Source of the DNA: a phage
Sequence record: OZ346221.1
Length of the DNA: 45,229 nucleotides
Direction: 5' to 3' (one strand)
Shown: positions 1 through 45,229 of the stretch, in pieces
Layout of the letters: each line of letters begins with the position of its first letter
How positions within the stretch are numbered: the stretch's first letter is position 1
Translations under genes and position numbers: made by a program
Notes under the pieces: generated by a model
Database searches by the model: none
What the model saw: only the letters and a program-made list of their open reading frames with translations
Told to the model about the DNA's origin: nothing

Positions 1-1386
1 ATGCGTAACTATGCGGCAGAACACCGCGCACTGGAACGCGCGATCGCAAAGCGCAACCGACCGCCACGCCCGACACGCGTTGCGCAGGCCGTCCGCCTTT
101 ACCAGCCTGATTGCTTGCCGCACCAGGTTGAACTACTGCGCGACACAAAGACTAAAATCCTCGGCCTGTGTTCCGGCTTCGGCGGTGGAAAGTCGTGGGT
201 CGCTGCGCGTAAGGTCATCCAGCTTTTAACCCTGAACCCCGGTCATGACGGCATCGTTACAGAACCGACGATTCCCCTCCTGGTTAAAATCATGTATCCG
301 GAACTGGAGAAGGCATTCGACGAGGCTGGATTCCGGTGGAAATTCAATAAGCAGGATAAGATCTACAACGTGCTGGTAAAAGGCAAATGGACCCGCGTGA
401 TCTGTGAATCAATGGAGAACTATACCCGCCTGATCGGGGTCAACGCCGCGTGGATTGTTGCCGACGAGTTCGACACCACGAAACAAGACGTCGCGCTGGC
501 GGCGTATCACAAATTGCTCGGTCGTCTGCGTGCTGGCTTCGTCCGCCAGTTCGTCATCGTATCGACGCCTGAAGGCTACCGGGCGATGTACCAAATTTTC
601 GAGGTGGAGAAAGACAACCAGAAACGCCTGATCCGGGCGAAGACCACGGACAACCCCCATTTACCGGCGGACTTTATCGACACGCTCCGCAGTCAGTACC
701 CAGCTAACCTGATTGATGCGTACCTGAACGGCCTGTTTGTTAACCTTACGTCGGGCGCGGTGTACAAGATGTTTAATCGCGAGGAGAACGCCAGCACCGA
801 AGAAGTGCAGCCGGACGACACGCTGATTATCGGTATGGACTTTAACGTCACGAAGATGGCGGCGGTTGTGTACGTCAGACGGCAGCGAGTCACCGAGAAC
901 AAGGAGTTCCGCGACGAGATTCACGCGGTGGATGAATTTGTGGACCTGTTTGACACCCCGGCTATGATTGAGGCGATCGAGGCGCGCTACCCCGATCATT
1001 GTGCTGCCGGTCGGGTTGTCGTTTACCCGGATAGCAGCGGCAAGTCCCGCAAGACTGTCAACGCATCGTCGTCAGATATCGCACAACTGGAAGACGCGGG
1101 CTTCGAGGTGGAGTACGACAGCGTTAACCCGCCTGTGAAAGACCGATTGATCGCGATGAATACGATGATGTGCAACTCGAAGGGCGTGCGCCAGTATTTT
1201 GTCAACCTGGATAAATGCCCTACACTAGCGAAATGTCTGGAACAGCAGGTTTACGACCTGAAGAAAGGCGAGCCGGATAAAACCGCCGGTGTGGACCACA
1301 TGAACGATGCCGCAGGCTATCCAATCGCGCACCTGTTCCCGGTGATTCGCCCTATCGCCGTTGTTCCAACTGTAGACTTCTACTAA
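1..1386 (+). CDS. terL: terminase large subunit
   Basis: 461-aa ORF with Walker-A-like GLCSGFGGGKS and Walker-B-like WIVADEFD; followed directly by portal; its ATG overlaps the terS stop (TAATG) when the window ends are joined. Confidence 0.85.
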   Translation: MRNYAAEHRALERAIAKRNRPPRPTRVAQAVRLYQPDCLPHQVELLRDTKTKILGLCSGFGGGKSWVAARKVIQLLTLNPGHDGIVTEPTIPLLVKIMYPELEKAFDEAGFRWKFNKQDKIYNVLVKGKWTRVICESMENYTRLIGVNAAWIVADEFDTTKQDVALAAYHKLLGRLRAGFVRQFVIVSTPEGYRAMYQIFEVEKDNQKRLIRAKTTDNPHLPADFIDTLRSQYPANLIDAYLNGLFVNLTSGAVYKMFNREENASTEEVQPDDTLIIGMDFNVTKMAAVVYVRRQRVTENKEFRDEIHAVDEFVDLFDTPAMIEAIEARYPDHCAAGRVVVYPDSSGKSRKTVNASSSDIAQLEDAGFEVEYDSVNPPVKDRLIAMNTMMCNSKGVRQYFVNLDKCPTLAKCLEQQVYDLKKGEPDKTAGVDHMNDAAGYPIAHLFPVIRPIAVVPTVDFY

Positions 1387-1396
1387 GGAAACGACC

Positions 1397-2917
1397 ATGA
1401 CCGTTAACGTTGACAACCAGCACCCACTTTATGCGCGCATCGCGCCCGAGTGGAAGATGATCCGCGATTGTGTGGCAGGGGAGCGCGCCGTGAAGGCGTG
1501 CGGCCCCTTGTACCTGCCTCATCCCGCCAGTGGCGACAATACTGACCCGAAAGCACGGGCGCGGTATAAGGCGTACAAGCAACGCGCTGTATTCCTGAAC
1601 GCCACCGCCCGCACACTTAACGCGCTGTTAGGAGTTGCCTTTGCTAAACCGGTAAGTCTCGACCTTTCCGGGGCGATGGCTGACCTGATTGACGACGTAG
1701 ACGGCAGCGGAATGCCGCTGCCGCAACTCCTGCGCGGTGCTATGTCTGAAGTTCTGCAATCTGGCCGCGCAGGCTTTATGGTTGACTACGACCGCCAGGC
1801 GCATTTTGACGAACTGGGTAACGTAGTGCCGCAGACAGCCGCCGAGATGGCGTCACACCGCCCGCTTATCCGCCTATATACGGCAGAACAGATCATCAAC
1901 TGGCGGCAGACCCACGGCGTCGATACGCTGATTGTTCTGAAGGAAACGGACGAAATCAGCACCGAAGACCCGGACGACTTCGCAAACCACGAAGTAACAA
2001 TCTGGACCGAGCTTCGCATGATTAACGGTGCGGCACACGCCCGCCGCTGGTTTTATAATGCGGACACGTCCGAGGTGCAAATGGACTTGCCGCGGGGGTT
2101 TACCCGTACCGATCTTGTGCCGCTGGTGGATGCAGCCGGTAAGGCGCTGACACAACTCCCGTTTTGCTGGTGTGGTGCGGTGGACAACAACGCAACGCCG
2201 GACGCCGCGCCGCTGGCTGATATTGCGTCCATCAACATTAAGCACTACAACGCCGAAGCGGACGTCGCCGAGATTGCGCACATAGTGGGCCAACCAACCC
2301 TGGTTGCGACGGGCTTGACTCAATCATGGGCGGACAAAAACCTGAAAGGCGGCATCGCGCTCGGTGCGACTAAGGGCGTTATCCTGGGTCAGAACATGGA
2401 CGCCAAACTGCTTCAGGCCGAAGAACGAAACCTATCGGTCGCACTGTGTGAACGCCGAGAGCTGCAAATGGCTAAACTTGGCGCGGCCCTGGTCGAGAAG
2501 GGGACCGCACCTAAGACGGCAACCGAAGCGGCCTACGATGCGCAGACTGATAACAGTATCCTGTCACTGATTGCCGGTAACGTCGAGAAGGCTTTCAACC
2601 GTGCGCTGCAAATCGTCAAGCTGTTCACGGGCGACACCGCAGATCAACGCGTAACGCTGAATAAGTTCTACACCGAAATCACGGTTGACGCACAGCTTAT
2701 GACCGCAATGATGGCGGGTGTGCAGACCGGTACGGTCCGGCTGGCGGACTTTATCAAGTGGATGATGGCCCAGGGCGTCATTGATGACTCGCAAACCGTC
2801 GAGCAGGTGGAAGACGAACTGCGAAATCAGAATCCATTGCCTCAAATGTCCCCTGATGCGGTAGAATCCACCGAAGAAGACCCGGACAAGGTAGCGGACA
2901 ATGGCGAAGACAATTAA
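1397..2917 (+). CDS. portal protein
   Basis: 506-aa ORF immediately after terL, acidic C-terminus, RBS AAGGAAA upstream; position and size typical of a portal. Confidence 0.7.
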   Translation: MTVNVDNQHPLYARIAPEWKMIRDCVAGERAVKACGPLYLPHPASGDNTDPKARARYKAYKQRAVFLNATARTLNALLGVAFAKPVSLDLSGAMADLIDDVDGSGMPLPQLLRGAMSEVLQSGRAGFMVDYDRQAHFDELGNVVPQTAAEMASHRPLIRLYTAEQIINWRQTHGVDTLIVLKETDEISTEDPDDFANHEVTIWTELRMINGAAHARRWFYNADTSEVQMDLPRGFTRTDLVPLVDAAGKALTQLPFCWCGAVDNNATPDAAPLADIASINIKHYNAEADVAEIAHIVGQPTLVATGLTQSWADKNLKGGIALGATKGVILGQNMDAKLLQAEERNLSVALCERRELQMAKLGAALVEKGTAPKTATEAAYDAQTDNSILSLIAGNVEKAFNRALQIVKLFTGDTADQRVTLNKFYTEITVDAQLMTAMMAGVQTGTVRLADFIKWMMAQGVIDDSQTVEQVEDELRNQNPLPQMSPDAVESTEEDPDKVADNGEDN

Positions 2918-4004
2918 TCAATATATGGCGGATCGAATGATTCGCCGTCACATCTTCACCCAGCGCCTGAGCAATGATCAGGCGCGACGGGTGCTGGCTA
3001 TGTGGGAGAAGTTCCGGCCCGCTTTACTGGGTAAGTTGACCGAGTTACTTGATGGCAAAAAGTCCATGAGCAACAAGGCACTTACCACACTGTTAACCCG
3101 AATCGACAAGACCGTCAAAACGGAACTGCGCGCCGAGTTTAAAGTGCTGGCGGAGAGCCTTCAGGAGTTCGCCGACACCGAGGCTGATTATCTCTCGGAC
3201 ACACTAACGGCAGCGATCCAGCCCGCGGTCGCCATACCCGCGGTGGAGGTGGTGAGTGTAGTGACTGGCGCGCAGATCGCAGCGACTGCAATGAGAAACC
3301 CGTTCCAGGGTAACACCATGATGCAGTGGCCTGATTCACTTTCCGAGTGGACCAGGACGCAGATCGGTAATCAGGTGCGCGCCGGATTCATCCAGGGCAA
3401 GCCAACGATGGAAATTATTGCGGATGTGAGGCGCGCGCTAGGCGGTCGTAGTGCGCAAGCAATCTCAAGCGTTGTTAAGTCCGCGGTCAACCACTACGCG
3501 GCTACCGCCCGCGAATTAATGGTAAAAGCTAATGACGATATTCTCGAAGGTCGCCAATGGTTGGCTACATTGGACACTCATACTTCCCCAATGTGCCAGC
3601 TACGCGATCGCCTGTTTTATCCTGTTGACGTCACTCCCGACACCAAAGGAAAGCGCGGCGGGAAAGTGGTGGCTGGATCACAATATGGCGCTGGTCCGGG
3701 CAAGCTACATTATTGCTGCCGTTCGACGGAGACGTGGAAAGTTAAGGGCATGGAAGATTGGCCCAGTGGTAAGCGTCCGGCACTGAAGGCTGAAGCGGGC
3801 AGATTGCTGAGTGAGCAGGTCGACGCGCAGACTGATTTCTTCTCATGGGTGCAGCGCCAGCCGCGCCATATTCTGGAGGAATTATATGGAGTGCAGCGCG
3901 CAGACCAGATTATGCGAGGCGTGAGAGTGCCGAAGATGTTCACCGATTCTGGCGAACTGATGACTATCGCACAGCTTAAAAACCGGGGGTTATGGCGTGA
4001 TTAA
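2901..4004 (+). CDS. MuF-like minor head (head morphogenesis) protein
   Basis: 367 aa, follows portal; contains WLATLDTHTSPMCQLRDRLFYPV, resembling the conserved MuF/SPP1 gp7 motif. Confidence 0.65.
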   Translation: MAKTINQYMADRMIRRHIFTQRLSNDQARRVLAMWEKFRPALLGKLTELLDGKKSMSNKALTTLLTRIDKTVKTELRAEFKVLAESLQEFADTEADYLSDTLTAAIQPAVAIPAVEVVSVVTGAQIAATAMRNPFQGNTMMQWPDSLSEWTRTQIGNQVRAGFIQGKPTMEIIADVRRALGGRSAQAISSVVKSAVNHYAATARELMVKANDDILEGRQWLATLDTHTSPMCQLRDRLFYPVDVTPDTKGKRGGKVVAGSQYGAGPGKLHYCCRSTETWKVKGMEDWPSGKRPALKAEAGRLLSEQVDAQTDFFSWVQRQPRHILEELYGVQRADQIMRGVRVPKMFTDSGELMTIAQLKNRGLWRD

Positions 4005-4305
4005 ATACGCAGCGATTGGGCTGGTAATAGGCCTGGCGGTTGGATTCTGGCAGGGGGATTCCTACCGCGCAGGCGTTGAGGCGAGAGCGGCGCAAGAAGC
4101 GCAAGCGAAAGCCCAACGGCAGCAAACTAAGGTCGTCGAGGGGGCGGTGCAAGCAGAACAGACCCGCGATGTGGAATACCGGACTATCACGAAAGAGGTT
4201 GTAAAATATGTTACGCGTCCTAACCGTCCTGATTGCAGTTTTGATGATGAGCGCGTGCGGATCAAGCAACGTGCCATCGACGCCGCTAACCGAGTCGGTC
4301 TATAG
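3997..4305 (+). CDS. Rz-like inner-membrane spanin candidate
   Basis: GTG start; N-terminal TM helix MIKYAAIGLVIGLAVGFW followed by Ala/Gln/Glu-rich coiled-coil-like region; overlapped out of frame by a lipoprotein ORF. Confidence 0.5.
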   Translation: MIKYAAIGLVIGLAVGFWQGDSYRAGVEARAAQEAQAKAQRQQTKVVEGAVQAEQTRDVEYRTITKEVVKYVTRPNRPDCSFDDERVRIKQRAIDAANRVGL

Positions 4306-4438
4306 GCCACCTTGCACCTTTGAGAATGCCTCGGCAGATCCAGACGAAGATTTGCTGGTTGATGTTAAAAATATGGAGTGCGGTGCTAAGCTGAGGGCGC
4401 AGGTCCTGGAGTTGCAGCAAATAATTAAGGGGCCGTAA
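4208..4438 (+). CDS. Rz1-like outer-membrane lipoprotein spanin candidate
   Basis: Signal peptide with lipobox-like MSAC, Pro-containing mature region with extra Cys; RBS AAAGAGG upstream; starts inside and extends beyond the Rz-like ORF. Confidence 0.5.
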   Translation: MLRVLTVLIAVLMMSACGSSNVPSTPLTESVYRPPCTFENASADPDEDLLVDVKNMECGAKLRAQVLELQQIIKGP

Positions 4439-4450
4439 TGGCCCCTTTTT
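4429..4450. terminator. bidirectional intrinsic terminator between convergent genes
   Basis: GGGGCC-GTAAT-GGCCCC hairpin followed by TTTTT on + strand and flanked by A/T on the other; sits between + gene ending 4438 and - gene ending 4453 (approximate coordinates). Confidence 0.6.
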
Positions 4451-4452
4451 CG

Positions 4453-5217
4453 TTAGCGCGGAATACCGCAAATCTCGTTGAGAGTTTTCACATCCAGCGC
4501 CACCGCCGTGGACTTCGGCTTGTCCGGGTAAGGGATGAATTGCTCAACTTCAGGCCATGCCTTAATCAGCTTCTTGTCAGTATTGTGCAGGTCCAGAACA
4601 CCGGTAACGGTTAGTTTGAACGCATCATACTTCGCGCGCAACTCGCTACGGGCCTTGTCGTTGCGGTCCAAGCGTTTACAGAAGTCATGGTCTGCCGGGT
4701 AATCTACGCGACCGCGAGGGAGATATATCGGCAGCGCATTCCCGTCCTCGTCCACTTCACACACCGACGCGAGCATAACTGTCTCGAACCCCGGAACGAT
4801 ATCGCCGAGATCAGGCGCAAGCTTATTCATATATTTCTCTTCCCAGTATCCGCGATGTACGCGGTATTGGCGACCGTCACCGCTCAATGACAAGGTGCGA
4901 ACATTGCCGCCTGCGTTGATTTCAAAGGTGGCGTTATAGACGCTGCCGATACCCTTCGGGCGGTCGGAGTTATAACTATACGTCGCCTTGTTGGTGTATA
5001 CGCTGACGCCGTACATCTGCGACTGGTCGTCGCGGATTTCCTTGATATGCTCGCGGAGCGCTGCGAATGTGCGAATGCCGTCCGGCATACAGTCCAGCGT
5101 GATTGCGTACGCCAGATCGCGAGAGTCCATCATGATTTGTTTGGCTTCGGTTGCGATTTCGTGGTCGCGCAGGATGTTAGCCAGAATCTGGTTTTTAATG
5201 TCTTTCGTCAGTCTCAT
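4453..5217 (-). CDS. hypothetical protein, reverse-oriented accessory gene inside the head module
   Basis: 254 aa from internal ATG (MRLTKDIKNQ...) with RBS GAGGA; long N-terminal extension in the ORF track judged spurious; no recognisable motif. Confidence 0.6.
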   Translation of the reverse strand: MRLTKDIKNQILANILRDHEIATEAKQIMMDSRDLAYAITLDCMPDGIRTFAALREHIKEIRDDQSQMYGVSVYTNKATYSYNSDRPKGIGSVYNATFEINAGGNVRTLSLSGDGRQYRVHRGYWEEKYMNKLAPDLGDIVPGFETVMLASVCEVDEDGNALPIYLPRGRVDYPADHDFCKRLDRNDKARSELRAKYDAFKLTVTGVLDLHNTDKKLIKAWPEVEQFIPYPDKPKSTAVALDVKTLNEICGIPR

Positions 5218-5224
5218 TAGTGTG

Positions 5225-5262
5225 TCCTCGTTGTTGGTGTGCAACCAATATATGCAACCAAT
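5225..5262 (-). promoter_or_regulatory. sigma70-like promoter for the 4453..5217 gene, with tandem TGCAACCAAT motifs
   Basis: On the - strand: TTGCAA, 17-nt spacer, TATATT, then leader ATTGGTTGCACACCAAC...GAGGA; leader nearly identical to the one upstream of 40493 (approximate coordinates). Confidence 0.45.
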
Positions 5263-5365
5263 ATGAGGATTGCAAGCGAATTTTGCGATTATTTTTATCG
5301 CTGATAATATTAGAAGCGTGAAGTCGAGCGGGTGGCCTGCTCTGCCACAATCCCAGGGGGATAGC

Positions 5366-6070
5366 ATGAAACTTACTAAAGCAGAATATGACGCGTTGCC
5401 GGAAGGTATGAAGGCGCTTTTTGTTGCCGATGGCGACGGGTATAAATCAACGTTCATGACCGCAGAAGAAGTACAGGCGGAAATCAAGGGTCTGAAAGAC
5501 AATAACGCGAAGCTGGTGAGCGAGAAGAAAGCAGAAGCTGAACGCCGCGCCGAAGCCGAGCGACTTGCGAAAGAGAAAGAGGAAGCCGCCGCGCGAAAAA
5601 ATGGTGACCTCGAAGCGATCGACAAGTCCTGGAAAGATAAGTTTGCGAAACACGAAGCAGACACATCGGGAAAAATCGAAGCCTACCGCAAGCAGATCCA
5701 CGATCTAACCATCGGCAGCGCTGCCAAAGACCTGGCCTCGAAGCTGTTCGGTAAGAATGCTGGCATCATGCAACGCCACGTTATGGACCGCCTGACGCTG
5801 GAAGACGGCGAAGACGGCAGCTTGAAGGTGCGTGTCTTGCAGGATGGCAAACCATCCGCGCTGACTATGGAAGAGCTTGAAAAAGAGTTCCGTAATAACG
5901 CCGATTTTGCATCCGTCCTGGCTGGCACGCCAGCCGGTGGTGCGCCGAGCAAACCGACGCATGTTGTCGAAGATGTGAAGTCGAAAATCTCTATGGGCCA
6001 CAGCTTCGGTATCACCGATCTCACCAAACAGGCGGGGGATATCATCGCGAAGATGGGCGACGACGAGTAA
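5366..6070 (+). CDS. scaffolding protein candidate
   Basis: 235 aa from ATG with GGGGGA RBS; Ala/Glu/Lys-rich helical sequence; located directly upstream of the major capsid gene. Confidence 0.5.
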   Translation: MKLTKAEYDALPEGMKALFVADGDGYKSTFMTAEEVQAEIKGLKDNNAKLVSEKKAEAERRAEAERLAKEKEEAAARKNGDLEAIDKSWKDKFAKHEADTSGKIEAYRKQIHDLTIGSAAKDLASKLFGKNAGIMQRHVMDRLTLEDGEDGSLKVRVLQDGKPSALTMEELEKEFRNNADFASVLAGTPAGGAPSKPTHVVEDVKSKISMGHSFGITDLTKQAGDIIAKMGDDE

Positions 6071-6072
6071 GC

Positions 6073-6101
6073 AGATCGCCCGCTTTCGCGGGCGATTTTG
6101 C
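6073..6101 (+). terminator. intrinsic terminator/attenuator
   Basis: ATCGCCCGC-TTTC-GCGGGCGAT hairpin followed by TTTTG (approximate coordinates). Confidence 0.5.
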
Positions 6102-6167
6102 TAGCGCGGAAATCTAAGGTAACATTAACGTCACTGGGCGAATGCTCACAACTCAAAGGATTTCGAT

Positions 6168-7262
6168 ATGTCTTTAACAGTGTTCCAGCGTAAACTCGTT
6201 ACCGCGGTTACGCAAATGATCCCCGATAACCTGAACGTGTTCAACGCTGCCGCTAACGGCGCTGTTGTTCTCGGCACGGGTGAAGTGCTGAAGGACGTTG
6301 TAGAAAAAATGTCCGTAGGCTTGATCGCCAACCTCGTTACCGACCGTAACGCCTACGCCCCTGTAGGTACTCCGGCTACCGCAAAAGTGCTGGCGCGTAT
6401 GCTGACCAACTCCGTTAACCTGTCCGCGAAAGTGGGTCCGGTGGCGATCACTAAGGCCATGATGGCTAAGATCGAAACCAACGTTAACAGCGTTGCGGCT
6501 GAGATTGCGGCACAGGCTACTCAAGCGATTATGCTGCATTACCTCAAAGCTGGTATCGGTGCGGGCAAAGCAGCTATTGAAAGCAACATAGAAGCAAAAT
6601 ACACCCAACCGGCGCGCGTTGACGGCGTTGGCGGTCGTACCTTCCCAACCCTGGCAGACTTCCCGCTGGCGGCTTCTAAGTTCGGCGATCAGGCGTCTTT
6701 GATTAAATCCTGGTTTATGGACGGCGTTACCTGGGCAAACTTCATTGCTTACCAGGCGCTCCCTTCCGCCGAGCAGGTATTCGCGATCGGCGATCTGCAA
6801 GTGATGGGCGACGGCCTGGGCCGCCGTTTTATTATCTCCGATGCCGCTGCCGGTGCTATGGGCGCTGGCAAAATGCTGGGCCTGGTCCCTGGCGCGGTTG
6901 CGGTTACCACCAACGGCCTCGATATGCTGGCGCAGGAGAAAGGCGGTAACGAGAACATCGAGCGCTGGTGGCAGGGCGAGTTCGACTTCAACGTGGCTGT
7001 TAAAGGTTACCGTCTGACGGCGTCCGCTCGAACCCCGATCGAAGGTGTGCGCTCGTTCAAACTGGACGATATTACCAATGTCGATAACTGGGAACTGGAC
7101 CAGGGCCAGGTAGACAACGCACCGGCAACCGTTCAGGATGTTGGCGGCGATAGCGATACTAAAGGCCGTCGTAAGACCCAGGCCGCACAGGCAGTGCCTA
7201 CCCGTCACATCAAGGAAACCGCTGGCGTACTGGTTACGCTGACTGCGACCACCGCGTCTTAA
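6168..7262 (+). CDS. major capsid protein
   Basis: 364 aa, follows scaffold candidate, strong terminator immediately downstream; Gly/Ala-rich composition typical of a major capsid protein. Confidence 0.7.
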   Translation: MSLTVFQRKLVTAVTQMIPDNLNVFNAAANGAVVLGTGEVLKDVVEKMSVGLIANLVTDRNAYAPVGTPATAKVLARMLTNSVNLSAKVGPVAITKAMMAKIETNVNSVAAEIAAQATQAIMLHYLKAGIGAGKAAIESNIEAKYTQPARVDGVGGRTFPTLADFPLAASKFGDQASLIKSWFMDGVTWANFIAYQALPSAEQVFAIGDLQVMGDGLGRRFIISDAAAGAMGAGKMLGLVPGAVAVTTNGLDMLAQEKGGNENIERWWQGEFDFNVAVKGYRLTASARTPIEGVRSFKLDDITNVDNWELDQGQVDNAPATVQDVGGDSDTKGRRKTQAAQAVPTRHIKETAGVLVTLTATTAS

Positions 7263-7280
7263 CGGGCGCACATCCCAAAT

Positions 7281-7306
7281 GGGCGGGCTTATGCCCGCCT
7301 TTTTTA
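7281..7306 (+). terminator. strong intrinsic terminator after major capsid gene
   Basis: GGGCGGGC-TTAT-GCCCGCC hairpin followed by TTTTTT (approximate coordinates). Confidence 0.7.
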
Positions 7307-7320
7307 TAGGAGTGAATCTA

Positions 7321-7821
7321 ATGTATGGCGACCCGCAAACCTTTGTCGATTATGCCGCCGCGCGAGGCGTTGAAGTCACGTTGGGCGATGCAACGCGACA
7401 CCTTACCATCGTTAATGACTTCCTTAACGGCATCAACTGGATCGGCGAACAGGCGGACCAGACAGGACTAGACGCATGGCCCCGCATCAATTACCCATCG
7501 GACGGGAAGCCGGTGCGCGACACGCTAACCGAAGTCGTGGCGGTAGTGCCTGTCGGGCAAATCGTAGACTTTGCATCAATCCCCGTCGCCGTTGAACAAG
7601 CCGTTTACCGGCTGGCGCTGTTGGTGGCAGACGAGATCGATATTTCTCCTGTCGGCGATGGTAAAGAGACTATTCGCGAAACGGTCGGCCCGATCACGAT
7701 GGAGTATGACCCGGCGTCTATTGGTAGCGGGGTGTCGTTCCCGTGGTGGGATGGCTTGTTAGGGCACTGGGTTGATTCAGGCGGCAACGCCGCAGGCAAT
7801 TTCGACGTATTCAGGGGGTAA
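7321..7821 (+). CDS. head-tail connector/adaptor protein candidate
   Basis: 166 aa from internal ATG with RBS AGGAGTG; the ORF-track start lies inside the terminator hairpin; call is by position between capsid and tail genes. Confidence 0.4.
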   Translation: MYGDPQTFVDYAAARGVEVTLGDATRHLTIVNDFLNGINWIGEQADQTGLDAWPRINYPSDGKPVRDTLTEVVAVVPVGQIVDFASIPVAVEQAVYRLALLVADEIDISPVGDGKETIRETVGPITMEYDPASIGSGVSFPWWDGLLGHWVDSGGNAAGNFDVFRG

Positions 7822-7925
7822 TATGAATCCTGCATTACTCGCGGCGATAATCGCCGCCAACGCTAAACGGCAACCAGAACAACCGGAGCCAGAACCAGTA
7901 CCACCGGCACAGGAGCGTGAAGAAG

Positions 7926-8279
7926 ATGGCGGGCTTTAATTACGCAGGATTAAAGCGGAAAGTGAATCCGCTGATTAAAAAATTCGGCATGACCGTTACG
8001 GTTACGCGTCCGGGGTCGGTTGACCGTGTAGACGGCGAAGAAGTTGTCATCCCACCGACCTCGTTTGACGTCATCGGTCTTCGCGAGGAGTACAAGCCGA
8101 GCGAGATCGACGGAACGCGTATCGTTGCCGGTGATGTGAAGTTTTTATGTCGGGCGGTTGAGCAATTGCGGGTAGGCGACCTGGTTAATCTGAACGGTGC
8201 CGACTACCGGGTCGTCAATCCAAACCCACTGCAACCGGCAGGCACGACCATGCTGTTTCAACTACAGCTAAGGGGCTGA
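7926..8279 (+). CDS. head-tail joining protein candidate
   Basis: 118 aa; small structural-module ORF; call is by position. Confidence 0.4.
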   Translation: MAGFNYAGLKRKVNPLIKKFGMTVTVTRPGSVDRVDGEEVVIPPTSFDVIGLREEYKPSEIDGTRIVAGDVKFLCRAVEQLRVGDLVNLNGADYRVVNPNPLQPAGTTMLFQLQLRG

Positions 8280-8280
8280 C

Positions 8281-8874
8281 GTGGCTGAAGTATACTCATT
8301 CGCCGCCACTATTGCTACGTGGGTGGATAAGACGAAGGAGAACAACGATAAGGCGGTGCGGGCGTACGGGATGCAAATACTCGGACGCCTTATTGAGATC
8401 TCCCCGGTTGGCGACCCTCGCCGGTGGAAGATTAACAAGGCTTATGCAATGGCCCGCCAGCACGCGAACAAGGTGAACGCCGCACAGCGCCGCAAGAATG
8501 GCGGCAAACTGAAGCGCGGGCAGAAGAAGCACGCCAGTGTGCTCGTCTCATTCAAAACTAAAAACGGCAACGTCACGTTCCGCCAGCGTGGCTGGGCCGC
8601 GAAAAATTACACCGGCGGACGCTTCCGGGGAAACTGGCAGGTTACGTTCGACCGCCCAGCTGTAGGCGCTATCGACCGCGTGGACAAGGCCGGAACGGCA
8701 ACATTAGCCGCAGGGCGTGAAGTGCTGGCACATTATGATTCTGGCGAATACGGGTCGATCTGGTTTACGAACAATGTGCCGTACGCGCAGCGGCTGGAGT
8801 ATGGCTGGAGTAAACAAGCGCCCGCGGGGATTGTTCGCGTCGTAGCGGCAGAAATCAATTCTAAGGTGAAATAA
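8281..8874 (+). CDS. tail completion protein candidate (HK97 gp10-like)
   Basis: 197 aa; C-terminal NVPYAQRLEYGWS resembles the conserved motif of HK97 gp10-family neck proteins; sits at the lambda Z position. Confidence 0.45.
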   Translation: MAEVYSFAATIATWVDKTKENNDKAVRAYGMQILGRLIEISPVGDPRRWKINKAYAMARQHANKVNAAQRRKNGGKLKRGQKKHASVLVSFKTKNGNVTFRQRGWAAKNYTGGRFRGNWQVTFDRPAVGAIDRVDKAGTATLAAGREVLAHYDSGEYGSIWFTNNVPYAQRLEYGWSKQAPAGIVRVVAAEINSKVK

Positions 8875-9296
8875 TGAGCAATACACTAATCCGCAAGGCG
8901 CTTAACAGCGTAGTTGAAGAATTAGCGGGGAGCCTGAGCACTAGCACGCGCCCGATAAAGGTTAACTGGGAGAACGTGAGCGGCGACCACGCAAACGGCA
9001 GCGGTGTCTACCTGGAACCATATCTGCTTCCGGCCCCGACCCAGTTTGTGGGCTTCCAGCAGAAGGGCCGGATCTATGCAGGTGTGTATCAGGTCGCCGT
9101 GGTATTTCCTGCGGGCACTGGCACACAGTATGCGAGCGAACTGGCGGACACCATCGCGACGTCTGACAAGTGGCGGGCCGTAAGGCTTGCAGGCGCTTCA
9201 TTCCAGCTTCAGGACGCGCCATACACCAGTTCAGTGATTGAGGATGTTGATCGCGCCCGCATCGTGGTTACAGTCCCCTACACCTGTTGCGCCTGA
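8874..9296 (+). CDS. tail terminator protein candidate
   Basis: 140 aa directly upstream of the major tail gene (lambda U position); ATGA overlap with the preceding gene. Confidence 0.4.
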   Translation: MSNTLIRKALNSVVEELAGSLSTSTRPIKVNWENVSGDHANGSGVYLEPYLLPAPTQFVGFQQKGRIYAGVYQVAVVFPAGTGTQYASELADTIATSDKWRAVRLAGASFQLQDAPYTSSVIEDVDRARIVVTVPYTCCA

Positions 9297-9356
9297 TTTG
9301 GCGCATTTCTGCGCGTGCTGTATCATTAATCCGTATATCTAAACAGGAGCTTCATT

Positions 9357-10073
9357 ATGGGTTATCAACTTCCTAACGGGTCCAGCGTCCAGATCGGGTC
9401 CGTACTGGGTAGCGGCATCGCTGTTACGGCAGCTACCAACGCCGCAGCGTCGATCTCCGACCTTACGCAAGGTTGCGTAATTACCTGTGCGGCTTCGCAT
9501 GGTCTGGTTGTTGGCGACGTTGTTATGTTCACTAAAACCCCGTGGGTCCGAGCGCTTAACCGCGCATTCATCGTGGGTAAAGTAGACACCAACGACGTTA
9601 CGCTGGCGCGCTTCGACACCAAAGACGTCACAAAATACCCGACCGGCGCTTTCAGCGCAGGCACTCCGGGCGAAGTGGTGAAGGTGTCGGGCTTTATCGA
9701 CTTCCCTTTCATTACTAACGTCGCCGTGTCTGGTGGCGACCAGCAGACTACTACCTTCCAGCCGTTGCAGGTGAACACCGCAATCAGTCTTAACACCACG
9801 AAAAACCCGTTGGTCCAGACTTACACCTTCACCCACGACGAAGAAGACCCGATCCGCCCAATCCTGGAAGACCTGGACGACACACAGAAAACCACTGTGA
9901 TTAAGTTCACGAACCCAGCGGCAGCAAGCGGCAAAGGTGAGATCCGTATTTACCCGGCTAAGGTATCTTTCCAGAAGATTCCGTCCGCTGAAGTAAACAA
10001 CGTGGAAACCGTACAAGCCACTCTGACCATGCAGTCTGACATGGTTATCTACCGTAAGGATCTGGTCGCTTAA
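9357..10073 (+). CDS. major tail protein
   Basis: 238 aa, RBS ACAGGAG, followed by a terminator and then the G/GT chaperone pair and tape measure (lambda V position). Confidence 0.65.
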   Translation: MGYQLPNGSSVQIGSVLGSGIAVTAATNAAASISDLTQGCVITCAASHGLVVGDVVMFTKTPWVRALNRAFIVGKVDTNDVTLARFDTKDVTKYPTGAFSAGTPGEVVKVSGFIDFPFITNVAVSGGDQQTTTFQPLQVNTAISLNTTKNPLVQTYTFTHDEEDPIRPILEDLDDTQKTTVIKFTNPAAASGKGEIRIYPAKVSFQKIPSAEVNNVETVQATLTMQSDMVIYRKDLVA

Positions 10074-10090
10074 ATAGCGGGTGTTAATAT

Positions 10091-10113
10091 GGGGCCAGCA
10101 CGGCCCCTTTTTT
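10091..10113 (+). terminator. intrinsic terminator after major tail gene
   Basis: GGGGCC-AGCAC-GGCCCC hairpin followed by TTTTTT (approximate coordinates). Confidence 0.65.
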
Positions 10114-10114
10114 A

Positions 10115-10492
10115 TTGGAGAATACTACAATGGCTAAAGCACCACTCTTCACACTTGACCCTAAACCGACCTTTAAGCTGCCGATTGAGATCCCGCGTCC
10201 TGGCGAGAACGAGCCGGGCAAGATGACGTTTACCGTACGCCACCGCCCGATCGACGAATTTTCGCAAACCATGCAGGACACCGAACGAAAGCTATCGGAA
10301 TATGACGACAATGACCCAGACGGCTTTAACGTTATGGTCGAGGCCATCATGCACGTCGCGGAAGGCTGGAATCTGCCAGACGAATTTAACGCGGAGAACG
10401 TCCGCCGCCTGGTGGTCAACTATCCGCGCGCGTTCGGTGTGTTTCACACGTCGTACTATCTCGAGCTGATGGGGTTGCGTGAAAAAAACTAA
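10115..10492 (+). CDS. tail assembly chaperone (lambda G-like)
   Basis: 125 aa between major tail and tape measure genes; ends ...REKN with A_AAA_AAC slippery heptamer at the last codons. Confidence 0.65.
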   Translation: MENTTMAKAPLFTLDPKPTFKLPIEIPRPGENEPGKMTFTVRHRPIDEFSQTMQDTERKLSEYDDNDPDGFNVMVEAIMHVAEGWNLPDEFNAENVRRLVVNYPRAFGVFHTSYYLELMGLREKN

Positions 10493-10806
10493 TTGAGGCG
10501 GCGCGACGCTTTTATGGCCCGCCGCCACCCTCCGAAGATTTAGCCGCAAGTTTATGGGGTGCGGCCCCCGAAGATGTTTGTCCGCCTGTTGCGCTATGGC
10601 CCGACAACGCGAAGGTAGTCGCAGTCTTCACAGATTGCTCCACGCAATGGCGCACCGGATTTGGTGGCGCATACGGCATCGACTACGGCGTGCTGGAGTG
10701 GCTATTTAAGATGCACGGTATCGAAAACGAACAGCGCGCGTTTAAAGATATCAAGCTAATGGAACGAATCGCGCTTGATGAAATGGCGCAGCAGAACCCC
10801 GCATAA
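10115..10806 (+). CDS. tail assembly chaperone GT-like fusion by programmed -1 frameshift
   Basis: The -1 frame is open from 10483 to a TAA at 10804-10806 and has no start codon of its own; slippery A_AAA_AAC at 10483-10489 matches the lambda G/GT arrangement. Confidence 0.55.
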
Positions 10807-10810
10807 TGCA

Positions 10811-10964
10811 GCGGGACAGATCGGGACGTCCCGTTTTGTCCCACCCCTGAAATGTGCATACCTATTCGAATTTATTGCATAAACTAAGCGGGACAGATCG
10901 GGACGTCCCGTTTTGTCCCACCCCTGAAATGTGCATACCTATTCGAATTTATTGCATAAACTAA
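10811..10964. repeat. 77-bp direct tandem repeat (2 units) containing the palindrome GGGACGTCCC
   Basis: Two adjacent near-identical units beginning GCGGGACAGATCGGGACGTCCCGTTTTGTCCC and ending TTATTGCATAAACTAA. Confidence 0.8.
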
Positions 10965-11121
10965 GCGGGACAAAAAGCGGGACAAACAAGGGGCGGGACA
11001 AAGCGGGACAGCACCCCGTCCCCACCAGTGCTGCCGCGGGGTTTAGCCGATCGGGACAGCGGGACAGCACCCCAGTCTTTCAGACTAGACGGGGGTCAGT
11101 GGCCCCCCTCGTCTGAGACTG
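10958..11121. repeat. iteron element copy A (six GCGGGACA-type direct repeats plus a GC-rich hairpin)
   Basis: CTAAGCGGGACAAAAAGCGGGACAAACAAGGGGCGGGACAAAGCGGGACAGCACC...CGGGACAGCGGGACAGCACCCCAG...GACGGGGGTCAGTGGCCCCCCTCGTC; flanks identical to the copy at 40113..40276. Confidence 0.75.
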
Positions 11122-11188
11122 AATAAGGATTGTTTTAAAATCGCTGATACAATGACAATCGGCAACTGCATAAAAAGGGGACTGCATA

Positions 11189-13831
11189 ATGGCAGATCAA
11201 GCGGCAGGCATCACGCTGAAGGCTGATGTTGCACAAATCAGAACGGCAAATACTGTGCTGGACTCCTTCGCACAGAAATCCGAGAACACAGAAAACAAGG
11301 TTAAGAAATTAAACGACACCCTCGGCAAATCCAAAAAGGTGACGAGTGACGCCGCGGGCGGAATGGAGAAGCTGGCGACTGAATCGCAGCGCGCCGCCGA
11401 TGGCATGACGAAACAGGAGCGACTTGCCAACAGGTTAGGCATGTCGACCAAAAACCTGGGCTTTGCCTCGCGTAACGCCGCATTCCAGTTACAGGATATC
11501 GCTGTAACGCTTGAGATGGGTATGCCGGTGCACCGCGTCATGCTTCAGCAGTTACCGCAGTTAACTGGGGCGTTCGGTGGATTGGGTAACACGCTGCGTT
11601 TTGTTGCTGGCTTCCTCGGTCCGGTAGGGACCGGCATTGCAGCACTAACGGCAACGTTAGGCGTAGGGGTGGCAATTACGTCCCGCGCGGAGAACCAGGT
11701 CGCCGCGCTTAACAAGACGCTGGCACTTTCCGGTAACATTTCCGGCCTGACGGCAAACCAGATCCTGGTGCTATCCGAGAACGCCGAGCGCATGGGCGGG
11801 TCGTTCCGCAAGACGCGTGACACAATCCAGGCGCTGGCGGCGGCGGGTGTGAAAGCGGGGGGTGACTTCGGCGCACTGGCGAAGGTAGTGAATGACTTCG
11901 CGAAGGTGTCCAGCCAGCCGATCGAGGATGTGGTCGCGGCGGTGGCGAAGCTGTCAACCGACCCCGTTGGCGGACTGCGTGCGCTGGCGGATAAGTATCA
12001 CGTCGTAAACGAAGCGCAGATCCAGCAGGTACAGTCGCTCGTTGATGCGGGTCGTGAGACAGACGCAGTTGCGTTGGCTAACAAAACAGCCGCTGCGTCG
12101 TTCACCAGCATGACCAATGAAATCAAGTCCAACATGGGTACGCTTGAGCGGTCGATGAACGTCGTCACATCGGCAGCCAAATCAATGTGGGACGCCATCC
12201 TGGATGTGGGCCGCGCGCAGTCCTCCAATGAATCCGAGATGAAAGCGCGTGAGTCATTGCAGCGACTAACCACGGCTTACTATGCCGAGATGAAAGCGGT
12301 AAACGCTGCCGGTGGGGTAATGACTGAAGCGCAGAAAGCGCGTATTAACATGCTTTACAGCGAACTGGTCGCCCAGGAGAAAGTAGTGGCGTCGCTCACC
12401 CTGCGCAACCGTGCGGAGCGGGACAACGCCAGCGCCGCGGACGAAGCAGCAAAGGCGAACGAGGAGGCCAACCGCACCGCCCGCGACCGCGCCGCGTTTG
12501 AGAAGGAGTACGCAACCAACGCGAAGAGGCGCGCCGACGAGATCGCCCGCCTCAATTTGCTGAATAAGCGCGGCGTGATTGACGAGAAAGAGCTTGCCGA
12601 GGCGGTGAAGCAGGTAAACGAGCGTTACAAAGACCCCGCCCCGAAGAAGGCCGCGGCTGTTCGCGTGGATGCCGGTATGAAAATGCTGGAAGTTGCACGG
12701 AGCGAACTGGCCCAGCTTCGAGAATCCGGCAAGCAGATCGAAGCCAACGCGTCTACGCAGACCCGCACGCAACGCGCTCAAGCGGCCCTAAACAAGCTGA
12801 TCGCGGATAATGAACAGTTAATCGCAGCAAGCAAAGAAAGAGCACTAACGGCAGCAGAAAAGCAGCAGATGGTCGAATTCGGACGCGTGAAGGAAGTACG
12901 CGAGCAGATCGTCGAAGAAGCCAAATTGCTGGACGCGAAAGAGAAGCAGGTCAAGGCGCACGCGCAGATCGACGCCTTCGTCAAGAACCAGAACGCCGAG
13001 CTAAAAGCCACCGCGGCGGGCTATGCGCTTTCCACTCGCGAAGCGGCTAACCTGCGCGAAGAATTGCAGCTAATTGACCGCCTTAAGCGGGTGGGCGCTA
13101 GCGATACCGATATTGATCTGGCGGTGTCTAAACTGCGCGAAGTGCAGGAAGCACAGACCGGTGCTAACGCCTCGCTATGGGATGGATTCAGCCGCGGGCT
13201 TAAGGATAGCGTGGATGAAATGGGTAACGGCTATACGCAGATGACGTCACTCACAAAATTCACGTTCGGCGCTATGCAGGACACGATGAACGAGTTTTTC
13301 GAGACTGGCAAGCTGAACGCAAAGGATATGGTTAAGTCCATCCTGAGCGAATTAATCAAGCTGGCTACATCGCAAGCATTCAAGTCCATCGTTAGCGCTT
13401 TCGGTGGCGACGGCGGCAAAAACGGATTGTTCGGCGCTATCTTCTCCGGCCTCACTAAGAATGCGGACGGCGGAGCGTACGCAGGAGGCAATCTCGCTGC
13501 CTATTCGGGGAAAGTGGTAAGCCAGCCTACCTTTTTCAGTTATGGCGTCCAGGCGTTCGCTAAAGGCGCTGGATTGATGGGTGAGGCCGGACCCGAGGCC
13601 ATCATGCCACTGAAGCGCGGGCCTGACGGTAAGCTGGGCGTTGCCGCTGCCGGTGTTGGGGGTGGGATGATTGTAACGACCAACGTGAACATGGGGACCG
13701 GTAAGACGGATGCCAGTGTGAGCGGGCCGGACCCACGCACCGCGCAGGCGTTCGGAAAGCAAATCACCGAGGCGGTCAAGGCCGAGATCGTGAAAGCGAC
13801 GAAACCGGGTGGTGTACTTTACAAACGATGA
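11189..13831 (+). CDS. tail tape measure protein
   Basis: 880 aa, long Ala/Gln/Glu-rich helical protein between the chaperone pair and the tail tip genes. Confidence 0.8.
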   Translation: MADQAAGITLKADVAQIRTANTVLDSFAQKSENTENKVKKLNDTLGKSKKVTSDAAGGMEKLATESQRAADGMTKQERLANRLGMSTKNLGFASRNAAFQLQDIAVTLEMGMPVHRVMLQQLPQLTGAFGGLGNTLRFVAGFLGPVGTGIAALTATLGVGVAITSRAENQVAALNKTLALSGNISGLTANQILVLSENAERMGGSFRKTRDTIQALAAAGVKAGGDFGALAKVVNDFAKVSSQPIEDVVAAVAKLSTDPVGGLRALADKYHVVNEAQIQQVQSLVDAGRETDAVALANKTAAASFTSMTNEIKSNMGTLERSMNVVTSAAKSMWDAILDVGRAQSSNESEMKARESLQRLTTAYYAEMKAVNAAGGVMTEAQKARINMLYSELVAQEKVVASLTLRNRAERDNASAADEAAKANEEANRTARDRAAFEKEYATNAKRRADEIARLNLLNKRGVIDEKELAEAVKQVNERYKDPAPKKAAAVRVDAGMKMLEVARSELAQLRESGKQIEANASTQTRTQRAQAALNKLIADNEQLIAASKERALTAAEKQQMVEFGRVKEVREQIVEEAKLLDAKEKQVKAHAQIDAFVKNQNAELKATAAGYALSTREAANLREELQLIDRLKRVGASDTDIDLAVSKLREVQEAQTGANASLWDGFSRGLKDSVDEMGNGYTQMTSLTKFTFGAMQDTMNEFFETGKLNAKDMVKSILSELIKLATSQAFKSIVSAFGGDGGKNGLFGAIFSGLTKNADGGAYAGGNLAAYSGKVVSQPTFFSYGVQAFAKGAGLMGEAGPEAIMPLKRGPDGKLGVAAAGVGGGMIVTTNVNMGTGKTDASVSGPDPRTAQAFGKQITEAVKAEIVKATKPGGVLYKR

Positions 13832-13837
13832 TAAAAT

Positions 13838-13866
13838 GGCCCTCACTACAACGTGGGGGCTTTTTT
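13838..13866 (+). terminator. weak hairpin plus T-run (possible attenuator) between tape measure and tail tip genes
   Basis: CCCTCAC-TACAAC-GTGGGGG imperfect hairpin followed by CTTTTTT; the G-run may double as the SD for the next gene (approximate coordinates). Confidence 0.3.
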
Positions 13867-14466
13867 ATGGCGCAAGGTACAATCACACTAACGAAAGGAA
13901 GTAAGACCGTAACGGGCGCGGGAACGGCGTTCTTGAGCGAGATCGGGAAGGTCCGCGTATTTACCCGCATCGACGGCAACGACTACACCGGAAAAATTGC
14001 GGCATTCAACTCTAACACCGTCATCACCCTGGCGGATAACTGGGCAGGACCGACAAAAGCCGGTGTGGTTTATGAGCTAATCGAAGCGCACGACCCGCGG
14101 TCAAACGAATGGCCCTATTACTGGCATATGCAATTGCAAGGCGGCGGAGACGTGCAGTTGTCTTTCCGGTCCGAGGAATTGCAATTCGGTAACGGTTACG
14201 GTCAGAACATCGCGGACGGCCCGAACGCCGAAACGAAACAGTTCCCCGTGCAATTCATCGGACTGACTACTGACAAGTGGTGCGACCCCAAACTGGTTTA
14301 CAACTTCCTTCGCGGGCACTTCGTCAAGCCGTTTGTCGTCACCGCGCCGGATGGCGAAACAGGTTTATTCGTGGTCGAGCGTTCGAGCTTGTCGTACACT
14401 GACAACGGGCATAACACGGCAACGGTGTCCGTCACCCTTAAGACAGCTATCGGATTCGTAAGATGA
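13867..14466 (+). CDS. minor tail protein (lambda M position)
   Basis: 199 aa from internal ATG (MAQGTITL...); first tail-tip gene after the tape measure. Confidence 0.55.
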   Translation: MAQGTITLTKGSKTVTGAGTAFLSEIGKVRVFTRIDGNDYTGKIAAFNSNTVITLADNWAGPTKAGVVYELIEAHDPRSNEWPYYWHMQLQGGGDVQLSFRSEELQFGNGYGQNIADGPNAETKQFPVQFIGLTTDKWCDPKLVYNFLRGHFVKPFVVTAPDGETGLFVVERSSLSYTDNGHNTATVSVTLKTAIGFVR

Positions 14467-15251
14467 ATAAACTATATCGCGAGGCGACGCGCTTTGACCC
14501 ATCGGGACGCGTTCGCCTGATTCACATTGACGCGCAGGACGTGGAGCCGGGCGACGGCGCGATCGGCGCGGGTCATCACTATTTTCACTATTGCTTTATT
14601 CCGCACACTGCCGAGGATATTGCTGCCGCTGGTGGTGACGAGGACAAGCTAAAACCTAAATCCATATTCTTCGGTGGGCAGGAGTTCGAATTTTGGCCCT
14701 TTGATTTGTCCGGCCTTAACTTCTCCACATCGACGGCGGCAGAACCGCAACTAACAATCGTCGATATTGGCGGCATAATAACCCGGCTGTCGCTGAACCA
14801 CGACCAACTACTTGGCGCGAAGGTTGAGATCATTGATACGTTCGCGAAGTTCCTGGATAACGGGACAGATCCAGACCCGACGCAGAAACGAGTTCAGGAG
14901 TATTACATCGACTCGCAGGTCGGGCGCAATCCGGGCAAGCAAATTACCTTCGCACTATCCTCGCCTGCGGATATGGAAGGGCAGGTCGTTCCACGTCGCC
15001 AAATCATGAATATGTGCGAGTGGGCGCTCAACGGGAAGTACGCCAGCGGGGACGGGTGCACCTGGAACCTTGCGAAGCCTGGTATCAAGTATTACGACGA
15101 GCGAGGTAATGAAGTCATCGCGATGAACATGGACCGATGCGGCGGCTGTTTGTCCGACTGTTATCTTCGATTTGGGCAAGGGCTTGCGGACCCTAAAGCG
15201 GCGGTGCTGGACTTCGGCGGCTTTCCAGGGTCCAGATTAATTAAGGGGTAG
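14463..15251 (+). CDS. minor tail protein L-like
   Basis: 262 aa; C-terminal Cys cluster DRCGGCLSDC consistent with the iron-sulfur-binding C-terminus of lambda gpL; ATGA overlap with the upstream gene. Confidence 0.7.
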   Translation: MNKLYREATRFDPSGRVRLIHIDAQDVEPGDGAIGAGHHYFHYCFIPHTAEDIAAAGGDEDKLKPKSIFFGGQEFEFWPFDLSGLNFSTSTAAEPQLTIVDIGGIITRLSLNHDQLLGAKVEIIDTFAKFLDNGTDPDPTQKRVQEYYIDSQVGRNPGKQITFALSSPADMEGQVVPRRQIMNMCEWALNGKYASGDGCTWNLAKPGIKYYDERGNEVIAMNMDRCGGCLSDCYLRFGQGLADPKAAVLDFGGFPGSRLIKG

Positions 15252-15253
15252 TC

Positions 15254-15994
15254 ATGTTAACGAAGAAGGTTAAAAGCGATATCGCCGCACACGTCGCGGC
15301 ATGTCTGCCGGAAGAAGCCTGCGGCCTGGTTGTCATGGTGGGCCGTAAGCAAGTATTCGTCCCGTGCCTTAACGTGTTTGAAGACCCGACCGGCGTGCGC
15401 TCACGCAAAGACGCTTTCACGATTAGTGATATGGCCTGGATGGATGCCGAGGATATGGGCGACGTCGTGCGTGTAGTCCACTCGCACCCAGGTCAGCGAG
15501 AGCTAACCCCGTCGTTGGGCGACGTTAACGGATGCAACGGCAGCGGCGTCGTCTGGACCATCACTAACGAATATGGCGACTTTATCGAGATCGACCCAGA
15601 AGACCCGCCGCTGGTGGGTCGCCGATTTGTTCTCGGAATTACGGATTGTTATGGCCTCGTTATGGACTGGCACAAAAAGCAGGGAGTAAACCTTCCAGAC
15701 TTCCGCGTGCCGTATAACTGGTGGGAGACAGGCGAAAACCTGTATATGGACAATTGGTATGGCGCGGGCTTCCGGGAGTGTGAGGAGAATACGCCGGGGG
15801 CGATGGTCATCATGCAGATTAGCGCGCCAGTGCCTAACCACGCCGGGATATTCCTTCCGGGCAACCAACTACTCCACCATATCTACGGCAGCCTGTCGAG
15901 CGTGATACCCTTCCGGTCAGGATTTTTCCGGGACAATGTGGTTAAATGGGTACGTCATAAAGACCTACCGGGGAATATAACAGAATGGCAATGA
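15254..15994 (+). CDS. tail assembly protein K-like (JAB/MPN plus NlpC/P60-like domains)
   Basis: 246 aa; HSHP motif of JAMM/MPN metalloproteases in the N-terminal half and a Cys/His-containing C-terminal half, as in lambda gpK. Confidence 0.7.
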   Translation: MLTKKVKSDIAAHVAACLPEEACGLVVMVGRKQVFVPCLNVFEDPTGVRSRKDAFTISDMAWMDAEDMGDVVRVVHSHPGQRELTPSLGDVNGCNGSGVVWTITNEYGDFIEIDPEDPPLVGRRFVLGITDCYGLVMDWHKKQGVNLPDFRVPYNWWETGENLYMDNWYGAGFRECEENTPGAMVIMQISAPVPNHAGIFLPGNQLLHHIYGSLSSVIPFRSGFFRDNVVKWVRHKDLPGNITEWQ

Positions 15995-16602
15995 CCACAT
16001 TTAAATTATACGGCGTTTTAGGACGTCGATTCGGTAAAGTGCATAAGCTGGACTGCTTCACTCCGGGAGAGGGTATCACCGGCCTGTGCGTGAAGTTACC
16101 CGGCTTACAGGACTTTCTAATGTCGGCCCACCTGGACAATATGATGTTCAAGGTGCGCAAAGGCGACCACACGATGACCGGCTATGATGAGCTGGGCGAG
16201 TTCCACGGCAACCGCGTAGTTACCATCGCGCCGGTTATGACGGGCGCAAAAAGAGGGTTGGGACAATTGCTGGCGGGTGTCGCGATCGTTGTGGCGTCGT
16301 TCTATACGGGCGGATTTGCTACTGCCGCTTTCGGGGCTTCGGCTTCAACCGCTGCCGCTATCGGAACGGCGACGTTTTCGTTCGGGATGTCGATGGCGCT
16401 GGGTGGCGTTATGCAATTGCTGTCGCCACAACCGAAAGGATTGCAGACAAGGCAGGACGTGGATAACAAAGCGTCGTACGCGTTCGGCGGGCCAGTGAAC
16501 ACAACCGCGCAAGGCACGGCACTTGGTGTATTATGGGGCGAGCGTGAGATCGGCGGCGCTATTATTTCAGCCGGAATCGTAACCGAGGACTTGAACGAAT
16601 GA
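15985..16602 (+). CDS. tail assembly protein I-like
   Basis: 205 aa; Gly/Ala-rich hydrophobic C-terminal half; lies between K-like and J-like genes. Confidence 0.6.
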   Translation: MAMTTFKLYGVLGRRFGKVHKLDCFTPGEGITGLCVKLPGLQDFLMSAHLDNMMFKVRKGDHTMTGYDELGEFHGNRVVTIAPVMTGAKRGLGQLLAGVAIVVASFYTGGFATAAFGASASTAAAIGTATFSFGMSMALGGVMQLLSPQPKGLQTRQDVDNKASYAFGGPVNTTAQGTALGVLWGEREIGGAIISAGIVTEDLNE

Positions 16603-19600
16603 CGATTATCTACGACGTCACAGGGCATAAAGGCGGCGGCGGCAAACAGCACACCCCGCAGGAAACGCCGGATAGCCTGCATTCCCTGGCTAAAATCCGC
16701 ATCTTGCTCGCACTGGGAGAAGGTGAGTTCGAAAGTATTACCAGCGCCAGCGAATTGCGGCAGCGTGTATATCTGGACGGAACACCGATCCAGAACGCCG
16801 ATCTGTCTGAAAACTTCCCTGGCGCTCGTGTGGAGTTCCGCCCAGGAACACAGCACCAGGATGTGATCCACGGGTTTTCAGCGGTGGAAAGTGAGCAATC
16901 CGTAGGCGTAAAACTGGAAAACGGCACGCCGTGGGTGCGCCTGATTAACGACACCAGTCTTGACGCCGTGCGCATTCGAATCGGCATTCCGGCCCTGTAC
17001 ACAAACGAAGATAATGGCGACCTGGTGGGCGGGCGCATCGACTATAAGATCGTTGTGTATACGGATAACGCAGACCCGCGTGAGTTCAGATTCGCCGCCG
17101 TTGGTAAAACAATGTCGCTATATGAGCGCGACCACCGCATCGAATTACCGCCGAACGTGAATACTGGCTGGCGAGTGGAGGTGCACCGCATAACGGCAGA
17201 CTCCACATCGGCGAAAGTGGTTAATGATATCCGGGTGCAATCCATCACTGAGATTATCGACGCCCGCCTGCGATACCCGCTAACTGCGCTGTTGTTCGTG
17301 GAGTTCGACGCCAAAGCGTTCCAGAACATTCCGCGCGTGTCCATCAAGTGCAAAGGCCGCAAAGTGCTGGTCCCGAACAACTACGACCCGATTAATCATA
17401 CATATTCGGGCGACTGGGACGGCACGTTTAAACGCGCATGGACGGATAATCCTGCGTGGCACTGGTACGATATTTGTATTACTGAACGCTTCGGCCTAGG
17501 TCGCCGGATCAAACCGCAAATGCTGAACCGGTACGCGCTCTACCAGATTGCGCAGCGATGCGATCAGCTGGTTAGTGATGGCAACGGCGGGCGGGAAATC
17601 CGATTTAAGAATGATATGTACATTCAGTCGCAGACCGACGCCTGGACCGTGCTTAAGGATTTAGCCGCTATCTTTGCTGGTATGACCTGGTGGGGCAACC
17701 AGATGTTGAATATCGTAAGCGATCAGCCGGTCGCAGCGGTATCGCACACCATCACCAACGCCTCGGTAATTGATGGCCGATTCGACTACGCGTCCGGCAG
17801 CCAGAAAACTCGGTATTCCACATTCGCGGTAGCATACGGCAACCCGAAGAACCACTATGAAGACGCCATCGCAACGGGACAGCGTGTCGAACTGGTACGC
17901 CGCCATAAGATTAATCGTCTGGATATTACGGCGATCGGATGTACGCGTGAATCAGAAGCGCAACGACGTGGGCACTGGGCGCTAATCTCCAACCAGCTTG
18001 ACCAGCAAGTTAGCTTTAAGGTTGGCATGGAGGGACTTTTCTTTATTCCGGGTAGCGTAGTCGCGATCGCCGATACAAACATTTCTGGCGGCTTCGAGAC
18101 ACGCGGCGGTCGCCTGTTGTCAGATCCGGGCACTCGCACCGTGCTGAACACGGACTGCGAAATCACGTTCCGCCCTGGCGATAAGTTCCTTGTACGCACC
18201 GATAGCGGTAATGTGGAGACTCGCGAGATCGCCAGCGTCAACGGCAACAAGGTTACGCTAAAAACCGCACTGGACGCCGACCCTATTCCAGACCAGCCGT
18301 TTTGCGTTGATGGCAACGATATCCAGTTGCAGAAGTTCCGCATTACCGACCTGGAATATGACGACTCTACCAGCACTTTTTCAGTGCGCGGGATCGAGTA
18401 CAACGATAGCAAATATGATGCCGTCGATAATGGCGCTCGCCTTGACCCAGGCATCTTTACGCAAGTTCCTGACGGCGTAATGAAGGGGCCGGAGTCCGTG
18501 ACCATCACCCAGTCGCAGATTTCATCGCAAGGCCAGCTAATCACCAACGTGGATATTGTATTCCCGCCGGTGAAGGATGCCGTGGTGTATGAAATCCAGT
18601 GGCGACGTACCAGCTTACAGAATATGGAAATCCAGTGGGGTAACGACTGGGTGAACATTCCCCGCACGGCATCGAATGGCGCGCATATCCCAAACGTGTT
18701 TTCCGGTAACTATCAGGCACGCGTTCGCGCGATCGGTATGGGCGAGATTTCATCACCGTGGGTGTCGTCTGCCATCACGCCGATCGAAGGTCGTCTCGGC
18801 GGTCTTAACGCGCCTATCATTACGGCAGCAGTTTCCGGCCTTCACCAGATTTTGTGGAAGTGGAACCACAACAACGCCGCGACGGATATTTCGTACACCG
18901 AGCTTGAAGTGCGCAAGACCGGTGAAACGGAATGGAAGTTCTTAACCAACGTCCCATATCCTGGGTCGGAGTATGCGCAAACGTCGCTGGAGTTCGGCAT
19001 CTATCAGCAGTTGCGCGCCCGTGTAGCGGATAAAATCGGCAACCTGTCTGACTGGTCTGCCCCGTTTGAAGGGCAGGTGAGTGACAATGTTGACGAGTAT
19101 ATGAAGGGGCTTGATGACGAGTTCCTGACTTCCAAAGATGGTAAACGCTTCCAGGAAGCGATCGACACCATGCCGCAAGGCATTTATGAGGCGATGCTCA
19201 CCGACGCGCAGCAATTGTTCAACGCCCGCGCCGAGTACAAGGGCATTTATGCGGAAATCAAGGTGGCGTATAACGTGGCGGCGGACGCCCACAAGGCGGT
19301 AGCTCAACTGGAAACGTTGATCGGCACGCGACTTGACGATGCGGAAGCGGCGATCCACACGTTGCAGACAGCGCAAAGCACGCACGAGCAAGCCTTCGCC
19401 CAGTACCAGCAAACTGTTGCCGCTAAGTTTTCGGAACAGGAAGCTGCCATCCAGCAGGTACAAACAGCAACGGCAGACGTAGCGGGCGCGCTGGCGGAGT
19501 ACAAGACCCAGGTCGCGGCACAGTTCGGTCAGCAGTCCGCCGCTATCGAGCAGAAGATGACGTCCACGTTTAACCATGCCGGTGGCAACGCCACATACAG

Positions 19601-20018
19601 CCTTAAGGCGGGCGTGACGTATAACGGGACTTACTACGATGCCGGTATGCAGCTTTCAGTTGTTGCGGAAGGTGGCGCGGTTAAATCCCGCATCGCGTTC
19701 AAGGCGGACCAGTTCTACATCATGCACCCGTCTAATGGGTCGCTTTCGTCCGCGTTTATCGTTGACGGTGGTCAGGTGTACATCGACACCGCCCGCATCA
19801 AGAACGCGTCCATCAACTTCGCGCAGATCACAGACACGCTGCAATCGAATAACTACGACGGCAGCACGCGCGGATGGCGCTTAGGCAAAGACGGGACGTT
19901 TATCAACCTGGGTACTGGAAGCGGTGGTGGTACAAAGCAGACCAACACCAACTACAGCGTTAAAGACGCGAACGGTGTTTTACGCGTGCAAATTGGCGAG
20001 CTTACTGGTCGCTGGTAG
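16599..20018 (+). CDS. host specificity / central tail fibre protein (lambda J-like)
   Basis: 1139 aa, largest tail-tip ORF, follows the M/L/K/I-like genes, terminator downstream. Confidence 0.85.
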   Translation: MTIIYDVTGHKGGGGKQHTPQETPDSLHSLAKIRILLALGEGEFESITSASELRQRVYLDGTPIQNADLSENFPGARVEFRPGTQHQDVIHGFSAVESEQSVGVKLENGTPWVRLINDTSLDAVRIRIGIPALYTNEDNGDLVGGRIDYKIVVYTDNADPREFRFAAVGKTMSLYERDHRIELPPNVNTGWRVEVHRITADSTSAKVVNDIRVQSITEIIDARLRYPLTALLFVEFDAKAFQNIPRVSIKCKGRKVLVPNNYDPINHTYSGDWDGTFKRAWTDNPAWHWYDICITERFGLGRRIKPQMLNRYALYQIAQRCDQLVSDGNGGREIRFKNDMYIQSQTDAWTVLKDLAAIFAGMTWWGNQMLNIVSDQPVAAVSHTITNASVIDGRFDYASGSQKTRYSTFAVAYGNPKNHYEDAIATGQRVELVRRHKINRLDITAIGCTRESEAQRRGHWALISNQLDQQVSFKVGMEGLFFIPGSVVAIADTNISGGFETRGGRLLSDPGTRTVLNTDCEITFRPGDKFLVRTDSGNVETREIASVNGNKVTLKTALDADPIPDQPFCVDGNDIQLQKFRITDLEYDDSTSTFSVRGIEYNDSKYDAVDNGARLDPGIFTQVPDGVMKGPESVTITQSQISSQGQLITNVDIVFPPVKDAVVYEIQWRRTSLQNMEIQWGNDWVNIPRTASNGAHIPNVFSGNYQARVRAIGMGEISSPWVSSAITPIEGRLGGLNAPIITAAVSGLHQILWKWNHNNAATDISYTELEVRKTGETEWKFLTNVPYPGSEYAQTSLEFGIYQQLRARVADKIGNLSDWSAPFEGQVSDNVDEYMKGLDDEFLTSKDGKRFQEAIDTMPQGIYEAMLTDAQQLFNARAEYKGIYAEIKVAYNVAADAHKAVAQLETLIGTRLDDAEAAIHTLQTAQSTHEQAFAQYQQTVAAKFSEQEAAIQQVQTATADVAGALAEYKTQVAAQFGQQSAAIEQKMTSTFNHAGGNATYSLKAGVTYNGTYYDAGMQLSVVAEGGAVKSRIAFKADQFYIMHPSNGSLSSAFIVDGGQVYIDTARIKNASINFAQITDTLQSNNYDGSTRGWRLGKDGTFINLGTGSGGGTKQTNTNYSVKDANGVLRVQIGELTGRW

Positions 20019-20021
20019 TAT

Positions 20022-20041
20022 AGGGGCTTTGGCCCCTTTTT
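20022..20041 (+). terminator. intrinsic terminator after J-like gene
   Basis: GGGGC-TTTG-GCCCC hairpin followed by TTTTT (approximate coordinates). Confidence 0.6.
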
Positions 20042-20054
20042 AACGAGGTTATTT

Positions 20055-20357
20055 ATGGCATTCGGTATCGCAACGTGGGACGCGCAAGGACGCCCAAACA
20101 ACTACGGCATTAAACCGGTAAGCGTGATCGGAAGGATTCATCTTGCGGAAGGACAAAAATCAGGCGCGTGGTCGTTCCCAGTACCGGCGGGGATGAGGGT
20201 CGGATACGTGGTCGCACTGGATAAAGGCGCGGTCGGGCCAGGACGCAGAATAACCGCCAGCGGGAACACTATCACGGTTTCCGCGGCAAGTGCGGTAGGT
20301 GGCGGGGTTTACTCCGCATCTGAATGTGACGTTATTGTTTTTGTGGAGCGAGCTTAA
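20055..20357 (+). CDS. hypothetical protein downstream of J-like gene
   Basis: 100 aa ORF; ATGA overlap with the next gene. Confidence 0.45.
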   Translation: MAFGIATWDAQGRPNNYGIKPVSVIGRIHLAEGQKSGAWSFPVPAGMRVGYVVALDKGAVGPGRRITASGNTITVSAASAVGGGVYSASECDVIVFVERA

Positions 20358-21031
20358 TGGCTAATTACGGCGCGTTGATTGACTTACCAAACGGCAACCC
20401 GTTTATCACGCCAGAATCGACGCCGTTTTGTCTATTCCGCCGTGTGGTTGTTGGGTCTTCGGCTAACGGCACTGCGCAGTCGGCGGCTGCCGATATTAAT
20501 TTGGGCGGTGACTACCCTGCAATAGCGTTTGTGAAAACTACGCACACCGCCCAGCCGACCGTCGTAGGGTCTTCTCGCGTTGGTAATGTGGTGAAGGTGA
20601 GCGCCAGCAATCCATTCGGGCAAGGCTTCACTATGACGGCTTACATCTTTGCCATATTCCCACAGACCCTTCCGCGGTGGGGCTTCGCTATTTGGGGTAA
20701 GACGGGGAAGCTAGTGCTTACTAATGAGAGTCGCGTATTAAGCGATTTAGTTACCGTCGGATCTCCTGGCGCTAACGGGGGGATTAACATTGACCAGACG
20801 CTAAACGGCAGCTACGCCGTCGCACCGGGCATATTGGGGTCAACGCTGATCCGGTTTTTTGTGCAGGGCCAGCCGCAGGTAGTATCGGTAACGGCGTACA
20901 CGGGGGCCAGATTTGATGGGTCGCGAACGCGTATATCGGCAGCGTCGTCAGGGAACGCCACGGGGGATGTGGTGGGGTATACGAATAACGGCAACGCAAT
21001 CATGGCGATTAACACTGCCAACTACGACTGA
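20357..21031 (+). CDS. hypothetical protein, tail-fibre associated by position
   Basis: 224 aa, Gly/Ser/Thr/Asn-rich, between J-like and tail-fibre genes. Confidence 0.45.
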   Translation: MANYGALIDLPNGNPFITPESTPFCLFRRVVVGSSANGTAQSAAADINLGGDYPAIAFVKTTHTAQPTVVGSSRVGNVVKVSASNPFGQGFTMTAYIFAIFPQTLPRWGFAIWGKTGKLVLTNESRVLSDLVTVGSPGANGGINIDQTLNGSYAVAPGILGSTLIRFFVQGQPQVVSVTAYTGARFDGSRTRISAASSGNATGDVVGYTNNGNAIMAINTANYD

Positions 21032-21051
21032 GGAAAATCCCCTTTCGGGGA

Positions 21052-21270
21052 TTATTCGCAGGTGGTGTTTTTGAAATGGTCTACCGACACGTACTGGAAG
21101 CTAAACGGATAACCCGCCCTTAGCATTTTATGCCCGGAGAAGTCTGCGACACCATACACAGGGACCGCATAATCAATGCCGCTATTCTGGTATGTGGCGT
21201 CGCAGACTTTAGCGGGCATGTTGGCACAACCGGACAAAAGAACCGCACAAATCATAATTAAAGTTTTCAT
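21052..21270 (-). CDS. small reverse-strand lipoprotein, candidate receptor-blocking superinfection-exclusion protein (Cor/Llp-like by context)
   Basis: 72 aa from internal ATG; signal peptide MKTLIMICAVLLSGC with lipobox LSGC; RBS AGGGGA; only - strand gene in the tail module, divergent from the tail-fibre gene. Confidence 0.55.
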   Translation of the reverse strand: MKTLIMICAVLLSGCANMPAKVCDATYQNSGIDYAVPVYGVADFSGHKMLRAGYPFSFQYVSVDHFKNTTCE

Positions 21271-21350
21271 GGTATCATCCCCTATATTTGGTTGAGTTTT
21301 AGTATTACACCGCTCAACCTGGATTGCAACCAATTTACGAGGATTTAGCT

Positions 21351-22919
21351 ATGGCAGCGGGTACGCTATCCGTAACGAACAATAGCAAGGCGGTAGTAGG
21401 GGTCGGCACAACGTTTACCGCGTTTAAAGCTGGCGACTTCTTAACGCTGGTGGTAGGGCAAGTTCCTTACACCGTGGCGATCGCATCAATCAAAAGTAAC
21501 ACGGCGCTTACGCTGGTGCTGCCGTTCGACGGCCCGACGGCAACCGGCCTAGCCTGGGACGGCATCAAACGTGACACCATGTCATTGACTACGATGGGCG
21601 TTACCGTCCAGGCACAGAAAGCATTTCGTTTGATGATCGCCGATGAAAACAACTGGCGTGCAATCTTCGGCGACGCTGAAGAAATCACCGTAACGCTGCC
21701 GAACGGGCAAGTCATGCAGGGTATGTCATGGGGCTATCTGTCGCAGTTGATGAAACAGATCGACCCAGTGGAAATGCGCGACCTGCAACAACAAGCCGCC
21801 GCATCGGAAGCAGCCGCGCAAGGATTTCGCAATGAGGCAGAAGGCTTCAAGACCGAGACGGCGGGTATTCGCGACGCCACCAATACCATCAAGACGCAGA
21901 CGAACCAGATCAAAACTGATACGCAGGCCATCAAGACGCAGACGAACCAGATCAAGACGGATACGCAGGCCATCAAGACGCAGACGAACCAGATCAAGAC
22001 GGATACGCAGGCCATCAAGACGCAGACGAACCAGATCAAGACTGACACCGGCGTTATTCGAGATCAGGCCAATACAGCGAAGAGGGACGCGCAAGCCGCC
22101 CGCGATGCCGCGCAGGGGTATCGGGACGAAGCCGAAGACTTCAAAAACGCGATCGACCCTACGCAATTCATGAAGAAGTCGCAGAACCTGGCAGACGTCG
22201 CAGATAAATCGGCGGCACGCGCTAATCTTGGCGTTGGTGATGATAGTATCGTTAAACACGCAACATTACGTCTGAACGGAGGCGAATCGCTAACCTTCAA
22301 TGATGTCGAAAGAAACGGTTTGATTATATCAAACGCGTCTTTCGGGATGGATAGCTGGGTCGGGCAGACGATGCATAAGTGGTACACGGATTGGACACGA
22401 TCTGGCTTGGTCAGGGGCGGCGATGCCCACTTATCGGACTACCGTGTCCACGTGTGGAAGGATGGTTATACGGAGGCTTTATTCCGCTTCCTACCGGACG
22501 GCAGGCTGATTAGTGGTAACAGCAGCAACCCTTCGGTTAACGAGTTCCAGAAAGCGGCGCTATCGGACCGCGACCTTAAAAAAGAAATCCAATACACTGA
22601 CGGCGAGGAAAGCTACAACCGCGTTCGTCAATGGCTTCCGGCAATGTTCAAGTATAAGGAGTCTGACGTACAGCGATACGGCCTTATCGCACAGGATCTG
22701 GCAAGGATTGACCCAGAATATGTGCACTTGCTGCCGGGTTATGCCATTTATGAGGATATCAAGGGGGTGGACGAGGAAGGCAACGAAGTTGTAGTCGACC
22801 GAAAGGAAATCGGGTATACGGACGATGTGCTGTCACTAGATAGTAACGTGCTGTTGATGGATCTGTGTGCCGCCTTCGTTCACCTGTTGCGGAAAGTGGA
22901 AAAGCTGGAAGGTAAATAA
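21351..22919 (+). CDS. tail fibre protein with C-terminal S74-type intramolecular chaperone domain
   Basis: 522 aa from internal ATG with GAGGA RBS; C-terminal SDRDLKKEI...YGLIAQDL signature; 14-aa tandem repeats AIKTQTNQIKTDTQ in the shaft. Confidence 0.75.
   Translation: MAAGTLSVTNNSKAVVGVGTTFTAFKAGDFLTLVVGQVPYTVAIASIKSNTALTLVLPFDGPTATGLAWDGIKRDTMSLTTMGVTVQAQKAFRLMIADENNWRAIFGDAEEITVTLPNGQVMQGMSWGYLSQLMKQIDPVEMRDLQQQAAASEAAAQGFRNEAEGFKTETAGIRDATNTIKTQTNQIKTDTQAIKTQTNQIKTDTQAIKTQTNQIKTDTQAIKTQTNQIKTDTGVIRDQANTAKRDAQAARDAAQGYRDEAEDFKNAIDPTQFMKKSQNLADVADKSAARANLGVGDDSIVKHATLRLNGGESLTFNDVERNGLIISNASFGMDSWVGQTMHKWYTDWTRSGLVRGGDAHLSDYRVHVWKDGYTEALFRFLPDGRLISGNSSNPSVNEFQKAALSDRDLKKEIQYTDGEESYNRVRQWLPAMFKYKESDVQRYGLIAQDLARIDPEYVHLLPGYAIYEDIKGVDEEGNEVVVDRKEIGYTDDVLSLDSNVLLMDLCAAFVHLLRKVEKLEGK
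21885..22049 (+). repeat. 42-bp in-frame tandem repeat (about 3.9 units) inside the tail-fibre gene
   Basis: GCCATCAAGACGCAGACGAACCAGATCAAGACGGATACGCAG repeated; units 2 and 3 identical, units 1 and 4 slightly different. Confidence 0.8.
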
Positions 22920-22925
22920 GGAGAA

Positions 22926-22948
22926 GGGGCTGCGTGGCCCCCTTTTTA
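22926..22948. terminator. bidirectional intrinsic terminator between tail-fibre gene and the end of the leftward operon
   Basis: GGGGC-TGCGT-GGCCCC hairpin followed by CTTTTT (approximate coordinates). Confidence 0.6.
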
Positions 22949-23521
22949 GTTTGAGTTTTCCCAGTCCATTTTACGCCGTACCAACGGGCTTTCGTAATAT
23001 TCCTTTCCTTCCACTTCCACCAGGGGCCAGTCGTTCACAATCACGTATGGCTCCGCAATATCCTCAATAACGCCGCTGGCGCTATGCTGCCCGAACGACA
23101 CTCCCACCAGAATAACACCGGCAACTCGACGAGTGAGATACTCACGAGCGCAACGCGCCTCCACCAACCCCCGACGGATGCCGCTGGTGGCCTTAACCTC
23201 GTAGGTCCAGACGGCATCAATCATATGTTCGCGGAAGTCGGGACCGGATTTTACCTTGCGCTTGCCGACCATGATAATATCGCCGCGGTCGATAGTGTTA
23301 GCGCTAAACAGGCCGGTACGCATTAGCAAACCTTGCGGGATACAGCTACGCCCGCCCGCCTGCCCTTCGAGGTACATGCCTGCAAACATTTCGCCCAGCA
23401 CACCGACGAGTCTGCTTTGCTTGCACGCGTCAGACTTGTATCGCCACTGTTCAAACTCGATGCTTGCAATCATTGCCGCCAAGTGGAATTGTTTACCGGT
23501 TATTTCATATTCGCCGTACAT
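22946..23521 (-). CDS. hypothetical protein, possible PD-(D/E)xK-like nuclease fold
   Basis: 191 aa; D...EVK arrangement (DIIMVG...DAVWTYEVKAT) compatible with a PD-(D/E)xK core; weak call. Confidence 0.35.
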   Translation of the reverse strand: MYGEYEITGKQFHLAAMIASIEFEQWRYKSDACKQSRLVGVLGEMFAGMYLEGQAGGRSCIPQGLLMRTGLFSANTIDRGDIIMVGKRKVKSGPDFREHMIDAVWTYEVKATSGIRRGLVEARCAREYLTRRVAGVILVGVSFGQHSASGVIEDIAEPYVIVNDWPLVEVEGKEYYESPLVRRKMDWENSN

Positions 23522-23563
23522 TGTGAATCCCTCATTGATGCGGGCCGAAGCCCGCGATTAGAA

Positions 23564-24022
23564 TTATTTCAGTGCGCTACGTACCAGTGTTTTTTCCATG
23601 TTGCGGAAGTCTTCCGGCGTCATGAGGATTTTGGACCCATCCTCGCCAGTGAGCACGACCATAGGCTGGACGTCCTGGTCTACGACGCCGAAATTGGTGG
23701 CCTTGAGGCTGTCGTATTGCGCTGCCGTTGTATCAACCTGAATCTCATCATGAACGGTCATGTGGGATTCGCCAAGCAAGGCCGCATACGCTACCAGGTC
23801 GACGATATTGTCTTCCCGGTGCTTGCGGTGCTGGCGTACCAGCTTCAGGCAAATCAAGAAAGTCCAGGCTTCTTGCTCGGTCAGGTCGCGACCGGTAAGC
23901 GCGTTAAACACGGCAGCTATTTGTTTAGCGATGCGTTCTTCTTTCGCGTTGCCATAGCCGTTTTCTTTTCCGCGCTGTTCCATAGTGGTGGCGGCGTTTT
24001 TGCAGTATTCGTATGCTTTCAT
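23564..24022 (-). CDS. hypothetical protein
   Basis: 152 aa; preceded on the - strand by the palindromic TGCAACCAA-N4-TTGGTTGCA element. Confidence 0.45.
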   Translation of the reverse strand: MKAYEYCKNAATTMEQRGKENGYGNAKEERIAKQIAAVFNALTGRDLTEQEAWTFLICLKLVRQHRKHREDNIVDLVAYAALLGESHMTVHDEIQVDTTAAQYDSLKATNFGVVDQDVQPMVVLTGEDGSKILMTPEDFRNMEKTLVRSALK

Positions 24023-24085
24023 TATGTGGTCCTTTTTATGGGAGGCCGTATTGCCCCCCGACGCGTTAACTATAATGCAACCAAC

Positions 24086-24556
24086 CTATTGGTTGCAAGT
24101 GAATTTTGCAACGTTTATTGCGTAAATTTTCGGGACCAAATCGCCGCACGCCCGACGAATTGCCGCGATGTTCTTCTCGCAGTCCTCAATGATGACAAGT
24201 TCAGACACGTCTGCATAGCAGACCATTTTGAACACAGCGCACGCCTTAAACTCTGGCGGCGGGGTGTCGTCCAGCATGTGGCGCATAAACAACCGGCCTG
24301 CCGGGAATACCTCCAGTTGCTCGGCGGTAGTCTCCCAGCATTCTAGCTGCCGGTTGGTCAGATACGCGATCTCGAAGCCTTGCTCTTTGTACATGCGCAA
24401 CAGCGGCAGCATATCCATGTTCAGGTCTTCGCGTACATGCGCTTTGTGCCACTTTGCCCAAAAGGTTGATTTCGTTTTTATCCCCGGCACCAGGTCGGCA
24501 CGCGCATCGCTTGAACCATTAATAACGCCATCCAAATCGCAAATCAGTAATTTCAT
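24086..24556 (-). CDS. HAD-superfamily hydrolase-like protein
   Basis: 156 aa beginning MKLLICDLDGVI, matching HAD motif I (DxDGV). Confidence 0.55.
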   Translation of the reverse strand: MKLLICDLDGVINGSSDARADLVPGIKTKSTFWAKWHKAHVREDLNMDMLPLLRMYKEQGFEIAYLTNRQLECWETTAEQLEVFPAGRLFMRHMLDDTPPPEFKACAVFKMVCYADVSELVIIEDCEKNIAAIRRACGDLVPKIYAINVAKFTCNQ

Positions 24557-24777
24557 TTTAAGCTCTCAATAAGGGTGTATCGGGCGCTGCGCGCGGTGAA
24601 GGAGTTACACACGAAATGGCAACGCTGAGTCATGACAAGCCAGCCGGTAAGGTCCAGGCCCAGAAGGTATTCAGGCCGCGACACGCGACGCACACGATCG
24701 CGGCGTGGGTCGATGCAGAAGTCTTTTTGCATTTGGTCTACTACCGCGGGGTCGCGGTCAACGATTAAGATATTCAA
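24553..24777 (-). CDS. hypothetical small protein
   Basis: 74 aa ORF with ATGA overlap onto the HAD-like gene. Confidence 0.35.
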   Translation of the reverse strand: MNILIVDRDPAVVDQMQKDFCIDPRRDRVRRVSRPEYLLGLDLTGWLVMTQRCHFVCNSFTARSARYTLIESLK

Positions 24778-25243
24778 GGAGTTCTCCTTCGCTCATTATT
24801 TCAATTTGTGCGCTGCCGATTGGTGGCGCTTCGTCAAAGATTATCAATTGCTGGCACTTGTTATTGCTCGGACCGACTTCGCCGGTGACGGCGTGAATGA
24901 ATCTAATACGCCAGTCCAGAAGAATTATCAGGTTTGCAGTCTTCCGGGCCAACTTCGCCCACTTCGTCGACGTGTCCTGATTCAGCAGCATGACAGTACG
25001 TCGTCCGTGCGCTGCGCATTCCACCCACGGCAACGGATCGGAATACGGCGGATTGCACCACTTCCACCCTTTCAACTCTGCCCAGTCCACATCAAGCGCG
25101 CTGTGCTCTGCCGTGAAGTAACGCGGTAGCAGATGATTGGCGTCGCTCGCCGCCATATCGTAACGGAATCGGAACTTACGGCGCAGCGGTTTAAATAAAG
25201 CTGGCGGCGTGCGCCAGCTATCTTTTTGCTCACTCTTCTGCAT
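24758..25243 (-). CDS. phage-type DNA N6-adenine methyltransferase (Dam family)
   Basis: 161 aa with WRTPPALF near the N-terminus and catalytic NPPY (WCNPPYS), as in small phage Dam methyltransferases. Confidence 0.75.
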   Translation of the reverse strand: MQKSEQKDSWRTPPALFKPLRRKFRFRYDMAASDANHLLPRYFTAEHSALDVDWAELKGWKWCNPPYSDPLPWVECAAHGRRTVMLLNQDTSTKWAKLARKTANLIILLDWRIRFIHAVTGEVGPSNNKCQQLIIFDEAPPIGSAQIEIMSEGELLEYLNR

Positions 25244-25685
25244 GGTCGGTGTCTATCGCATAAAGTGGAGTCTTACCACCTTTATTGATGACGCGCTTTG
25301 CTTCTTCGACACTAAGCGGGCGCGCGTTCGGGTAGATGCTGCCGTTTGTAGGGTTGCACCACGCCATGAGCACAAGGTCTTTCCGGGCGATCGAAGACTG
25401 GCGGCCCTTCGAGCGCACGTATTCCTCGGCCCGTTTGCAATGCTCGCGCAACGCATCAGCCGTGACGCGGTTTAGCGCAACGCTGGTTGTGTACCCGGTG
25501 CGCTGCATAATCCCCATCAATTCGAAAAGCAGTTCGAAGCGTTCCTCTAACTCCCGGCGCACTTTCTTCTCTCCTTCATATAGCGCCTGGTTGGTGTCCG
25601 CCACCGAGTTAGCCCGTTCGGCCTGTTCGCGGGCTTCGAGGCATTGCGCGGCCCAGTAATCTTTTTCTTCTTGTAAAATTTTCAT
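25230..25685 (-). CDS. hypothetical protein
   Basis: 151 aa; coiled-coil-like N-terminal half. Confidence 0.45.
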   Translation of the reverse strand: MKILQEEKDYWAAQCLEAREQAERANSVADTNQALYEGEKKVRRELEERFELLFELMGIMQRTGYTTSVALNRVTADALREHCKRAEEYVRSKGRQSSIARKDLVLMAWCNPTNGSIYPNARPLSVEEAKRVINKGGKTPLYAIDTDHAEE

Positions 25686-25937
25686 CTATTTAGTCTCCGT
25701 AGTGCGGATTTCATCGCGTGGAATAAATTTGCCGTCCATCTCTACCCAGCAGACACCATAGCGCCATTGGGTGTTGCGACCTGTTTGCTCTGCGTACACA
25801 GTCCGGCATTCGTAGCGTTCCGAGTAGTAGACACCCGCGACACCCGCGGCAGGTACGCAAACACAAACGGCAATCATGAGGGTGAGGAGCACCCAAAATC
25901 GAAGGTCGCCGTCGTAGTCGAAAAATAATGATTTCAT
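25686..25937 (-). CDS. small membrane protein
   Basis: 83 aa from internal ATG (MKSLFFDY...) with one predicted TM helix WVLLTLMIAVCVCVPAAGVAGVYY; start placed by codon arithmetic from the ORF track. Confidence 0.4.
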   Translation of the reverse strand: MKSLFFDYDGDLRFWVLLTLMIAVCVCVPAAGVAGVYYSERYECRTVYAEQTGRNTQWRYGVCWVEMDGKFIPRDEIRTTETK

Positions 25938-25974
25938 CGCACTGTCTCCAGTTATTAAAAAGGGCGTCCAACCG

Positions 25975-26012
25975 GACACCCTCAATATAATGCAACCAAT
26001 ATGGTTATGCAA
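25975..26012 (-). promoter_or_regulatory. sigma70-like promoter with TGCAACCAAT motifs, for the 25686..25937 gene
   Basis: On the - strand: TTGCAT, 17-nt spacer, TATATT, followed by a hairpin plus T-run in the leader (approximate coordinates). Confidence 0.35.
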
Positions 26013-26017
26013 CCAAT

Positions 26018-26341
26018 TTACGAATAAAAATTCGGATCGCGTGCAACGTCTACCAGATACAGATTGCTGATTCGGTTGCCGTAGTGCCCTGGTGTGCGCT
26101 GGCGACACACTACGGCGAAGCCCGGGGGGATTGTATTGCCCGTCTCAATAATCCACGCCACGCGCGCGCCCGACAGCGTCTTACCATTGCATTCGATACG
26201 GGTGCCTCCATCGGCAGTATTGATGTTGCCAATTTTGCAGCCGGTGGACTTCAGACGAATGACGCCGGTTTTGCTGTCGTAGGAGAATAACTGGTTAGTC
26301 ATTGCAACCGAAAAATCGATGGCTTCGAATGTAGTGTTCAT
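26018..26341 (-). CDS. HNH_3/NUMOD4-like protein with degenerate catalytic motif
   Basis: 107 aa; NUMOD4-like N-terminus (FSYDSKTGVIRLKS) and HNH_3-like layout (ARVAWIIETG...IPPGF...GNRISNLYLV), but with CR in place of the expected DH catalytic pair. Confidence 0.4.
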   Translation of the reverse strand: MNTTFEAIDFSVAMTNQLFSYDSKTGVIRLKSTGCKIGNINTADGGTRIECNGKTLSGARVAWIIETGNTIPPGFAVVCRQRTPGHYGNRISNLYLVDVARDPNFYS

Positions 26342-26977
26342 TCTAAATTTTCCTCATTGACTGCTATCGCGAAGCCGCGCGGGGTGAGCGACCGGATTAA
26401 TTTTGTGCGGGCTGATTTGCCTCCGAGGCGACTATACTGCTTCGAGTACCCTTTTTCAACGAATACAGGCTTTTTCTCAGGCATACGGAAGCCGTTGCCG
26501 GTCCATAAGCAGGTCAGCTTCGGATATGAATCGCGGGCGTTGATGTATTCCGGGAAGAGCGGGTGTACGTCATCCTCCGGCAGATATCCCCCATACTCCC
26601 ACGGATCAAACGAGTGGTCCGGCTTACGCCACTGGGTGGAAAGCACACTGCGCGGATTCTCAATCATATATGGCACTTCGAAGAAGTCACCCAGGTAAGC
26701 TGCGATCTTCGCGGTGCGCACCGCTCACAGCTAGATCCGTGCACGGAGGGAATGCATAGATGATATCTGGCGTACCGAAATCGCCATTCATCGCGCGGTC
26801 CACGAAGTCCAGATCGATAAACTCATTGCGATACCGGATTCCGCGACCATAAATACGGTAGTCAAGGTACGACCCGTGATCGGCTTCGGAGTAGTTGAAG
26901 CAATAACACTTATGCCCCATCTCGGCAGCACGCTCAATCATCAAGCCGCTGCCGTCAAACAATGACCAGATTATCAT
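26338..26977 (-). pseudogene. cytosine-5 methyltransferase-like gene interrupted by a +1 frame change (covers ORFs 26687..26977 and 26338..26721)
   Basis: N-terminal ORF has motif I (SLFDGSG) and motif IV (FPPCTDLAVSGA); reading on in the +1 frame from its stop gives DFFEVPYMIENPRSVL (ENV-like motif VI) and a C-terminal RSLTPRGFAIAV; 640 nt is not a multiple of 3; GGG run (plus-strand CCC 26690-26692) abuts the stop. Confidence 0.45.
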
Positions 26978-28398
26978 TTGCGCGCCTTTTTAGCTTTCAT
27001 GTATTCCATTAAATCGTCCTGGATATCGCGCTTACTGTCGCGACGCTCGGCGACAAGTTCATCCAGTGTTCCGCGCGCCTGGATAATGTATACGAATACC
27101 GGTCTAGGGTGTCCGGCCTGCATCTGTCGAACCGGCCCGATACGCTCCACGATCTGCGAAAAGTGCTCAAAGTTCCAGGTATCGGAGAAGATTGCCAGGT
27201 GGTGTCCGCCGTCCTGCAAGTTAAGGCCGTGGCCTGCGGATGCCGGGTGTGCAAACATGATGGGGATCTCGCCCCTGTTCCACGCTTCCATATCCTTATT
27301 CCCCTGCTTACCCTTACCCAGCGCTACGCCGTGCGGAAATTTCTTCTTGAGACGCGCCAGATCATGCTTGTACTGATACGCAACGAGCAACGGCGCGCCG
27401 TTCAACTCCTCCACGATACTTTCCAGCGCGTCCAGTTTGGCGTCGTGAATCTTCACCCACTCGTCGGTCCGTTCGCCGTCTTCGTCCACCTTATACACAG
27501 CGCCGGAAGCAAGCTGAAGGCACTTAATTGTCTTCGATGCCGCGTTCGCCGCTTCCACTGTTCCGCTTTCCAGTTCGGCAAATAGCTCGCTTTCAAACTG
27601 GTCGTAAATCTTGCGGGCTTTCTTCGGCAGGTCCACAACAACCGGCGTATAGATTGGCTTGTCGCACCCGAAGTATTCAGCAGCGTCAACGGTTAGTGAT
27701 ACGTCAGACAGGCGTTGTTGTATTTCTTTCTCGGAGTTCTTTAGCGGAGCGTGCTGCATCGTGAAGCTGCCAGGCTTAACAGGCTTGCTAATGAACCAGC
27801 GATCGGTAAATGCCTTATAACTACTGCCGAGTCGTTCGCCACCGTCGACAAACCACGTCTGACCCCATAAGTCTTTCAAGCCGTTTGGCGCTGGTGTGCC
27901 GGTCAGATTAATCCAGCGCTTGACGTGTTTATGTGCAATCGCTGCCAGTGCGCGTGCGCGCTTACTGCCTTGCTTGCTACGATAGCCTTTCAGCTTAGTC
28001 GATTCATCGGCAACAACGACCGTAAAGGGCCACGCATCGCCGTAATAGTCAACCAGCCACTCAACCACATCGTAGTTAACACAAACCACGTTAGCGTCGC
28101 TCTCAAGCGCGGCAATACGGTCCTTCTCCGGTCCGGTGCCGTCTACGACCAGCAGGGATGAGAACCGCCATTTCTCCTGTTCCGGGGGCCATGTACCTGA
28201 CGCAACACGCAGCGGGGCCAGCACCAGTACGCGGTCCTCATGATGGGACAGGACGCCAGTCTGGAACATTTTATTCAGCGCCCACATTGTCGCGCCGGTT
28301 TTCCCGGATCCCATTGTCGCCCAGATATTACATCGCTTATGCTTGAGGATGAACGCGGTAATCAACTTCTGATATTCGCGACGTCGGAATCGTGCCAT
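26974..28398 (-). CDS. SNF2-family helicase-like protein
   Basis: 474 aa from internal ATG (MARFRRREYQ...); Walker A MGSGKTGAT, DEAH-like VVADEST, and LTGTPAPNGLKDLW typical of SNF2 helicases. Confidence 0.75.
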   Translation of the reverse strand: MARFRRREYQKLITAFILKHKRCNIWATMGSGKTGATMWALNKMFQTGVLSHHEDRVLVLAPLRVASGTWPPEQEKWRFSSLLVVDGTGPEKDRIAALESDANVVCVNYDVVEWLVDYYGDAWPFTVVVADESTKLKGYRSKQGSKRARALAAIAHKHVKRWINLTGTPAPNGLKDLWGQTWFVDGGERLGSSYKAFTDRWFISKPVKPGSFTMQHAPLKNSEKEIQQRLSDVSLTVDAAEYFGCDKPIYTPVVVDLPKKARKIYDQFESELFAELESGTVEAANAASKTIKCLQLASGAVYKVDEDGERTDEWVKIHDAKLDALESIVEELNGAPLLVAYQYKHDLARLKKKFPHGVALGKGKQGNKDMEAWNRGEIPIMFAHPASAGHGLNLQDGGHHLAIFSDTWNFEHFSQIVERIGPVRQMQAGHPRPVFVYIIQARGTLDELVAERRDSKRDIQDDLMEYMKAKKARK

Positions 28399-28402
28399 CT
28401 CT

Positions 28403-28621
28403 TTATTCCGCCTTTTTCCAGACTTCAGTTTCACTATCCAAGTTCCTCTTTGTGGCGTCGTAGTTGGTGGCGTGTCCGATGTGGACACCGGTAGCCCGGA
28501 AGCTCTTAAACTTCTGCCAGCACACCGTCAACGGCAGCGGGTAATTCAGGCCAGCAATAAACCACACGCGATCGCCCGGTTTACATTCGCCCAGCTTGGT
28601 GAGTCGGTAATGTTCTTTCAT
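28403..28621 (-). CDS. hypothetical protein
   Basis: 72 aa from internal ATG (MKEHYRL...) with GGGAGA RBS; a hairpin plus T-run lies just upstream. Confidence 0.4.
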   Translation of the reverse strand: MKEHYRLTKLGECKPGDRVWFIAGLNYPLPLTVCWQKFKSFRATGVHIGHATNYDATKRNLDSETEVWKKAE

Positions 28622-28664
28622 CGTCATGTCTCCCAAAAATGGCGGGACAAGCCCGCCGTATTAA

Positions 28665-28838
28665 TTATTTTTGCTCTGCGCGGTAGCGGCGCTGCCGTTC
28701 GCGCTCTTTTTTATTGCGGCACGATTTGCACTCTGCCCGATACCCGTCCGGGCTTCGCGCAGTCTTACCGGTGTATTTATGGAACTGGGATAGCGGTTTA
28801 ACGCAGCCGCAATTACTGCAACGTTTTTCTTCAATCAT
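28665..28838 (-). CDS. zinc-ribbon protein
   Basis: 57 aa from internal ATG; CSNCGC...CKSCRN paired CxxC motifs and basic C-terminal tail. Confidence 0.4.
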   Translation of the reverse strand: MIEEKRCSNCGCVKPLSQFHKYTGKTARSPDGYRAECKSCRNKKERERQRRYRAEQK

Positions 28839-28878
28839 CTCTAAAATCCTCGATATGGCTAACCGGCACACTATACCG

Positions 28879-29157
28879 CTATGCGACCAATTCAGCAACC
28901 AACAAATCACAGTCGGCGATGTTGTCTATAACGCGAACGTCCGCGCCGCGGCGGGCCATCCTCTCATGTTCACGTACCTGGTGCGGCTTCGGTTTTCCGC
29001 CTGGGCGCTTCACTTCGACGAATACTATGCGGCCGTTGATGATGATAATCAGGTCGGGCGCGCCTGCGCGCCCCTCCCATGCCACTTTGCGGCAGAATCC
29101 ACCAACTGCTTTAACCAGCTTCATCAGGTGACTTTGAACCTTGCCTTCTGGTGTCAT
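28879..29157 (-). CDS. VRR-NUC domain nuclease
   Basis: 92 aa with GAPDLIIIINGRIVFVEVKRPGGKPKPHQ, matching the VRR-NUC PD-(D/E)xK core. Confidence 0.65.
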   Translation of the reverse strand: MTPEGKVQSHLMKLVKAVGGFCRKVAWEGRAGAPDLIIIINGRIVFVEVKRPGGKPKPHQVREHERMARRGADVRVIDNIADCDLLVAELVA

Positions 29158-29519
29158 TACTGGCTATCCTCCGTCGAGTTCCAGCGGCGGTCCCATAGCG
29201 CTTTCCCCCGCGCGATTTTACGTCTCAATTCGTCAAGTGCGTCTTGCAGTCTGCGCTCCTCGCGCTCCCACTCCGCCATATTCACGAAATCCTCGGTATG
29301 GTCGTTCCCACTGTCAATAAACCCAGGCCCGTCGCTATCCGTGTACCCACACCGGCAGCACGTATGCAAAAACACGGTTGACGGCCTCACGCGCGTGTCC
29401 CAGTAGTACTCAGTACGCATGGAGTGAGGCTTGTGGTTGTTGCTCACCGTGCCACAGTTGGGGCACATAAGCCGCACCCTCGCTGGGAAGTGTAATATTT
29501 TGCTAATCGGTGCTTTCAT
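29157..29519 (-). CDS. zinc-ribbon hypothetical protein
   Basis: 120 aa with CPNCG...CCRCG cysteine pairs; acidic/basic C-terminal helix. Confidence 0.45.
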   Translation of the reverse strand: MKAPISKILHFPARVRLMCPNCGTVSNNHKPHSMRTEYYWDTRVRPSTVFLHTCCRCGYTDSDGPGFIDSGNDHTEDFVNMAEWEREERRLQDALDELRRKIARGKALWDRRWNSTEDSQ

Positions 29520-29520
29520 A

Positions 29521-29548
29521 ATCTTATTTCCGTTATTTCCGTTATTTG
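29521..29548. repeat. three tandem 9-bp units (TTATTTCCG x2, TTATTTGCG) at the 3' end of the polymerase gene
   Basis: Direct reading of the short intergenic region between 29519 and 29542; last unit overlaps the polymerase stop codon. Confidence 0.5.
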
Positions 29549-31833
29549 CGGTAGCGCATCATAATGTCGCCTTCGGCGGCAAGTGGGAAGCCTTTCGCCC
29601 AAACAGGCAGGTCGCACATCAGCGCGCATAGCTCCTCGGTCGTGTAGTCGTCAGTATCCGGCACTTCGGTTATCAATTCATCGTGCACTGACAGTACGAT
29701 CTCATAGCCCGCGGCTTCAACGCCAGGCATGGACCACGCGAGAATATCGCGGCACAACGCTTGCACGATGTTCTCTGTAAGTTTGCCGCCGTAGGTGTAC
29801 TGGAACCCCCATTGGCGCGTCGTCTGATTCTCGCCCTGATATTTGATGCGGGTACTGGTGCGCTTCTTGCCGGTGTCTTCGTCGATCTCGGTCGTGACCG
29901 ACAGTGCGATGCCTGGGTAGCTCATGATGCGCCCGGACGGCAACTCAATTTTCAACCACCACCCCGCGGCGTTCGGGTCGTCGCGCTCCTCGTCGAAGGT
30001 TGGGTCGTGCTTCGCCTTCGTGCGCACAATCTTGAGCGCTTTCCTACCGTCCGGGCGAACGTTCGCGCCAGCCCAGTATGCTTTGCCCGGATTGCGGATT
30101 GCACACAACACCGCGTCCTCAAGCTCGGCCCAAAAGGCTACCGTCTTCGGGTGAGCCTCACGCCACATACGTTTGATCGCGTCACAGGTAAGCCATACGT
30201 TTTTCGGCAGTATGTATGTTGGGCGCTCGTCTTTCTTACCGGGCTTCGGCGGGCGCTTCGCTTCGTTAATGCGGGCGTACTCATAACCACGTTTCGCCGC
30301 CGCCCAAATGTGATCCGGGAACGTGCCTTTCATCACGTCCGCCATAGTGTAAAGGTCGAGGCCCAGGTTTTTAGCGAACTGCAAGAACGCCGCGACGCCG
30401 CCACCATAGCCCAGTCCCAATTCGCACGCCTTACCAATCTGGCGTAAGTCCTTGCGGTTGGCTTTAATGTAATCCGGGTCAAGGCCGAACATCTTACCGG
30501 CAGTCTCGCAATAGATATCGCGTCCGGCCTTAAACACCATTAGCGCGGTTTTCTCGCCCGCGATCCAGGCAAGGCCACGCCCTTCCACGTTGGAGTAGTC
30601 CGCGACGACAAACTTCTTGCCCTTCGCCGGAATGATGCACCCGCGAACGGTCGAGGCGGTCAGCTTAGATATGTCATACGCCCAGTGTGCGGTCCCGCGT
30701 AACAGGGAGTTTATGCCGTTGGTGAGCATATGCGACCGGACCCAGAAAGCGACGTCGCTCTCGCCTTCGCGGCGCTTAATCTTCCCTTCGTGATCGTCGC
30801 TATACTCGCCGCGTGCCAGGTTTTGAGGCTGGAAGCCTTTACCCGCCCAGCGCAGCGTGCGCTTTGCACCACCATACTGAAGACACCCACGGCGGCGACC
30901 ATCGGCCGACAGGCCATTAACTAGCGGATTGTACTTAGTCGATGCCGTTGATGACGCTCCGAGGCGCATTTCGATAAGCGCTTTGCCTTCGTCGGGGAAG
31001 TCCGGGTCTTCAAGCAGGTCGTTAAGTGTGGATTTCTGCGCGTTGTGGATTGTAAACGCCGGTGCGATATCACGCAGGATTGGCAGAAAGTCATTGCCTG
31101 TCAGTTTACCGCCAAATCGCTCCCAGGCTTCTTCCTTCAATTCTTCCTTATGCGCCTGCACCGCTTTGATCGCGGCGTTCGCCAGGTCAACGTCCACATA
31201 GAAGCCGCGGTCGTTGATCAACTGGTCGATGAGCAGGATTTCATCTTCCTTCGGTGAGTTGCCCCAGTCCGGTATGCGCCAGTAGACTTCACGCATGGCA
31301 ACAATATCCAGCGCGGCATAGCGCAGAAACTTGGCCCACTCTTCTGGGTGAGTCTCGCGAGTGTAGCGGCGTATTTTGTAGGTCTTAGGGGTAGGCTTAC
31401 AGAATCGTTTGATCAGCGCCTTGCCTGCCTTATCCTTCGCGTGCTCTGCGTCAACGCCCAACACCTGGCACTGCATATCGAGGCTACCGGGCAGCGCGTG
31501 GCGAAAGGCCATAATCATGGTGTCTTCGATCTGGCTTACGGGCAGGTCAATACCCCACTTCTCACGGATAACCAGGCGGTCAAACAGGAGGCCGTTAGCC
31601 ATCACGATTTTTGCTTTCTTGCGGGTTACCCGGCGGAGCGCCTTGCGCAGTTCACGCGGCATTGTGGGGGATTCAGTGGCGTCCCATGTCTGCACGCGAC
31701 CCTCGTCGATGGCGTATGTGCAAATCATAATCTCGGTGGTTGGGTGCTCTGCGTAGGCGTACGCCCCTACTTTCTTCAGGTCCACCCCGCTAAATGTCTC
31801 GGTATCGAGAAACAGGCGTTCGAAGTCTTTCAT
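29542..31833 (-). CDS. family A DNA polymerase with 3'-5' exonuclease domain
   Basis: 763 aa; N-terminal FLDTETFSG (Exo I DxE motif); large C-terminal polymerase-type domain. Confidence 0.9.
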   Translation of the reverse strand: MKDFERLFLDTETFSGVDLKKVGAYAYAEHPTTEIMICTYAIDEGRVQTWDATESPTMPRELRKALRRVTRKKAKIVMANGLLFDRLVIREKWGIDLPVSQIEDTMIMAFRHALPGSLDMQCQVLGVDAEHAKDKAGKALIKRFCKPTPKTYKIRRYTRETHPEEWAKFLRYAALDIVAMREVYWRIPDWGNSPKEDEILLIDQLINDRGFYVDVDLANAAIKAVQAHKEELKEEAWERFGGKLTGNDFLPILRDIAPAFTIHNAQKSTLNDLLEDPDFPDEGKALIEMRLGASSTASTKYNPLVNGLSADGRRRGCLQYGGAKRTLRWAGKGFQPQNLARGEYSDDHEGKIKRREGESDVAFWVRSHMLTNGINSLLRGTAHWAYDISKLTASTVRGCIIPAKGKKFVVADYSNVEGRGLAWIAGEKTALMVFKAGRDIYCETAGKMFGLDPDYIKANRKDLRQIGKACELGLGYGGGVAAFLQFAKNLGLDLYTMADVMKGTFPDHIWAAAKRGYEYARINEAKRPPKPGKKDERPTYILPKNVWLTCDAIKRMWREAHPKTVAFWAELEDAVLCAIRNPGKAYWAGANVRPDGRKALKIVRTKAKHDPTFDEERDDPNAAGWWLKIELPSGRIMSYPGIALSVTTEIDEDTGKKRTSTRIKYQGENQTTRQWGFQYTYGGKLTENIVQALCRDILAWSMPGVEAAGYEIVLSVHDELITEVPDTDDYTTEELCALMCDLPVWAKGFPLAAEGDIMMRYRK

Positions 31834-32000
31834 TGCTTAATCCTCACTACGGCGTCAGCGCTGCCGATCATGGAGAAGATGCCGTCGGACAGGGCGATCT
31901 CTTCACCGTTGTTACGAATCTCGGCAACTGTGAAATACTCGCCCAGCAATTTGGACCATACCTGCATTCCGACTTTCACTTCGCTGGCTTTAATACGCAT
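31830..32000 (-). CDS. small hypothetical protein
   Basis: 56-aa ORF (MRIKASEVKVGMQVW...) read by hand; not in the ORF track; its TGA overlaps the polymerase ATG. Confidence 0.3.
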   Translation of the reverse strand: MRIKASEVKVGMQVWSKLLGEYFTVAEIRNNGEEIALSDGIFSMIGSADAVVRIKQ

Positions 32001-32015
32001 TTTTCATTGTCCTAT

Positions 32016-32039
32016 TAAAAAGCCCGCATTAAGCGGGCT
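32016..32039 (-). terminator. intrinsic terminator/attenuator on the - strand downstream of the SSB gene
   Basis: AGCCCGC-ATTA-AGCGGGCT hairpin followed by T5 on the - strand (approximate coordinates). Confidence 0.45.
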
Positions 32040-32058
32040 TGAATAGTGGGCTTTGCCC

Positions 32059-32787
32059 TTAACGGCGGCGACGTTTGCGTGGTGCTTCGTCTTCGTCGTC
32101 TTCGTCCTCATCTTCGTCATCGCGGGACTTGCGGCGTTTGCGAGGTTTTTCATCTTCCTCATCGTCGTCATCGCGGCGCTTGGATTTCTTGGACTTGCGC
32201 GGTGCTTCGTCTTCGTCGTCGTTGTCCAGGTCTTCATCGGAGCAAGAAGACCCGCCACCGCCGAAGGCTTCACCGTCATCACGGAAGCGTAAACCCAGCA
32301 AGCCAGCACCGAGTCCCTTGCCGTTGGTGTTGTTCCACGCCCAGATATCAAGGGACACGTTGCAATAACAACCGGAGTAGATCTCCTGGCCTTCGATCTC
32401 GTCGCCTTCTACGGTCAGACCCTGTTCGGTCTGCTTCTCGCCGAGTGACGTTTGAATGTTTGGCTGTTTGAACGATTTAGCGTTGATGTACAACATGCCT
32501 TCGAATTCTTCGGATACTTCGTCGCGCTCGTCACCGTCACGAACTGCGCATTCCTTCGAATCCTGGGCGTAGTGGCGGTCCATCCACTTATCGGCATTCT
32601 TCTCGGATTTCAGCTTGTCGGTGAGCACTGCGCGCGCTGCCGCTTCCACTTTGTCCACCTGCGGATCTTCTTTATCCAGAAGAATCACGGCACGGTATGC
32701 CGGTTTTTGTCCATCCTGTTTAGGGGTGTCACGTTCCCAAATTTTCAGGAAGCATACGCGCACATTTTTCAGGTTGACTTTAGCCAT
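32059..32787 (-). CDS. T7 gp2.5-like single-stranded DNA-binding protein with mixed-charge C-terminal tail
   Basis: 242 aa from internal ATG (MAKVNLKNVRVCF...) with GAGGAA RBS; YCNVSLDIWAWNNTNGKGLGAGLLGLRF...FGGGG parallels the gp2.5 C-terminal core; tail alternates Asp/Glu and Lys/Arg clusters. Confidence 0.7.
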   Translation of the reverse strand: MAKVNLKNVRVCFLKIWERDTPKQDGQKPAYRAVILLDKEDPQVDKVEAAARAVLTDKLKSEKNADKWMDRHYAQDSKECAVRDGDERDEVSEEFEGMLYINAKSFKQPNIQTSLGEKQTEQGLTVEGDEIEGQEIYSGCYCNVSLDIWAWNNTNGKGLGAGLLGLRFRDDGEAFGGGGSSCSDEDLDNDDEDEAPRKSKKSKRRDDDDEEDEKPRKRRKSRDDEDEDEDDEDEAPRKRRRR

Positions 32788-32876
32788 TTTCCAATTCCTC
32801 ATTTCACATGTATCGGGGTTATTGGAAGCCACCCCGTCCGGCTTGGTTGCTAATCTACTTGGTTGTGCCTAAGCGG

Positions 32877-33119
32877 TCAAGCATTTTCATTAAAAAGATT
32901 TCTGGTAACGTAGTTGGTCGCGTTCTCGATCCAGCTTAACGGCGGGCGGTTAATGTTCTTCGCCACCCAATCGACGGCAGCTTCGCTATAGCCGTCATCA
33001 AGCCATTGGGTTGGATGGCGAATCATCCAGGCCACCATTAACACGCCTTGCACGCAATGCAGGAGAAAGCCCAGCGCGCCGAGCAAAAACATCAATAAGA
33101 TTGCGAATACTTTATTCAT
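32877..33119 (-). CDS. small membrane protein
   Basis: 80 aa with N-terminal hydrophobic helix VFAILLMFLLGALGFLL. Confidence 0.45.
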   Translation of the reverse strand: MNKVFAILLMFLLGALGFLLHCVQGVLMVAWMIRHPTQWLDDGYSEAAVDWVAKNINRPPLSWIENATNYVTRNLFNENA

Positions 33120-34542
33120 TGCTTAAGTCCTCGTCAGTAGCTTCCGACCACGCAGGGCGCGGATCGTCGATTGGTGCTAATACCGGTTTTGCCGGTGCGC
33201 GCGTGATTTTATCACACAGCTTCGCCCATACTTTCGGTTTCTCGTCCTTCAGTACCTTCTCGGCATCAGTAGGGCTGAGCAATGTTTCTTTGTACATCAC
33301 ATCGCGCTTGATCCGGGCCTTCGTGAAGATTTCAATCACTTCGCTCTCGTCCGCCCACTTGCGGATCCCTTCCTTACCGGCAACCATCTTGAGGCCAAGC
33401 GATTCGCCATCACCCGCCATCACAGCCTTAAATACCGCGGACTCGATTGCTTTGATGTGCTGGCGCATTGCGTCCAGACCTTCATAAGCCTTGCGCAGTT
33501 CAGCCGCGCTCATAGCGCCGGGGGCCGCTTCTTTCTTGCCTCGCTTCGCACGTCGTGCCGCCTTCCGGGCTTCGCGGGCCATATTGCGATCGTGGTTGGC
33601 GCATTCCTCCTCTGTAGCGATACTCACGTCGTCGCCCAGGTCTTCGTCGGTTGCCGTTGGTGGTGTCATCGTGTCGATTGCGGCCTTCGCCCGGGCACTA
33701 CATTGGTCCGCAAATCGGCACCACTGGCACGCATCAACGCTGGGTCGGAAGTCGGCGCGGGTTAGTCCCTTCTTGCCGCGGGTGTACGCTTCCAGGGCGG
33801 CGATTGCACGCTTGGACGCAAACTTCGCGAATATCTCCAGCGCTTCCACTGTAATATCCCACTCCGACGCCCCGCCACAATATGGCTGGAAGATAACCAG
33901 ACGCACGGTCGTAATGTCGTACATGTATTGCAGCTTGCGCAGCAGGCCGAGCGCGTACAACATAAGCTGTTTGTTTTCTTTCGCCTCGACCTTATGCCGC
34001 CCCGTCTTCAGGTCGCCAACAATCAGCATGTACGTGCCGTCGGTCTTCTTCATGACCATGACCATATCGGCAGTGCCGAACGTTTTAATCCTGTTGCCGT
34101 CGATCTCGAAGCCTGAATGAAGGACGCGGGTCAGATCGGCGCGCATCTCAAGCTGAACAAACTCCGCCACTTCGAGGAGCGGGCGCCAGTGGTCGATGTA
34201 TGCATCGCACTGTTTCACCATGTCGTCATTGACCAGTACGCCGCCTTTCGGCGCTTTCGGGTGCGCCTTTACTGGCCCCTTGCCTTCATTCTCGACGTAA
34301 CATCCTTTATACGTCTTTGCTGTTATCCGCTTTTCACCGGCGATAATGCGGTTTAGCACGACTTCAGATACGGTGTGCATACTCGTACCGTTAATCGCCG
34401 CCTGCCCGGATTCGTTCGGGATATCTTTTTCCACCACCAGGGCGGCAGGGCAACCCATCCATTTTTTAGCACCGGACGGGCCGAGTAATGAGTGTTCCGT
34501 ATTGCTACCGGATTGCGTTTTACGTTTTGGTTTAATCGCCAT
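33112..34542 (-). CDS. Cas4/RecB-like PD-(D/E)xK exonuclease (DUF2800-like) with Cys cluster
   Basis: 476 aa; N-terminal SLLGPSGAKKWMGCPA; core IVGDLKTGRHK...QLMLYALG; C-terminal CQWCRFADQC consistent with a Cas4-type iron-sulfur cluster. Confidence 0.65.
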   Translation of the reverse strand: MAIKPKRKTQSGSNTEHSLLGPSGAKKWMGCPAALVVEKDIPNESGQAAINGTSMHTVSEVVLNRIIAGEKRITAKTYKGCYVENEGKGPVKAHPKAPKGGVLVNDDMVKQCDAYIDHWRPLLEVAEFVQLEMRADLTRVLHSGFEIDGNRIKTFGTADMVMVMKKTDGTYMLIVGDLKTGRHKVEAKENKQLMLYALGLLRKLQYMYDITTVRLVIFQPYCGGASEWDITVEALEIFAKFASKRAIAALEAYTRGKKGLTRADFRPSVDACQWCRFADQCSARAKAAIDTMTPPTATDEDLGDDVSIATEEECANHDRNMAREARKAARRAKRGKKEAAPGAMSAAELRKAYEGLDAMRQHIKAIESAVFKAVMAGDGESLGLKMVAGKEGIRKWADESEVIEIFTKARIKRDVMYKETLLSPTDAEKVLKDEKPKVWAKLCDKITRAPAKPVLAPIDDPRPAWSEATDEDLSNE

Positions 34543-34721
34543 TATTCCACCCGTGTAAACTGGACAATTACATATTTCACATTCGCCAGGCCCGCTTTTT
34601 CGACTCGGCGCTTAACTTCATTTTGCGCGTCCACAAAGCAATTGCTTGCGTTGGTGTTTTCAACAATAAAAGAAGTGTGATCGTCTAATTCGTGGCATGT
34701 TGCCAGCACGAAGAATTTCAT
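34542..34721 (-). CDS. small hypothetical protein
   Basis: 59-aa ORF read by hand with TAATG overlaps at both ends; not in the ORF track. Confidence 0.35.
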   Translation of the reverse strand: MKFFVLATCHELDDHTSFIVENTNASNCFVDAQNEVKRRVEKAGLANVKYVIVQFTRVE

Positions 34722-34972
34722 TATTTCGTCTCCCAGCGGTCAATCGTTCTTGCTTCGGATGCAACTGCAAAGCGAACATATTCCAGATTGGAGTCTGCCC
34801 AAATATAAAAGTCGGGATTAATAAAGGTGGTGCGCTTAATTTGCGCGGGAGTATTGCGGCGTTTATCTATTACGGCAACGCGTGACTGAAAATTGCCGAT
34901 GCGTTCGAATAGCCAATAATACGGGCGCTGGTCGCGGGAGTCCACCGCCTCGATTAGCGTGAAGCGTGCCAT
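34721..34972 (-). CDS. hypothetical protein
   Basis: 83 aa with GAGGA RBS. Confidence 0.45.
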   Translation of the reverse strand: MARFTLIEAVDSRDQRPYYWLFERIGNFQSRVAVIDKRRNTPAQIKRTTFINPDFYIWADSNLEYVRFAVASEARTIDRWETK

Positions 34973-34985
34973 TGTCTCGTCCTCT

Positions 34986-35012
34986 AAAAAGAGGCCCGCA
35001 GATTAGCGGGCC
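34986..35012 (-). terminator. intrinsic terminator/attenuator on the - strand after the first early gene
   Basis: GGCCCGC-TAATCT-GCGGGCC hairpin followed by a T-rich run on the - strand (approximate coordinates). Confidence 0.4.
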
Positions 35013-35020
35013 GGAATATA

Positions 35021-35527
35021 TTAATCTTCCAGTTCGAAATAGGTTTCGACGATTTCTTTTAACTCTGTGTGGAAGTCTTCGACGTCGTCATCTTCCAGCT
35101 TGGCGATTGATTTGATCTCGAACGACTCCAGCAGGTCGTCGAATTCGTCGTTCGCATCGTCGTCATCACCACCGGCGATAATCGCGGCATACTGTTTGAT
35201 TTCGTCGCGCATCTCCGCCAGCGGATCAGCATCTTTCTTACCTTTGCCGTTCGCCGGTGCTTTTTTAGCCTTAGCCGGTTTTTCGTCTTCGGCGTCTTCG
35301 TCGTCATCTTCTACGACTTCTTTTTTGGCCTTACCTTTCGCCGGTGCTTTTTTAGCTTTAGCCGGTTTTTCGTCTTCGGCGGCATCGTCGTCATCTTCTT
35401 TTTTGGCCTTAGACGGCTTCTTGTCTTCCTGCTTACCAACGGCAGCGCCAACAGTTTCATAATGCTTTGCGATGGTTTCCAGTGCTACTACGCCGCGAGT
35501 GATCAGGTTTACGATTTGCTCAAACAT
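35021..35527 (-). CDS. acidic low-complexity protein, first gene of the leftward early operon
   Basis: 168 aa from internal ATG (MFEQIVNL...) with GGAGAT RBS; two KPAKAKKAPA-type units and a strongly acidic C-terminal third. Confidence 0.5.
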   Translation of the reverse strand: MFEQIVNLITRGVVALETIAKHYETVGAAVGKQEDKKPSKAKKEDDDDAAEDEKPAKAKKAPAKGKAKKEVVEDDDEDAEDEKPAKAKKAPANGKGKKDADPLAEMRDEIKQYAAIIAGGDDDDANDEFDDLLESFEIKSIAKLEDDDVEDFHTELKEIVETYFELED

Positions 35528-35723
35528 GGTATATCTCCGATTGGTTAAGTTTAGGTGTCGGCAGTTAACTTCGTCGGTGGCCTTAACATATTGCCCGGTT
35601 GCGCGTTCTCCCGTTCGGGTAGTGGACCGGGTTATATAATCACGGTTGGGAATCCTGACACTTCGATCCGGCCCCTGCGTTGCCCCTCTCCAGTTTGCGT
35701 CCTGCATCCTGTCGACGGGGGGA

Positions 35724-35753
35724 ATAATAGATTGGTTGCAGGATAGGTGTCAA
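35724..35753 (-). promoter_or_regulatory. leftward early promoter candidate
   Basis: On the - strand: TTGACA, 18-nt spacer containing TGCAACCAAT, TATTAT; about 190-nt leader to the 35527 start (approximate coordinates). Confidence 0.45.
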
Positions 35754-35761
35754 CAACTAAT

Positions 35762-35820
35762 TTAAAAAAAAAGCGCCGAGGCAAAATGCAACGGCGCTAA
35801 CCAATAAGAGACAATGAGAC
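35762..35820 (-). ncRNA. candidate ~58-nt small RNA
   Basis: Bounded by a promoter-like element (35827-35855) and a 7-bp GC stem plus U9 terminator; no ORF; predicted RNA GUCUCAUUGUCUCUUAUUGGUUAGCGCCGUUGCAUUUUGCCUCGGCGCUUUUUUUUU. Confidence 0.3.
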
Positions 35821-35826
35821 GGGAGT

Positions 35827-35855
35827 ATTATTACACGCGTGCGCGCCCGTTTCAA
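35827..35855 (-). promoter_or_regulatory. promoter candidate for the small RNA
   Basis: On the - strand: TTGAAA, 17-nt spacer, extended -10 TGTAATAAT (approximate coordinates). Confidence 0.35.
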
Positions 35856-35868
35856 TATTCCAAAGGAG

Positions 35869-35897
35869 TTGACACCCCGCGGTTTTAGGTGTAGTTT
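35869..35897 (+). promoter_or_regulatory. rightward early promoter candidate
   Basis: TTGACA, 17-nt spacer, TAGTTT, then GGAG RBS before the 35929 ATG; inverted GGTGTCAAC / GTTGACACC copies flank the hub (approximate coordinates). Confidence 0.45.
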
Positions 35898-35928
35898 CGT
35901 TGGTCATTAACCAACCGGAGACAGAAAA

Positions 35929-36258
35929 ATGAATATTGACGACGCAATCGAAATGTTAACTAAGACTGTTTGCAGTGAGACAAGCCGGTCCTGGGCATAT
36001 ACCGATGCCGTGGGTGCGGTGCTATTTGAGATCGAACGTCTGCGACTTACCGAAAAAGAATTGCGCGCGAAGCTGGAATTACTCAACGGTACGGCAGCAA
36101 GCAAGCTGCAAAAGCACAATGAGGAAATGGAAGAATACAAAAAACAGGTTATCCGTTTGCGCGATGAGGGGAAGTCATGGGCAATGATCGCGGAGTTGAC
36201 AGGAATTAACCAAAGCACCGTGCGCTCTTGGGTACGCAATAACAAAACTTCGAAGTAA
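35929..36258 (+). CDS. HTH DNA-binding protein, putative early regulator
   Basis: 109 aa; coiled-coil middle and C-terminal helix-turn-helix-like GKSWAMIAELTGINQSTVRSWV. Confidence 0.5.
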   Translation: MNIDDAIEMLTKTVCSETSRSWAYTDAVGAVLFEIERLRLTEKELRAKLELLNGTAASKLQKHNEEMEEYKKQVIRLRDEGKSWAMIAELTGINQSTVRSWVRNNKTSK

Positions 36259-36268
36259 GGCAACGGCA

Positions 36269-38533
36269 ATGAGCTTAATTAAATTCGCTGTAACAAGACC
36301 CGCTAAAAAAGGCGAAAAAGCCAGGGCGGAAAACTTCCAGATGACAACTGATGAATTTTTCGAATTTATCAATGATGCGAAAGAAATATCATCAGTGCAT
36401 ATCAACAAGACCGAGGATAAAGCCGAGTATGCGCGCCGCAAGCGCAAGGCCGATGGCATCGTGGCATATACCAGTGACGGCCTACGCCGTAAGACCAGCG
36501 CGGTGGACCGCTCGATCCTGTTCTTTGATATCGACCGTACCGACACTCGCACCTTGCGCCGCTGCCGTAAGGCTTTCATCGATGCGGGGCTGGAGCACGT
36601 ATTCCATACAACAACCGGCGACCGCCACCCGCTGAAAGGCGGCACGCGTTGCGCACGTTTCCTTGTGCTCACAGACAAGCCCGTACCGGCGGAAGACCTG
36701 GGCCGCGTCCAGTACGCGCTGTTAGACCAACTGGGCCTGTCTGATGTGGACTTCGACGATTGCACCAAAGACACAAACCGCCTGATGTACCTACCACACC
36801 AGCAGTCTGTCATTAAGTGCCACTACGGAAAGCGCGCCAGTGTGCGTCGTCTGCTTCGCCGGGCTGACAGGCTGGGAGTGGAGAAAGAGGAAGTACGCCG
36901 CGAGCTTACCCAGGGCGACGACGCAGTGGCTGACGGCATTCTGGACTGGTGCTTCCAAGCAGGATTCGAGGAGTTATCCTCCGGTCGCGGTTATGAAGTG
37001 CCGTGCCCGAACGAACATCTGCACAGCGGCGAAGGGTCGACGGCTATTATAGTCAAGGATGGCGAGATCCGTTTCAAGTGTATGCACACCGGCAACGAGT
37101 GTTGCTCTGAGCTGAACAGACACCAGCACCTGGCGCTACGTCTTATCGGGATACCGGACCACCTGAACGTCGAGCCGCACAACATGTCACGTAAGCAAAT
37201 CGCCGCCATCCTCCCAGGGCTGGACGACGAGGAAGTCGAATCCTTATATGAACATATTGTTGATGCGGTTGGCGACGGCGAAGAATACGGCGTGTGCACC
37301 GATGCGGATCTGGATAACGAGCCGGTTGCGCTGTTCAGTAAGCACGACCCGATTATCGAGGGGTTGATTAACTTTAAATCGACCTGGTACATGGCGGGTG
37401 AGTCGAATATCGGTAAGTCTTTCTACGTGCTGGGCCAGATGGGCGCGGTTGCCGCGGGTATTCCGTTTGGTGGCGCGAAGGTCGTCCAGTCTCATTGCTT
37501 CTATTTCGACGCGGAAGGTGGCGAAGCCTCCAACCAGCGTAAAGAAGCATTGCAGATTAAATATGAGCACGACCTGGACAAGCTGCACATTATCGATCTG
37601 CAGTCACGCGGCTGGGATATCACCAGCAAATCGGGCTTGCGCGAAGTTATCAGCTTTATCAACCGCACCGCTAACGGCGAACCGGTTGGCCTGGTGGCGT
37701 TCGACTCACTAAACCAGACTGTTGCGTTGCGGTCCGCCGAGGCTAAACCGTTCGACGAGAACAACGCCAGCGATATGGGTGAAGTGGTCAAAGCGCTGAA
37801 GGCCATCGCGGAAAATACAGGTGGCAGTGCGGGCGTCATCCACCACCCGGCTAAAGGTGCAAACGGCAGCAGAACGCCACGCGGGTCCGGCGCGCTGCAT
37901 GGTGCTGTCGATTCTGCGTTCTTCCTGGAACAGCCGGACGACAACCAGCCCGGACAATTGAACCTGTATCACGAAAAGTCACGTAACGGCATCAAGCAAG
38001 CGCCGCGCGGCTTCGTCCTGCTCAAGTGCAAGGTGAAGGTGGATCTCCGCAAGTCAGAAGCGTTCGAGGCGCACCAGTCCACCAGCACCGGGCCAGACTT
38101 CGGCGACGTGGTTGCCGGATGGGACGTCAAGCCGATTGCCTCCACGCCACGCGACGAGACTCTCTACCTCGTACCGGTTGCCCTGGCACCGTTCGCTATT
38201 GAACAGGCGAAGGCGGCGGGCAAGGCCGCGGTTAAGGAAGAGAACACCGCCGGACCGCGCAACGAAAAAGAGAAAGTGCTTTATGCGGCACTGGAAAAAC
38301 TGATGGAAGATAACCCGTACCATACTGGATTCAGTAAATCGGCAATTGTCCGCCAGGCGGGACTCGCAAAAGGTGGCACTTCGACGAAGGCAATCGACGA
38401 TATGGTGGAGCGCGGGGTAATAGGTTTTTATACAGATCCGCACACCGGGGCCATCTATGGGTCTTCTAATTTGGTCATCAAATCGGATATCCCTATCACG
38501 CTTTCCGCGACCGATGACGATTTAAAAGATTAA
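36269..38533 (+). CDS. primase-helicase (zinc-binding primase-type N-terminal region, RecA-like ATPase, C-terminal winged-helix-like domain)
   Basis: 754 aa; Cys/His cluster CPNEHLHSGEG...CMHTGNECC; Walker A MAGESNIGKS; VAFDSLNQ; C-terminal GFSKSAIVRQAGL...AIDDMVERGVIGF. Confidence 0.75.
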   Translation: MSLIKFAVTRPAKKGEKARAENFQMTTDEFFEFINDAKEISSVHINKTEDKAEYARRKRKADGIVAYTSDGLRRKTSAVDRSILFFDIDRTDTRTLRRCRKAFIDAGLEHVFHTTTGDRHPLKGGTRCARFLVLTDKPVPAEDLGRVQYALLDQLGLSDVDFDDCTKDTNRLMYLPHQQSVIKCHYGKRASVRRLLRRADRLGVEKEEVRRELTQGDDAVADGILDWCFQAGFEELSSGRGYEVPCPNEHLHSGEGSTAIIVKDGEIRFKCMHTGNECCSELNRHQHLALRLIGIPDHLNVEPHNMSRKQIAAILPGLDDEEVESLYEHIVDAVGDGEEYGVCTDADLDNEPVALFSKHDPIIEGLINFKSTWYMAGESNIGKSFYVLGQMGAVAAGIPFGGAKVVQSHCFYFDAEGGEASNQRKEALQIKYEHDLDKLHIIDLQSRGWDITSKSGLREVISFINRTANGEPVGLVAFDSLNQTVALRSAEAKPFDENNASDMGEVVKALKAIAENTGGSAGVIHHPAKGANGSRTPRGSGALHGAVDSAFFLEQPDDNQPGQLNLYHEKSRNGIKQAPRGFVLLKCKVKVDLRKSEAFEAHQSTSTGPDFGDVVAGWDVKPIASTPRDETLYLVPVALAPFAIEQAKAAGKAAVKEENTAGPRNEKEKVLYAALEKLMEDNPYHTGFSKSAIVRQAGLAKGGTSTKAIDDMVERGVIGFYTDPHTGAIYGSSNLVIKSDIPITLSATDDDLKD

Positions 38534-38708
38534 ATTCTGCGCGCATTGGTTGCCGATATGGTAATTCCCATATCGGTGAATGATTAAATTTTGCGCGCAT
38601 TGGTTGCCATTTTGAGTGTTTTTACCTGGTCGTATTGGTTGCCGTGTAGTGTAAATATAGTGAATAGTTATGCAATAAAACTGCATAAAGTAAGCGGACA
38701 GAAAGCAC
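37229..38708 (+). repeat. tandem duplication unit, copy 1 (3' half of primase-helicase gene plus downstream non-coding DNA)
   Basis: Near-identical to 38709..40188 with scattered substitutions; unit about 1480 bp; junction next to GTAAGCGGACAGAAAGC (approximate coordinates). Confidence 0.8.
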
Positions 38709-40188
38709 GAGGAAGTCGAATCCTTATATGAACATATTGTTGATGCGGTTGGCGACGGCGAAGAATACGGCGTGTGCACCGATGCGGATCTGGATAACGA
38801 GCCGGTTGCGCTGTTCAGTAAGCACGACCCGATCATCGAGGGGTTGATTAACTTTAAATCGACCTGGTACATGGCGGGTGAGTCGAACATCGGTAAATCG
38901 TTCTACGTGCTGGGGCAGATGGGTGCGGTTGCCGCGGGTATCCCGTTTGGCGGTGCGAAGGTCGTCCAGTCCCATTGCTTCTATTTCGACGCGGAAGGTG
39001 GCGAAGCCTCCAACCAGCGTAAGGAAGCATTGCAGATCAAATACGAGCACGACCTGGACAAGCTGCACATTATTGACCTGCAATCACGCGGCTGGGATAT
39101 CACCAGCAAGTCGGGCTTGCGCGAAGTTATCAGCTTTATCAACCGCACCGCTAACGGCGAACCGGTTGGCCTGGTGGCGTTCGACTCACTCAACCAGACT
39201 GTTGCGCTGCGGTCCGCCGATGCTAAACCGTTCGACGAGAACAACGCCAGCGATATGGGCGAAGTGGTCAAGGCGCTGAAGGCCATTGCGGAAAATACAG
39301 GCGGCAGTGCGGGCGTCATCCACCACCCGGCTAAAGGTGCAAACGGCAGCAGAACGCCTCGCGGGTCCGGCGCGCTTCATGGTGCTGTCGATTCCGCGTT
39401 CTTCCTGGAACAACCGGACGACAACCAGCCCGGACAATTGAACCTGTATCACGAAAAGGCGCGTAACGGCATCAAGCAAGCGCCGCGCGGATTCGTCCTG
39501 CTTAAGTGCAAAGTTAAGGTAGATCTCCGCAAGTCCGAAGCGTTCGAAGCCCACCAGTCCACCAGCGCCGGGCCAGACTTCGGCGATGTGGTTGCCGGTT
39601 GGGACGTCAAGCCGATCGCATCCACGCCACGCGACGAGACTCTTTACCTCGTACCGGTCGCCCTGGCACCGTTCGCCATCGAACAGGCGAAGGCCGCTGG
39701 CAAAGCCGCAGTTAAGGAAGAAAACGCCGCCGTACCGCGCAACGAAAAAGAGAAAGTGCTTTATGCGGCACTGGAAAAACTGATGGAAGATAACCCGGAC
39801 CATACCGGATTCAGTAAATCGGCAATTGTCCGCCAGGCTGGGCTTGCGAAAGGTGGCACATCGACGAAGGCAATCGACGATATGGTCGAGCGCGGCGTGC
39901 TCGGTTTTTATACCGATCCGCACACCGGGGCCATCTACGGGTCGTCGAATATTGTCATTAAAACGAGTATACCCATCACGCTTTCTGCGACCGATGATGA
40001 TTTAAAAGATTAAATGTTGCGCGCATTGGTTGCCATTTCGAGTGTTTTTAGCTGGTCGCATTGGTTGCCGTGTAGTGTAAATATATTGAATAGTTATGCA
40101 ATAAAACTGCATAAACTAAGCGGGACAAAAAGCGGGACAAACAAGGGGCGGGACAAAGCGGGACAGCACCCCGTCCCGCCCCCGGATG
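38709..40188 (+). repeat. tandem duplication unit, copy 2
   Basis: Second copy of the 3' half of the primase-helicase gene, followed by the complete iteron element (approximate coordinates). Confidence 0.8.
38772..40013 (+). CDS. stand-alone paralogue of the primase-helicase C-terminal half (ATPase plus winged-helix-like domain)
   Basis: 413-aa ORF with GTG start and no obvious RBS; about ten amino-acid differences from the parent, most nucleotide differences synonymous; may be an untranslated remnant. Confidence 0.45.
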   Translation: MCTDADLDNEPVALFSKHDPIIEGLINFKSTWYMAGESNIGKSFYVLGQMGAVAAGIPFGGAKVVQSHCFYFDAEGGEASNQRKEALQIKYEHDLDKLHIIDLQSRGWDITSKSGLREVISFINRTANGEPVGLVAFDSLNQTVALRSADAKPFDENNASDMGEVVKALKAIAENTGGSAGVIHHPAKGANGSRTPRGSGALHGAVDSAFFLEQPDDNQPGQLNLYHEKARNGIKQAPRGFVLLKCKVKVDLRKSEAFEAHQSTSAGPDFGDVVAGWDVKPIASTPRDETLYLVPVALAPFAIEQAKAAGKAAVKEENAAVPRNEKEKVLYAALEKLMEDNPDHTGFSKSAIVRQAGLAKGGTSTKAIDDMVERGVLGFYTDPHTGAIYGSSNIVIKTSIPITLSATDDDLKD

Positions 40189-40276
40189 ACGCGGCCTGGC
40201 GGGGAGCGGGACAGCGGGACAGCACCCCAGTCTTTCAGACTAGACGGGGGTCAGTGGCCCCCCTCGTCTGAGACTG
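40113..40276. repeat. iteron element copy B (candidate replication origin)
   Basis: Six GCGGGACA-type repeats plus the same GC-rich hairpin as copy A; directly downstream of the primase-helicase region; followed by an AT-rich stretch with TGCGGNTTG repeats. Confidence 0.75.
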
Positions 40277-40435
40277 CATAAAATCCTGGATTGCAAAATA
40301 CACGGCAGCATGTTGCGGATTGCGGTCGTCGCGGAACTAGGCAACCAATGCGGGTTGTATTATGTTGAGTGAAAAATGCGGTTTGCAGTCTCAGCAGATA
40401 GCGATCAACTTTTTCATGCGCGTGATTAATATTGG

Positions 40436-40464
40436 TTGCATCCGGCCTGGCACCTTGCTATATT
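40436..40464 (+). promoter_or_regulatory. sigma70-like promoter with ATTGGTTGCA motifs, for the 40493 gene
   Basis: TTGCAT, 17-nt spacer, TATATT, then leader GGTTGCACACCAACATGAGGA before the ATG (approximate coordinates). Confidence 0.45.
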
Positions 40465-40492
40465 GGTTGCACACCAACATGAGGACTGAACA

Positions 40493-40798
40493 ATGAAAGC
40501 AATTATCTGGAATTACACCCTGGCCGTGGCAAAGCTGGAAGAAGCGAAAGCACTGAACGGCAACGTAGACCAGGCGCTGCAGATTGCGGTACTGGCGCAC
40601 CAATCAATTCGTGACGCGCTCTACCGCATGGACGCCAGCCTGGATGACCTGAAGCCGTTGCGTATGGCAATTCACGAATATGCCAAGGCATTTGCCCGTG
40701 AGCGCCTGGCGTATCGCTTCGGGATCGGTGAGACGGCAGTGACAAACGTCGCCCGGATTAAAGCCCAGCGCGAACTATTCGCCCAGCTTGCGAAATAA
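40493..40798 (+). CDS. hypothetical protein
   Basis: 101 aa with GAGGA RBS and the conserved promoter/leader element upstream. Confidence 0.5.
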   Translation: MKAIIWNYTLAVAKLEEAKALNGNVDQALQIAVLAHQSIRDALYRMDASLDDLKPLRMAIHEYAKAFARERLAYRFGIGETAVTNVARIKAQRELFAQLAK

Positions 40799-40807
40799 GG
40801 GGCCAAA

Positions 40808-41077
40808 ATGAGCCGTAGGCGCGCCAAACAGCTTTCGTGGCATATTCCCCTGCATTGCATACGAATATGGGCTGAGAATGCGGTTGAGGGTGAATCTGTA
40901 TTCTGGTGCTATCGCGACGACGTAAAGCCGTTGACGCAGACTCGCTACTTGCACCAGTTCGCAGCACAACACGATTTCAGGGTGCGGACCTCCTTGCAAC
41001 CAATGGGGATCCGTATTACATTACGCCGGAAGCCCGCCGTTGAGCGGGTAGGCAAACACTGGAGACTGAGCAAATGA
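40808..41077 (+). CDS. hypothetical protein
   Basis: 89 aa ORF closely following the previous gene. Confidence 0.45.
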   Translation: MSRRRAKQLSWHIPLHCIRIWAENAVEGESVFWCYRDDVKPLTQTRYLHQFAAQHDFRVRTSLQPMGIRITLRRKPAVERVGKHWRLSK

Positions 41078-41265
41078 AATTACTATTCCGCCGTAAAGCA
41101 GATGGCAAAATCCTGAGGCCAATACAGACCCTTGCGGCACACGTCCGCTTGCACCACGCCGCAAGCGATCGTGTCTGGTGGGCGAGTAAGGCAAAGCTGC
41201 CGGAGAAATACGATATTGTCACGCATGAGATAGTCAATCGCTTTGATGCCGTGACGGCAGCATGA
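41074..41265 (+). CDS. hypothetical protein
   Basis: 63 aa ORF with ATGA overlap onto the upstream gene. Confidence 0.4.
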   Translation: MKLLFRRKADGKILRPIQTLAAHVRLHHAASDRVWWASKAKLPEKYDIVTHEIVNRFDAVTAA

Positions 41266-41296
41266 ACGCCATTGACCCGCGCTCGGTGATTCTGAA

Positions 41297-41422
41297 ATGA
41301 GTGTGGCTATCCGTGATATGCTGATGCACAACCGCTTTGAGATAGGCGGTAGGGGCAATTCGATGCTATACGTCTTCGCGGTAGTCTGGCTAAATACCTA
41401 TGGGGCAGATTATGATTCATGA
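41297..41422 (+). CDS. small ORF (41 aa) in a chain of overlapping micro-ORFs
   Basis: Read by hand (MSVAIRDMLMHNRF...); joined to its neighbours by ATGA-type overlaps; too short for the ORF track. Confidence 0.2.
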   Translation: MSVAIRDMLMHNRFEIGGRGNSMLYVFAVVWLNTYGADYDS

Positions 41423-41513
41423 TGTGATTTATTGGTTTGGTTTGATCTGCGGGCTGTGCCTGCTTACCGCGGTGCTGTTTGGCATCCTGATGTTCGTCGT
41501 ATGGCCCGCATGA
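41412..41513 (+). CDS. 33-aa hydrophobic micropeptide candidate
   Basis: MIHDVIYWFGLICGLCLLTAVLFGILMFVVWPA read by hand, a single predicted TM helix; overlaps both neighbours. Confidence 0.25.
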   Translation: MIHDVIYWFGLICGLCLLTAVLFGILMFVVWPA

Positions 41514-41674
41514 CGTTCGAGGTATACAAGCGCCGTGGTATCACGGAGCACCCTACCAGGTTGCGCATGTGGTGGCTATGGTATCGGGATATGATAGGGG
41601 GCAGGATGTTCGAGGCCGTCCGATCGGAAGGGTGGGAATGGAAAGGCGTCGGTAAGTGGTCCATTTTCGATTAA
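41510..41674 (+). CDS. small hypothetical protein
   Basis: C-terminal part of the 41432..41674 ORF from ATG (MTFEVYKRRG...); ATGA overlap with the micropeptide ORF. Confidence 0.3.
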   Translation: MTFEVYKRRGITEHPTRLRMWWLWYRDMIGGRMFEAVRSEGWEWKGVGKWSIFD

Positions 41675-41690
41675 TTACGCAAGCGTGATA

Positions 41691-41726
41691 TAGTCCCAGT
41701 GAGCTAAAACTTACTGGGACTTTTTT
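41691..41726 (+). terminator. intrinsic terminator immediately upstream of the holin gene
   Basis: GTCCCAGT-(12-nt loop)-ACTGGGAC hairpin followed by TTTTTT, ending at the holin ATG (approximate coordinates). Confidence 0.55.
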
Positions 41727-42017
41727 ATGGATAAGCTAAACGAGTGGTTATTCGCCCTTGCGTGTCTTGCTGGTGGCTTCGTGGGCGCACGCATTCACGG
41801 CGAGGCAACGAAAGGGCCGTTGAACTTCGTTTTATATGTCGTAGTTGGCTTCCTGTGTGCCATATTTGGTGCGCCAGCTATTGCCGAGTGGTCTGGTTTG
41901 TCTGGCGAGCGCACTGTCGCCGGTTTGGGCTTCGTAACTGCCATCTTCTGGATGCCAATCGCCGACCGGATCCGGGAGACAATTGCGACGCTACACCTTC
42001 CGGGGGGCGCAAAATGA
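41727..42017 (+). CDS. holin candidate
   Basis: 96 aa with three predicted TM helices; first gene of the holin/antiholin/endolysin cluster. Confidence 0.55.
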   Translation: MDKLNEWLFALACLAGGFVGARIHGEATKGPLNFVLYVVVGFLCAIFGAPAIAEWSGLSGERTVAGLGFVTAIFWMPIADRIRETIATLHLPGGAK

Positions 42018-42259
42018 TTATCTCCGTCCTGTTGTTTGTTATCATAGGGGCTTCGTCCCTGTTTAACGTGTATGCGCCGTCCGTTCAGGATGGCTTCTTC
42101 GGTCGGGTGTTATATCTGCTAACAGCAATGACCTGTATTGTCGGGCTGTTGCAAACGGGAGACGTATCAGATACCACCTGGACCGCGTTAATCTGGCTGT
42201 TTGCATTGCGCACGCTGCGTAATGCTGTTTTGAATGGGGTAAAACATGCGATTCAGTGA
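42014..42259 (+). CDS. second holin/antiholin-like membrane protein
   Basis: 81 aa from internal ATG with GGGGG RBS and ATGA overlap; two to three predicted TM helices. Confidence 0.5.
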   Translation: MIISVLLFVIIGASSLFNVYAPSVQDGFFGRVLYLLTAMTCIVGLLQTGDVSDTTWTALIWLFALRTLRNAVLNGVKHAIQ

Positions 42260-42737
42260 TAACGGTCTACGATTTACGGCAGCATGGGAGGCTTTCAGCC
42301 CGGTGCCGTATTTCGCGACCAAGAAAGAGCAGGCCCGCGGCCTGTACACCTGGGGTTATGGGCACACTGGCACTACTCCGCCACGAAGCATTACCCGTGC
42401 GGAAGCACTGGAGCTACTCAAGCGCGATGTGGCATATGCCGAGAACTGGGTGAACAAGTACGCACACCCGAGCATCAATCAGGCGCAATTCGACGCGCTG
42501 GTGGACCTGGTAATCAATGCCGGTCCTGGTCCGATCATGCCGGACGACGTAGCCGGTGATTTCGACGATGCGATCCGCCGGGGCGACTGGGCAAAGGTGC
42601 GGGCTATACTGCCACAATTCCGCAAGCAAGGTGGGGAAGTGCTGAAGGGGTTAGTCCGTCGAGCAATCGGCAGGCAGGCGCTATTCGATGGTAAGCAGTG
42701 GGACGTTGCCGAGAAGATCGGACGTAACGCAGCATAA
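42246..42737 (+). CDS. endolysin (phage lysozyme-like)
   Basis: 163 aa; GLYTWGYGHTG and QAQFDALVDLVINAG resemble the T4/lambda-type lysozyme core; overlaps the preceding membrane-protein gene. Confidence 0.65.
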   Translation: MRFSDNGLRFTAAWEAFSPVPYFATKKEQARGLYTWGYGHTGTTPPRSITRAEALELLKRDVAYAENWVNKYAHPSINQAQFDALVDLVINAGPGPIMPDDVAGDFDDAIRRGDWAKVRAILPQFRKQGGEVLKGLVRRAIGRQALFDGKQWDVAEKIGRNAA

Positions 42738-42753
42738 TACGGGGTAACACAGT

Positions 42754-43167
42754 ATGTTAAAAAGTATTCTTGATCATAACGCCGACGCGCTCGCCGCGCT
42801 GGCTAAAACCGAAGACCCAGGCGCACGCGCTATTGTAGCGGATACGATCAGCCATGCGGGGGTATTCGACGCGAAGTTACCCAGCCCGCCGGAAAGTAAG
42901 CCGGTGACAAGTGCCACCGTAACTATCACACCGAAATCCGCCGCAGTTGGTGCAAAGGCCGCCGCTTCGGTTGCGGTACAGCCATCCGACGCAACTAACA
43001 AGGCAGGGAAGTGGGTGTCGTCGAATCCTGCCTGTGCGGAAATCGATCAGACTACCGGCAAAATCACACCCCAAACGGCAGGTAGCGCTCACATCTTTTG
43101 GGTGGCATCTGATGGAGGCGGGGCGATGGCGTCCGCCATCTTCACCGTAACGGGAGCAGAAGAATAA
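42754..43167 (+). CDS. Ig-like (Big_2-type) domain protein
   Basis: 137 aa; C-terminal beta-rich VTSATVTITPKSAAVG...GSAHIFWVASDGGGAMASAIFTVTG typical of bacterial Ig-like domains. Confidence 0.45.
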   Translation: MLKSILDHNADALAALAKTEDPGARAIVADTISHAGVFDAKLPSPPESKPVTSATVTITPKSAAVGAKAAASVAVQPSDATNKAGKWVSSNPACAEIDQTTGKITPQTAGSAHIFWVASDGGGAMASAIFTVTGAEE

Positions 43168-43175
43168 AACCACAA

Positions 43176-43200
43176 GCCCGGTTAATTCCGGGCTTTTTAT
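43176..43200 (+). terminator. intrinsic terminator after the lysis cluster
   Basis: AGCCCGG-TTAATT-CCGGGCT hairpin followed by TTTTAT (approximate coordinates). Confidence 0.6.
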
Positions 43201-43203
43201 TGC

Positions 43204-43233
43204 TTGACTTGCAACCAACATAGACGCCATACT
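43204..43233 (+). promoter_or_regulatory. promoter candidate with TGCAACCAA motif in the spacer
   Basis: TTGACT, 18-nt spacer beginning TGCAACCAAC, CATACT, then AAGAGGAG RBS (approximate coordinates). Confidence 0.4.
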
Positions 43234-43263
43234 GCGACCAATCAACAAGAGGAGTATTACACT

Positions 43264-43344
43264 ATGGCACGTAATGATATTTGGGTATTGGCAATCTGGT
43301 CCGCCGCAGCGTTTATCGGTATGGTTATTTGCGAATTGCTATAA
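43264..43344 (+). CDS. 26-aa hydrophobic microprotein candidate
   Basis: MARNDIWVLAIWSAAAFIGMVICELL read by hand; strong RBS AAGAGGAG at optimal spacing. Confidence 0.3.
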   Translation: MARNDIWVLAIWSAAAFIGMVICELL

Positions 43345-43405
43345 CCCGCCACAATATGGGCCGTGGTATATTGTCCTCGGTCCCATAATCTGGAAGTGAA
43401 TTAAT

Positions 43406-44548
43406 ATGCACCCGCAAACTAAAATCACCGACGAGCAATTGATTGCTGAATTACAATCCGGCGCTACATCGAAAGAGATTTCTAAGAAGTACGGCCTTTC
43501 CCTCCGAAATGTCTACATGCGCAAAGCCCGCCTGTCGAAGAAAGGTATTGGTCATGGTAACGATGATGTAATCCGTAAGCGCGTTGCCGATGGCTTTGGT
43601 GTTAAGCGCGTATCCGCCCTGGTACGCGGCAATGGCGAAGAGGTCATGTCGTGGGTTATCACTGAGCAGGACAAGGAGCGCCAGCTTGAAGCAATGCGCG
43701 CCGTTGTCGAGGGTATGAACAGCGAGATCACACCGGCAGCACCAGTAAGCGCCCCACCAGTCCCGATCCAGGCACTTGACCTACTCAACCTGTACACCGT
43801 GTCCGACTTCCACCTGGGCATGTTGGCCTGGGGCGAGGAGACTGGCGAGGACTGGGATATGGCGATCGCCGAAGACCTGTTTTACCGCTGGTTTGTCGAA
43901 GCCTTCGCACGCGCACCGGACGCAGGCACTGCCGTGATTAATATCCTCGGTGATATGGCGCACTTTGATAGCCTCGATGCCGTCACTCCTGCCAGTGGTC
44001 ACATACTGGACGCAGATACCCGATACCAGAAGTTGGTCCGCTACATGATTCGCATGGTGCGTAACGTGGTAGACCTGGCGCTGCAAAAACACCACAAAGT
44101 CAAACTGCTAATCGTCCAGGGGAATCATGACGAGTCGGGTATGATTTGGCTGGCTGAGATGTTCAATACTCTGTACGAGAACGAGCCGCGCGTCGATGTG
44201 GATACGTCCCCTGACGTCTACAAAATGGTGCAGCACGGCAAGACCACGCTATTCTTCCACCACGGGCACAAAGCGCGATTCGATGCGATCGAGCAGGTTA
44301 TGATTTCTAAATTCAGACAGGCTTTCGGGTCCAGTGAGTACAGCTACGCGCACGTAGGCCACTTGCACCACCAGAAGATTGTAGAATCCCGCAACATGAT
44401 TGTTGAACAGCACCGGACACTCGCAGCGAAAGACGCATACGCAAGCCGCGGCGGTTGGATGTCCGGCCGCAGTGCCAACGTCATCACCTACAGCGCCAAT
44501 TACGGCGAAGTAGCGCGCTTAACCATTAGCCCGGAAATGTTGAAGTAA
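43406..44548 (+). CDS. metallophosphoesterase with N-terminal HTH-like domain
   Basis: 380 aa; calcineurin-like motifs DFHLG, GDMAHFD, GNHDE, HHGH, GHLHH; N-terminal ATSKEISKKYGLSLRNVYMRKARL resembles an HTH. Confidence 0.6.
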   Translation: MHPQTKITDEQLIAELQSGATSKEISKKYGLSLRNVYMRKARLSKKGIGHGNDDVIRKRVADGFGVKRVSALVRGNGEEVMSWVITEQDKERQLEAMRAVVEGMNSEITPAAPVSAPPVPIQALDLLNLYTVSDFHLGMLAWGEETGEDWDMAIAEDLFYRWFVEAFARAPDAGTAVINILGDMAHFDSLDAVTPASGHILDADTRYQKLVRYMIRMVRNVVDLALQKHHKVKLLIVQGNHDESGMIWLAEMFNTLYENEPRVDVDTSPDVYKMVQHGKTTLFFHHGHKARFDAIEQVMISKFRQAFGSSEYSYAHVGHLHHQKIVESRNMIVEQHRTLAAKDAYASRGGWMSGRSANVITYSANYGEVARLTISPEMLK

Positions 44549-44564
44549 CGGCAACCCGTACCCC

Positions 44565-44594
44565 TCCCAGCCTGCCGATTTGGTGGGCTTTTTT
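44565..44594 (+). terminator. weak hairpin plus T-run upstream of terS
   Basis: Imperfect GC-rich stem around GCCTGCCGATTTGGTGGGC followed by TTTTTTG (approximate coordinates). Confidence 0.3.
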
Positions 44595-44678
44595 GTGCCT
44601 GTTATAATCCCCGTTAGATGGCAGGGCCGTCTCCTATGTTGCCGATGGTCGGCGCATATGAACAAAAGGGCTTATATC

Positions 44679-45229
44679 ATGGCAGAAATCAAAGTTAAGG
44701 GCCGACGCGCCAAACTGGACGGACGAGTGGCGGTAACCCCGCGCCGTAAACCAGGCGAGCAAACCGAGCATACTAATCTCGGACCGGAGATCGAGTACGG
44801 AAAGCGTCGTAAAGGCGGCAAATGTGGACGCCCTACTGACTACCGATCCGTTTACTGCGACCAGCTTCGTCGCTATTTCGCCGACGCCGACGCCTGGCAG
44901 GTCAACTACTCCGCTAAAGGCGCTGCGCAAGTAATCCCCCGCAACAAAATGCCAACCTTCGGTCGATTTGCCGCGGAAATCGGCGTGGGCGTAGCTTGCC
45001 TGTATCGCTGGGCGCGTGCGCATGAGGAGTTCGCTGAGGCGATGGCGGACGCAATGGAGTTACAAAAAACCTTCCTGATGGAAGCTGGCGGCGTGACCAT
45101 CGCGGCGGGCTTCGCAACATTCCTGCTTAAAGCAAACCACGGCGTCCGCGACGATGTGCCGCTGGATGACGACGAAGATGATAACGGCGACGTCGTAGTG
45201 GAACCTTCCGGCAAAGGCCAGGGTGAATA
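44679..45229 (+). CDS. terS: terminase small subunit (frame runs off the window end; stop completed by position 1)
   Basis: RBS AAAGGG then ATG at 44679; HTH-like PTFGRFAAEIGVGVACLYRWARAH; acidic C-terminus; no in-frame stop in the window, the last TA plus A of position 1 gives TAA overlapping the terL ATG. Confidence 0.7.
   Translation, partial: MAEIKVKGRRAKLDGRVAVTPRRKPGEQTEHTNLGPEIEYGKRRKGGKCGRPTDYRSVYCDQLRRYFADADAWQVNYSAKGAAQVIPRNKMPTFGRFAAEIGVGVACLYRWARAHEEFAEAMADAMELQKTFLMEAGGVTIAAGFATFLLKANHGVRDDVPLDDDEDDNGDVVVEPSGKGQGE

What the first reader, a model, noticed from the sequence alone, without database searches (positions are those of the whole stretch)
21885..22049. In-frame 42-bp tandem repeats in the tail-fibre shaft upstream of an S74 chaperone domain
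About 3.9 copies of a 42-bp unit encode AIKTQTNQIKTDTQ repeats; two units are identical at the nucleotide level. The array is recombination-prone and could change fibre length by copy-number variation. The C-terminus carries the SDRDLKKEI...YGLIAQDL signature of self-cleaving intramolecular chaperones.
Basis: seen in the sequence. Interest (0 to 1): 0.45.

Follow-up and report, generated by a model that had tools for sequence, protein, structure and literature searches.

The report
Heptad repeat expansion in phage tail fibre
A 42-base unit repeated four times lengthens the helical rod of the side tail fibre of an E. coli phage by one unit compared with its closest relatives; it is real, and an ordinary case of how phage fibres vary in length.

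Summary
Window 21885-22052 holds four in-frame 42-bp units; units 2 and 3 are 42/42 identical. They lie in the lateral tail fibre gene (21351-22919, 522 aa) of a Dhillonvirus-like E. coli siphophage.

The real period is a heptad. Each unit encodes two heptads (IKTQTNQ IKTDTQA) of a continuous alpha-helical coiled coil, not a beta-structured shaft. The register is very regular: a = Thr/Ala, d = Ile/Phe/Tyr/Ala, e = Lys/Arg.

In 103 homologues this rod segment measures 32, 74, 95, 102, 109, 116 (81 of 103), 123 or 130 aa. Every difference is a multiple of 7. The window (130 aa) is the longest. It differs from its two closest relatives by one clean 42-bp indel with 95-100% identical flanks.

The C-terminus matches Peptidase_S74 above Pfam's cut-off. 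Ser405 and Lys410 are invariant and have the spacing of the T5 pb1 catalytic dyad. This predicts cleavage at Leu404|Ser405, giving 43.9 kDa and 13.7 kDa products.

The coiled coil plus S74 architecture is already catalogued for E. coli phage fibres, so interest is low. Within-population variation, actual cleavage and any phenotypic effect of rod length remain untested.

The parts
21351..22919 (+). Lateral tail fibre gene (522 aa plus stop). A GAGGA ribosome-binding box lies at 21339-21343.
   Evidence: ORF list. PHROG 1980, E 1e-123. Homologues all start at MAAGT. Upstream sequence read.
21351..21764 (+). N-terminal domain (aa 1-138), conserved across the genus; presumed virion-attachment part.
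   Evidence: The profile matches the N-terminus of trimeric phage depolymerases 7VZ3/7VYV/7LZJ (E about 1e-24), Distal tail protein gp20 (23GD_B) and the F2-pyocin side fibre. Many phage records match only the first about 800-900 nt of the gene.
21762..22151 (+). Continuous heptad-repeat alpha-helical coiled-coil rod (aa 138-267, 130 aa, about 19 nm).
   Evidence: Heptad layout. Register a=T/A, d=I/F/A/Y, e=K/R. AlphaFold2 models a single helix 139-267, with 10-residue block means of pLDDT 90-95 over residues 171-230.
21885..22052 (+). The 42-bp tandem array: four units, equal to eight IKTxTxx heptads.
21927..22010 (+). Two nucleotide-identical 42-bp units, the most recent duplication.
   Evidence: 42/42 identity.
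22182..22238 (+). Single QNLADVADKSAARANLGVG motif at the junction between the rod and the distal module.
   Evidence: It matches a motif repeated 4-6 times in short tail fibre gp92 (9ZD7). Relatives carry 0-3 extra 30-aa copies here; the window carries none.
22239..22562 (+). Distal tip domain (aa 297-404), the presumed receptor-binding part. It is the most divergent stretch compared with close relatives.
   Evidence: Nucleotide identity to L017/L018 drops to 65-76% here and returns to 96-99% in the S74 part. The AlphaFold2 model shows beta strands at low confidence.
22563..22916 (+). Peptidase_S74 / intramolecular chaperone domain (aa 405-522, 118 aa). Ser405 codon is 22563-22565 and Lys410 codon is 22578-22580. 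The predicted scissile bond is Leu404|Ser405.
   Evidence: Pfam PF13884, 38 bits against a cut-off of 22. 8HQZ_d E 7e-11 and 7DC3 E 0.003. S405, D406 and K410 invariant. Foldseek top hit 4UW8. Coordinates.
22924..22943 (.). GC-rich hairpin followed by T-runs on both strands, between the convergent fibre gene and the gene at 22946-23521(-). It resembles a bidirectional terminator.
   Evidence: consensus scan only.

Best explanation
The array encodes eight consecutive heptads of the alpha-helical coiled-coil rod of the phage's lateral tail fibre; the rod is presumed to be trimeric. The rod joins the conserved N-terminal domain to a small distal tip. Because neighbouring units are almost identical in DNA, replication slippage or unequal recombination can add or remove whole units. 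This phage has gained one 42-bp unit over its nearest relatives: 14 residues, two heptads, about 2.1 nm of rod. That makes its rod the longest seen in the family. Only whole heptads are gained or lost, so the coiled-coil register, and with it the packing of the distal domain, is kept. The fibre is predicted to fold as a trimer nucleated by its C-terminal S74 intramolecular chaperone. The chaperone would then cut itself off at Leu404|Ser405 using the Ser405/Lys410 dyad, leaving a 404-residue mature fibre protein and exposing the tip. Shown here: the repeat, its heptad nature, the helix prediction, length differences between relatives in whole heptads, and the S74 match with a conserved dyad. 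Inferred: the trimeric state, the slippage mechanism, the cleavage, and any effect of length on adsorption.
For: Repeat. Heptad register over 18 heptads in the window and about 95 homologues: position a is T/A in 1278 of 1287 cells, d is I/F/A/Y/L/W, e is K/R. AlphaFold2 gives one helix 139-267, with block-mean pLDDT 90-95 across the repeat. The window differs from L018 (P0001 locus) and L017 (phage SM_S22) by exactly one gap of 42 nt, with flanks 95-100% identical. Segment lengths in 103 homologues are 32, 74, 95, 102, 109, 116 (81 of 103), 123 and 130 aa, all congruent modulo 7; seven independent non-modal classes would all fall on multiples of 7 by chance with probability about 1e-6. Independent recent duplications exist in relatives: SM_S22 has a 41/42 pair, and L012 has a 41/42 pair in a different heptad array. 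Phage mckay lacks 14 heptads, with the junction between the two similar motifs AQGFRNE-AEGFK and AQGYRDE-AEDFK. S74. In T5 pb1 the scissile Ser1264 and Lys1269 have the same i/i+5 spacing, and the chaperone is 133 residues (PMC4690869). A trimeric state is suggested because the matching depolymerase structures have three chains, and because T7 gp17 and weak Lpp/SadA coiled-coil matches are trimeric.
Against: No reads or population data are available, so variation within this phage's population is not shown, and the copy number in the assembly cannot be checked independently. 79% of homologues share one length (116 aa), so most lineages keep the length fixed. The array is therefore not hypervariable in the sense of a contingency locus. 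The AlphaFold2 model is a monomer with mean pLDDT 57.8; the tip and the S74 part are poorly modelled. The oligomeric state and the cleavage are inferred from homology only. No phenotype can be tied to length.
Confidence: 0.85

Rival explanations
1. Assembly artefact: the number of units (four) is a mis-count produced by a short-read assembler collapsing or expanding a 168-bp repeat, and the true phage has the family's modal three units.
For: The near-perfect part of the array is about 116-160 bp long, close to typical short-read length. No other contig in IMG/VR or the JGI metagenomes carries the exact unit, or at least 2.5 amino-acid-identical units. The four-unit state is therefore seen only once.
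Against: The array is exactly in frame. Its end units differ from the middle ones at 2-4 positions, which anchors reads. Expansions and contractions of the same kind are seen in many independently sequenced relatives.
Confidence: 0.07
2. Neutral length polymorphism: heptad gain and loss is a mutational by-product of repetitive DNA with no effect on adsorption or host range, tolerated as long as the register is kept.
For: Viable isolates span 32 to 130 aa in this segment. One is phage mckay, isolated on K-12 MG1655, which lacks 14 heptads. The BASEL paper states, for T5-like phages, that lateral fibres are dispensable on K-12 strains without O-antigen, and proposes the same use of lateral fibres for small siphoviruses (PMC8594841).
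Against: 81 of 103 homologues keep exactly 116 aa despite repetitive DNA and very different distal modules. This suggests stabilising selection on length. It does not contradict the structural explanation; only the claim of adaptive significance is at stake.
Confidence: 0.5
3. The repeat forms a beta-structured fibre shaft (triple beta-helix or beta-spiral, as in adenovirus fibre or T4 gp12), or a repeated ligand-binding motif, rather than a coiled coil.
For: S74 chaperones were first described downstream of triple-beta-helix stalks (PMC4690869; PMC12143355). The repeat is rich in Thr, Gln and Asn.
Against: The period is strictly 7 residues, with small residues at a, large hydrophobic residues at d, and K/R at e. 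The model gives a helix at block-mean pLDDT 90-95. The profile matches the coiled-coil part of T7 gp17 and, weakly, trimeric coiled coils. All indels are multiples of 7.
Confidence: 0.03

Closest known systems
Lateral tail fibres of Dhillonvirus phages (SM_S22, SSL-2009a, JL1, mckay, BASEL isolates Oekolampad and GeorgBuechner)
   Same: Orthologous gene in the same genome position. It has the same N-terminal domain and heptad rod, and many carry the same S74 end. The BASEL paper describes this locus as conserved only at the far 5' end and highly variable beyond it, and proposes O-antigen glycans as the primary receptor (PMC8594841).
   Different: The window has one more 42-bp unit than any of the 103 homologues examined, and its units are the most homogeneous at DNA level. 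It lacks the 30-aa GSVATEN... module that many relatives with the same tip carry.
[quoted passage not shown]
   Same: It is a side fibre of a siphovirus ending in an S74 domain. Its Ser/Lys pair is spaced i/i+5 (Ser1264/Lys1269 in pb1; Ser405/Lys410 here), and the C-terminal fragment is a little over 100 residues (133 against 118).
   Different: pb1 has 1396 residues, a different shaft and a 'bullet' receptor domain. Cleavage is demonstrated for pb1 and only predicted here. Sequence identity in the fold match is 13%.
Phage T7 fibre gp17
   Same: An N-terminal tail adaptor is followed by a trimeric alpha-helical coiled-coil rod. The profile of this family matches that stretch of gp17 (E 0.0013).
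   Different: gp17 has no S74 domain and folds without a chaperone (PMC4690869). The match is weak.
Tail fibre class TC7 of the RBPseg structure atlas of BASEL phages
   Same: [quoted passage not shown]
   Different: I did not verify that a Dhillonvirus fibre is a listed member of TC7. The atlas does not discuss differences in heptad number.
Phage depolymerase tailspikes (PDB 7LZJ, 7VZ3, 7VYV; entries named 'Depolymerase')
   Same: The N-terminal domain plus the beginning of the Ala/Ser/Glu-rich coiled coil is homologous (E about 1e-24 over profile positions 3-196). The entries have three chains.
   Different: The distal part is a large depolymerase, not a small tip plus S74. There is no IKTxTxQ array.

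Membership tests
Peptidase_S74 / intramolecular chaperone auto-processing domain | Sequence match to the family model above its curated threshold | tested here: met
   PF13884, E 2e-9, 38 bits against a cut-off of 22, profile positions 1-57 of 58. The family profile also hits 8HQZ_d 'L-shaped tail fiber' (E 7e-11) and the MyRF ICA domain 7DC3 (E 0.003).
Peptidase_S74 / intramolecular chaperone auto-processing domain | Catalytic Ser at the domain start with Lys five residues downstream (Ser1264/Lys1269 in T5 pb1) | tested here: met
   S405-D-R-D-L-K410. S405, D406 and K410 are invariant in 42 homologues. Reference spacing from PMC4690869.
Peptidase_S74 / intramolecular chaperone auto-processing domain | Position at the extreme C-terminus, with a released fragment a little over 100 residues | tested here: met
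   Residues 405-522 make 118 aa and 13.7 kDa. The pb1 fragment is 133 aa.
Peptidase_S74 / intramolecular chaperone auto-processing domain | Fold: central trimeric helix flanked by an alpha/beta part with a beta-hairpin 'tentacle' | tested here: inconclusive
   The monomer AlphaFold2 model has pLDDT 53-77 over residues 441-522, with strands and then a long C-terminal helix 498-521. Foldseek's only hit below E 0.9 is 4UW8_A (E 1.5e-3, probability 0.98), but TM-scores are only 0.15-0.19.
Peptidase_S74 / intramolecular chaperone auto-processing domain | Autoproteolytic release after trimer folding | not testable with these tools
   This needs SDS-PAGE or mass spectrometry of virions or recombinant protein, with an S405A control.
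Trimeric alpha-helical coiled coil | Unbroken heptad periodicity with core positions a and d occupied by small or hydrophobic residues | tested here: met
   The window has 18 heptads without a break. Position a is T/A and d is I/F/Y/A, in the window and across the family.
Trimeric alpha-helical coiled coil | Helical secondary structure | tested here: met
   A single helix 139-267, with 10-residue block means of pLDDT 90-95 over residues 171-230.
Trimeric alpha-helical coiled coil | Three-stranded oligomeric state | not testable with these tools
   It is inferred from the three-chain homologous structures and from the trimeric nature of S74 chaperones. No multimer prediction was available.
Dhillonvirus lateral tail fibre (PHROG 1980) | Full-length match to the family, and the same position after the gpJ / small RBP genes / Cor module | tested here: met
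   phrog_1980 E 1e-123 over residues 10-529. Neighbours are gpJ (PF24801, PF09327), phrog_557, phrog_425 and Cor-like phrog_1119. The layout is the same in SM_S22. The whole window is 90-93% identical to Dhillonvirus genomes.
Contingency locus (repeat-mediated high-frequency switching) | Copy-number heterogeneity within one population or lineage at high frequency | not testable with these tools
   Only between-genome differences could be examined. 79% of homologues share one length, which argues against very high instability.

The most novel reading that the evidence does not exclude
Heptad number in the lateral-fibre rod is an adaptive ruler: gain or loss of 21/42-bp units by slippage tunes how far the distal tip reaches relative to the central tail tip. 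This would match the thickness of the host's O-antigen or capsule layer. The unusually homogeneous four-unit array in this phage would then be a recent adaptive expansion, and such arrays could serve as a simple handle for engineering fibre length.
Probability: 0.15. Interest if true: 0.45.

Novelty: new member of a known kind. Interest (0 to 1): 0.2.

Why it matters
It gives a clean, well-anchored natural series of one fibre family, from 32 to 130 residues of rod and always in whole heptads. The same N-terminal domain is combined with interchangeable distal modules. This is useful background for annotating and engineering receptor-binding fibres of therapeutic E. coli phages: the rod tolerates heptad insertions and deletions, and the end of the rod is the natural junction for swapping modules. 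It does not reveal a new mechanism. Coiled-coil rods, S74 self-cleaving chaperones and repeat-driven length changes in phage fibres are all established.

Tried and rejected
(1) I searched for the exact 42-bp unit in IMG/VR and the JGI metagenomes and found no match. A degenerate pattern for at least 2.5 amino-acid-identical units also found nothing in either collection. No sister genomes with other copy numbers of this same homogenised array were found.

(2) A single-sequence phmmer search against PDB did not detect the S74 domain. A family profile was needed.

(3) The AlphaFold2 monomer model was poor outside the helix (mean pLDDT 57.8). The fold search therefore gave only one usable hit.

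(4) I considered a beta-structured shaft and rejected it on the heptad register and the helix prediction.

(5) The ORFs in other frames and on the minus strand across the repeat were set aside as products of the repeat.

(6) The TTG start at 21324 was rejected in favour of ATG 21351. All homologues start there, a GAGGA box precedes it, and the convergent Cor-like gene occupies 21052-21333.

(7) Two literature searches for a described heptad or tandem-repeat length polymorphism in phage fibre coiled coils found none. That library is incomplete, so this is not proof of absence.

Full report
**What the window is.** The first 25 kb of the window is 90-93% identical to genomes of E. coli siphophages of the genus Dhillonvirus. 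The closest is phage SM_S22, with 92.8% identity over 100% of the query. The finding lies in the last gene of the tail module. Upstream are a gpJ-type central fibre (16599-20018; Pfam FNIII-A_GpJ, Phage-tail_3, Phage_Tail_Tip), two small genes (phrog_557, phrog_425) and a Cor-like gene on the opposite strand at 21052-21333 (phrog_1119). SM_S22 has the same layout.

**Check of the observation.**
- Tandem Repeats Finder reports a 42-bp period with 3.7 copies, 98% matches, no indels and score 300 at 21886-22042. A nested 21-bp period has 7.4 copies and 65% matches.
- In frame, the units are 21885-21926, 21927-21968, 21969-22010 and 22011-22052. They encode T/AIKTQTNQIKTDTQ/G.
- The two middle units are 42/42 identical. 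The outer units differ from them at 2-4 positions, mostly synonymous.
- The gene starts at ATG 21351 (MAAGTLSV...), not at the TTG of the mechanical ORF list. All homologues start there, and a GAGGA box lies 7 nt upstream. The protein has 522 residues.

**What the repeat encodes.** Laid out in sevens, the protein shows an unbroken heptad pattern from about residue 138 to 267...AQGFRNE AEGFKTE TAGIRDA TNTIKTQ TNQIKTD TQAIKTQ ... TGVIRDQ ANTAKRD AQAARDA AQGYRDE AEDFKNA.
- With the first residue of these groups as position a, occupancy in the window and across about 95 homologues is as follows. Position a is Thr or Ala (1278 of 1287 cells), d is Ile/Phe/Ala/Tyr/Leu/Trp, e is Lys or Arg, and g is Asp/Glu/Gln/Ala. 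This is the signature of an alpha-helical coiled coil with possible e-g salt bridges.
- AlphaFold2, run as a monomer with a 42-sequence alignment, models residues 139-267 as one helix. The 10-residue block means of pLDDT are 90-95 over residues 171-230, which covers the repeat. The rest of the protein is modelled poorly, with mean pLDDT 57.8.
- A profile of the family matches the coiled-coil part of the T7 fibre gp17 (E 0.0013). It also matches, weakly, trimeric coiled coils: a SadA fragment and Lpp, at E 0.09-0.8.
- The 42-bp unit is therefore two heptads of a helical rod, not a beta-structured shaft. At 0.148 nm per residue the rod is about 19 nm long and one unit adds about 2.1 nm. This rests on standard coiled-coil geometry, not on a measurement.

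**Relatives.** A search of the large protein collection found 456 homologues, of which 120 were listed. I measured the distance between two sequence anchors that flank the rod (DPVEM...LQQQ and the I/V-D/N-P/A turn after it).
- In 95 proteins the values are 32 (1), 74 (1), 95 (2), 102 (6), 109 (10), 116 (73), 123 (1) and 130 (1, the window).
- The eight proteins that my end anchor missed all have 16 heptads, which is the 116 class.
- Every difference is a multiple of 7. For seven independent non-modal classes that has a chance probability of about 1e-6. The anchors are sequence motifs, so the measurement is not biased towards multiples of 7.
- The unit of change is the heptad: classes 95, 109 and 123 differ from the mode by an odd number of heptads.
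- The window has the longest rod in the set.

**Comparison at DNA level.**
- The window differs from its two closest relatives by exactly one clean 42-nt gap inside the array. These are the metagenomic contig carrying P0001 (L018) and phage SM_S22 (L017). The 100-column alignment blocks on either side of the block holding the gap are 89-95% identical, the aligned bases within that block are 97-100% identical, and the printed stretch immediately 5' of the gap is nearly identical.
- In most relatives the units have diverged, with best 42-nt pair identities of 26-37 out of 42.
- SM_S22 has its own recent duplicate (41/42). L012 has a 41/42 pair in a different heptad array, of the ANTAKTG AENARNQ type.
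- Phage mckay, isolated on K-12 MG1655, lacks 14 heptads. Its junction lies between the two similar motifs that open and close the rod, AQGFRNE-AEGFK and AQGYRDE-AEDFK.
- Duplications and deletions in this rod are therefore recurrent and independent. Even so, 79% of homologues keep 116 residues.

**The homogenised array is unique so far.** The exact 42-bp unit does not occur in IMG/VR or the JGI metagenome contigs, and neither does any stretch encoding at least 2.5 identical units.

**Position in the mosaic.** Many phage records match only the first 794-908 nt of the gene, at 84-93% identity. Homology thus ends at the end of the rod and the NLADVADKSAARANLG motif.
- Against the closest relatives, identity falls to 65-76% in the distal tip (residues 297-404) and returns to 96-99% in the S74 part.
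- This agrees with the BASEL description of the Dhillonvirus lateral fibre locus as conserved only at its far 5' end. That paper proposes that these fibres recognise O-antigen glycans (PMC8594841).
- Relatives with the same tip also carry 0-3 copies of a 30-residue GSVATENTVPIEKGG...ARSNLGL module just after the rod; the window has none. Related single motifs are repeated in the solved short tail fibre gp92, 9ZD7.
- Overall fibre length in this family is therefore set by two separate repeat modules.

**The C-terminal domain.**
- Pfam Peptidase_S74 matches residues 405-458 (counted from the ATG) at 38 bits against a cut-off of 22.
- The family profile matches the C-terminus of an 'L-shaped tail fiber' chain (8HQZ_d, E 7e-11) and the MyRF ICA domain (7DC3, E 0.003).
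- Ser405, Asp406 and Lys410 are invariant in 42 homologues.
- In T5 pb1 the scissile bond is Thr1263-Ser1264. Ser1264 is activated by Lys1269, an S1264A mutant is not cleaved, the released fragment has 133 residues, and the chaperone masks the receptor-binding end until it is cleaved (PMC4690869). The i/i+5 spacing is the same here.
- Despite the poor model, the only fold match below E 0.9 in the PDB is 4UW8, T5 pb1 with its chaperone (E 1.5e-3, probability 0.98, TM-scores 0.15-0.19). I count the fold as inconclusive and the sequence features as met.
- The prediction is cleavage at Leu404|Ser405, giving a 43.9-kDa mature protein and a 13.7-kDa fragment from a 57.6-kDa precursor.

**Mechanism.**
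- Shown: the array is part of a heptad-periodic helical rod, relatives differ by whole heptads, and this phage has one extra, very recent unit.
- Inferred: the rod is three-stranded. The basis is that the homologous N-terminal domains occur in three-chain structures and that S74 chaperones act on trimers.
- Inferred: the changes arise by slippage or unequal recombination between near-identical units.
- Inferred: the S74 domain nucleates folding and then removes itself.
- Not known: whether the 2-nm extension changes adsorption. The strong mode at 116 residues suggests that length is under some constraint. Viable phages with much shorter rods show that it is not essential on laboratory hosts.

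**Comparison with what is known.** The architecture of an N-terminal anchor, a coiled coil and a C-terminal S74 domain is already listed as a class of E. coli phage fibres in the RBPseg atlas (PMC12143355). S74 chaperones on siphovirus side fibres are known from T5. In two literature searches I found no description of the heptad-number polymorphism in Dhillonvirus fibres, but the library is incomplete. I file the finding as a new member of a known kind. It is correct, cleanly documented, and of low surprise.

**Limits.**
- Only 120 of the 456 homologues were listed and examined.
- No read-level data were available.
- No multimer structure prediction was available.
- Cleavage and receptor binding are predictions.

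Noticed in passing
window 10810-11126 and 40087-40281: An intergenic region upstream of the 880-aa ORF at 11189-13831 has a perfect 77-bp direct repeat (10810-10886 = 10887-10963). A cluster of GCGGGACA boxes and a GC-rich hairpin (GACGGGGGTCAGTGGCCCCCCTCGTC) follow it. A 195-nt copy of the box cluster plus hairpin, 87% identical, lies 29 kb away. GCGGGACA occurs 15 times in the window, always on the + strand, with 13 copies in these two clusters and 2.3 expected by chance. It looks like a repeated regulator-binding or promoter region.
   Followed up: partly
window 37227-37526 vs 38707-39006; 38579-38697 vs 40005-40123: There are two further dispersed direct repeats: 300 nt at 97% identity, spaced 1480 nt apart, and 119 nt at 94% identity, spaced 1426 nt apart. 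They lie in the region next to the second GCGGGACA cluster (D2 and D5).
   Followed up: no
window 32075-32238 and 35232-35401 (coding sense probably on the - strand): Degenerate repeats rich in TCGTC/TCTTC (families D3 and D7) would encode acidic Asp/Glu-rich stretches on the minus strand. One 81-nt unit is duplicated at 89% identity.
   Followed up: no
relatives P0017 (phage JL1), P0022, P0024, P0002-P0010; window 22182-22238: A second copy-number-variable module lies just after the rod in relatives: 0-3 copies of a 30-aa GSVATENTVPIEKGGTAATTAAAARSNLGL unit. This explains the 508/538/568/598-aa length series. The window has none, only the single NLADVADKSAARANLG motif.
   Followed up: partly
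L018 1-2643 compared with window 16599-21031: The closest relative of the fibre gene (the contig carrying P0001) has a longer gpJ (1271 aa). That gpJ is followed directly by the small minus-strand gene and the fibre, without the two small genes (phrog_557, phrog_425) that follow the 1139-aa gpJ in the window. The central receptor-binding module and the lateral fibre are thus exchanged independently.
   Followed up: no
L012 (IMG/VR UViG 2597490041), rod region: One relative has replaced the IKTxTxQ heptads with a different repeated array (ANTAKTG AENARNQ ANTARDQ ...). It has the same register and its own near-identical duplicate (41/42 nt at a 105-nt offset).
   Followed up: partly

Follow-up and report, generated by a model that had tools for sequence, protein, structure and literature searches.

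In phage lambda, a small HTH protein of the Cro/CI system is encoded at the start of an early operon with divergent promoters, and a repeated short site, a 17-bp pseudo-palindrome, lies over -35, spacer and -10 elements in two operator clusters (OR/OL), one site being at the promoter of the regulator itself. The MotA box of phage T4 is a short phage box that replaces the -35 element in front of a host-type -10 at many early and middle genes, and both its position (~-30) and its orientation are fixed. The phi29 p4 and Mu Mor/C proteins combine a small helical dimerisation region with a C-terminal HTH and use dyads at defined upstream positions as sites, an arrangement in which one protein could repress early and activate later promoters according to site position. 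The Rep proteins of iteron plasmids, of the winged-helix type, are associated with direct repeats at the origin and with an inverted repeat at the rep promoter. The repeated element described here, from a Dhillonvirus, shares features with each of these systems. No description of the Dhillonvirus transcription programme was found in the literature, and publications on transcription control in Dhillonvirus, HK578, SECphi18, SSL-2009a and SO-1 yielded no mention of the element. Full-text searches likewise found no description of it, and queries with the sequence itself returned only primer noise. In GenBank, the annotation of HK578 holds three consensus promoters only and that of SO-1 two repeat regions.

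The window, meaning the whole stretch of DNA analysed (45.2 kb), is a complete Dhillonvirus genome, that is, an HK578-like virulent siphophage of E. coli. It was 92-94% identical across long stretches to SECphi18, Oekolampad, ZCEC10 and ~160 further records, and gene annotation was carried over from phage Oekolampad by tblastn. A rightward block extends on the plus strand from 35929 past terS (44679) and, beyond the end of the window, continues with terL (1) as far as the tail genes (~22900). A leftward DNA-metabolism block extends on the minus strand from 35907 down to 22946, and the gene of an Nmad5-domain protein (4453-5217, minus strand) forms a leftward island. The segment 38707-40123 is a diverged tandem duplicate (1.48 kb) of 37227-38706. 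No lysogeny module was identified by annotation transfer and family scans of the window proteins.

The original prediction held that a half-site recurs throughout this genome, and comparison with dinucleotide-preserving shuffles bore this out: TGCAACCAA was present in 12 exact copies against 0.51 ± 0.69 expected, and 0 of 100 shuffles reached 12. When up to one mismatch was allowed, 27 matches were obtained for an expectation of 12.6. An unbiased k-mer count returned ATTGGTTGC as the commonest 9-mer of the whole genome (16 copies) and ATTGGTTGCA as the commonest 10-mer (10 copies). The core common to these sites, TTGGTTGC, occurs exactly 22 times, with 17 of the 22 in non-coding DNA, which makes up 7.3% of the genome (binomial P = 9e-16), and a further two touching stop codons. 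From the position table of 20 non-coding sites a compact asymmetric 10-mer emerges, A-TTGGTTGC-A, on either side of which information content drops off sharply; no symmetric partner at a fixed distance was present in the same table. This box has two flavours, (t)aTA-TTGGTTGC-A(t) at promoters and, downstream of the primase-helicase gene, a class-2 form CGCA-TTGGTTGC-C, in which a CGTA start is also seen. About 20 boxes were counted, mostly paired, in 10-11 intergenic control regions. The status of the box as a cis-element is solid, and that it is the binding site of a regulator is probable.

Dyad symmetry, which the original prediction ascribed to the motif, was recovered at a minority of sites. 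There is one full inverted pair of boxes in the genome, at 24076-24097, and there are three partial dyads of the form TTGGT-N5-ACCAA (5234, 35900 and 40463), with half-sites 10 bp or one helical turn apart; the box itself is the asymmetric 10-mer, so that a simple dimer-on-palindrome reading covers only that minority. Each of the three partial dyads directly follows a predicted -10, and one of them belongs to the predicted rightward promoter (P_R) of the operon that begins at 35929. The previously reported sites are real, although several of their coordinates were off by 8-25 nt: the palindrome lies at 24076-24097 and not at 24068-24090, the site before the tail fibre gene at 21325-21333 and not at 21301-21325, and the copies at 38546, 38600, 38635, 40026, 40061 and 40340 are present with the actual sequence GGCAACCAA(T). 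Sites that were absent from the earlier list comprise two boxes at 28882-28902, those at 32843, 32859 and 43233, one copy within coding sequence (40995) and, at 35900-35914, the TTGGT-N5-ACCAA dyad.

The promoters referred to below are consensus predictions. Predicted P_R (35869..35914, plus strand) consists of TTGACA (35869-35874), a 17-nt spacer and TAGTTT (35892-35897), followed two bases on by the dyad GTTGGTcattaACCAAC, which is the TTGGT-N5-ACCAA of 35900-35914 and lies over the start-site region as a putative autoregulatory operator. The divergent leftward promoter, predicted P_L (35724..35753, minus strand), has TTGACA, an 18-nt spacer and TATTAT, agrees with the consensus at 11 of 12 positions and holds a single box within its spacer (35732-35739).

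Paired boxes characterise most of the remaining predicted promoters. That of the Nmad5 gene (5240..5275, minus strand; TTGCAA-17-TATATT) has one box in its spacer abutting the -10 (5254-5261) and a second (5241-5248) that overlaps the -10 and start site and makes the TTGGT-N5-ACCAA of 5234-5248. In the promoter of hyp53 (40493-40798; promoter at 40432..40477, plus strand) a box at 40432-40439 supplies the -35 hexamer TTGCAT, which is followed by a 17-nt spacer and TATATT (40459-40464), and a second box (40463-40470) lies across the -10 and start site, again as TTGGT-N5-ACCAA. The hyp53 leader and the Nmad5 promoter match over 20 nt, and the near-identity that had been proposed for the promoter and leader before 4453..5217 (minus strand) and 40493 (plus strand) holds, with 20 consecutive identical bases, TATATTGGTTGCACACCAAC, and then GAGGAC. 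The predicted promoter of hyp29 (DUF6378; 24069..24098, minus strand; TTGCAA-18-TATAGT) is built on the full inverted pair, TGCAACCAA-cctA-TTGGTTGCA, of which one box provides the -35 and the other lies in the spacer. At hyp34 (25984..26016, minus strand) the -35 TTGCAT comes from a box at 26009-26016, and a second box in the spacer (25992-25999), a direct repeat of the first at a distance of 17 bp, abuts the -10 TATATT. At hyp39 (28870..28902, minus strand), whose promoter region extends into the 3' end of the VRR-NUC gene, a box at 28895-28902 supplies the -35 TTGCTG, a variant TTGGTCGC (28883-28890) lies in the spacer and the -10 is TATAGT. The predicted SSB gene promoter (32843..32880, minus strand; TTGACC-17-TAGATT) has a box just past the -10 (32843-32850) and a one-mismatch box in the spacer (32859-32866), the latter being an exact box in relatives. 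The promoter predicted for a small ORF and the metallophosphoesterase gene (43204..43241, plus strand; TTGACT-18-CATACT) has a box abutting the -35 (43211-43218) and, in its -10/+1 region, the variant GCGACCAA (43234-43241), which reads GCAACCAA in relatives.

A single box (21326..21333, minus strand) precedes the lateral tail fibre gene, 17 nt upstream of the start codon in what is probably the 5' leader, and a degenerate TATAT-TTGGTTGA is found at 21283-21295. Three class-2 boxes (CGCA/CGTA-TTGGTTGC-C) at 38546, 38600 and 38635 (38546..38642, plus strand) lie just past the primase-helicase gene, beside putative origin repeats, in an area that the SO-1 record annotates as repeat region B. Two more (40026..40068, plus strand) are copies of those at 38600 and 38635 and exist because of the 1.48-kb tandem duplication. 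A class-2 box in inverted orientation (40341..40348, minus strand) is situated between GCGGGACA iterons and the hyp53 promoter.

Taken over all loci, the boxes overlap nine predicted sigma70 promoters in both orientations and in three position classes (~-39..-32, -22..-15 and -8..+3), where they cover the -35, the -10-proximal part of the spacer, or the -10 and start site together. Boxes within pairs are spaced by 12, 13, 17, 23 or 31 bp. Three positions and both orientations fit operators and do not fit a fixed promoter element. The phage-specific promoter consensus that had been put forward as one of two explanations thus found no support as a fixed element, and a box of the T4 MotA kind was rejected, since position and orientation relative to the -10 are not constant. 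As with MotA, a short phage box takes the place of the -35 in several predicted promoters with a host-type -10; the Dhillonvirus box varies, however, in both of the properties that are fixed in T4, and no MotA or AsiA homologues were present among the scanned window proteins. A whole-genome consensus promoter scan was not enriched over shuffles. A rigid dimer does not sit easily with boxes that are asymmetric and vary in spacing and orientation. No box is present in the promoter predicted for the operon of packaging and structural genes (~44598-44608), which has the extended -10 TGTTATAAT.

Comparison with related phages showed the box to be conserved more strictly than its surroundings. Five complete Dhillonvirus genomes have 19-21 TTGGTTGC cores in each. 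In seeded local alignments of unique orthologous sequences across 22 Dhillonvirus loci, box columns were 99.1% identical against 86.2% in the 30-nt flanks; the boxes form islands of conservation, while spacers, -10 hexamers and Shine-Dalgarno regions drift. The P_L box is invariant across the genus as the remaining spacer and the -10 vary, the P_R dyad is conserved in 15 unique orthologues with a variable spacer and Shine-Dalgarno region, and the class-2 boxes at 38546..38642 are likewise conserved. HK578 and CHD5UKE2 lack the P_R dyad and keep every other box. SO-1 has kept the Nmad5 promoter and leader, but the gene behind them is not homologous.

Two divergent metagenomic relatives, L024 and L026, were found via the HTH protein encoded at 35929; their primase-helicases are 66-68% identical to that of the window, and no tblastn match in the window was obtained for the L024 genes between primase-helicase and holin. 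The partial sequences of these relatives hold 9 boxes in 6.1 kb (L024) and 10 in 10.7 kb (L026). Some lie in the P_L spacer or 8-9 nt past the P_R -10; others follow the primase-helicase gene or stand in pairs ahead of small genes. The P_L spacer has two tandem boxes (TTGACG-CAACCAACGCAACCAAT-TAACCT or TAGTAT), P_R has a single (T/C)GCAACCAA(T/C) box in place of the dyad, and the pairs before small genes form predicted TTGCAA-17-TATTAT or TATAGT promoters. Boxes thus occupy matching architectural positions although flanks and downstream genes differ. Among syntenic outgroups, box counts were 0 in Hafnia TS33 and 1, in coding sequence, in Enterobacter phiEap-2 (both partial sequences, with primase-helicases 43-44% identical to that of the window) and 0 in the complete Salmonella virus VSiP. 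A scan of IMG/VR for two boxes close together (TTGGTTGC-N3-10-TTGGTTGC) led, among the densest loci that were inspected, mainly to coding repeats of the collagen-like GNQ type (GGCAACCAA), and the remainder resembled chance single matches.

The original prediction named two HTH proteins, encoded at 35929 and 43406, as candidate binders. The second, an HTH-metallophosphoesterase (43406-44548; PHROGs family name 'DNA repair exonuclease'), has an N-terminal HTH that scores below the cut-off (GerE, 19.4 bits) and belongs to a family found in >2000 phage records, among them that of VSiP, whose copy is 74% identical with the HTH conserved in a genome of 43 kb that has zero boxes. This phyletic distribution makes it an unlikely binder, and it was ruled out on those grounds.

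The candidacy of the first was strengthened. The 109-aa protein gp35929 (35929..36258, plus strand) is encoded at the head of the rightward operon, where its gene is followed immediately by that of primase-helicase. When window proteins were compared by tblastn with four relatives, it was the sole protein to track the presence of the box, and it was found in every box-bearing genome or locus examined. PolI, SSB, the PD-(D/E)XK nuclease, primase-helicase, hyp47 and hyp48 are conserved in TS33 and phiEap-2; as these are box-poor outgroups, the presence of those six proteins does not track the box. TS33, phiEap-2 and VSiP have, in the slot of 35929 as the first gene before primase-helicase, a 71-73-aa HTH protein that was read as Cro/XRE-type from its sequence motif. 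Weak HTH relatives of gp35929 (30-32% identity) were noted in two AT-rich, unrelated contigs without boxes (L022 and L023), which were left out of the comparison. No further HTH above threshold was detected among ~30 phage proteins scanned in Pfam; many small phage proteins are without a recognisable fold, and a binder other than gp35929 is therefore possible.

Pfam matches of gp35929 above the cut-off were to HTH_23, Sigma70_r4_2 and HTH_28. Its HTH_3 score of 16.4 bits falls below the threshold of 23, and membership of the XRE/Cro-CI family was rejected for that reason. The AF2 model (pLDDT 85.6) has a short helix, then a 55-residue helix (25-79), probably a coiled coil for dimerisation, and an HTH at the C-terminus (84-108). 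Searches by fold and sequence against solved structures gave only generic HTH matches (E > 0.7) or coiled-coil noise. Just 24 clusters make up this narrow family. The C-terminal ~60 aa hardly vary, and the N-terminal 45 aa are hypervariable, to the point of being unalignable in some alleles. A near-invariant DNA-binding half is the pattern expected if ~20 dispersed sites must stay recognised. When alleles and boxes were compared for covariation, the recognition helix was conserved across all alleles and the box likewise unchanged.

Considered together, overlap with promoter cores at variable positions and orientations, islands of conservation across the genus, the architecture of the relatives and phyletic co-occurrence with 35929 agree with the other explanation put forward originally, an operator family for a phage regulator. 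A-TTGGTTGC-A is probably the recognition box of a phage-encoded DNA-binding regulator, and gp35929 is its most probable binder. That the boxes serve gp35929 as operators for repression is the reading we favour, at slightly better than even confidence; binding of the box by gp35929, the activity of the predicted promoters and a repressive effect are all inferred from the sequence. On this proposal, gp35929 would be made from the rightward early promoter P_R and, on accumulating, would occupy the boxes and occlude host RNA polymerase. By way of the +1 dyad or box at P_R it would restrict its own production, and it would turn down P_L, the internal leftward DNA-metabolism promoters and the promoters of several accessory genes; the predicted extended -10 promoter of the packaging and structural genes, which has no box, would escape. 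Boxes that supply the -35 hexamer could instead have an activating or dual role, and the three boxes close to the GCGGGACA iterons would be compatible with some connection to the initiation of replication.

Two features of the early repressor/operator class, a phage-encoded HTH protein and conserved sites over predicted core promoter elements, are present, and the arrangement is conceptually a standard one. As in lambda, the candidate regulator is a small HTH protein whose gene leads an early operon at divergent promoters, and a repeated short site covers -35, spacer and -10. A putative site at the predicted promoter of the regulator itself, as a dyad or a single box past the P_R -10, is seen in the window, most of the genus, L024 and L026, but not in HK578 and CHD5UKE2. 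The XRE/Cro-type protein in the same slot of the syntenic outgroups supports this analogy. Unlike Cro/CI, however, gp35929 has no XRE/HTH_3 match above threshold, an asymmetric 10-mer takes the place of the pseudo-palindrome, and instead of two operator clusters there are at least 10 regions, spread over the genome of a virulent phage. The predicted build of gp35929, with a helical dimerisation region and a C-terminal HTH, recalls phi29 p4 and Mu Mor/C, as would a capacity of this one protein for opposite effects according to site position, but no sequence or significant fold match links it to those proteins.

Activation rather than repression has to be weighed most directly where the box itself forms the -35. 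A phage factor, possibly gp35929 with its sigma70-region-4-like HTH, may bind TTGGTTGCA at or over the -35 and recruit or re-target host RNA polymerase to middle promoters, in a manner akin to class II activation or to sigma appropriation of the T4 MotA type; in a mixed variant, -35 boxes may activate while spacer or +1 boxes repress. At least five predicted promoters, counted over the window, L024 and L026, take a non-consensus -35 (TTGCAT, TTGCAA or TTGCTG) from the box in one constant register, at a distance of 17 nt from a -10-like hexamer, and the gp35929 HTH weakly matches Sigma70_r4_2 and ECF-sigma models. We nevertheless consider a positive element unlikely: the same box is found in the spacer of the near-consensus P_L, downstream of -10s and in both orientations, the constant register is due in part to the choice of TTGCAx as the -35, and no MotA, AsiA or Mor family matches were obtained among the proteins scanned. 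It also appears distinctly unlikely that the boxes serve replication or DNA organisation, with gp35929 as an origin-binding helper of primase-helicase, the class-2 boxes by the GCGGGACA iterons as its main targets and the promoter boxes as secondary autoregulatory sites, in the manner of iteron-plasmid Rep proteins. The gp35929 gene does immediately precede that of primase-helicase; three boxes (five with the duplication) directly follow the latter near iterons and inverted repeats and are kept in L024 and L026; the SO-1 record marks the area as a repeat region, with a note beginning 'possible ...'; and an inverted dyad at the promoter of gp35929 itself is combined with direct repeats at the putative origin. 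Yet ~14 of 20 boxes are dispersed over at least nine promoter regions across 38 kb, most boxes being at unrelated promoters, and repeat region A (10811-11066) has iterons and zero boxes. In addition, gp35929, with 109 aa and a single HTH, is not a winged-helix Rep. An iteron-type origin made of the boxes themselves was rejected, as only three (or five) of ~20 follow the primase-helicase gene, at irregular spacings of 54 and 35 bp, and the rest are dispersed; the GCGGGACA iterons are better origin candidates.

Binding by a host transcription factor or a role in RNA, such as a leader hairpin or processing site, seems very improbable. The half-site ATTGGT resembles those of the GntR/PdhR type, whose operator we take to be a TTGGT-N3-ACCAA dyad, but that dyad has zero instances in the genome, the only spacings present being N5 (in three places) and an inverted N4 (in one), and a host operator of this type was accordingly rejected; the box is, moreover, essentially missing from the syntenic enterobacterial outgroup phages (0-1 copies). 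Folding energies of -11.8 and -10.4 kcal/mol were obtained for RNA of the 24076-24097 inverted pair and of the P_R dyad, respectively, whereas the fold of leader 40455-40492 is no better than shuffles. Boxes lie upstream of -10s and in both orientations, so that many are not transcribed in one sense, and most are non-palindromic. An intrinsic terminator or structured RNA was rejected because the 24076-24097 hairpin is without a U-tract, the other boxes are non-palindromic and Rfam gave no match. Recurrence as a by-product of mobile promoter cassettes, with promoter-leader units acting as recombination joints that swap accessory genes and with no dedicated binder, would account for one promoter and leader before unrelated genes within the genome and for the different cargo in SO-1 and L024. 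It leaves the isolated P_L-spacer boxes and the putative-origin boxes unexplained, and conservation of 99% is limited to 8-10 bp of an otherwise drifting cassette, which together leave it little chance of being correct; cassette swapping as a side effect is compatible with the operator model. More speculatively, and in our estimation quite unlikely, gp35929 may be a bifunctional, sigma-region-4-like specificity factor that would repress the consensus early promoters P_L and P_R from spacer and +1 boxes, recruit host polymerase through fixed-register boxes serving as surrogate -35 elements and, through the iteron-side boxes, couple the switch to origin firing; host defence sensing might then have shaped its hypervariable N-terminus.

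Repression by gp35929 through the box family, to return to the preferred reading, would bear on phages in wide use, since work on anti-phage defence often relies on Dhillonviruses such as SECphi18, HK578 and the BASEL isolates for its tests. A defined box together with a single candidate regulator provides a testable map of the early and middle regulon, and a regulon of this kind would account for one promoter-leader cassette being common to unrelated accessory genes. The box may also serve as an engineering handle, for controllable phage promoters or the knock-down of early genes. Were the bifunctional reading true, gp35929 would provide a one-protein temporal programme for a virulent siphophage.

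On the minus strand, a strong terminator-like hairpin (25960-25990; -17.7 kcal/mol, followed by U5) lies directly downstream of the -10 element of the predicted promoter of the hypothetical-protein gene hyp34, a promoter overlapped by the box, the recurrent asymmetric 10-mer regarded as a putative operator. Because the hairpin follows the -10 directly, the hyp34 start site would lie within its 5' arm. The hairpin may be a terminator that blocks read-through and is bypassed by the internal, boxed hyp34 promoter. A conserved 5'-leader hairpin (24035-24060, minus strand; -14.4 kcal/mol) follows the promoter of a second hypothetical-protein gene, hyp29; its stem sequence varies among relatives, with pairing apparently retained.

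A Dcm-like C5-cytosine methyltransferase gene (26341-26983, minus strand) is interrupted by a change of reading frame near 26717-26730: of the Oekolampad protein, residues 4-92 align in one frame and residues 107-236 in another. The split gene is either a frameshifted pseudogene or the result of a sequencing error.

A further minus-strand element, at 35855-35765, comprises a strong predicted promoter, TTGAAA-17-(TG)AATAAT, a GC hairpin plus T9 run beginning approximately 45 nt beyond the promoter, and TTGGTTAGC, a variant of the box with one insertion. The promoter could give rise to a transcript of approximately 60 nt (an sRNA) or serve a 36-amino acid ORF annotated in Oekolampad; Rfam yielded no match for the element. 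Within the 5' end of the hypothetical-protein gene hyp48, a stretch of 52 bp (35640-35691) exhibits 92% identity to T1-like phages, including JK16 and JLBYU07, whose genomes are elsewhere unrelated to the window at the DNA level.

The metallophosphoesterase encoded at 43406-44548 is named 'DNA repair exonuclease' in PHROGs, and its N-terminal HTH (residues ~8-48) fell below threshold. HTH-nuclease fusions of this type are conserved in more than 2000 phage records, spanning T1-like, Jersey-like, Klebsiella and Vibrio siphophages. A predicted extended -10 promoter, TGTTATAAT, comes immediately after a terminator hairpin upstream of terS (44569-44608); the promoter lacks the box and likely drives the packaging and structural operon.

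Iterons of GCGGGACA occur as seven copies in region A (10811-11066) and six in region B (40120-40221), with GC-rich hairpins next to them, along with an inverted repeat, TTATGCA...TGCATAA. Both regions are entered as repeat regions in the record of the relative SO-1. Among divergent metagenomic relatives, the iterons are present in L024 and absent from the 10.7 kb of L026 that was covered. They likely represent an origin or packaging-related element, separate from the box.

A 1.48-kb tandem duplication (37227-38706 and 38707-40123; 94-97% identity between copies) causes two boxes to be present twice. Of the primase-helicase, the second copy retains coding sequence for just the C-terminal helicase half (38772-40013, 413 amino acids). 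Oekolampad lacks this duplication; two helicase-primase genes are annotated in one other record, phiEco273.

Between the lysis and structural genes sits a leftward island (4453-5275, minus strand). In the window the cargo is Nmad5; in SO-1 it is another gene, which carries the annotation RusA-like or 'Pol III beta, possible moron'. The same predicted boxed promoter and leader head the island in the window, SO-1 and CHD5UKE2 alike. The island and its counterparts in SO-1 (L004, 5082-5600) and CHD5UKE2 constitute a variable cargo slot.

Follow-up and report, generated by a model that had tools for sequence, protein, structure and literature searches.

A Dcm-like cytosine methyltransferase gene, very probably a pseudogene made by a 56-nt deletion between direct repeats, in a Dhillonvirus-type phage genome

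The window, the whole 45,229-nt stretch of phage DNA analysed here (sequence record OZ346221.1), is the genome of a Dhillonvirus-type Escherichia coli siphophage. The region under study matches 155 phage records at 90–96% identity, nearly all of them Escherichia phages of the genus Dhillonvirus, including jat, SO-1, HK578 and Gluttony; the best relative over 24 kb is only ~92.6% identical, and the window therefore represents a distinct Dhillonvirus-type genome, absent from the collection searched. A dcm-like gene is placed between genes encoding a SNF2-type DNA helicase and an HNH-like protein (Table 1), in an order common to jat, Pandora71 and Escherichia phage JohannBuxtorf_Bas84 (Bas84), with the helicase TGA overlapping the dcm ATG (ATGA, 26974–26977) and the dcm stop overlapping the ATG of the HNH-like gene (ATGA, 26338–26341), which has its own GAGG ~10 nt upstream. 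The HNH-like protein, assigned through PHROG 99, reaches only 0.082 against Pfam HNH_3, below threshold.

Table 1. Positions of the dcm-like remnants, the deletion junction and the neighbouring genes in the window.
Feature	Position	Strand	Size and basis
ORF-N, N-terminal remnant of the dcm-like gene	26687–26977	−	96 aa; ORF list and alignment with intact genes
ORF-C, C-terminal remnant of the dcm-like gene	26338–26721	−	127 aa from GTG; frame differs from ORF-N
Deletion junction, single kept copy of the 9-nt direct repeat GCGGTGCGC	26716–26724	−	Alignment
GGG-TGA	26687–26692	−	Native TAC CTG GGT GAC (Y-L-G-D); columns identical in intact jat, Pandora71 and SO-1
SNF2-type DNA helicase gene	26974–28488	−	Upstream of dcm; Pfam SNF2-rel_dom, 1.6e-10
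HNH-like gene	26018–26341	−	107 aa; downstream of dcm; PHROG 99 HNH endonuclease, 1.6e-16
Dam-type N6-adenine methyltransferase gene, intact	24758–25243	−	Pfam PF05869 Dam, E 1.3e-35

The dcm-like gene is divided between two open reading frames. ORF-N, which runs from MIIWSLFDGSG to AFPPCTDLAVSGAHREDRSLPG and the stop, carries the SLFDGSG motif and terminates in FPPCTDLAVSGAHREDRSLPG; its residues 1–87 are native, followed by nine out-of-frame residues (HREDRSLPG) and a premature TGA. ORF-C reads ...AKIAAYLGDFFEVPYMIENPRSVL...RSLTPRGFAIAVNEENLE up to its stop, or, written with a different stretch of its C-terminus, ...AKIAAYLGDFFEVPYMIENPRSVL...IRSLTPRGFAIAVNEENLE, and contains an ENP motif bearing the motif VI Glu, a conserved YPK..CLWTGNGF block and a C-terminal RSLTPRGFA. 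The longest form of ORF-C begins at GTG 26721 and its first ATG is at 26667, the start annotated in Bas84, which sits 20 nt past the premature stop; inspection of the sequence revealed no convincing Shine–Dalgarno sequence at either GTG 26721 or ATG 26667. The original prediction, made from the letters of the window, had described a methyltransferase-like gene split over two frames, with motif I and a PC motif in the upstream ORF, a GGG run (26690–26692) beside the stop codon (26687–26689), and Dam-type and HNH-like genes nearby, and in all of these particulars the ORF list, sequence and profile matches agree with it.

Both remnants are recognised by PHROG 757 (‘DNA methyltransferase’), ORF-N over profile positions 15–93 (E 5.3e-27) and ORF-C over positions 106–218 (E 8.9e-46), with the intact jat protein matching at E 6e-83. 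The family comprises 2,902 homologues, mostly 225–250 aa in length, in many enterobacterial phages. At a threshold as lax as E <= 10, Pfam matched neither of the fragments nor the intact jat protein, and NCBIfam gave no match for the fragments or intact close homologues; PF00145 is matched at E <= 0.01 by 24 of 116 family members (best E 1.3e-06), and a family HMM profile searched against PDB sequences gave 0 matches at E <= 1. With sequence profiles this weak, a comparison of folds was needed. The AlphaFold2 (AF2) model of P0001, an intact homologue (98% identical), has a pLDDT of 91.2 and a pTM of 0.89, and Foldseek places DNMT3A and DNMT3B as its top matches (E ~1e-7), the predicted three-dimensional fold being that of a C5-methyltransferase.

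Family members resemble canonical C5-methyltransferases (PF00145, including M.HhaI and E. coli Dcm) and the DNMT3 catalytic domain in their Rossmann-type fold and in carrying motifs I (FxGxG), IV (PC) and VI (ENx) in the usual order, but are ~100 residues shorter than M.HhaI and Dcm, without the large target-recognition domain, and the close homologues of the window gene are too divergent from PF00145 for detection by Pfam or NCBIfam. Motif I (SLFDGSG) and the catalytic FPPCTD (Cys79), both retained in ORF-N, are invariant in the 116-sequence family alignment. The gene is of C5-cytosine-methyltransferase type and broken, as had been proposed from its motifs. Its short length, earlier noted to leave no room for a typical target-recognition domain, is a property of the whole family, whose target-recognition region is small and DNMT3-like; the accompanying idea of an unusual minimal methyltransferase as a novelty gives way to membership of PHROG 757, a phage Dcm-like family already described, for one homologue of which m5C formation has been demonstrated by experiment.

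The nature of the break is apparent from alignment with intact relatives, where the gene comprises one ORF, of 696 nt and 231 aa (jat, SO-1) or 711 nt and 236 aa (Pandora71). Against jat, Pandora71 and SO-1, the 640-nt window gene shows only one indel, a 56-nt gap with GCGGTGCG(C) repeats at its edges. Two copies of GCGGTGCGC bound the segment in the intact genes, at gene nt 254 and 310 (56 nt apart), with a repeat identity of 9/9 in SO-1 and in the intact locus L011, and of 8 nt in Pandora71; the single copy kept in the window lies 25–35 nt upstream of the GGG run. The deletion takes out codons 85–103 (SGAPAFPRKRA[K/R]DPAFQLK), which follow immediately on the catalytic Pro-Pro-Cys loop, and puts the remainder of the gene out of frame; re-insertion of the 56 nt restores a 231-aa ORF. 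On sequence grounds, a 56-nt gap between short direct repeats is the classic signature of a slippage or microhomology deletion. The ancestral 696-nt gene lost 56 nt between its two GCGGTGCGC copies, presumably through replication slippage or microhomology-mediated recombination, and the resulting frame shift ends translation nine codons on, at a TGA belonging to ordinary coding sequence. The minus-strand interval 26338–26977 is very probably a phage Dcm-like minimal C5-cytosine methyltransferase pseudogene made by this 56-nt repeat-mediated deletion; a real inactivating mutation was one of three explanations offered by the original prediction, and the right one.

A search for the junction across 50,697 phage records, using a 51-nt blastn query at a strict E-value, identified it in a single record, that of Bas84 (PQ850611), whose annotation divides the gene into two CDS, Bas84_0037 and Bas84_0036, both called ‘DNA methyltransferase’; an 81-nt megablast junction query misses Bas84 owing to mismatches. 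A 24-nt junction pattern gave 0 matches in IMG/VR, JGI metagenome contigs and GTDB genomes, an 18-mer match in an unrelated 161-kb IMG/VR contig (L004) having disappeared with the 24-mer and being put down to chance. An exact-protein look-up of the 96-aa ORF of the window found no record, and a literature search on ‘JohannBuxtorf’ no match. All 14 of the Dhillonvirus-type IMG/VR loci checked have kept the segment.

The 56-nt deletion junction of Bas84 is identical to that of the window, and the two phages have both ORFs and the neighbouring genes in common, but they are only 93.8% identical over ~1.5 kb and differ in genetic background. Bas84 is 99.2% identical to the intact SO-1 over ~1.5 kb, rising to 99.6–99.7% within 300 nt of the junction in either direction, and the window is closer to the intact Pandora71, L011 and L021 than to Bas84. 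Since Bas84 is near-identical to an intact phage and distant from the window, the two deletions are best read as independent. The window and Bas84 differ at 30 of ~212 codons, 29 of these differences being synonymous and 1 non-synonymous, which indicates that the divergence built up under purifying selection on the protein, and therefore that each deletion is recent in its own lineage. Most likely, judging from these comparisons, the same 56 nt were lost twice, independently, in the lineages of the window and Bas84. For homologues that are naturally two separate proteins, a finding that the original prediction had named as counting against a broken gene, the only candidate is Bas84, split at the same junction; as its near-twin SO-1 is intact, Bas84 carries the same lesion and not a natural two-protein design.

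Other lesions of the same gene were identified in three metagenomic contigs with the Dhillonvirus gene order: a 10-nt frameshifting deletion (L035), a 108-nt in-frame deletion between CCGCGCA repeats that removes the ENP motif (L036), and a 213-nt in-frame deletion between CGCCCGCGA repeats (L037), bringing the natural disrupted alleles found to five with the window and Bas84. What looked like a larger insertion variant in phage P-GXEC-L2P5 (H3), whose record is 88.6 kb long, consists of three tandem duplications of 77 nt; faulty assembly is the most likely explanation, and the variant was left out of the evidence.

The deletion in the window might itself have been introduced by assembly or library preparation, or might belong to a minority variant of the sequenced stock. 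Such an origin gains some plausibility from a 14-nt palindrome (GCGGTGCGCACCGC) that holds the right-hand repeat, with which the left repeat can pair, looping out the segment. It is nevertheless very improbable, as assemblers do not collapse sequence over 9-nt repeats, the identical junction is present in an independently sequenced phage (Bas84), three further assemblies have other repeat-bounded deletions in the same gene, and the segment is predicted to fold, as single-stranded DNA, no more stably than shuffled sequences (z = −0.78). The same comparison, with a minimum free energy of −20.3 kcal/mol no different from the shuffles, led to the rejection of an unusually stable hairpin as a promoter of slippage. 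A repeat-rich contingency locus was likewise rejected, direct repeats of at least 8 nt numbering 2 per 696 nt in the gene against a genome mean of 5.3; with no such enrichment, the recurrence of deletion points to dispensability of the gene or an advantage of its loss, and not to a built-in hotspot.

The deletion is predicted to inactivate the encoded enzyme. In the 116-sequence alignment (P0001 numbering), the lost segment includes the invariant Lys98 and the nearly invariant Phe95, Pro103, Gln106 and Ala109, and in the P0001 AF2 model it covers most of helix 89–101 and the start of helix 105–123. ORF-N keeps the SAM-binding motif and catalytic Cys but is without the motif VI Glu and everything downstream, and motif VI therefore no longer shares a polypeptide with motifs I and IV, as it does in the intact relatives; the uninterrupted ORF of ~225–250 aa, with its conserved segment after the catalytic loop, is absent from the window copy. 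With an N-terminal piece deprived of the motif VI Glu, a C-terminal piece deprived of a good start and 19 residues lost, the enzyme would be inactive, and the gene is most likely a dead, null allele, to judge by these predicted losses. The window copy would accordingly be classed as a pseudogene of the known phage Dcm-like family (PHROG 757) and not as a working member. Both remnants are otherwise undecayed, an observation that fits a recent lesion and also fits continued selection on the fragments.

Split C5-methyltransferases are known, both natural and engineered, so weak complementation by the two fragments is conceivable. Separate expression of the two ORFs and their assembly into an active split enzyme would agree with remnants that contain no further stops and almost no amino-acid changes, with an ATG so soon after the premature stop that reinitiation can be imagined, and with the decision of the Bas84 annotators to call two methyltransferase CDS. 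Against this, 19 conserved residues are missing at the very place of the split, along with the greater part of a helix packed after the catalytic loop, neither candidate start is preceded by a convincing ribosome-binding site, two-piece versions are rare among >150 related phage records and 2,902 homologues, and a recent lesion explains the absence of decay equally well. An active split methyltransferase is consequently a very improbable outcome, and inactivation by the 56-nt deletion remains the preferred reading.

Two further explanations, both raised by the original prediction, locate the cause at the GGG run itself, and neither retains appreciable probability. A one-base indel or homopolymer sequencing error at this run, splitting a gene of ~213 aa, draws on the fact that removal of one G formally yields a single ORF, of 212 aa; this part of the earlier reasoning stands, but the product is a chimera with nine out-of-frame residues (HREDRSLPG) and without 27 native ones (PAFPRKRA[K/R]DPAFQLKAVRTAKIAAYLG), and no ~212-aa homologue with such a junction is present among the 120 best matches. 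Intact homologues have an identical GGG run in identical surroundings, the length of the run, which had been put forward for comparison in related genomes, being unchanged in jat, Pandora71 and SO-1, and the sole length difference from the intact genes is the 56-nt gap upstream, which is the actual lesion. In the intact relatives, TACCTGGGTGACTTC is likewise present and is translated in frame as YLGDF; GGG-TGA reads as Gly-stop because the upstream deletion has shifted the frame.

Programmed +1 ribosomal frameshifting at GGG-UGA-C, giving a fused functional methyltransferase, may be set aside with similar assurance: termination is weak where C comes after the stop, and +1 re-pairing is possible on GGG-U, but the gene occupies a single frame in the 14 IMG/VR loci and in jat, Pandora71 and SO-1, where these nucleotides simply encode protein, the conserved segment that includes the invariant Lys98 would be missing from the fused product as well, and the arrangement stems from a recent deletion and not from a conserved design. 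The prfB frameshift uses an upstream Shine–Dalgarno stimulator, whereas the GAAGATCGCAGCTTACCTGGGTGAC upstream of the site in the window has, on inspection, no AGGGGG-type Shine–Dalgarno-like element; the resemblance to prfB extends only to an in-frame UGA followed by C and possible +1 re-pairing, with no conserved split and no CUU-U slippery codon.

Loss of this gene has a parallel in phages that escape a retron defence. Retron Ec86 is native to BL21(DE3), and m5C is a target of type IV restriction systems. The dcm gene (711 bp) of the Drexlerviridae phage K42, a KarlJaspers strain, has been identified as the trigger of retron Ec86 (Eco1), its product placing m5C on msDNA as determined by LC-MS; the protein was modelled on and superposed with DNMT3A (6F57), and the substitutions C82A/E128A/K175A/K176A abolish its effect (10.1101/2023.08.16.553469). 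All four Ec86 escape phages analysed had lesions affecting dcm, namely a 2,262-bp deletion, a 1-bp frameshift and two upstream point mutations (10.1101/2023.08.16.553469).

K42 and KarlJaspers are 95.4% identical genome-wide and have the same 711-bp gene with the same residue numbering, annotated in KarlJaspers Bas06 (bas06_0055) as a ‘Dcm-like C5 cytosine methyltransferase’ and containing C82, E128, K175 and K176. The KarlJaspers protein aligns with the intact Dhillonvirus protein over its full length at 54% identity (E 3e-87), the two belonging to the same family and size class (231–236 aa) with a DNMT3-like fold. C82, E128 and K175 correspond to C79, E125 and K172 in jat numbering, all of which are present in the window remnants, distributed over the two ORFs; at the position of K176, jat has Arg and the window Leu. 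The copy in the window differs from that of K42 and KarlJaspers in being broken, with 56 nt deleted and two ORFs, and in its setting within a Dhillonvirus replication module (helicase, dcm, HNH-like) as opposed to a Drexlerviridae context, and its lesion is of the same kind as the dcm deletions and frameshifts of the K42 escapers.

The occurrence of the same deletion twice, together with other deletions in relatives, suggests that dcm is dispensable in Dhillonviruses and repeatedly lost, and possibly counter-selected in some hosts. A stronger proposal, that natural selection repeatedly favours dcm loss in Dhillonviruses as a way past defences sensing phage cytosine methylation (candidates being retron Ec86/Eco1 and type IV restriction such as McrBC), with the GCGGTGCGC-bounded deletion, arisen at least twice, as a preferred mutational route, is speculative and on balance unlikely, and neutral loss of a dispensable gene fits the data equally well as selected loss. 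Were selection responsible, natural dcm-null alleles would mark past encounters with m5C-sensing defences. The null reading carries a direct prediction, in that the window phage should make no m5C and should plate better than intact relatives on strains carrying Ec86, such as BL21(DE3).

For annotation, the two ORFs are to be treated as one disrupted dcm-like pseudogene; labels that imply a pair of methyltransferases, expression by frameshifting or a novel minimal enzyme do not apply. Within an already known phage Dcm family, this pseudogene is of an ordinary kind, mildly notable only for the identical deletion arising independently in another phage and for the repeated loss of the gene in the genus; its biological interest is modest, and lies in a family that triggers retron Ec86 and whose gene is disrupted in laboratory escapers.

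N6-adenine and C5-cytosine methyltransferases are abundant in Drexlerviridae, a related family of small siphoviruses, with no simple link to restriction resistance (BASEL paper, PMC8594841). The intact Dam-type gene of the window lies outside the lesion and provides context only.

Lesions of the dcm-like gene are not confined to a single form: three further Dhillonvirus-type contigs (L035, L036 and L037) carry differing deletions in it, each flanked by a direct repeat of 5–9 nt. In Sodalis phage SO-1, where the gene is intact, the right-hand copy of the dcm deletion repeat is included in a perfect 14-nt palindrome, GCGGTGCGCACCGC, so that the left repeat can pair with the palindrome, base-pairing that would loop out the 56-nt segment; significant stability of the overall fold around this segment was not found. 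Three tandem duplications of 77 nt are present within the dcm-like gene of Escherichia phage P-GXEC-L2P5, whose ‘complete genome’ of 88.6 kb is approximately twice the usual Dhillonvirus size; the duplications look like an assembly artefact of k-mer-sized overlaps.

Features of the dcm-like gene and its surroundings
Feature	Record	Position	Strand	Detail
HNH-like protein	window	26018-26341	minus	107 aa; partial PHROG 99 match
Helicase/dcm overlap	window	26974-26977	minus	ATGA stop/start
dcm/HNH-like overlap	window	26338-26341	minus	ATGA stop/start
Region of the deletion repeat and palindrome	L008 (SO-1)	1753-1823		~ window 26703-26724
dcm-like deletion	L035, ENA ERZ28637042 scaffold_412			10 nt, frameshift
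dcm-like deletion	L036, Logan SRR14521351_242			108 nt, in frame
dcm-like deletion	L037, Logan ERR4158311_1160			213 nt, in frame
Region of the dcm-like gene with duplications	L039, PQ843332.1 (P-GXEC-L2P5)	40553-42938
HNH-like-to-Dam stretch	L002 (Bas84)	2665-3123
HNH-like-to-Dam stretch	L001 (jat)	2724-3431

The helicase, dcm-like and HNH-like genes are chained via ATGA overlaps, an arrangement that points to coupled translation. By ending translation early, the stop at 26687 cuts the HNH-like gene off from upstream translation, although a GAGG of its own lies ∼10 nt upstream of this gene. Its product covers only positions 108–198 of the 383 in the PHROG 99 profile, falls below threshold against Pfam HNH_3 (E 0.082), and is kept at 105–107 aa across the Dhillonvirus loci seen; it looks like a short HNH relative, possibly with catalytic degeneracy.

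Relatives disagree in their annotation of the stretch from the HNH-like gene to Dam, where a 152-aa open reading frame that jat and Pandora71 list as a ‘hypothetical protein’ is named ‘DNA ligase’ in Bas84, a doubtful name given the protein's small size.

Follow-up and report, generated by a model that had tools for sequence, protein, structure and literature searches.

A genus-conserved promoter-terminator unit between the early operons of a Dhillonvirus coliphage, and its candidate small RNA

What does the short stretch at the centre of the early promoter hub of this phage encode, and for what purpose? The window (the whole stretch of DNA analysed, 45,229 nucleotides of sequence record OZ346221.1) is the 45 kb genome of a Dhillonvirus, an HK578-like coliphage of E. 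coli, in which the intergenic region 35528-35928 separates two divergent first genes. Between the leftward (P_L) and rightward (P_R) early promoters a sequence-only reading had placed a minus-strand promoter followed closely by a terminator, and that placement agrees with our feature map (Table 1). The GenBank records examined annotate no RNA at this locus; some have no feature there, others a short hypothetical-protein ORF, and HK578 promoter features only. A literature search brought up neither a transcriptome of a Dhillonvirus nor a report of an sRNA in the genus; a single 'transcriptome' paper, on the host of a Dhillonvirus, deals with TiO2 stress only. Judged from its signals, the locus is a predicted promoter-plus-terminator unit between two diverging early operons, conserved genus-wide, and its product is most likely an unannotated non-coding RNA of ~57 nt. 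We consider it probable that this is a real, short, autonomous transcription unit, and just as probable that a discrete short RNA with the predicted ends is produced. The best explanation of the locus as a whole is an autonomous small-RNA gene that would damp the first cistrons on both sides, a reading to which we give a probability of roughly 0.45.

The promoter, which we call P_mid, consists on the minus strand of TTGAAA and AATAAT separated by 17 nt; the -10 is extended by a TG, and a GC hairpin of 7 bp with U9 follows 54 nt downstream. In the consensus scan it scores 10/12 with the TG; only three promoter matches of at least 10/12 occur in the 45 kb of the window, and two of them sit in the hub. 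The U-run of the associated terminator is the longest in the window, and no other hairpin plus U-run there has such a promoter 20-120 nt upstream. Lack of conservation of the promoter elements in relatives would have told against the earlier proposal, but they are conserved: about 155 Dhillonvirus records carry the unit at an identity of at least 87%, and both P_mid hexamers are the same in every one of the 22 distinct hub variants across which we read the conservation pattern. The spacer, which includes a palindrome (CACGCGTG) and 15 nt of alternating purines and pyrimidines, varies only by singleton transitions and a 2-nt deletion in L017, unlike the spacer of the adjoining P_R, which varies freely. 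The discriminator occurs as ACTCCC, AATTCCC, AATCCCC, ACTTTCC, AATTCTC, AAGTCCC or AAAAACC, and conservation picks up again exactly at the predicted +1, G35820 on the minus strand. From there the 5' tail is invariant in 21 of the 22 variants, the exception being one deletion.

Transcription from G35820 to the end of the U-run would give an RNA of ~57 nt (55-61 nt) that contains no ORF, as had been claimed for the transcribed segment; two mechanical ORFs that overlap it from upstream (35907..35797, 36 aa; 35855..35757, 32 aa) are not conserved as proteins. Folding of this RNA supports the earlier description of a strong intrinsic terminator: the minimum free energy is -16.4 kcal/mol (z = -3.3 to -4.9), the first 22 nt are unpaired, and the same fold is predicted for three sequence variants. 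The hairpin has a loop of 13 nt holding an inner 3-bp stem (GCA/UGC), and an automated terminator scan missed it because the loop limit of that scan was only 8 nt. The A/U-rich segment CUCUUAUUGGUU is unpaired just 5' of the stem. In L017/Ioannina the stem reads AUCCCCG/CGGGGAU, that is, two double compensatory changes with the inner A-U becoming G.U, all of them from this one divergent lineage. A bidirectional terminator was considered and rejected: read on the plus strand, UAACCAAUAAG and no run of U comes after the hairpin, and no transcription runs into it from that side. Between the end of the U-run and the P_L -35 lie 10 nt, which bears out the claim that the terminator stops right before the leftward promoter, and the same tract as DNA forms an A/T-rich region at -37 to -54 of P_L, possibly its UP element.

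Table 1. Positions of the hub features in the window.
Feature	Position	Strand	Basis or conservation
Proposed target 1, UAACCAACCGGAGACA, in the 5' UTR (~25 nt) of the first gene to the right (encoding the 109-aa HTH protein, ATG 35929)	35908..35923	+	
P_R, rightward early promoter, TTGACA-17-TAGTTT	35869..35897 (-35 at 35869-35874)	+	hexamers conserved, spacer variable; HK578 annotation
P_mid -35 hexamer, TTGAAA	35850..35855	-	invariant in 22 distinct hub variants; 'promoter' feature in HK578 GenBank record
P_mid spacer, 17 nt, GC-rich, CGGGCGCGCACGCGTGT	35833..35849	-	nearly invariant
TG of extended -10	35835-35834	-	direct reading
P_mid -10 hexamer, AATAAT, part of TGTAATAAT	35827..35832	-	scan 10/12, TG present; invariant
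Discriminator, ACTCCC, untranscribed	35821..35826	-	highly variable in relatives
Unstructured 22-nt 5' tail, GUCUCAUUGUCUCUUAUUGGUU	35799..35820	-	unpaired in minimum-free-energy and centroid structures, three variants
Proposed seed in 5' tail, UGUCUC-UUA-UUGGUUA	35813-35798	-	
Terminator hairpin, 7-bp stem AGCGCCG/CGGCGCU	35772..35798 (arms 35798-35792 / 35778-35772)	-	folding
U9 tail	35764..35772	-	8-13 U in relatives
P_L, leftward early promoter, TTGACA-18-TATTAT	35724..35753 (-35 at 35753-35748)	-	scan 11/12; TGCAACCAAT in spacer
Proposed target 2, UAACCAAUCGGAGAUA, overlying the Shine-Dalgarno sequence of the first gene to the left (168-aa product, ATG 35527)	35532..35547	-	

Beyond the genus the unit was not found in the places searched. 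It is absent from the syntenic hubs of Guernseyvirinae relatives, and the regions upstream of the helicase-primase genes in Klebsiella phage VLCpiS11a, Salmonella phage VSiP and phage LotteLoewe have divergent promoters and no terminator unit. A 17-mer scan of bacterial genomes returned chance matches only, in unrelated taxa, and five IMG/VR matches to the 17-mer were likewise dismissed as chance. A search of the whole window against Rfam 15 at gathering thresholds matched no family, including C4 antisense RNA, DicF and the OOP-like entries; at E <= 10 the best sub-threshold matches are terminator-driven noise (STnc480, 25.8 bits against a 72-bit threshold and on the opposite strand; RsaE, 21 against 79).

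Which part of the RNA might then be functional? The sequence-only reading saw in it an echo of the recurrent promoter motif ATTGGTTGCA, and suggested a decoy. This 10-mer is a real over-represented motif, with paired copies in promoter-like contexts. The echo holds in part, as the RNA has a conserved ATTGGTTA at +17 to +24; the other half is a separate TTGCA that is TCGCA in most relatives, and in the divergent lineage the loss of one nucleotide interrupts the ATTGGTT, so that the decoy idea finds no support. A relation that was missed earlier fits better and is the better lead, namely complementarity to the Shine-Dalgarno region of the first gene on either side. TGTCTCNNNTTGGTTA has just three matches in the genome, the RNA itself and these two regions, and with each of them 14-15 of 16 nt of the tail segment UGUCUC-UUA-UUGGUUA can pair.

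Several calculations bear on whether such pairing exceeds chance. The observed duplex energies (-18.2 and -17.9 kcal/mol) compare with about -11.6 +/- 2.6 for shuffled tails (p = 0.021 and 0.017), and both thresholds were jointly reached in none of 2000 shuffles. By duplex energy among the 59 translation-initiation regions of phage bob the right target ranks first and the left fourth; when co-folding charges for opening of the target, the left site ranks second and the right falls outside the top 10. The target ranking is thus method-dependent, and a raw duplex scan of the whole genome is uninformative, returning many GC-rich chance sites of lower energy. Among variants of the right target the pairing energy stays between -16.4 and -19.1 kcal/mol, A-to-G changes giving G.U pairs, and the left target does not vary within the main lineage, including genomes that have lost the adjacent 150-nt leader. 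On the other side, the UCUC/GAGA half of the pairing would fit any purine-rich Shine-Dalgarno sequence of the phage; HK578 keeps the RNA and has a different first rightward gene that lacks the target (-12.0 kcal/mol); in L017 the RNA and the left site have both changed, with no clean compensatory pattern; and no clean case of sRNA-target covariation was found across the variants. We regard the predicted pairing of the tail with both Shine-Dalgarno regions as suggestive, not proven.

The mechanism that these features suggest would run as follows. Host sigma-70 RNA polymerase would start at about G35820 from the strong extended -10 promoter and stop at the intrinsic terminator, leaving a non-coding RNA of ~57 nt made up of a single-stranded, U/C-rich 5' tail of 22 nt, a GC hairpin and a long U tail. 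The tail would pair with a motif, UAACCAA-YCG-GAGAYA, that takes in the Shine-Dalgarno sequence of each operon's first cistron, the 109-aa HTH protein heading the helicase-primase operon to the right and the 168-aa protein to the left, and as the RNA accumulated, translation of both would be damped, perhaps with the involvement of Hfq. Identification of the RNA as a trans-acting anti-RBS sRNA is tentative, and it is equally tentative that pairing with the flanking ribosome-binding sites is its main function. More doubtful is the fullest version, in which one immediate-early RNA of ~57 nt from the hub centre pairs with a common 16-nt leader motif and throttles the first cistrons of both early operons as a switch for early shut-off or feedback that works in both directions; in that case two undescribed RNAs would lie in the hub.

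The second of these would be the leftward leader. We observed that the leftward transcript starts with a covarying, structured 5' leader RNA of ~160 nt (35716-35557, with a terminator farther along at 35012-34993), which is common to three unrelated phage families and absent from Rfam. Identity of this leader with the HK022 put RNA was considered, since both stand at the start of an early transcript; put, however, has two stem-loops in about 73 nt, and the resemblance is an analogy only.

Transcription, as opposed to the transcript, might instead be what matters at this locus, and of the alternatives, each of which we consider unlikely, this one survives best. RNA polymerase bound or firing at P_mid would tune the neighbouring promoters and the RNA would be a by-product: P_mid could couple with P_R by supercoiling or competition, helped by the alternating purine/pyrimidine spacer, and the terminator would only keep P_mid from occluding P_L and supply the A/T-rich UP element of the latter. 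P_R and P_mid do stand back to back with their -35 hexamers 13 bp apart, the near-invariance of the P_mid spacer against the variable spacer of P_R suggests an additional constraint at the DNA level, and the U/A tract abuts the P_L -35. Moreover, in the unrelated phages PT1, Arya, L076 and L088 the promoter of the same leader RNA likewise has a terminator right up against its -35, so that 'terminator-then-promoter' is a recurring module. Left unexplained are the invariance of 22 transcribed nucleotides next to an untranscribed discriminator that is free to vary, and the specific match of 16 nt with the ribosome-binding sites on both sides.

Less likely again is that the conserved tail is a DNA operator for a phage regulator, such as the 109-aa HTH protein, that shuts down the whole hub, with the complementarity as a side effect of repeated operators; its binding sites would be the ATTGGTTA of the tail and similar words in the two flanking leaders and the P_L spacer. 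The TTGGTTA/TAACCAA half of the pairing is a DNA word over-represented genome-wide in promoter regions, and the similarity could therefore reflect protein operators and not RNA pairing. RTTGGTTR occurs 26 times against 5.5 expected (26 was reached in none of 100 shuffles), with four copies inside the 400-bp hub; paired copies of ATTGGTTGCA elsewhere, for instance at 40431-40471, overlap the -35 and the -10/+1 of promoter-like sites; a palindromic form, TTGGT-N5-ACCAA, spans the P_R start site (TTGGTcattaACCAA at 35900-35914); and the first rightward gene product has an HTH_23 domain (HTH_23/sigma-70 region 4-like). The three-site match, however, runs past TTGGTTA to TGTCTC at a fixed distance of 3 nt, a part that has no Shine-Dalgarno role in the RNA copy. 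In the L017 lineage, moreover, ATTGGTT is broken (TATGGTTA) and the left copy has become TTAGTTA, yet the unit is kept, and an operator does not need a terminator with compensatory changes. An operator and the small-RNA gene can coexist.

A real RNA could also act on the host, through host mRNAs, by sponging host sRNAs or by titrating Hfq or another RNA-binding protein. The prophage sRNA DicF and the anti-sRNAs AgvB and AsxR act on host RNAs, and the Hfq-type architecture (free tail, A/U-rich stretch before the hairpin, long U tail) and the immediate-early sigma-70 promoter would suit such a role. We think it improbable; within the phage sequence, specific complementarity was found only to the two flanking leaders. 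Still more improbable is a regulated attenuator in which factor-dependent read-through adds a second, differently timed promoter to the leftward operon. Until Q acts, a short terminated RNA is made constitutively from the late promoter of lambda, and P_mid, terminator, P_L and operon do lie in tandem in the same direction. Here, though, P_L (11/12) follows the terminator directly, ahead of the operon, so read-through would add little and would occlude P_L; direct reading of +1 to +25 finds no -10-like pause element (a hexamer with A2/T6); a hairpin with 9-13 U is a strong terminator; and a search for a Q-like gene that was neither systematic nor exhaustive identified none. A terminator of the lambda Q-antitermination type was rejected on these grounds. 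Finally, the 36-aa ORF is almost certainly not a small protein gene, although it is annotated as bas15_0049, hypothetical protein, in phage PaulFeyerabend (MZ501097) and its TAG just precedes the hairpin: it starts upstream of P_mid within the P_R leader, no Shine-Dalgarno sequence precedes its ATG, it is cut to 7, 15 or 24 codons in L013, L006 and L017, frameshifted through the terminator in L005 and L008 and absent from HK578, and an 11-codon stretch lies in another frame in seven genomes, making stops, frameshifts or absence in 6 of the 19 genomes in which it was translated and a frame switch in 7 more. On the plus strand, a 24-aa ORF (35815-35889, found by eye) spans the same two indels, and its Shine-Dalgarno sequence is badly spaced.

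For temperate phages and prophages there is ample documentation of regulatory RNAs, which are scarce for virulent coliphages. Dhillonviruses are abundant, easily grown on E. coli K-12 and represented in the BASEL collection, where Bas15 PaulFeyerabend has a hub 97.5% identical in sequence to that of the window. Should the RNA be made and pair as predicted, they would offer a compact, genetically tractable case of a phage sRNA that times the phage's own early genes; the spurious annotation of the 36-aa ORF would be corrected as well. The adjoining structured leader, a new covarying RNA motif with which early transcripts begin in unrelated siphophage families, may be the more valuable by-product.

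Among known phage systems, the lambda PR'-tR' 6S unit has a comparable layout, with a strong promoter, an efficient terminator within tens of nucleotides and an abundant short RNA upstream of an operon. The present unit differs in that a second strong promoter follows the terminator, the transcribed sequence is strongly constrained and no Q-type factor, Q-binding element (QBE) or sigma-dependent pause element is evident. Lambda OOP and P22 sar are likewise short (about 70 nt), constitutive, terminator-ended RNAs of the early region that repress a neighbouring regulator gene, but they are transcribed opposite their target and fully complementary to it, whereas here 14-15 of 16 nt would pair at a distance. 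A cis-antisense RNA of that type was rejected, the opposite strand being intergenic and no plus-strand promoter passing the scan (only 6/12 by eye). Closer in its predicted mode is the c4 antisense RNA (immI) of P1 and P7, a phage RNA that acts in trans through two short segments on an RBS-containing region of a nearby phage transcript; the corresponding two blocks proposed here are UGUCUC and UUGGUUA, 3 nt apart. Unlike c4, which is processed from the transcript of its own target and has a defined, conserved fold, the candidate RNA has an independent promoter and a different fold, and membership in the C4 family was rejected, as its covariance model gave no match even at E <= 10.

The build of the predicted RNA is that of a standard enterobacterial Hfq-type trans-acting sRNA, which is an architecture class and not a homology family: its own promoter and a Rho-independent terminator bound a non-coding transcript in the range of 50-300 nt, the U tail exceeds the minimum of 7 U, and an A/U-rich single-stranded stretch lies 5' of the hairpin. 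Prophage sRNAs such as DicF of Qin (53 nt) share the sigma-70 promoter, the length of ~50-60 nt, the single-stranded seed and the long-U Rho-independent terminator, and imperfect pairing over a ribosome-binding site is the predicted mode here as it is in that class. The candidate RNA has no sequence or Rfam relationship to the DicF type; its carrier is a virulent siphophage, where it lies at the centre of the early promoter hub, and its predicted targets are not host genes but the two flanking early operons of the phage itself.

The 1-kb region around the small RNA unit matched 176 phage records at 80-99% identity, nearly all from phages of Escherichia or Shigella in the genus Dhillonvirus, and by these matches the window phage is itself a Dhillonvirus, one of the HK578-like virulent siphophages with genomes of about 44-45 kb. 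The unit lies in a non-coding gap flanked by a leftward operon, which runs from a gene of unknown function through small ORFs to a PD-(D/E)XK nuclease, and a rightward operon, in which a protein with an HTH_23 / sigma-70 region 4-like DNA-binding domain precedes a 754-aa helicase-primase; the remaining operon proteins matched only function-unknown PHROGs.

Direct reading and a consensus scan recovered every part of the anatomy described in the sequence-only reading: the minus-strand promoter of the RNA (P_mid; 10/12 to consensus, with an extended -10 TG), its terminator, and the flanking leftward (P_L) and rightward (P_R) early promoters. The U-run, the longest of any terminator in the genome, ends 10 nt from the P_L -35. 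Matches of at least 10/12 to the promoter consensus occur at three sites in the 45-kb window, two of them inside the ~400-bp promoter hub, and only in this unit does a hairpin plus U-run follow such a match by 20-120 nt; the hairpin escaped the terminator scan solely because of that scan's 8-nt loop limit. The predicted RNA has a minimum free energy of -16.4 kcal/mol (z = -3.3 to -4.3) and leaves its initial 22 nt single-stranded.

Coordinates of features in and around the early promoter hub, and of related loci (L-numbers) carrying the leader element
Feature	Position	Strand	Description
Non-coding gap	35528-35928		400 bp; contains the unit
First leftward gene	ATG 35527	minus	168-aa protein
First rightward gene	35929-36258 (ATG 35929)	plus	109-aa protein
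P_mid -35	35855-35850	minus	TTGAAA
P_mid extended -10	35835-34	minus	TG
P_mid -10	35832-27	minus	AATAAT; 17-nt spacer
Predicted start	G35820	minus	seven nucleotides past -10
Terminator hairpin	35798 to 35772	minus	7-bp stem AGCGCCG/CGGCGCU plus small inner stem
U-run	35772-35764	minus	nine U
P_L	-35 at 35753-48	minus	TTGACA, 18 nt, TATTAT; 11/12
P_R	-35 at 35869-74	plus	TTGACA, 17 nt, TAGTTT; back to back with P_mid
16-mer, RNA tail	35813-35798	minus	
16-mer, right	35923-35908	minus	
16-mer, left	35532-35547	plus	
36-aa ORF	35907..35797	minus	P_R leader through P_mid to TAG shortly before hairpin
Leader element	35716-35557	minus	~160 nt; 5' end of P_L transcript
Terminator-like hairpin	34993-35012	minus	GGCCCGC...GCGGGCC plus T-rich TCTTTTT; between leftward genes 1 and 2
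10-mer ATTGGTTGC(A/C)	5242-5262, 24078-24095, 25993-26017, 35731-35738, 38545-38641, 40025-40067, 40431-40469 and others		
Leader in other loci	L071 1083-1328, L072 1035-1399, L073 1090-1361, L074-L076, L078, L080, L096-L099		

About 155 Dhillonvirus records carry the unit at 87-99% identity, and 22 distinct hub versions from GenBank, IMG/VR and metagenomes were compared. The P_mid hexamers and TG, whose conservation the sequence-only reading had made a test of the RNA, show no variation among them, and the 22-nt tail GUCUCAUUGUCUCUUAUUGGUU, counted from the predicted +1, is unchanged in 21/22. Between these blocks, the six untranscribed bases from -10 to +1 form the unit's most variable stretch (seven versions); hairpin internal-loop positions and the length of the U-run (8-13) also vary. 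A conservation edge placed at the predicted +1 is the mark expected of a functional transcript or of an exactly placed DNA site. In the sole divergent lineage (Ioannina / LM40P1 / L017) the stem reads AUCCCCG/CGGGGAU instead of AGCGCCG/CGGCGCU, with two pairs altered on both sides and an inner A-U now G.U, and the predicted fold is identical; this covariation is real but thin, because it is confined to one event lineage. The syntenic hubs of Guernseyvirinae relatives (helicase-primase 43-48% identical) contain divergent promoters and no terminator unit, so the unit is a Dhillonvirus invention. Most likely the unit is an unannotated small non-coding RNA gene conserved genus-wide, and we put the probability that a discrete short RNA exists at about 0.75. 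The GenBank record of HK578 marks three 'promoter' features at the P_L, P_mid and P_R sites and no RNA feature.

A 36-aa ORF overlapping the unit carries a hypothetical-protein annotation in PaulFeyerabend (Dhillonvirus Bas15, MZ501097 bas15_0049) and, it appears, in several other records that list a 'hypothetical protein' under the gap. Of 19 relatives in which it was translated, three have a premature stop (after 7, 15 or 24 codons), two a frameshift that runs through the terminator, and seven an 11-codon segment in a different frame, owing to a 1-nt deletion upstream of the -35 and a 1-nt insertion past the -10; it is absent from HK578. With its frame unconserved in relatives and no Shine-Dalgarno sequence, we rejected it as a small protein gene. 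Conservation across this region is at the DNA/RNA level, and because the reading frame is not conserved the GenBank CDS calls across the hub look spurious.

How the RNA might act is suggested by a 16-mer, TGTCTC-NNN-TTGGTTA, found at only three genome sites at ≤2 mismatches: the tail itself and, read on the opposite strand, the Shine-Dalgarno regions of the first rightward and leftward genes. The tail of the predicted RNA could pair over the ribosome-binding site of each flanking early gene. Against the right site (5'-UAACCAA CCG GAGACA-3', within the roughly 25-nt P_R leader) the tail (5'-UGUCUC UUA UUGGUUA-3') has 14/16 pairable positions, and against the left site (5'-UAACCAA UCG GAGAUA-3', upstream of the leftward ATG) 15/16, two G.U included. 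Among 59 annotated translation-initiation regions of phage bob, the right and left regions rank 1 and 4 by duplex energy. In a separate test with 2000 dinucleotide tail shuffles, the observed energies of -18.2 and -17.9 kcal/mol gave p = 0.021 and 0.017, and none of the shuffles reached both energies together. Relatives with an altered right Shine-Dalgarno (GGAGAC, GGGGGC, GAGGGC, others) keep predicted energies of -16.4 to -19.1, because A-to-G changes give G.U pairs, and the left site is unchanged even in genomes with the preceding 150 nt deleted. Several results temper this reading. Co-folding that counts the cost of target structure puts the left site at rank 2 and the right site outside the top 10; the UCUC:GAGA half is compatible with many of the phage's Shine-Dalgarno sequences, and the TTGGTTA half is part of an over-represented DNA word that at P_R lies within a palindrome across the start site, TTGGTcattaACCAA (35900-35914), resembling an operator. 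HK578 has its first rightward gene replaced and the right-hand target gone (-12.0 kcal/mol), with the RNA unit retained, and in L017, where RNA and left site are both altered, a clean compensatory pattern was not seen. Pairing is therefore offered tentatively, as the best single mechanism and still a doubtful one.

In the Guernseyvirinae relatives VSiP (L069 about 2010-2035) and VLCpiS11a (L068 about 1945-1975), ACCAAC likewise stands a few nucleotides before a GGAGAC/GAGGA Shine-Dalgarno at the first leftward genes (minus strands), and the small RNA unit is absent; the AACCAA-SD leader motif therefore predates the RNA, and could have its own role.

Among other readings of the unit, it is plausible that the tail is a protein operator, which is compatible with an RNA. 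Transcription rather than the transcript may also be what matters, P_mid tuning P_R or insulating P_L. In support of this, a terminator abutting a -35 recurs before a shared leader RNA in unrelated phages, and the P_mid spacer (35833-35849, minus), unlike that of adjacent P_R, is nearly invariant: it holds a 15-nt perfect purine/pyrimidine alternation, GCGCGCACGCGTGTA, with a palindrome, CACGCGTG, within, preserves that alternation through its few changes (transitions, one 2-nt deletion), and might respond to supercoiling or bind a protein. This account, however, leaves the invariant tail beside a variable discriminator unexplained. The RNA may, at low probability, instead act on host targets or as a sponge, and a lambda-6S-like attenuator is unlikely because the strong P_L comes after the terminator.

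The sequence-only reading also saw in the RNA an echo of a recurrent promoter motif, ATTGGTTGCA, and a possible decoy. The motif is real and over-represented (RTTGGTTR occurs 26 times against 5.5 expected, a count reached in 0/100 shuffles), its copies mostly paired in promoter-like contexts, with TTGCA(T/A) in the -35 role and a second copy across -10/+1, but the RNA gene holds only ATTGGTTA. In most relatives the RNA's separate TTGCA reads TCGCA, and the L017 lineage has a broken ATTGGTT, so the decoy idea lacks comparative support. The 10-mer ATTGGTTGC(A/C) forms pairs 12-31 bp apart, at times as the palindrome TTGGTTGCACACCAA, and is probably either the operator of a phage regulator, for which the 109-aa HTH protein is a candidate, or an extended promoter element. 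Copies of gcgcgcATTGGTTGCC lie in a ~300-bp direct repeat (38400-38697 / 39880-40123, 86-94% identical), near two GGGACAGCGGGACAGC repeats (40145-40228); this is a duplicated regulatory region, and the 413-aa ORF it flanks (38772-40013) may be an inserted gene.

The small RNA gene has an interesting neighbour in a structured leader RNA on the P_L transcript, which recurs, as patches of 73-94% identity, among unrelated phages: Drexlerviridae (tunus, JLBYU07, PHB17, KMI8), Jilinvirus (Arya, PT1) and several uncultured contigs. In every case with examined flanks it lies between genes, on the same strand as those genes; it mostly begins a few nucleotides past a sigma-70-like promoter, and the start codon of an unrelated gene follows its end by roughly 25-130 nt (mostly about 40). 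From 12 representatives RNAalifold predicts 29 pairs, with compensatory changes in 11 of them; one arm folds independently into a three-helix shape common to all four sequence types, nine sequence versions are known of one 5-6-bp helix (three inside Dhillonvirus), and long unpaired blocks (GGAGAGGRGYAACGCAGGGGC, GUCAGGAUUCCCAACCGUGA, AGAACGC, ACCGACGAAG) are invariant. Its sequence gave no Rfam match at E ≤ 10 and its core no literature match. Within Dhillonvirus it behaves as an exchangeable cassette would, cleanly missing from some members (L005, L008, L011, L017; window 35560-35707) by an indel between the closing-stem halves (GTCGACAGG...GACACC) that retains the promoter and downstream ribosome-binding motif. 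In PT1 (L072), Arya (L073), L076 and L088 an intrinsic terminator (e.g. CCCGCTTCGGCGGGTTTTT, GGGGCTTCGGCCCCTTTTTT) adjoins the leader promoter's -35 region, an arrangement the window shares, so that 'terminator - promoter - leader' seems to be a module that recurs; a GTTGGTTGCAA similar to the 10-mer lies at that -35 in L078 and L080, two unrelated contigs. The element is possibly a new RNA motif of the leader or antitermination type, alike in position to HK022 putL, a 5'-terminal antiterminator RNA (an analogy, not a finding); were it to promote read-through, the hairpin between leftward genes 1 and 2 would be a natural substrate.

For the predicted small RNA itself, Rfam gave no match at the gathering thresholds and, at E ≤ 10, nothing beyond noise driven by the terminator; so far as these searches go, it belongs to no curated RNA family. 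It differs from the cis-antisense OOP and sar RNAs, because the strand opposite its gene is intergenic, and its layout is not that of a Q-controlled leader. Its build matches that of enterobacterial Hfq-type sRNAs (DicF, for example), and the closest likeness to its predicted action is the c4 RNA of P1/P7, in which two short blocks pair with the ribosome-binding region of a nearby phage transcript. It would join a known kind, the small RNAs of phages that end in a terminator; what is unusual is its virulent siphophage host, its central place in a hub of three promoters and the two targets it may have, and the prediction could be tested cheaply, the phage being tractable.

Follow-up and report, generated by a model that had tools for sequence, protein, structure and literature searches.

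We found that a coliphage DNA of 45,229 nt, sequence record OZ346221.1 (the window, meaning the whole stretch analysed), contains a diverged direct tandem repeat that covers the 3′ half of the primase-helicase gene and the adjoining non-coding DNA, and that this repeat is very probably an assembly artefact, in which sequence from a second, related variant was placed beside the genome's own copy. An earlier inspection of the letters alone (hereafter the sequence-only reading) took the tandem arrangement to exist in the phage. We do not retain that claim, as the copies first differ after an initial run of exactly 127 identical nt, and the record has been rotated. The window corresponds to a complete Dhillonvirus genome, one full circle relative to the phages SECphi18 and UHP65. 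All coordinates below are those of the window and refer to its plus strand; the junction between the copies carries no strand.

Structure of the repeat and its junction

Copy 1, as delimited by repeat alignment, spans 37227-38706 (1480 bp) and is abutted in exact tandem by copy 2 at 38707-40133 (1427 bp). A repeat of about 1.4 kb at 94% identity is well above chance expectation, and the diverged direct repeat of about 1.48 kb described by the sequence-only reading is indeed present in the sequence. In the coding part, the copies showed 80 mismatches over 1301 aligned nt (93.9% identity). Third codon positions account for 69 of these, first positions for 9 and second positions for 2. Neither frame is interrupted, and alignment of the encoded proteins over 433 residues shows 10 differences, which matches the earlier description of about ten residue differences, mostly synonymous change and intact frames. 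The non-coding tail aligned over 114 nt with 6 mismatches, followed by a 1-nt indel and a further 11 nt with 1 mismatch. The copy alignment also revealed a 54-bp indel 3′ of the stop codon, carried by copy 1 only (38528-38581), which contains one extra ATTGGTTGCC-type unit and the palindrome CCGATATGG-N6-CCATATCGG. A palindrome-containing insert had been noticed at this place before; the palindrome was located there, and the length previously given as about 45 bp is corrected here to 54 bp. This indel is polymorphic across the genus, as database matches cover either ~1480 or ~1427 bp.

The junction at 38706/38707 (GAAAGC/ACGAGG, within 38700-38713) reads GTAAGCGGACAGAAAGC followed by ACGAGGAAGTC, the same letters as quoted previously, and falls at the first GCGGGACA-type unit in the repeat region downstream. 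No microhomology was found at this junction. Copy 2 continues unbroken into the downstream repeat region, where six clustered GCGGGACA repeats and an inverted-repeat hairpin (40120-40221), equivalent to "region B" in the repeat_region annotation of phage SO-1, lie directly downstream of what we take to be the true primase-helicase gene. The GCGGGACA motif occurs 15 times in the window against 2.3 expected, with clusters at 40120-40221 and 10811-11066, and a 17-pair GC-rich hairpin is located at 40144-40183, just past the region where the copies end. A perfect 77-bp tandem repeat at 10810-10963 was considered as a second artefact, 77 also being an assembler k, and was rejected because relatives align across both of its units.

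The 127-nt identity and the rotation of the record

The two copies were directly observed to be identical over exactly their first 127 nt (37227-37353 in copy 1 and 38707-38833 at the start of copy 2), with the first mismatch at nt 128 (37354/38834). No other 127-mer is repeated anywhere in the circular window, again a direct observation, and no 128-mer is repeated there. Elsewhere the copies are identical over at most 80 consecutive nt; a further shared run of at least 127 nt, of which there is none, would have caused the graph paths to merge. The maximum k-mer of SPAdes-type assemblers is 127. An exact start of this length is the mark left by an edge in a k=127 de Bruijn graph, and two edges departing from a single vertex of such a graph have exactly this appearance. 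The chance that a random breakpoint is followed by an allelic difference at precisely this distance of 127 nt is ~2.7e-4, or ~5e-3 when the same chance is summed over k = 55, 77, 99 and 127. When a k=127 graph was simulated from the 43,749-bp circle left after removal of copy 1 and a UHP65-like fragment, copy 1 was recovered as exactly one 1480-nt unitig (37227-38706), and the main unitig began at 38707. Since the fragment supplied had been cut off at 38706, only the left boundary of the 1480-nt unitig is independent evidence. The last upstream difference between the window and the UHP65 class lies at 37216 and the first copy-1-specific site at 37354, a spacing of 138 nt that exceeds k+1, so that no k-mer links copy 1 to the left flank of this genome.

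Base 1 of the window is the ATG of terL, and the record is cut inside the terS stop codon (TA/A), which directly identifies the record as rotated; the rotation was probably automatic. The practice of re-circularising phage genomes at terL, using Dnaapler and similar tools, has been described (PMC11783317). Because of the rotation, the ends of the original contig can be internal, and we place them at 38706/38707, with 38707 as the putative start of the original linear contig.

These data would be accounted for by the following series of events. The main phage (P) would represent a new Dhillonvirus lineage, ~92-93% identical to known ones, and a second variant (Q) with a UHP65-like helicase half would have been present in the same material, presumably a mixed sample. 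Copy 2 would belong to P, representing its own 3′ half of the gene together with the downstream non-coding DNA, and copy 1 is most likely a Q segment, that is, one dead-ending k=127 graph edge appended to the genome. In the graph of the presumed k=127 assembler, P and Q would touch at a 137-nt identity block (37217-37353). The contig would begin at the last 127-mer of this block, leave it by the P edge (the sequence that now starts at 38707), circle the genome once and return to the same 127-mer at 37227-37353 (graph vertex S). Rather than closing the circle, the assembler would then have followed the Q edge (37354-38706) to a putative dead end at the GC-rich repeat/hairpin region; alternatively, a separate 1480-nt Q edge may have been appended to the main contig, with an identical result. 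Finally, the linear contig would have been taken as circular and rotated to the terL start codon, joining its ends at 38706/38707. We infer that the junction lacks read support. Co-assembly of two variants is the scenario that the sequence-only reading itself had named as refuting its claim.

The right end of copy 1 shows no k-based signature, and a dead end or tip is therefore needed to explain it. In the alignment, the end of copy 1 (38690-38706) carries a 1-nt deletion in a G run at ~38695, which changes GCGGGACA to GCGGACA 12 nt before the junction and is absent from 13 relatives and from copy 2. Such a deletion would be compatible with a path of low coverage that stops in a dead end and carries errors, and the deletion and the GC-rich hairpin together appear to fit a coverage break at this point.

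SPAdes contigs of circular or circularly permuted phage genomes have been described to carry artificial terminal overlaps of k-mer length, 127 bp (PMC5923482). The present record resembles those cases in having an exact 127-mer at the inferred contig start and an internal tandem repeat after end joining. It differs from them in that the contig ran 1353 nt further, into a variant edge, producing a repeat of 1.48 kb that is 6% diverged. We also considered a terminal-redundancy heterozygote, in which one virion molecule or a long-read consensus would carry redundant ends with different alleles. Dhillonvirus DNA is terminally redundant and circularly permuted (PMC9022532, PMC13348001), and 1.48 kb, ~3.3% of the genome, would be a plausible size for the redundancy. 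However, this explanation does not predict an identity of exactly 127 nt, and a population consensus would not be expected to keep a heterozygous redundancy at a fixed position; we regard it as very improbable.

Allelic origin of the copies and survey of relatives

The different allelic origin of the two copies was evident directly from comparison with related phages. Copy 1 was nearest to UHP65 (97.9% identity overall, p-distance 0.0196), and over 37227-38300 it showed only 8 differences from UHP65 (~99.3% identity), as compared with ~92% identity in the left flank. Copy 2 was nearest to SECphi18 (95.7% identity, p-distance 0.0375). Copy 1 differs from copy 2 at ~6-7% of sites, as against 2% from UHP65. 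No variants private with respect to 13 relatives were found in copy 1 over 37227-38300; in copy 2, such variants occur as they do in the left flank, although less densely. Of the two origins proposed by the sequence-only reading, it is the second, one copy derived from a related phage, that agrees with these affinities.

The first of these origins, an old duplication within one genome whose copies diverged under purifying selection, appears extremely improbable. The dN/dS between the copies is low (0.046) and both ORFs are intact, as this origin would require; however, the copies are not each other's nearest neighbours, the other copy ranking 11/14 among the neighbours of copy 1 and 9/14 among those of copy 2, and in 0/1000 bootstraps was either copy the nearest neighbour of the other. 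Moreover, dS between the copies (0.266) equals the genus-wide value (median dS 0.278 and dN/dS 0.03 for genus pairs), indicating that the synonymous excess reflects standing allelic variation and not divergence after a duplication. The count of synonymous against non-synonymous differences proposed earlier reproduced the synonymous excess and gave no sign of selection following duplication, since the dS and dN/dS values are those of any two Dhillonviruses. Divergence of this extent would also predate most splits among the relatives, yet none of them carries the repeat.

To be specific, the region is present once in the related phage records, and the duplication was found in 0/157 of them, so that the comparison with related genomes turned against the tandem arrangement. 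The sole record with two matching places is PQ843332.1 (Escherichia phage P-GXEC-L2P5, 88,607 bp), an 88.6-kb record deposited as one "complete genome" that comprises two genome-equivalents of Dhillonvirus, with 81-95% identity over the pieces that align. It was rejected as a precedent for a local duplication because it contains two whole genome-equivalents. It does indicate that co-assembled mixed Dhillonviruses reach public databases; the whole genome is doubled there, whereas a single 1.48-kb graph edge is involved here. The literature search returned no Dhillonvirus with a tandem duplication. Two 40-42-mers with private variants, used to look for a single-copy close relative of the backbone, had no match in IMG/VR, and the exact 754-aa and 413-aa proteins encoded in the region had none in a public assembly index.

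The genus is mosaic throughout, the whole genome forming a patchwork of similarity tracts, and the 127-nt block has an exact match in UHP65 and BEK2-2 and a near match in several other phages. A similarity jump to UHP65 at 37217, 10 bases from the repeat boundary, was considered as the trace of a double-strand break whose repair copied a co-infecting phage. This reading was set aside in view of the genome-wide patchwork and the presence of the 127-nt allele in UHP65 and BEK2-2, and because the graph explanation is simpler.

Another possible explanation is a genuine tandem duplication of two alleles, in which two different Dhillonviruses co-infected a cell and the helicase region of one, at its end, was joined illegitimately to mid-gene sequence of the other. 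The edge of the repeat region may have served as a break-prone site, the recombinant would be viable with an additional helicase-only ORF that may be expressed, and headful packaging would tolerate the added length. We consider this explanation unlikely, although several observations agree with it: the copies are distinct natural alleles with both frames intact, the mosaic genome attests to frequent exchange, and the junction adjoins a potentially fragile repeat/hairpin region. Dhillonviruses package their DNA by a headful mechanism (PMC9022532, PMC13348001), which implies that an extra 1.5 kb is physically tolerated, and 45,229 bp is inside the size range of the genus. On the other hand, such a duplication does not explain why the first allelic difference should come after exactly 127 identical nt (p ~3e-4), and its junction lacks microhomology. 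The junction occurs in no related record, and a 30-mer spanning it had no match in IMG/VR or the JGI metagenomes, both of which were scanned. The duplication should also be easily lost by recombination, given that identity between the copies extends over as many as 127 consecutive nt and that relatives have an annotated single-strand annealing protein.

Genuine tandem duplications are classical in headful or size-tolerant phages, such as lambda, T4 rII and P22, where the copies are initially identical and arise within one genome. The arrangement described here is like them in being a direct tandem of at least 1 kb, with a novel joint without homology and a length tolerated by the capsid; it is unlike them in that the copies are population alleles and the boundary has an assembler-specific length. 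That the tandem arrangement is physically real, with a second helicase-half allele acquired through an illegitimate join and the 127-nt identity a coincidence, seems to us quite unlikely. If it were true, the phage would also have gained part of the repeat region downstream, and the second helicase half would give rise to a potential separate helicase ORF.

The primase-helicase gene and consequences for the record

As assembled, the primase-helicase ORF (36269-38533, 754 aa) joins a P-type N-terminal half to a Q-type C-terminal half and is probably a chimera. The true gene is likely 36269-37226 joined to 38707-40013, which also encodes 754 aa and keeps the reading frame intact. The primase-helicase matched phrog_3228 (replicative helicase-primase) with E=0 over residues 1-752, and a RecA-type ATPase domain was detected as Pfam AAA_25 at residues 357-531 (E=2.4e-19), together with a weak match to RSF1010 RepA (PDB 1g8y, E=0.46), a distant relative. 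The gene is thus a normal member of the bifunctional primase-helicases of phages and plasmids (phrog_3228) with a RepA/AAA_25 helicase domain, and once the artefact is removed it would be one 754-aa gene, the same as in all relatives. For the C-terminal part, where the sequence-only reading had suggested a winged helix, a search against Pfam and NCBIfam gave no match, and a single-sequence AlphaFold model of the C-terminal 210 residues had a mean pLDDT of 35, too low for use. The longest ORF of copy 2 (38772-40013, 413 aa) has a GTG start and no obvious Shine-Dalgarno sequence, in agreement with the sequence-only reading. On the reconstruction given above, this "stand-alone helicase" arises from the artefact and corresponds to the C-terminal portion of the one true gene.

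The true genome is likely the window minus 37227-38706, predicted at 43,749 bp with a single intact primase-helicase gene. If the repeat is an artefact, the genome length on record is 1480 bp too great (45,229 vs 43,749 bp), the 413-aa "helicase" ORF is spurious, and the C-terminal half of the primase-helicase at 37227-38533 comes from a contaminating or minority variant, making the full-length protein chimeric. Such an error would mislead comparisons of gene content, species demarcation by nucleotide identity and the inference of duplications in replication modules. The value of this finding lies mainly in quality control: a diverged tandem repeat that opens with an exact run of a standard k (127, 141, 99, 77 or 55) and stands in a re-oriented record should be presumed an assembly artefact until reads show otherwise. 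Taken together, the tandem repeat in this Dhillonvirus is most likely an error of the record to be corrected, and not new biology.

The duplicated helicase half and its two alleles

The window is a complete Dhillonvirus genome of 45,229 bp (an HK578/SO-1-like E. coli siphovirus), and its whole length is a fine-grained mosaic of genus-pool alleles. Approximately 159 phage records match it, most of them with 90-95% identity. We found that the tandem repeat described in the sequence-only reading is present, copy 1 (37227-38706) being followed directly by copy 2 (38707-40133), with open reading frames in both and no microhomology at the junction between GAAAGC and ACGAGG. As a replicative primase-helicase the gene is unremarkable (phrog_3228, E=0; AAA_25 at residues 357-531), and the repeat begins within its linker, at residue 320, ahead of the helicase domain. 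The mostly synonymous change reported earlier was borne out, as 69 of the 80 differences in 1301 aligned coding bases lie at third codon positions, and the ten or so residue differences correspond to 10 amino-acid changes in 433 residues. The insert after the copy 1 stop also exists, but comprises 54 bases (38528-38581) instead of the ~45 bp claimed. This intergenic indel polymorphism 3' of the primase-helicase, containing an extra GATTAAATTNTGCGCGCATTGGTTGCC unit and a palindrome with 9-bp arms, is found in some relatives (e.g., StarDew and SECphi18) and not in others (e.g., UHP65 and EC115), and is variable genus-wide, the relatives' matches spanning ~1480 or ~1427 bp. Copy 1 also carries a nonsynonymous G-to-T change at 38318 (Asp to Tyr in MEDNP[D/Y]HTG), seen neither in copy 2 nor in 13 relatives, which could be a real variant of a minor phage or a low-coverage error.

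Copy 1 showed 97.9% identity to phage UHP65, with only 8 differing sites in 37227-38300, as compared with ~8% of sites in the flank just upstream. The same jump in similarity recurred against six other phages, so that it is a property of the window and not of UHP65. Copy 2 was nearest to SECphi18 (95.7%) and ~94% identical to the remaining relatives. Between the copies, dS was 0.266 and dN/dS 0.046, indistinguishable from the values between one Dhillonvirus and another (median dS 0.278, dN/dS 0.03), and neither copy was the nearest neighbour of the other in 1000 bootstraps. These results exclude divergence in place, and with it the earlier proposal that both copies had been under purifying selection since duplication. 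Judged from these sequence comparisons, the copies are two alleles drawn from the genus pool.

The neighbouring gene and repeats elsewhere in the window

Upstream of the primase-helicase, a gene of 109 aa (35929-36258) is variously annotated among relatives: 'Gam nuclease inhibitor', 'transposase', 'resolvase' or 'HTH protein'; its Pfam support is confined to a C-terminal helix-turn-helix (HTH_23, Sigma70_r4_2). The Dhillonvirus helicase region is also matched by a record labelled Campylobacter phage A144 (MG065648.1, 35,197 bp; ~95% identity) and by single Acinetobacter- and Salmonella-labelled phages, which may reflect wrong host labels or contamination.

The window has 15 copies of the octamer GCGGGACA, where 2.3 would be expected. 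Of these copies, 13 sit in two clusters (seven at 10811-11066 and six at 40120-40221), which the SO-1 record annotates as repeat 'region A' and 'region B' and which might act as replication origins or arrays for protein binding. A 195-nt stretch is shared at 87% identity between 10932-11126 and 40087-40281. At 10810-10963 a unit of 77 bp is repeated perfectly in tandem, each copy with GCGGGACA, an inverted GGGAC/GTCCC pair and TTGCATAAACTA. Since 77 is a common k, an assembly artefact was considered here and rejected, because UHP65 and SECphi18 align across both units. In-frame repeats of 21-nt period (unit approximately CCATCAAGACGCAGACGAACCAGATCAAGACGGATACGCAGG) at 21844-22090, in the tail-fibre region by SECphi18 alignment, probably encode a repetitive coiled-coil-like segment. 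Within the minus-strand ORF 35021-35707 (228 aa), a tandem repeat of 81-87 nt with 89% identity, together with shorter repeats (35232-35420), encodes a low-complexity segment.

A 127-nt identity and the assembly of the record

The first 127 nt of the copies are exactly identical (37227-37353 and 38707-38833) and the 128th differs. No other 127-mer occurs twice in the whole circular window, and every 128-mer in it is unique; elsewhere the copies agree over at most 80 consecutive nt. SPAdes-type assemblers go up to k=127, and two edges leaving one vertex of a k=127 de Bruijn graph have 127 nt in common and differ at the next base. The chance that a random breakpoint precedes the next allelic difference by exactly 127 nt is ~2.7e-4, or ~5e-3 summed for k = 55, 77, 99 and 127. 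End overlaps of 127 bp are documented for such assemblers (PMC5923482). When a k=127 graph was simulated from the window minus copy 1 (a circle of 43,749 bp) with a UHP65-like fragment added, copy 1 emerged as exactly one 1480-nt unitig (37227-38706), its left boundary being independent and its right boundary fixed by fragment construction; the main unitig began at 38707 and the shared unitig was 137 nt. The nearest upstream site separating the window from UHP65-class phages (37216) lies 138 nt from the first copy 1-specific site (37354), so that at k=127 copy 1 is unlinked to the left flank of the genome.

Alignments of the window with SECphi18 and UHP65 each form one full circle. Base 1 aligns with the first base of the SECphi18 terL gene, and the terS ORF at the window end (from 44679) obtains its stop codon only with base 1. 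The stop is split by the record origin (TA at 45228-45229, A at base 1), owing to a one-base overlap of terS and terL. After assembly the record was therefore re-oriented so as to begin at the terL start codon, and the split stop suggests that this rotation to the terL ATG was automatic; phage genomes are re-circularised with terL as start by tools such as Dnaapler (PMC11783317). We propose that the contig would have started at the shared 127-mer, taken the main phage's edge first, circled the genome and, on returning to the 127-mer, followed the edge of a minor variant to a path end adjoining the GC-rich repeat and hairpin region (a 17-pair hairpin lies at 40144-40183). Rotation of this linear contig to terL would then have fused its ends at 38706/38707. 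Copy 1 lacks one nucleotide in its last GCGGGACA-type repeat, 12 nt from its end; no relative shares this deletion, which is consistent with an error-bearing dead end. Deletion of 37227-38706 restores one intact 754-aa gene and a genome size inside the genus range. Taken together, we consider the duplication very probably an assembly artefact.

A genuine two-allele duplication, formed by an illegitimate join between co-infecting phages, could carry its extra 1.5 kb under headful packaging (PMC9022532, PMC13348001), but leaves the 127-nt coincidence without explanation, and we regard it as improbable; artefacts of other types appear more improbable still. The junction 30-mer had no match in IMG/VR or JGI metagenomes. 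Among 157 related records matching the helicase half, none has a second copy of it except PQ843332.1 (Escherichia phage P-GXEC-L2P5; loci L016 and L017), an 88,607-bp GenBank 'complete genome' containing two Dhillonvirus genome-equivalents, with aligned pieces 81-95% identical and many fragmented genes. It looks like a two-phage co-assembly or a double walk around the circle, and provides a precedent for mixed-Dhillonvirus co-assembly. What the artefact reading usefully offers is a corrected record and a simple rule for screening.

Follow-up and report, generated by a model that had tools for sequence, protein, structure and literature searches.

CGGGACA iteron modules, one of them beside the primase-helicase gene, as candidate replication elements of a Dhillonvirus

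Organisation of the primase-helicase locus

The window analysed here, meaning the whole 45,229-nt stretch of sequence record OZ346221.1, is the complete genome of a Dhillonvirus, a virulent, SO-1/HK578-like phage of E. coli with an overall GC content of about 55%. Its primase-helicase gene is preceded by a small gene for an HTH protein and followed by a duplicated 3' part of the same gene and then by an intergenic region rich in CGGGACA repeats (region B), and a near-identical second module (region A) is found about 29 kb from region B. The features of both regions, all on the + strand, are as follows.

About 10807-11188, + strand: region A, between the tail-chaperone and tape-measure genes
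10810..10963, + strand: two perfect copies of a 77-bp tandem unit, upstream of the region A core
10964..11126, + strand: region A core, with CGGGACA at 10966, 10978, 10994, 11004, 11052 and 11060, an inverted GTCCC at 11018 and a hairpin module at 11073-11121
35929..36258, + strand: small HTH protein gene (109 aa; HTH_23 / sigma-70 region 4-like), just upstream of the primase-helicase gene
36269..38533, + strand: intact primase-helicase gene (754 codons), encoding an AEP/PrimPol-like primase domain (about residues 1-205), a Cys/His cluster (about 245-280), an AAA_25 RepA-like helicase domain (357-531), a linker with PRDETLYLVPVALAPF, a winged helix (about 665-740) and an acidic tail, DDDLKD
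38534..38705, + strand: truncated first copy of region B, an AT-rich leader with three ATTGGTTGC sites, then TAAGCGGACAGAAAGC
38772..40013, + strand: second copy of the 3' portion of the primase-helicase gene, 413 codons covering helicase and winged helix, with a DNA identity of about 94% to the first copy
40014-40492, + strand: region B as a whole
40014..40112, + strand: AT-rich leader of region B (99 bp, 39% GC), with two CGCATTGGTTGCC sites, ending in TGCATAAACTAAG
40113..40282, + strand: region B core (65% GC), with direct copies of GCGGGACA at 40120, 40132, 40148, 40158, 40206 and 40214, giving six direct CGGGACA iterons at 40121, 40133, 40149, 40159, 40207 and 40215, one inverted half-site, GTCCCGC, at 40173, and the hairpin module
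40228..40276, + strand: 49-nt palindromic hairpin module CAGTCTTTCAGACTAGACGGGGGTCAGTGGCCCCCCTCGTCTGAGACTG, the same in both regions (exact copy at 11073)
40283..40492, + strand: distal region B; besides GGCAACCAATGCG in inverted orientation it has AATGCGG(G/T)TTG twice and, immediately before the gene at 40493, ATATTGGTTGCA twice

The sequence-only reading of this DNA had reported six direct repeats followed by a GC-rich hairpin at 40113-40276, and both are present as described. The six direct repeats and the one inverted repeat are packed within 102 bp, and the hairpin GACGGGGGTCAGTGGCCCCCCTCGTC, the folding of which is predicted, sits inside the larger conserved 49-nt module (40228-40276). 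The element had also been placed downstream of the primase-helicase, which is correct insofar as the core starts 100 bp past the stop codon at 40013; the reading frame that ends there, however, is the duplicated 413-codon 3' copy, and the intact gene is the one at 36269-38533. This copy forms part of a 1480-bp tandem duplication that is found only in this genome and has its breakpoint inside the array, with the junction falling inside the first two iterons of the truncated region B copy.

An AT-rich stretch with repeats had been described downstream of the element. The repeats are there (the two AATGCGG(G/T)TTG copies), but 40283-40492 is only mildly AT-rich at 48% GC, and the AT-rich part is instead the leader on the upstream side. 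This leader is a candidate unwinding element; the TGCATAAACTAAG with which it ends abuts the first iteron in region B and also precedes the iterons in region A, as does an AT-rich stretch. Distal region B, the length of which varies in relatives (with the whole of region B spanning 479-656 bp), is more likely to be a promoter or regulatory sequence than part of the origin core. In addition, ACTGCATAAA flanks region B on both sides, and ATTGGTTGC occurs in 19 exact copies, mostly paired, in intergenic regions.

The density of the repeats is also illustrated by counts over the window, where GCGGGACA occurs 15 times against an expectation of 2.3 +/- 1.3, a number reached by 0 of 100 shuffled sequences. 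Nine of these 15 copies lie outside the region B core, and seven of the nine form a second array at 10811-11066. The invariant core of the iteron in aligned cores, CGGGACA, is present in 19 copies on the + strand and in none on the - strand of the window. The minimum of the cumulative GC skew lies near 35-36 kb, in the divergent promoter region rather than at 40.1 kb, which makes skew a weak or uninformative locator of an origin, because it merely tracks gene orientation.

A second module in the tail operon

Region A, which had been overlooked in the sequence-only reading, holds a 195-nt copy of the region B module; identity between the two is 87% over the whole length and 100% in the iteron and hairpin blocks, and they share sharp boundaries (TGCATAAACTAAG ... 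GAGACTG[C/A]ATAA). Additional direct and inverted sites are supplied by each of the 77-bp units upstream of the region A core, in the form of CGGGACA, CGGGAC, GTCCCG and TGTCCC. Both modules occupy intergenic gaps of + strand operons, on the transcribed strand, and the interior of a late tail operon is an odd site for an origin. Across Dhillonviruses the two modules evolve in concert, with an identity of 0.846 within genomes compared with 0.811 between genomes (permutation p = 0.0002), a sign of gene conversion between regions A and B.

Several ordinary identities for the modules were considered and set aside. A host repeat or MITE is not indicated: searches of 5,426 E. coli genomes and of the PLSDB plasmids found no copy of the module. 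Neither module contains a + strand site resembling an intrinsic terminator (a stem-loop with a T-run); the only stem-plus-T-run matches are on the - strand and are made of inverted iterons. Globally structured nucleic acid was discarded on folding z-scores of -1.1 (DNA) and -1.8 (RNA), which are not unusual. At the Rfam gathering score there were 0 matches, and at E <= 1 only a chance snoRNA match (E 0.37); no tRNA or tmRNA was found either. A coding role was likewise rejected: the 85-codon reading frame that runs through region B (40014-40271) is interrupted or lies in a different frame in Ioannina, LM40P1 and YD-2008.s, and the identical DNA in region A falls within a different reading-frame context.

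Conservation within Dhillonvirus

The element is present in all 159 Dhillonvirus records, in nearly all of them at two places per genome and at the same two positions. Among 30 aligned cores, the six CGGGACA heptamers are invariant or nearly so and the spacers are variable (36 of 42 motif columns are invariant versus 29 of 74 spacer columns), and the iteron spacing of 12-16-10-48-8(9) is kept in 30 of 30. Across genomes the hairpin retains its G5/C5 stem, with a variable loop. Both loci are already flagged as repeats in the GenBank record of Sodalis phage SO-1 (GQ502199 / NC_013600), as 'region A' (11214-11597, between gp16 and the tape-measure gene) and 'region B' (40178-40657, after the helicase/primase gene); the annotation text, which is annotation only, mentions direct, inverted and palindromic repeats and the mutual similarity of the two sequences. 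Searches of the literature found no analysis of these SO-1 repeat regions, no description of a Dhillonvirus replication origin, and neither GCGGGACA nor CGGGACA in a phage context.

The primase-helicase and its small HTH neighbour

The sole Pfam domain of the 754-aa protein is AAA_25 (PF13481, E 2.4e-19), a RecA-type, RepA-like and SF4-like helicase domain. In the structural model, the N-terminal domain adopts an AEP/PrimPol fold, the matches of which include RSF1010 RepB', and the C-terminal domain adopts a winged-helix fold, in agreement with what had been proposed for it from the sequence. A homologue search with the C-terminal 160 aa alone returned one trivial match only. The small HTH gene upstream of the helicase gene occupies the same position in four full-length homologue loci (L226, L227, L228 and L230), and its product is a rival candidate for the reader of the repeats; it is more likely the reader of ATTGGTTGC instead.

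Arrays and motif change in distant phages

The expectation that related phages would carry such arrays beside their primase-helicase genes is borne out both by the 159 genus records and by distant loci. A scan of IMG/VR by motif yielded 28 non-Dhillonvirus loci with an AAA_25 helicase homologue, and in about two dozen of these the start of the CGGGACA array coincides with the 3' end of the helicase gene or follows closely on it. The same association is seen in a control set of 79 loci of the related helicase family that were fetched by protein alone, independently of the motif: CGGGACA occurs 2.18 and 1.47 times per locus in the first and second 100 bp past the stop codon, respectively, compared with about 0.02 elsewhere, an enrichment of about 100-fold over those 200 bp. 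Most loci that lack CGGGACA have another heptamer there in 4-11 copies, and this heptamer tracks the protein lineage (CCGGACA, CGTGACA, CGTAACA, CGCAACA, GGGGACA, TCCGACA and others, more than 10 kinds in the same position). Whether two loci share a motif is better predicted by the identity of the tail than by that of the helicase core (AUC 0.71 versus 0.62), which weakly supports attributing motif specificity to the tail rather than to the core.

Among the full-length homologues, L226 (68% identity) keeps both the CGGGACA array and the hairpin, and the array again follows directly after the stop codon; in the same position L227 (49%) and L230 (47%) have a TCGCAA array and L228 (Jerseyvirus, 44%) a GGGGAGA array. 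Furthermore, the proximal and distal TCGCAA arrays of L227 share a 44-bp module at 95% identity, reproducing the two-site layout with another motif, and the location of the distal array in the genome differs between genera. Individual arrays of distant phages mix the two orientations of these heptamers, and comparable GC palindromes flank iteron arrays at distant loci. The gene-plus-array design as such recurs across hundreds of loci in unrelated phages.

Some other kinds of protein also have CGGGACA arrays next to them. One (L083, from IMG/VR) is a true P4-type protein with Toprim and SF3 domains, which scores as Toprim_3, D5_N and DUF5906 with the same Pfam library and bears no relation to the window protein; the others are a 669-aa protein without annotation (L099) and a DUF1376 O-like protein (L101). 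The idea that the L083 element is an E. coli satellite was dropped, as no match was found in E. coli genomes. The AAA_25 helicases of the metagenomic CGGGACA family carry a different, KKAFxRA tail. Upstream of the helicase, members of the L069-type family have varied genes and no HTH gene that recurs consistently (as far as crude ORF calls indicate); apart from the helicase gene itself, the array has no constant neighbour.

Comparison with known replication systems

The Reps of staphylococcal pathogenicity islands (SaPIs) are self-loading initiator-helicases, the C-terminal winged helix of which binds 6-12 iterons immediately downstream of rep (PMC9371898); the repeats are 5-6 nt long, their specificity differs between lineages, no loader is involved, and PriRep5 is also a primase (PMC9371898). 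The window shares with this system the gene-then-array geometry, short repeats (7 nt, in 6 + 1 copies) and a modelled C-terminal winged helix, and by analogy with SaPI Rep the winged helix may be inferred to read the repeats. However, the SaPI Rep ATPase is of the AAA+ SF3/MCM type, unlike the RecA-type, RepA-like AAA_25 domain of the window protein. In SaPI origins, blocks of opposed iterons surround an AT-rich centre, whereas the iterons of the window are mostly in one orientation with irregular spacing and an AT-rich edge. SaPIs, moreover, are satellite islands of Staphylococcus aureus with one origin, as opposed to the two modules of this virulent coliphage.

The arrangement at two sites also recalls the satellite phage P4. 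Its ori and crr reportedly share octamer iterons that are bound by alpha, and crr is said to contain direct repeats of about 120 bp and to adjoin the alpha gene. The P4 iteron is TGTTCACC, which differs from CGGGACA. Region B beside the gene and region A with its 77-bp tandem units 29 kb away, sharing their iterons, are a similar pair, and region A thereby strengthens the ori/crr analogy. With regard to domains, the comparison is less close: the primase of P4 alpha is of the DnaG/Toprim type and its helicase belongs to SF3, whereas the window protein combines an AEP primase with an SF4-like AAA_25 domain, and neither a Toprim/DnaG-type primase nor an SF3 domain (D5_N / DUF5906) was found in it. 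The likeness to P4 alpha drawn in the sequence-only reading thus stands for the geometry, the winged helix and the two sites but not for the domain content (AEP and AAA_25, not Toprim and SF3). A second cis site, crr, is needed besides ori for P4 replication (10.64898/2026.03.30.715334), and P4 alpha and ORF904 of the archaeal plasmid pRN1 each combine primase, helicase and winged helix in one chain, the winged helix of P4 alpha being its C-terminal, origin-binding domain (PMC2777425).

The pRN1 protein resembles that of the window in uniting an AEP (prim/pol) domain, a helicase and a C-terminal winged helix, and the pRN1 operon also has a small DNA-binding protein gene upstream (PMC2777425, PMC4234260); an essential origin region lies 3' of its replication gene (PMC4234260). 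It differs in having an SF3 helicase, no iterons found (PMC2777425) and an archaeal host. The match of the primase domain to the RepB' fold and the RepA-like helicase point to the IncQ plasmid RSF1010, where, unlike in the window, there are three separate proteins (RepB' primase, RepA helicase and the iteron-binding initiator RepC) and 20-bp iterons at oriV; the window appears to fuse these three functions in one chain and has 7-nt repeats. Judged by sequence comparison, the design is of the kind seen in SaPI Rep, P4 alpha and RSF1010, although the combination of domains is not the same.

Interpretation and alternative explanations

Taken with the comparisons above, which support the earlier reading of the element as a candidate origin, regions A and B are probably cis-acting replication elements, iteron arrays that would be recognised by the phage's own primase-helicase. 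The C-terminal winged helix of the 754-aa protein would bind the CGGGACA heptamers, and subunits gathered on the array would allow the RepA-like AAA_25 helicase to assemble itself on the DNA, needing no separate initiator or loader, by analogy with SaPI Rep and P4 alpha; again by analogy, this assembly would take place next to the AT-rich leader or the GC palindrome. The N-terminal AEP primase could then make the first primer, possibly, and more speculatively, on the extruded hairpin (compare RSF1010 RepB' on ssi hairpins), and the gene content suggests that the acidic C-terminal tail, the phage Pol A and a gp2.5-like single-strand-binding protein would complete a T7-like replisome. Both arrays would bind the same protein, and they may be two origins, or an origin and a distant helper site like ori and crr of P4.

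The arrays might be linked to replication and yet be read by the small HTH protein (35929-36258) or by a host factor rather than by the C-terminus of the primase-helicase, the HTH protein acting as a separate origin-binding initiator or as a regulator of copy number or expression (compare RSF1010 RepC and pRN1 ORF56). Such a reader would suit the position of the HTH gene, which immediately precedes that of the helicase both in the window and in the four homologue loci, and the fact that its Pfam family shifts with the motif, HTH_23 / sigma-70 region 4 accompanying CGGGACA and HTH_3 accompanying TCGCAA and GGGGAGA; the sharing of CGGGACA by helicase tails not detectably related to one another, an SF3 P4-like protein and a DUF1376 protein also leaves room for another reader, be it a host factor or another domain. 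It is, however, unlikely, given that the L069-type family shows the helicase gene, and no consistent HTH gene, as the constant companion of the array (with the reservation that the ORF calls are crude), that tail identity outperforms core identity in predicting a shared motif, that the 19 exact copies of ATTGGTTGC are a better candidate target for a transcription-factor-like HTH protein, and that the precedents of SaPI and P4 place the reader in the helicase C-terminus (PMC9371898, PMC2777425).

Two further explanations were weighed. If the modules were transcriptional or RNA elements of the + strand units (structured RNA, attenuator, antitermination or processing signals), their link to helicase genes would be incidental and they would set expression ratios at the early/late boundary (region B) and in the tail operon (region A), where dosage control between the tail-chaperone and tape-measure genes is plausible; their place on the transcribed strand of intergenic gaps, the restriction of CGGGACA to the + strand and the stable hairpins with kept stems and variable loops are all compatible with this. 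We nevertheless regard such a role as very unlikely, in view of the missing + strand terminator-like site, the lack of an Rfam match and the unremarkable folding scores, and of the tight link to helicase 3' ends and the lineage-tracking motif, which it would not lead one to expect; distant arrays, moreover, mix both orientations of the heptamer and therefore fit double-stranded DNA sites, not an RNA signal. The chance that the module is a selfish or recombination-prone repeat (MITE-like, a homing element or a hotspot) copied to two places with no part in initiation is slight indeed. The sharp boundaries shared by the two copies, ACTGCATAAA on either side of region B, the signs of gene conversion, the duplication breakpoint inside the array and the variable position of the distal array between genera could be read in that way. 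Against them stand the constant presence of two copies at the same two positions in essentially all of the 159 genomes, the lack of any copy in E. coli genomes or plasmids, the conservation under selection of the internal heptamers while the spacers drift, and the way in which the heptamer type varies along with the neighbouring helicase lineage, which a selfish repeat would not do.

Implications for Dhillonvirus biology

Dhillonviruses are common virulent coliphages that serve research on phage defence (SECphi18, SECphi4, BASEL Bas14-18) as well as therapy-oriented work, and they have been termed understudied (PMC9022532). If recognition of the modules by the primase-helicase is correct, a defined origin with its matching initiator would make marker-frequency and defence-escape data clearer and enable minimal replicons and the engineering of these phages. 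It would also serve as a tractable model in E. coli for primase-helicases of a very large metagenomic class, the recognition 'code' of which (NNNNACA-type heptamers directly after the gene) would be readable straight from sequence. With its fused AEP primase, RepA-like helicase and winged helix, the protein would carry the idea of the self-loading initiator-helicase beyond SF3/MCM-type enzymes (SaPI, P4, pRN1) to RecA-type, SF4-like helicases, and the two-site layout would offer a second system, besides ori/crr of P4, for action at a distance in phage replication.

Sharing of the CGGGACA heptamer

A broader and rather doubtful proposal is that CGGGACA is a shared, 'public' origin word and that SF4/RepA-type winged-helix helicases make up a large and so far uncharacterised phage class of self-loading initiator-primase-helicases. 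A word of this sort could be read in all these settings by one common agent, for example a host factor or a structural feature conserved in the DNA; alternatively, phages and satellites would be mimicking or pirating origins, copying each other's iterons and so capturing a rival's initiator. The Dhillonvirus winged helix shows no detectable sequence similarity to the tail of the large metagenomic CGGGACA family by jackhmmer or hhalign (probability 6%), and the one heptamer therefore has apparently unrelated readers; the putative recognition helices of the Dhillonvirus winged helix and of the metagenomic-family tails are nonetheless aligned by MAFFT.

The repeat module and its two sites

The window is the complete, circularly permuted genome (45,229 bp) of a Dhillonvirus, an SO-1/HK578-like virulent E. 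coli siphophage, and shares its gene order with SO-1 and Ioannina; members of this genus, which has been called understudied, use headful packaging (PMC9022532). Packaging, head and tail genes form a first block on the + strand. Replication and nucleotide-metabolism genes come next, in a leftward block, and then a rightward block in which a small HTH gene and the primase-helicase gene after it are separated by a long gap from small genes and the lysis genes. Tandem repeats within coding regions (21/42-nt period, in a tail-fibre-like gene at 21844-22090) and acidic (Asp/Glu-rich) repeats in two - strand genes of the replication block (32075-32238 and 35232-35401) are unrelated to the module described here.

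Principal features of the window
10811-11066: array of seven GCGGGACA copies in region A
10964-11126: region A copy of the module, between the tail-chaperone gene (end 10806) and the tape-measure gene (11189-13831)
36269-38533: intact primase-helicase gene, 754 codons, rightward
37227-40186: 1480-bp tandem duplication, junction at 38696-38706
40120, 40132, 40148, 40158, 40206 and 40214, all +: six GCGGGACA copies in region B
40173: inverted GTCCCGC inside region B
40228-40276: 49-nt palindromic module containing the GC hairpin

The six direct repeats and GC hairpin that the sequence-only reading described at 40113-40276 are indeed present, and GCGGGACA is strongly enriched in the window (15 copies versus 2.3 expected, with none of 100 shuffles coming close). 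The AT-rich stretch that it placed downstream of the element is only mildly so: the 210 bp after the module are 48% GC and the module itself 65%, while the lowest value, 39%, belongs to the 99-bp leader upstream. The core heptamer, CGGGACA, occurs 19 times on the + strand of the window and not once on the - strand; five of these copies (12419, 14861, 15929, 17875 and 28643) are solitary and lie outside both arrays. A further word, ACTGCATAA(A), is found at both edges of the region B core (40106-40115 and 40273-40282), at 11165 and 11181 (past region A, immediately ahead of the tape-measure start codon) and at 38680, and could represent a duplicated-module boundary or a site for another protein.

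The second array, region A, was missed by the sequence-only reading. Over the block of four iterons, and again over the final two iterons together with the hairpin, its copy of the module matches region B at 100% identity; the differences are confined to ~30 central bases. Two perfect 77-bp tandem units, each with extra direct and inverted sites, precede this copy.

Conservation within the genus

An origin at this place would be difficult to maintain if the repeats were absent from syntenic relatives, as the sequence-only reading recognised; instead, query stretches around the module hit 159 phage records with 80-95% identity, and almost every one bears the name of an Escherichia or Shigella phage of the genus Dhillonvirus; the module is present in 159 of 159, almost always at two places per genome. 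The SO-1 GenBank record marks the same two loci as repeat ‘region A’ and ‘region B’, both annotated ‘direct, inverted and palindromic repeat sequences; sequence similarity with region A/B’.

An alignment of 30 cores (15 of region A and 15 of region B, from about 17 genomes) identifies the heptamer as the invariant unit, the preceding base being variable. Invariant columns account for 36 of 42 positions in motifs versus 29 of 74 in spacers, the iteron spacing 12-16-10-48-8(9) is kept in every core, and the 49-nt hairpin module is almost invariant, with a constant G5/C5 stem and a variable loop. Identity between A and B is greater within one genome than between genomes (0.846 versus 0.811; permutation p = 0.0002), where equal values would be expected had the two been independent since duplication; their evolution is therefore concerted, through gene conversion or shared adaptation.

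The primase-helicase

AAA_25 (residues 357-531) is the only Pfam domain detected in the primase-helicase, whose PHROGs family is named ‘replicative helicase-primase’ and whose nearest solved sequence is RSF1010 RepA, although that match is not significant. The domain order is AEP primase, Cys/His cluster, RepA-like helicase, winged helix and acidic tail, and its catalytic parts have the folds of the RSF1010 RepB'/RepA/RepC trio. The proposed likeness to P4 alpha does not extend to the domains, since P4 alpha combines Toprim, SF3 and winged helix. In the family alignment (A4), the acidic tail, D-[ED]-D-L-x-D, is conserved at the C-terminus after the winged helix (38480-38530 in the window), and an invariant linker motif, PRDETL(Y/V)L(V/I)PVAL-PF, joins helicase and winged helix. 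Similar acidic C-termini in T7 gp4 and gp2.5 tether these two proteins to the polymerase.

Arrays beside helicase genes in other phages

A scan of IMG/VR for two GCGGGACA copies within 8 nt returned at least 120 loci. Among the matches listed, 55 loci carry at least four copies within 400 bp, and 28 non-Dhillonvirus loci encode an AAA_25 helicase domain (iterated HMM search with the window protein); in most of these 28 (about two dozen) the array starts at or just past the 3' end of the helicase gene. Arrays found in this way contain heptamer blocks in both orientations, often with a GC palindrome flanked by inverted heptamers. Because these loci had been chosen through the motif, a motif-free control was run, in which an alignment of five such proteins retrieved 80 further loci by protein alone, 79 of them scorable. 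Here CGGGACA averages 2.18 copies per locus over the 100 bp that follow the stop codon and 1.47 over the next 100 bp, versus about 0.02 per 100 bp elsewhere, and at least three copies follow the stop in 36 of the 76 loci with enough downstream DNA (mostly 7-12 copies). The arrays that the sequence-only reading suggested seeking beside primase-helicase genes in relatives are thus found both in the genus and independently of the motif.

Most loci with zero CGGGACA hold another heptamer at the same place, in 4-11 repeats (CCGGACA, CGTGACA, CCGCACA, CGTAACA, CGCAACA, TGCAACA, GGGGACA, CCAGACA, TCCGACA, ACGGACA, AACGGTG or AGGTATG), and across loci the repeat word follows the protein lineage. The recognition-helix-like sequence KKAFxRA pairs with CGGGACA or CCGGACA, KRVTWKRTK with CGTAACA, and KRATWARTK with CGCAACA. 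In a crude pairwise test, a shared motif is predicted better by identity over the last 100 residues (AUC 0.71) than by helicase-core identity (0.62). Full-length homologues of the window protein likewise vary in repeat word.

Repeats directly after the stop codon in full-length homologues (identity to the window protein)
L226 (68%): CGGGACA array and the same hairpin
L227 (49%): TCGCAA, both orientations
L230 (47%): TCGCAA(T)
L228, Jerseyvirus FSL SP-031 (44%): GGGGAGA x7 and inverted copies

L227 has a second, distal TCGCAA array ~10 kb away, sharing a 44-bp module with the proximal array at 95% identity, so that the two-site layout recurs with a different word. The distal array (22101-22281) follows a MuF-like head gene, a genome position unlike that of Dhillonvirus region A, and may run beyond the end of the locus at 22301.

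A putative origin and its alternatives

Given their anatomy, conservation, linkage to the gene, specificity groups and associated folds, regions A and B are probably iteron arrays that serve as assembly sites for the phage's own primase-helicase when replication starts. We infer both that the winged helix, the candidate reader of CGGGACA, recognises the iterons and that initiation occurs at these sites: the protein would gather on arrays B and A and begin replication there. RSF1010 oriV combines iterons with hairpin priming sites, and by that analogy the conserved hairpin might, speculatively, be a priming or loading signal. Experiment has established the design of an initiator assembling on its own iteron array for the SaPI Rep proteins, initiator-helicases that load themselves and bind, through a C-terminal winged helix, 6-12 iterons lying just past the rep gene (PMC9371898). 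P4 alpha is described as following this design too, and pRN1 ORF904 has been proposed to do so (PMC2777425, PMC4234260). P4 also possesses crr, the ‘cis required region for replication’ (10.64898/2026.03.30.715334). As a second cis site, crr parallels the second site of the window phage. It is said, from work of Flensburg and Calendar in 1987 and Ziegelin et al. in 1993, to have the iterons of ori and to adjoin the alpha gene. Elements of this kind are thus familiar, and a GenBank entry of 2009 already pointed to these repeats; no paper on a Dhillonvirus origin or the CGGGACA motif was found in the literature. What is new is the evidence for the repeats as predicted cognate sites of the primase-helicase, the set of AEP, RecA-type helicase and winged helix, which differs from every characterised self-loading initiator found, and the size of a metagenomic class in which the DNA just past the gene reveals the recognition word.

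The arrays might instead be read by another protein, such as the product of the small HTH gene, which across the full-length family lies ahead of the helicase gene and changes Pfam family where the motif changes; this is unlikely, as the large metagenomic helicase family lacks a consistent upstream gene and a different motif, ATTGGTTGC, has the look of a natural target for a regulator of that kind. That the modules act as an RNA or transcriptional signal would suit their place on the transcribed strand and the strict + orientation of the heptamer in the window, but they lack a + strand terminator, match no Rfam family and fold with ordinary energy, and other phages carry both orientations within one array, making this role very improbable. 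A selfish repeat is rejected as scarcely credible, because copy number and positions are fixed in the genus, the module is absent from E. coli genomes and plasmids, and the word co-varies with the helicase lineage.

CGGGACA arrays also adjoin initiators without detectable relationship: besides the Dhillonvirus protein and AAA_25 helicases with another tail (hhalign probability 6% between the Dhillonvirus winged helix and those tails, no detectable relationship), these are a P4-alpha-type Toprim_3, D5_N and DUF5906 protein (L083, 1598-4238; array 25 bp past the stop codon), a 669-aa protein that matches nothing in Pfam (L099, 3878-6153; array directly after the ORF) and a DUF1376 protein (L101, 2598-3770; array inside the ORF). 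Convergence, module exchange, a common host factor or origin mimicry are possible explanations; that the heptamer is a shared ‘public’ origin word, with a common reader or through mimicry or piracy, is a tentative idea that we regard as rather doubtful.

The motif ATTGGTTGC is over-represented in the window (19 exact copies; 33 with at most one mismatch versus 13 expected), mostly paired and intergenic; copies lie on either side of region B and shortly before the gene at 40493. It probably serves the phage as a promoter or regulator site, and would be a natural target for the sigma-70 region 4-like HTH protein (35929-36258). In L226, too, the array is flanked, by TTGGTTGC.

Sites of ATTGGTTGC in the window
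5241/5254; 21326; 24088; 25992/26009; 35731; 38545/38599/38634; 40025/40060/40341/40431/40462; 40996

A tandem duplication at region B

The sequence-only reading placed the element just downstream of the primase-helicase region, and an ORF does end at 40013, but it comprises the repeated last 413 codons rather than the whole gene. The duplication repeats these codons and the start of region B, in copies ~94% identical in DNA; its junction (TAAGCGGACAGAAAGC|ACGAGGAAGTCGAATCC) falls within the first two iterons, which it joins to mid-gene sequence with almost no microhomology. As the two copies are no closer to each other than separate phage lineages are and none of 156 related records spans the junction, the arrangement is either a recombinant from mixed infection or an assembly chimera. 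The position of the breakpoint, exactly within the array, hints at a replication-linked rearrangement.
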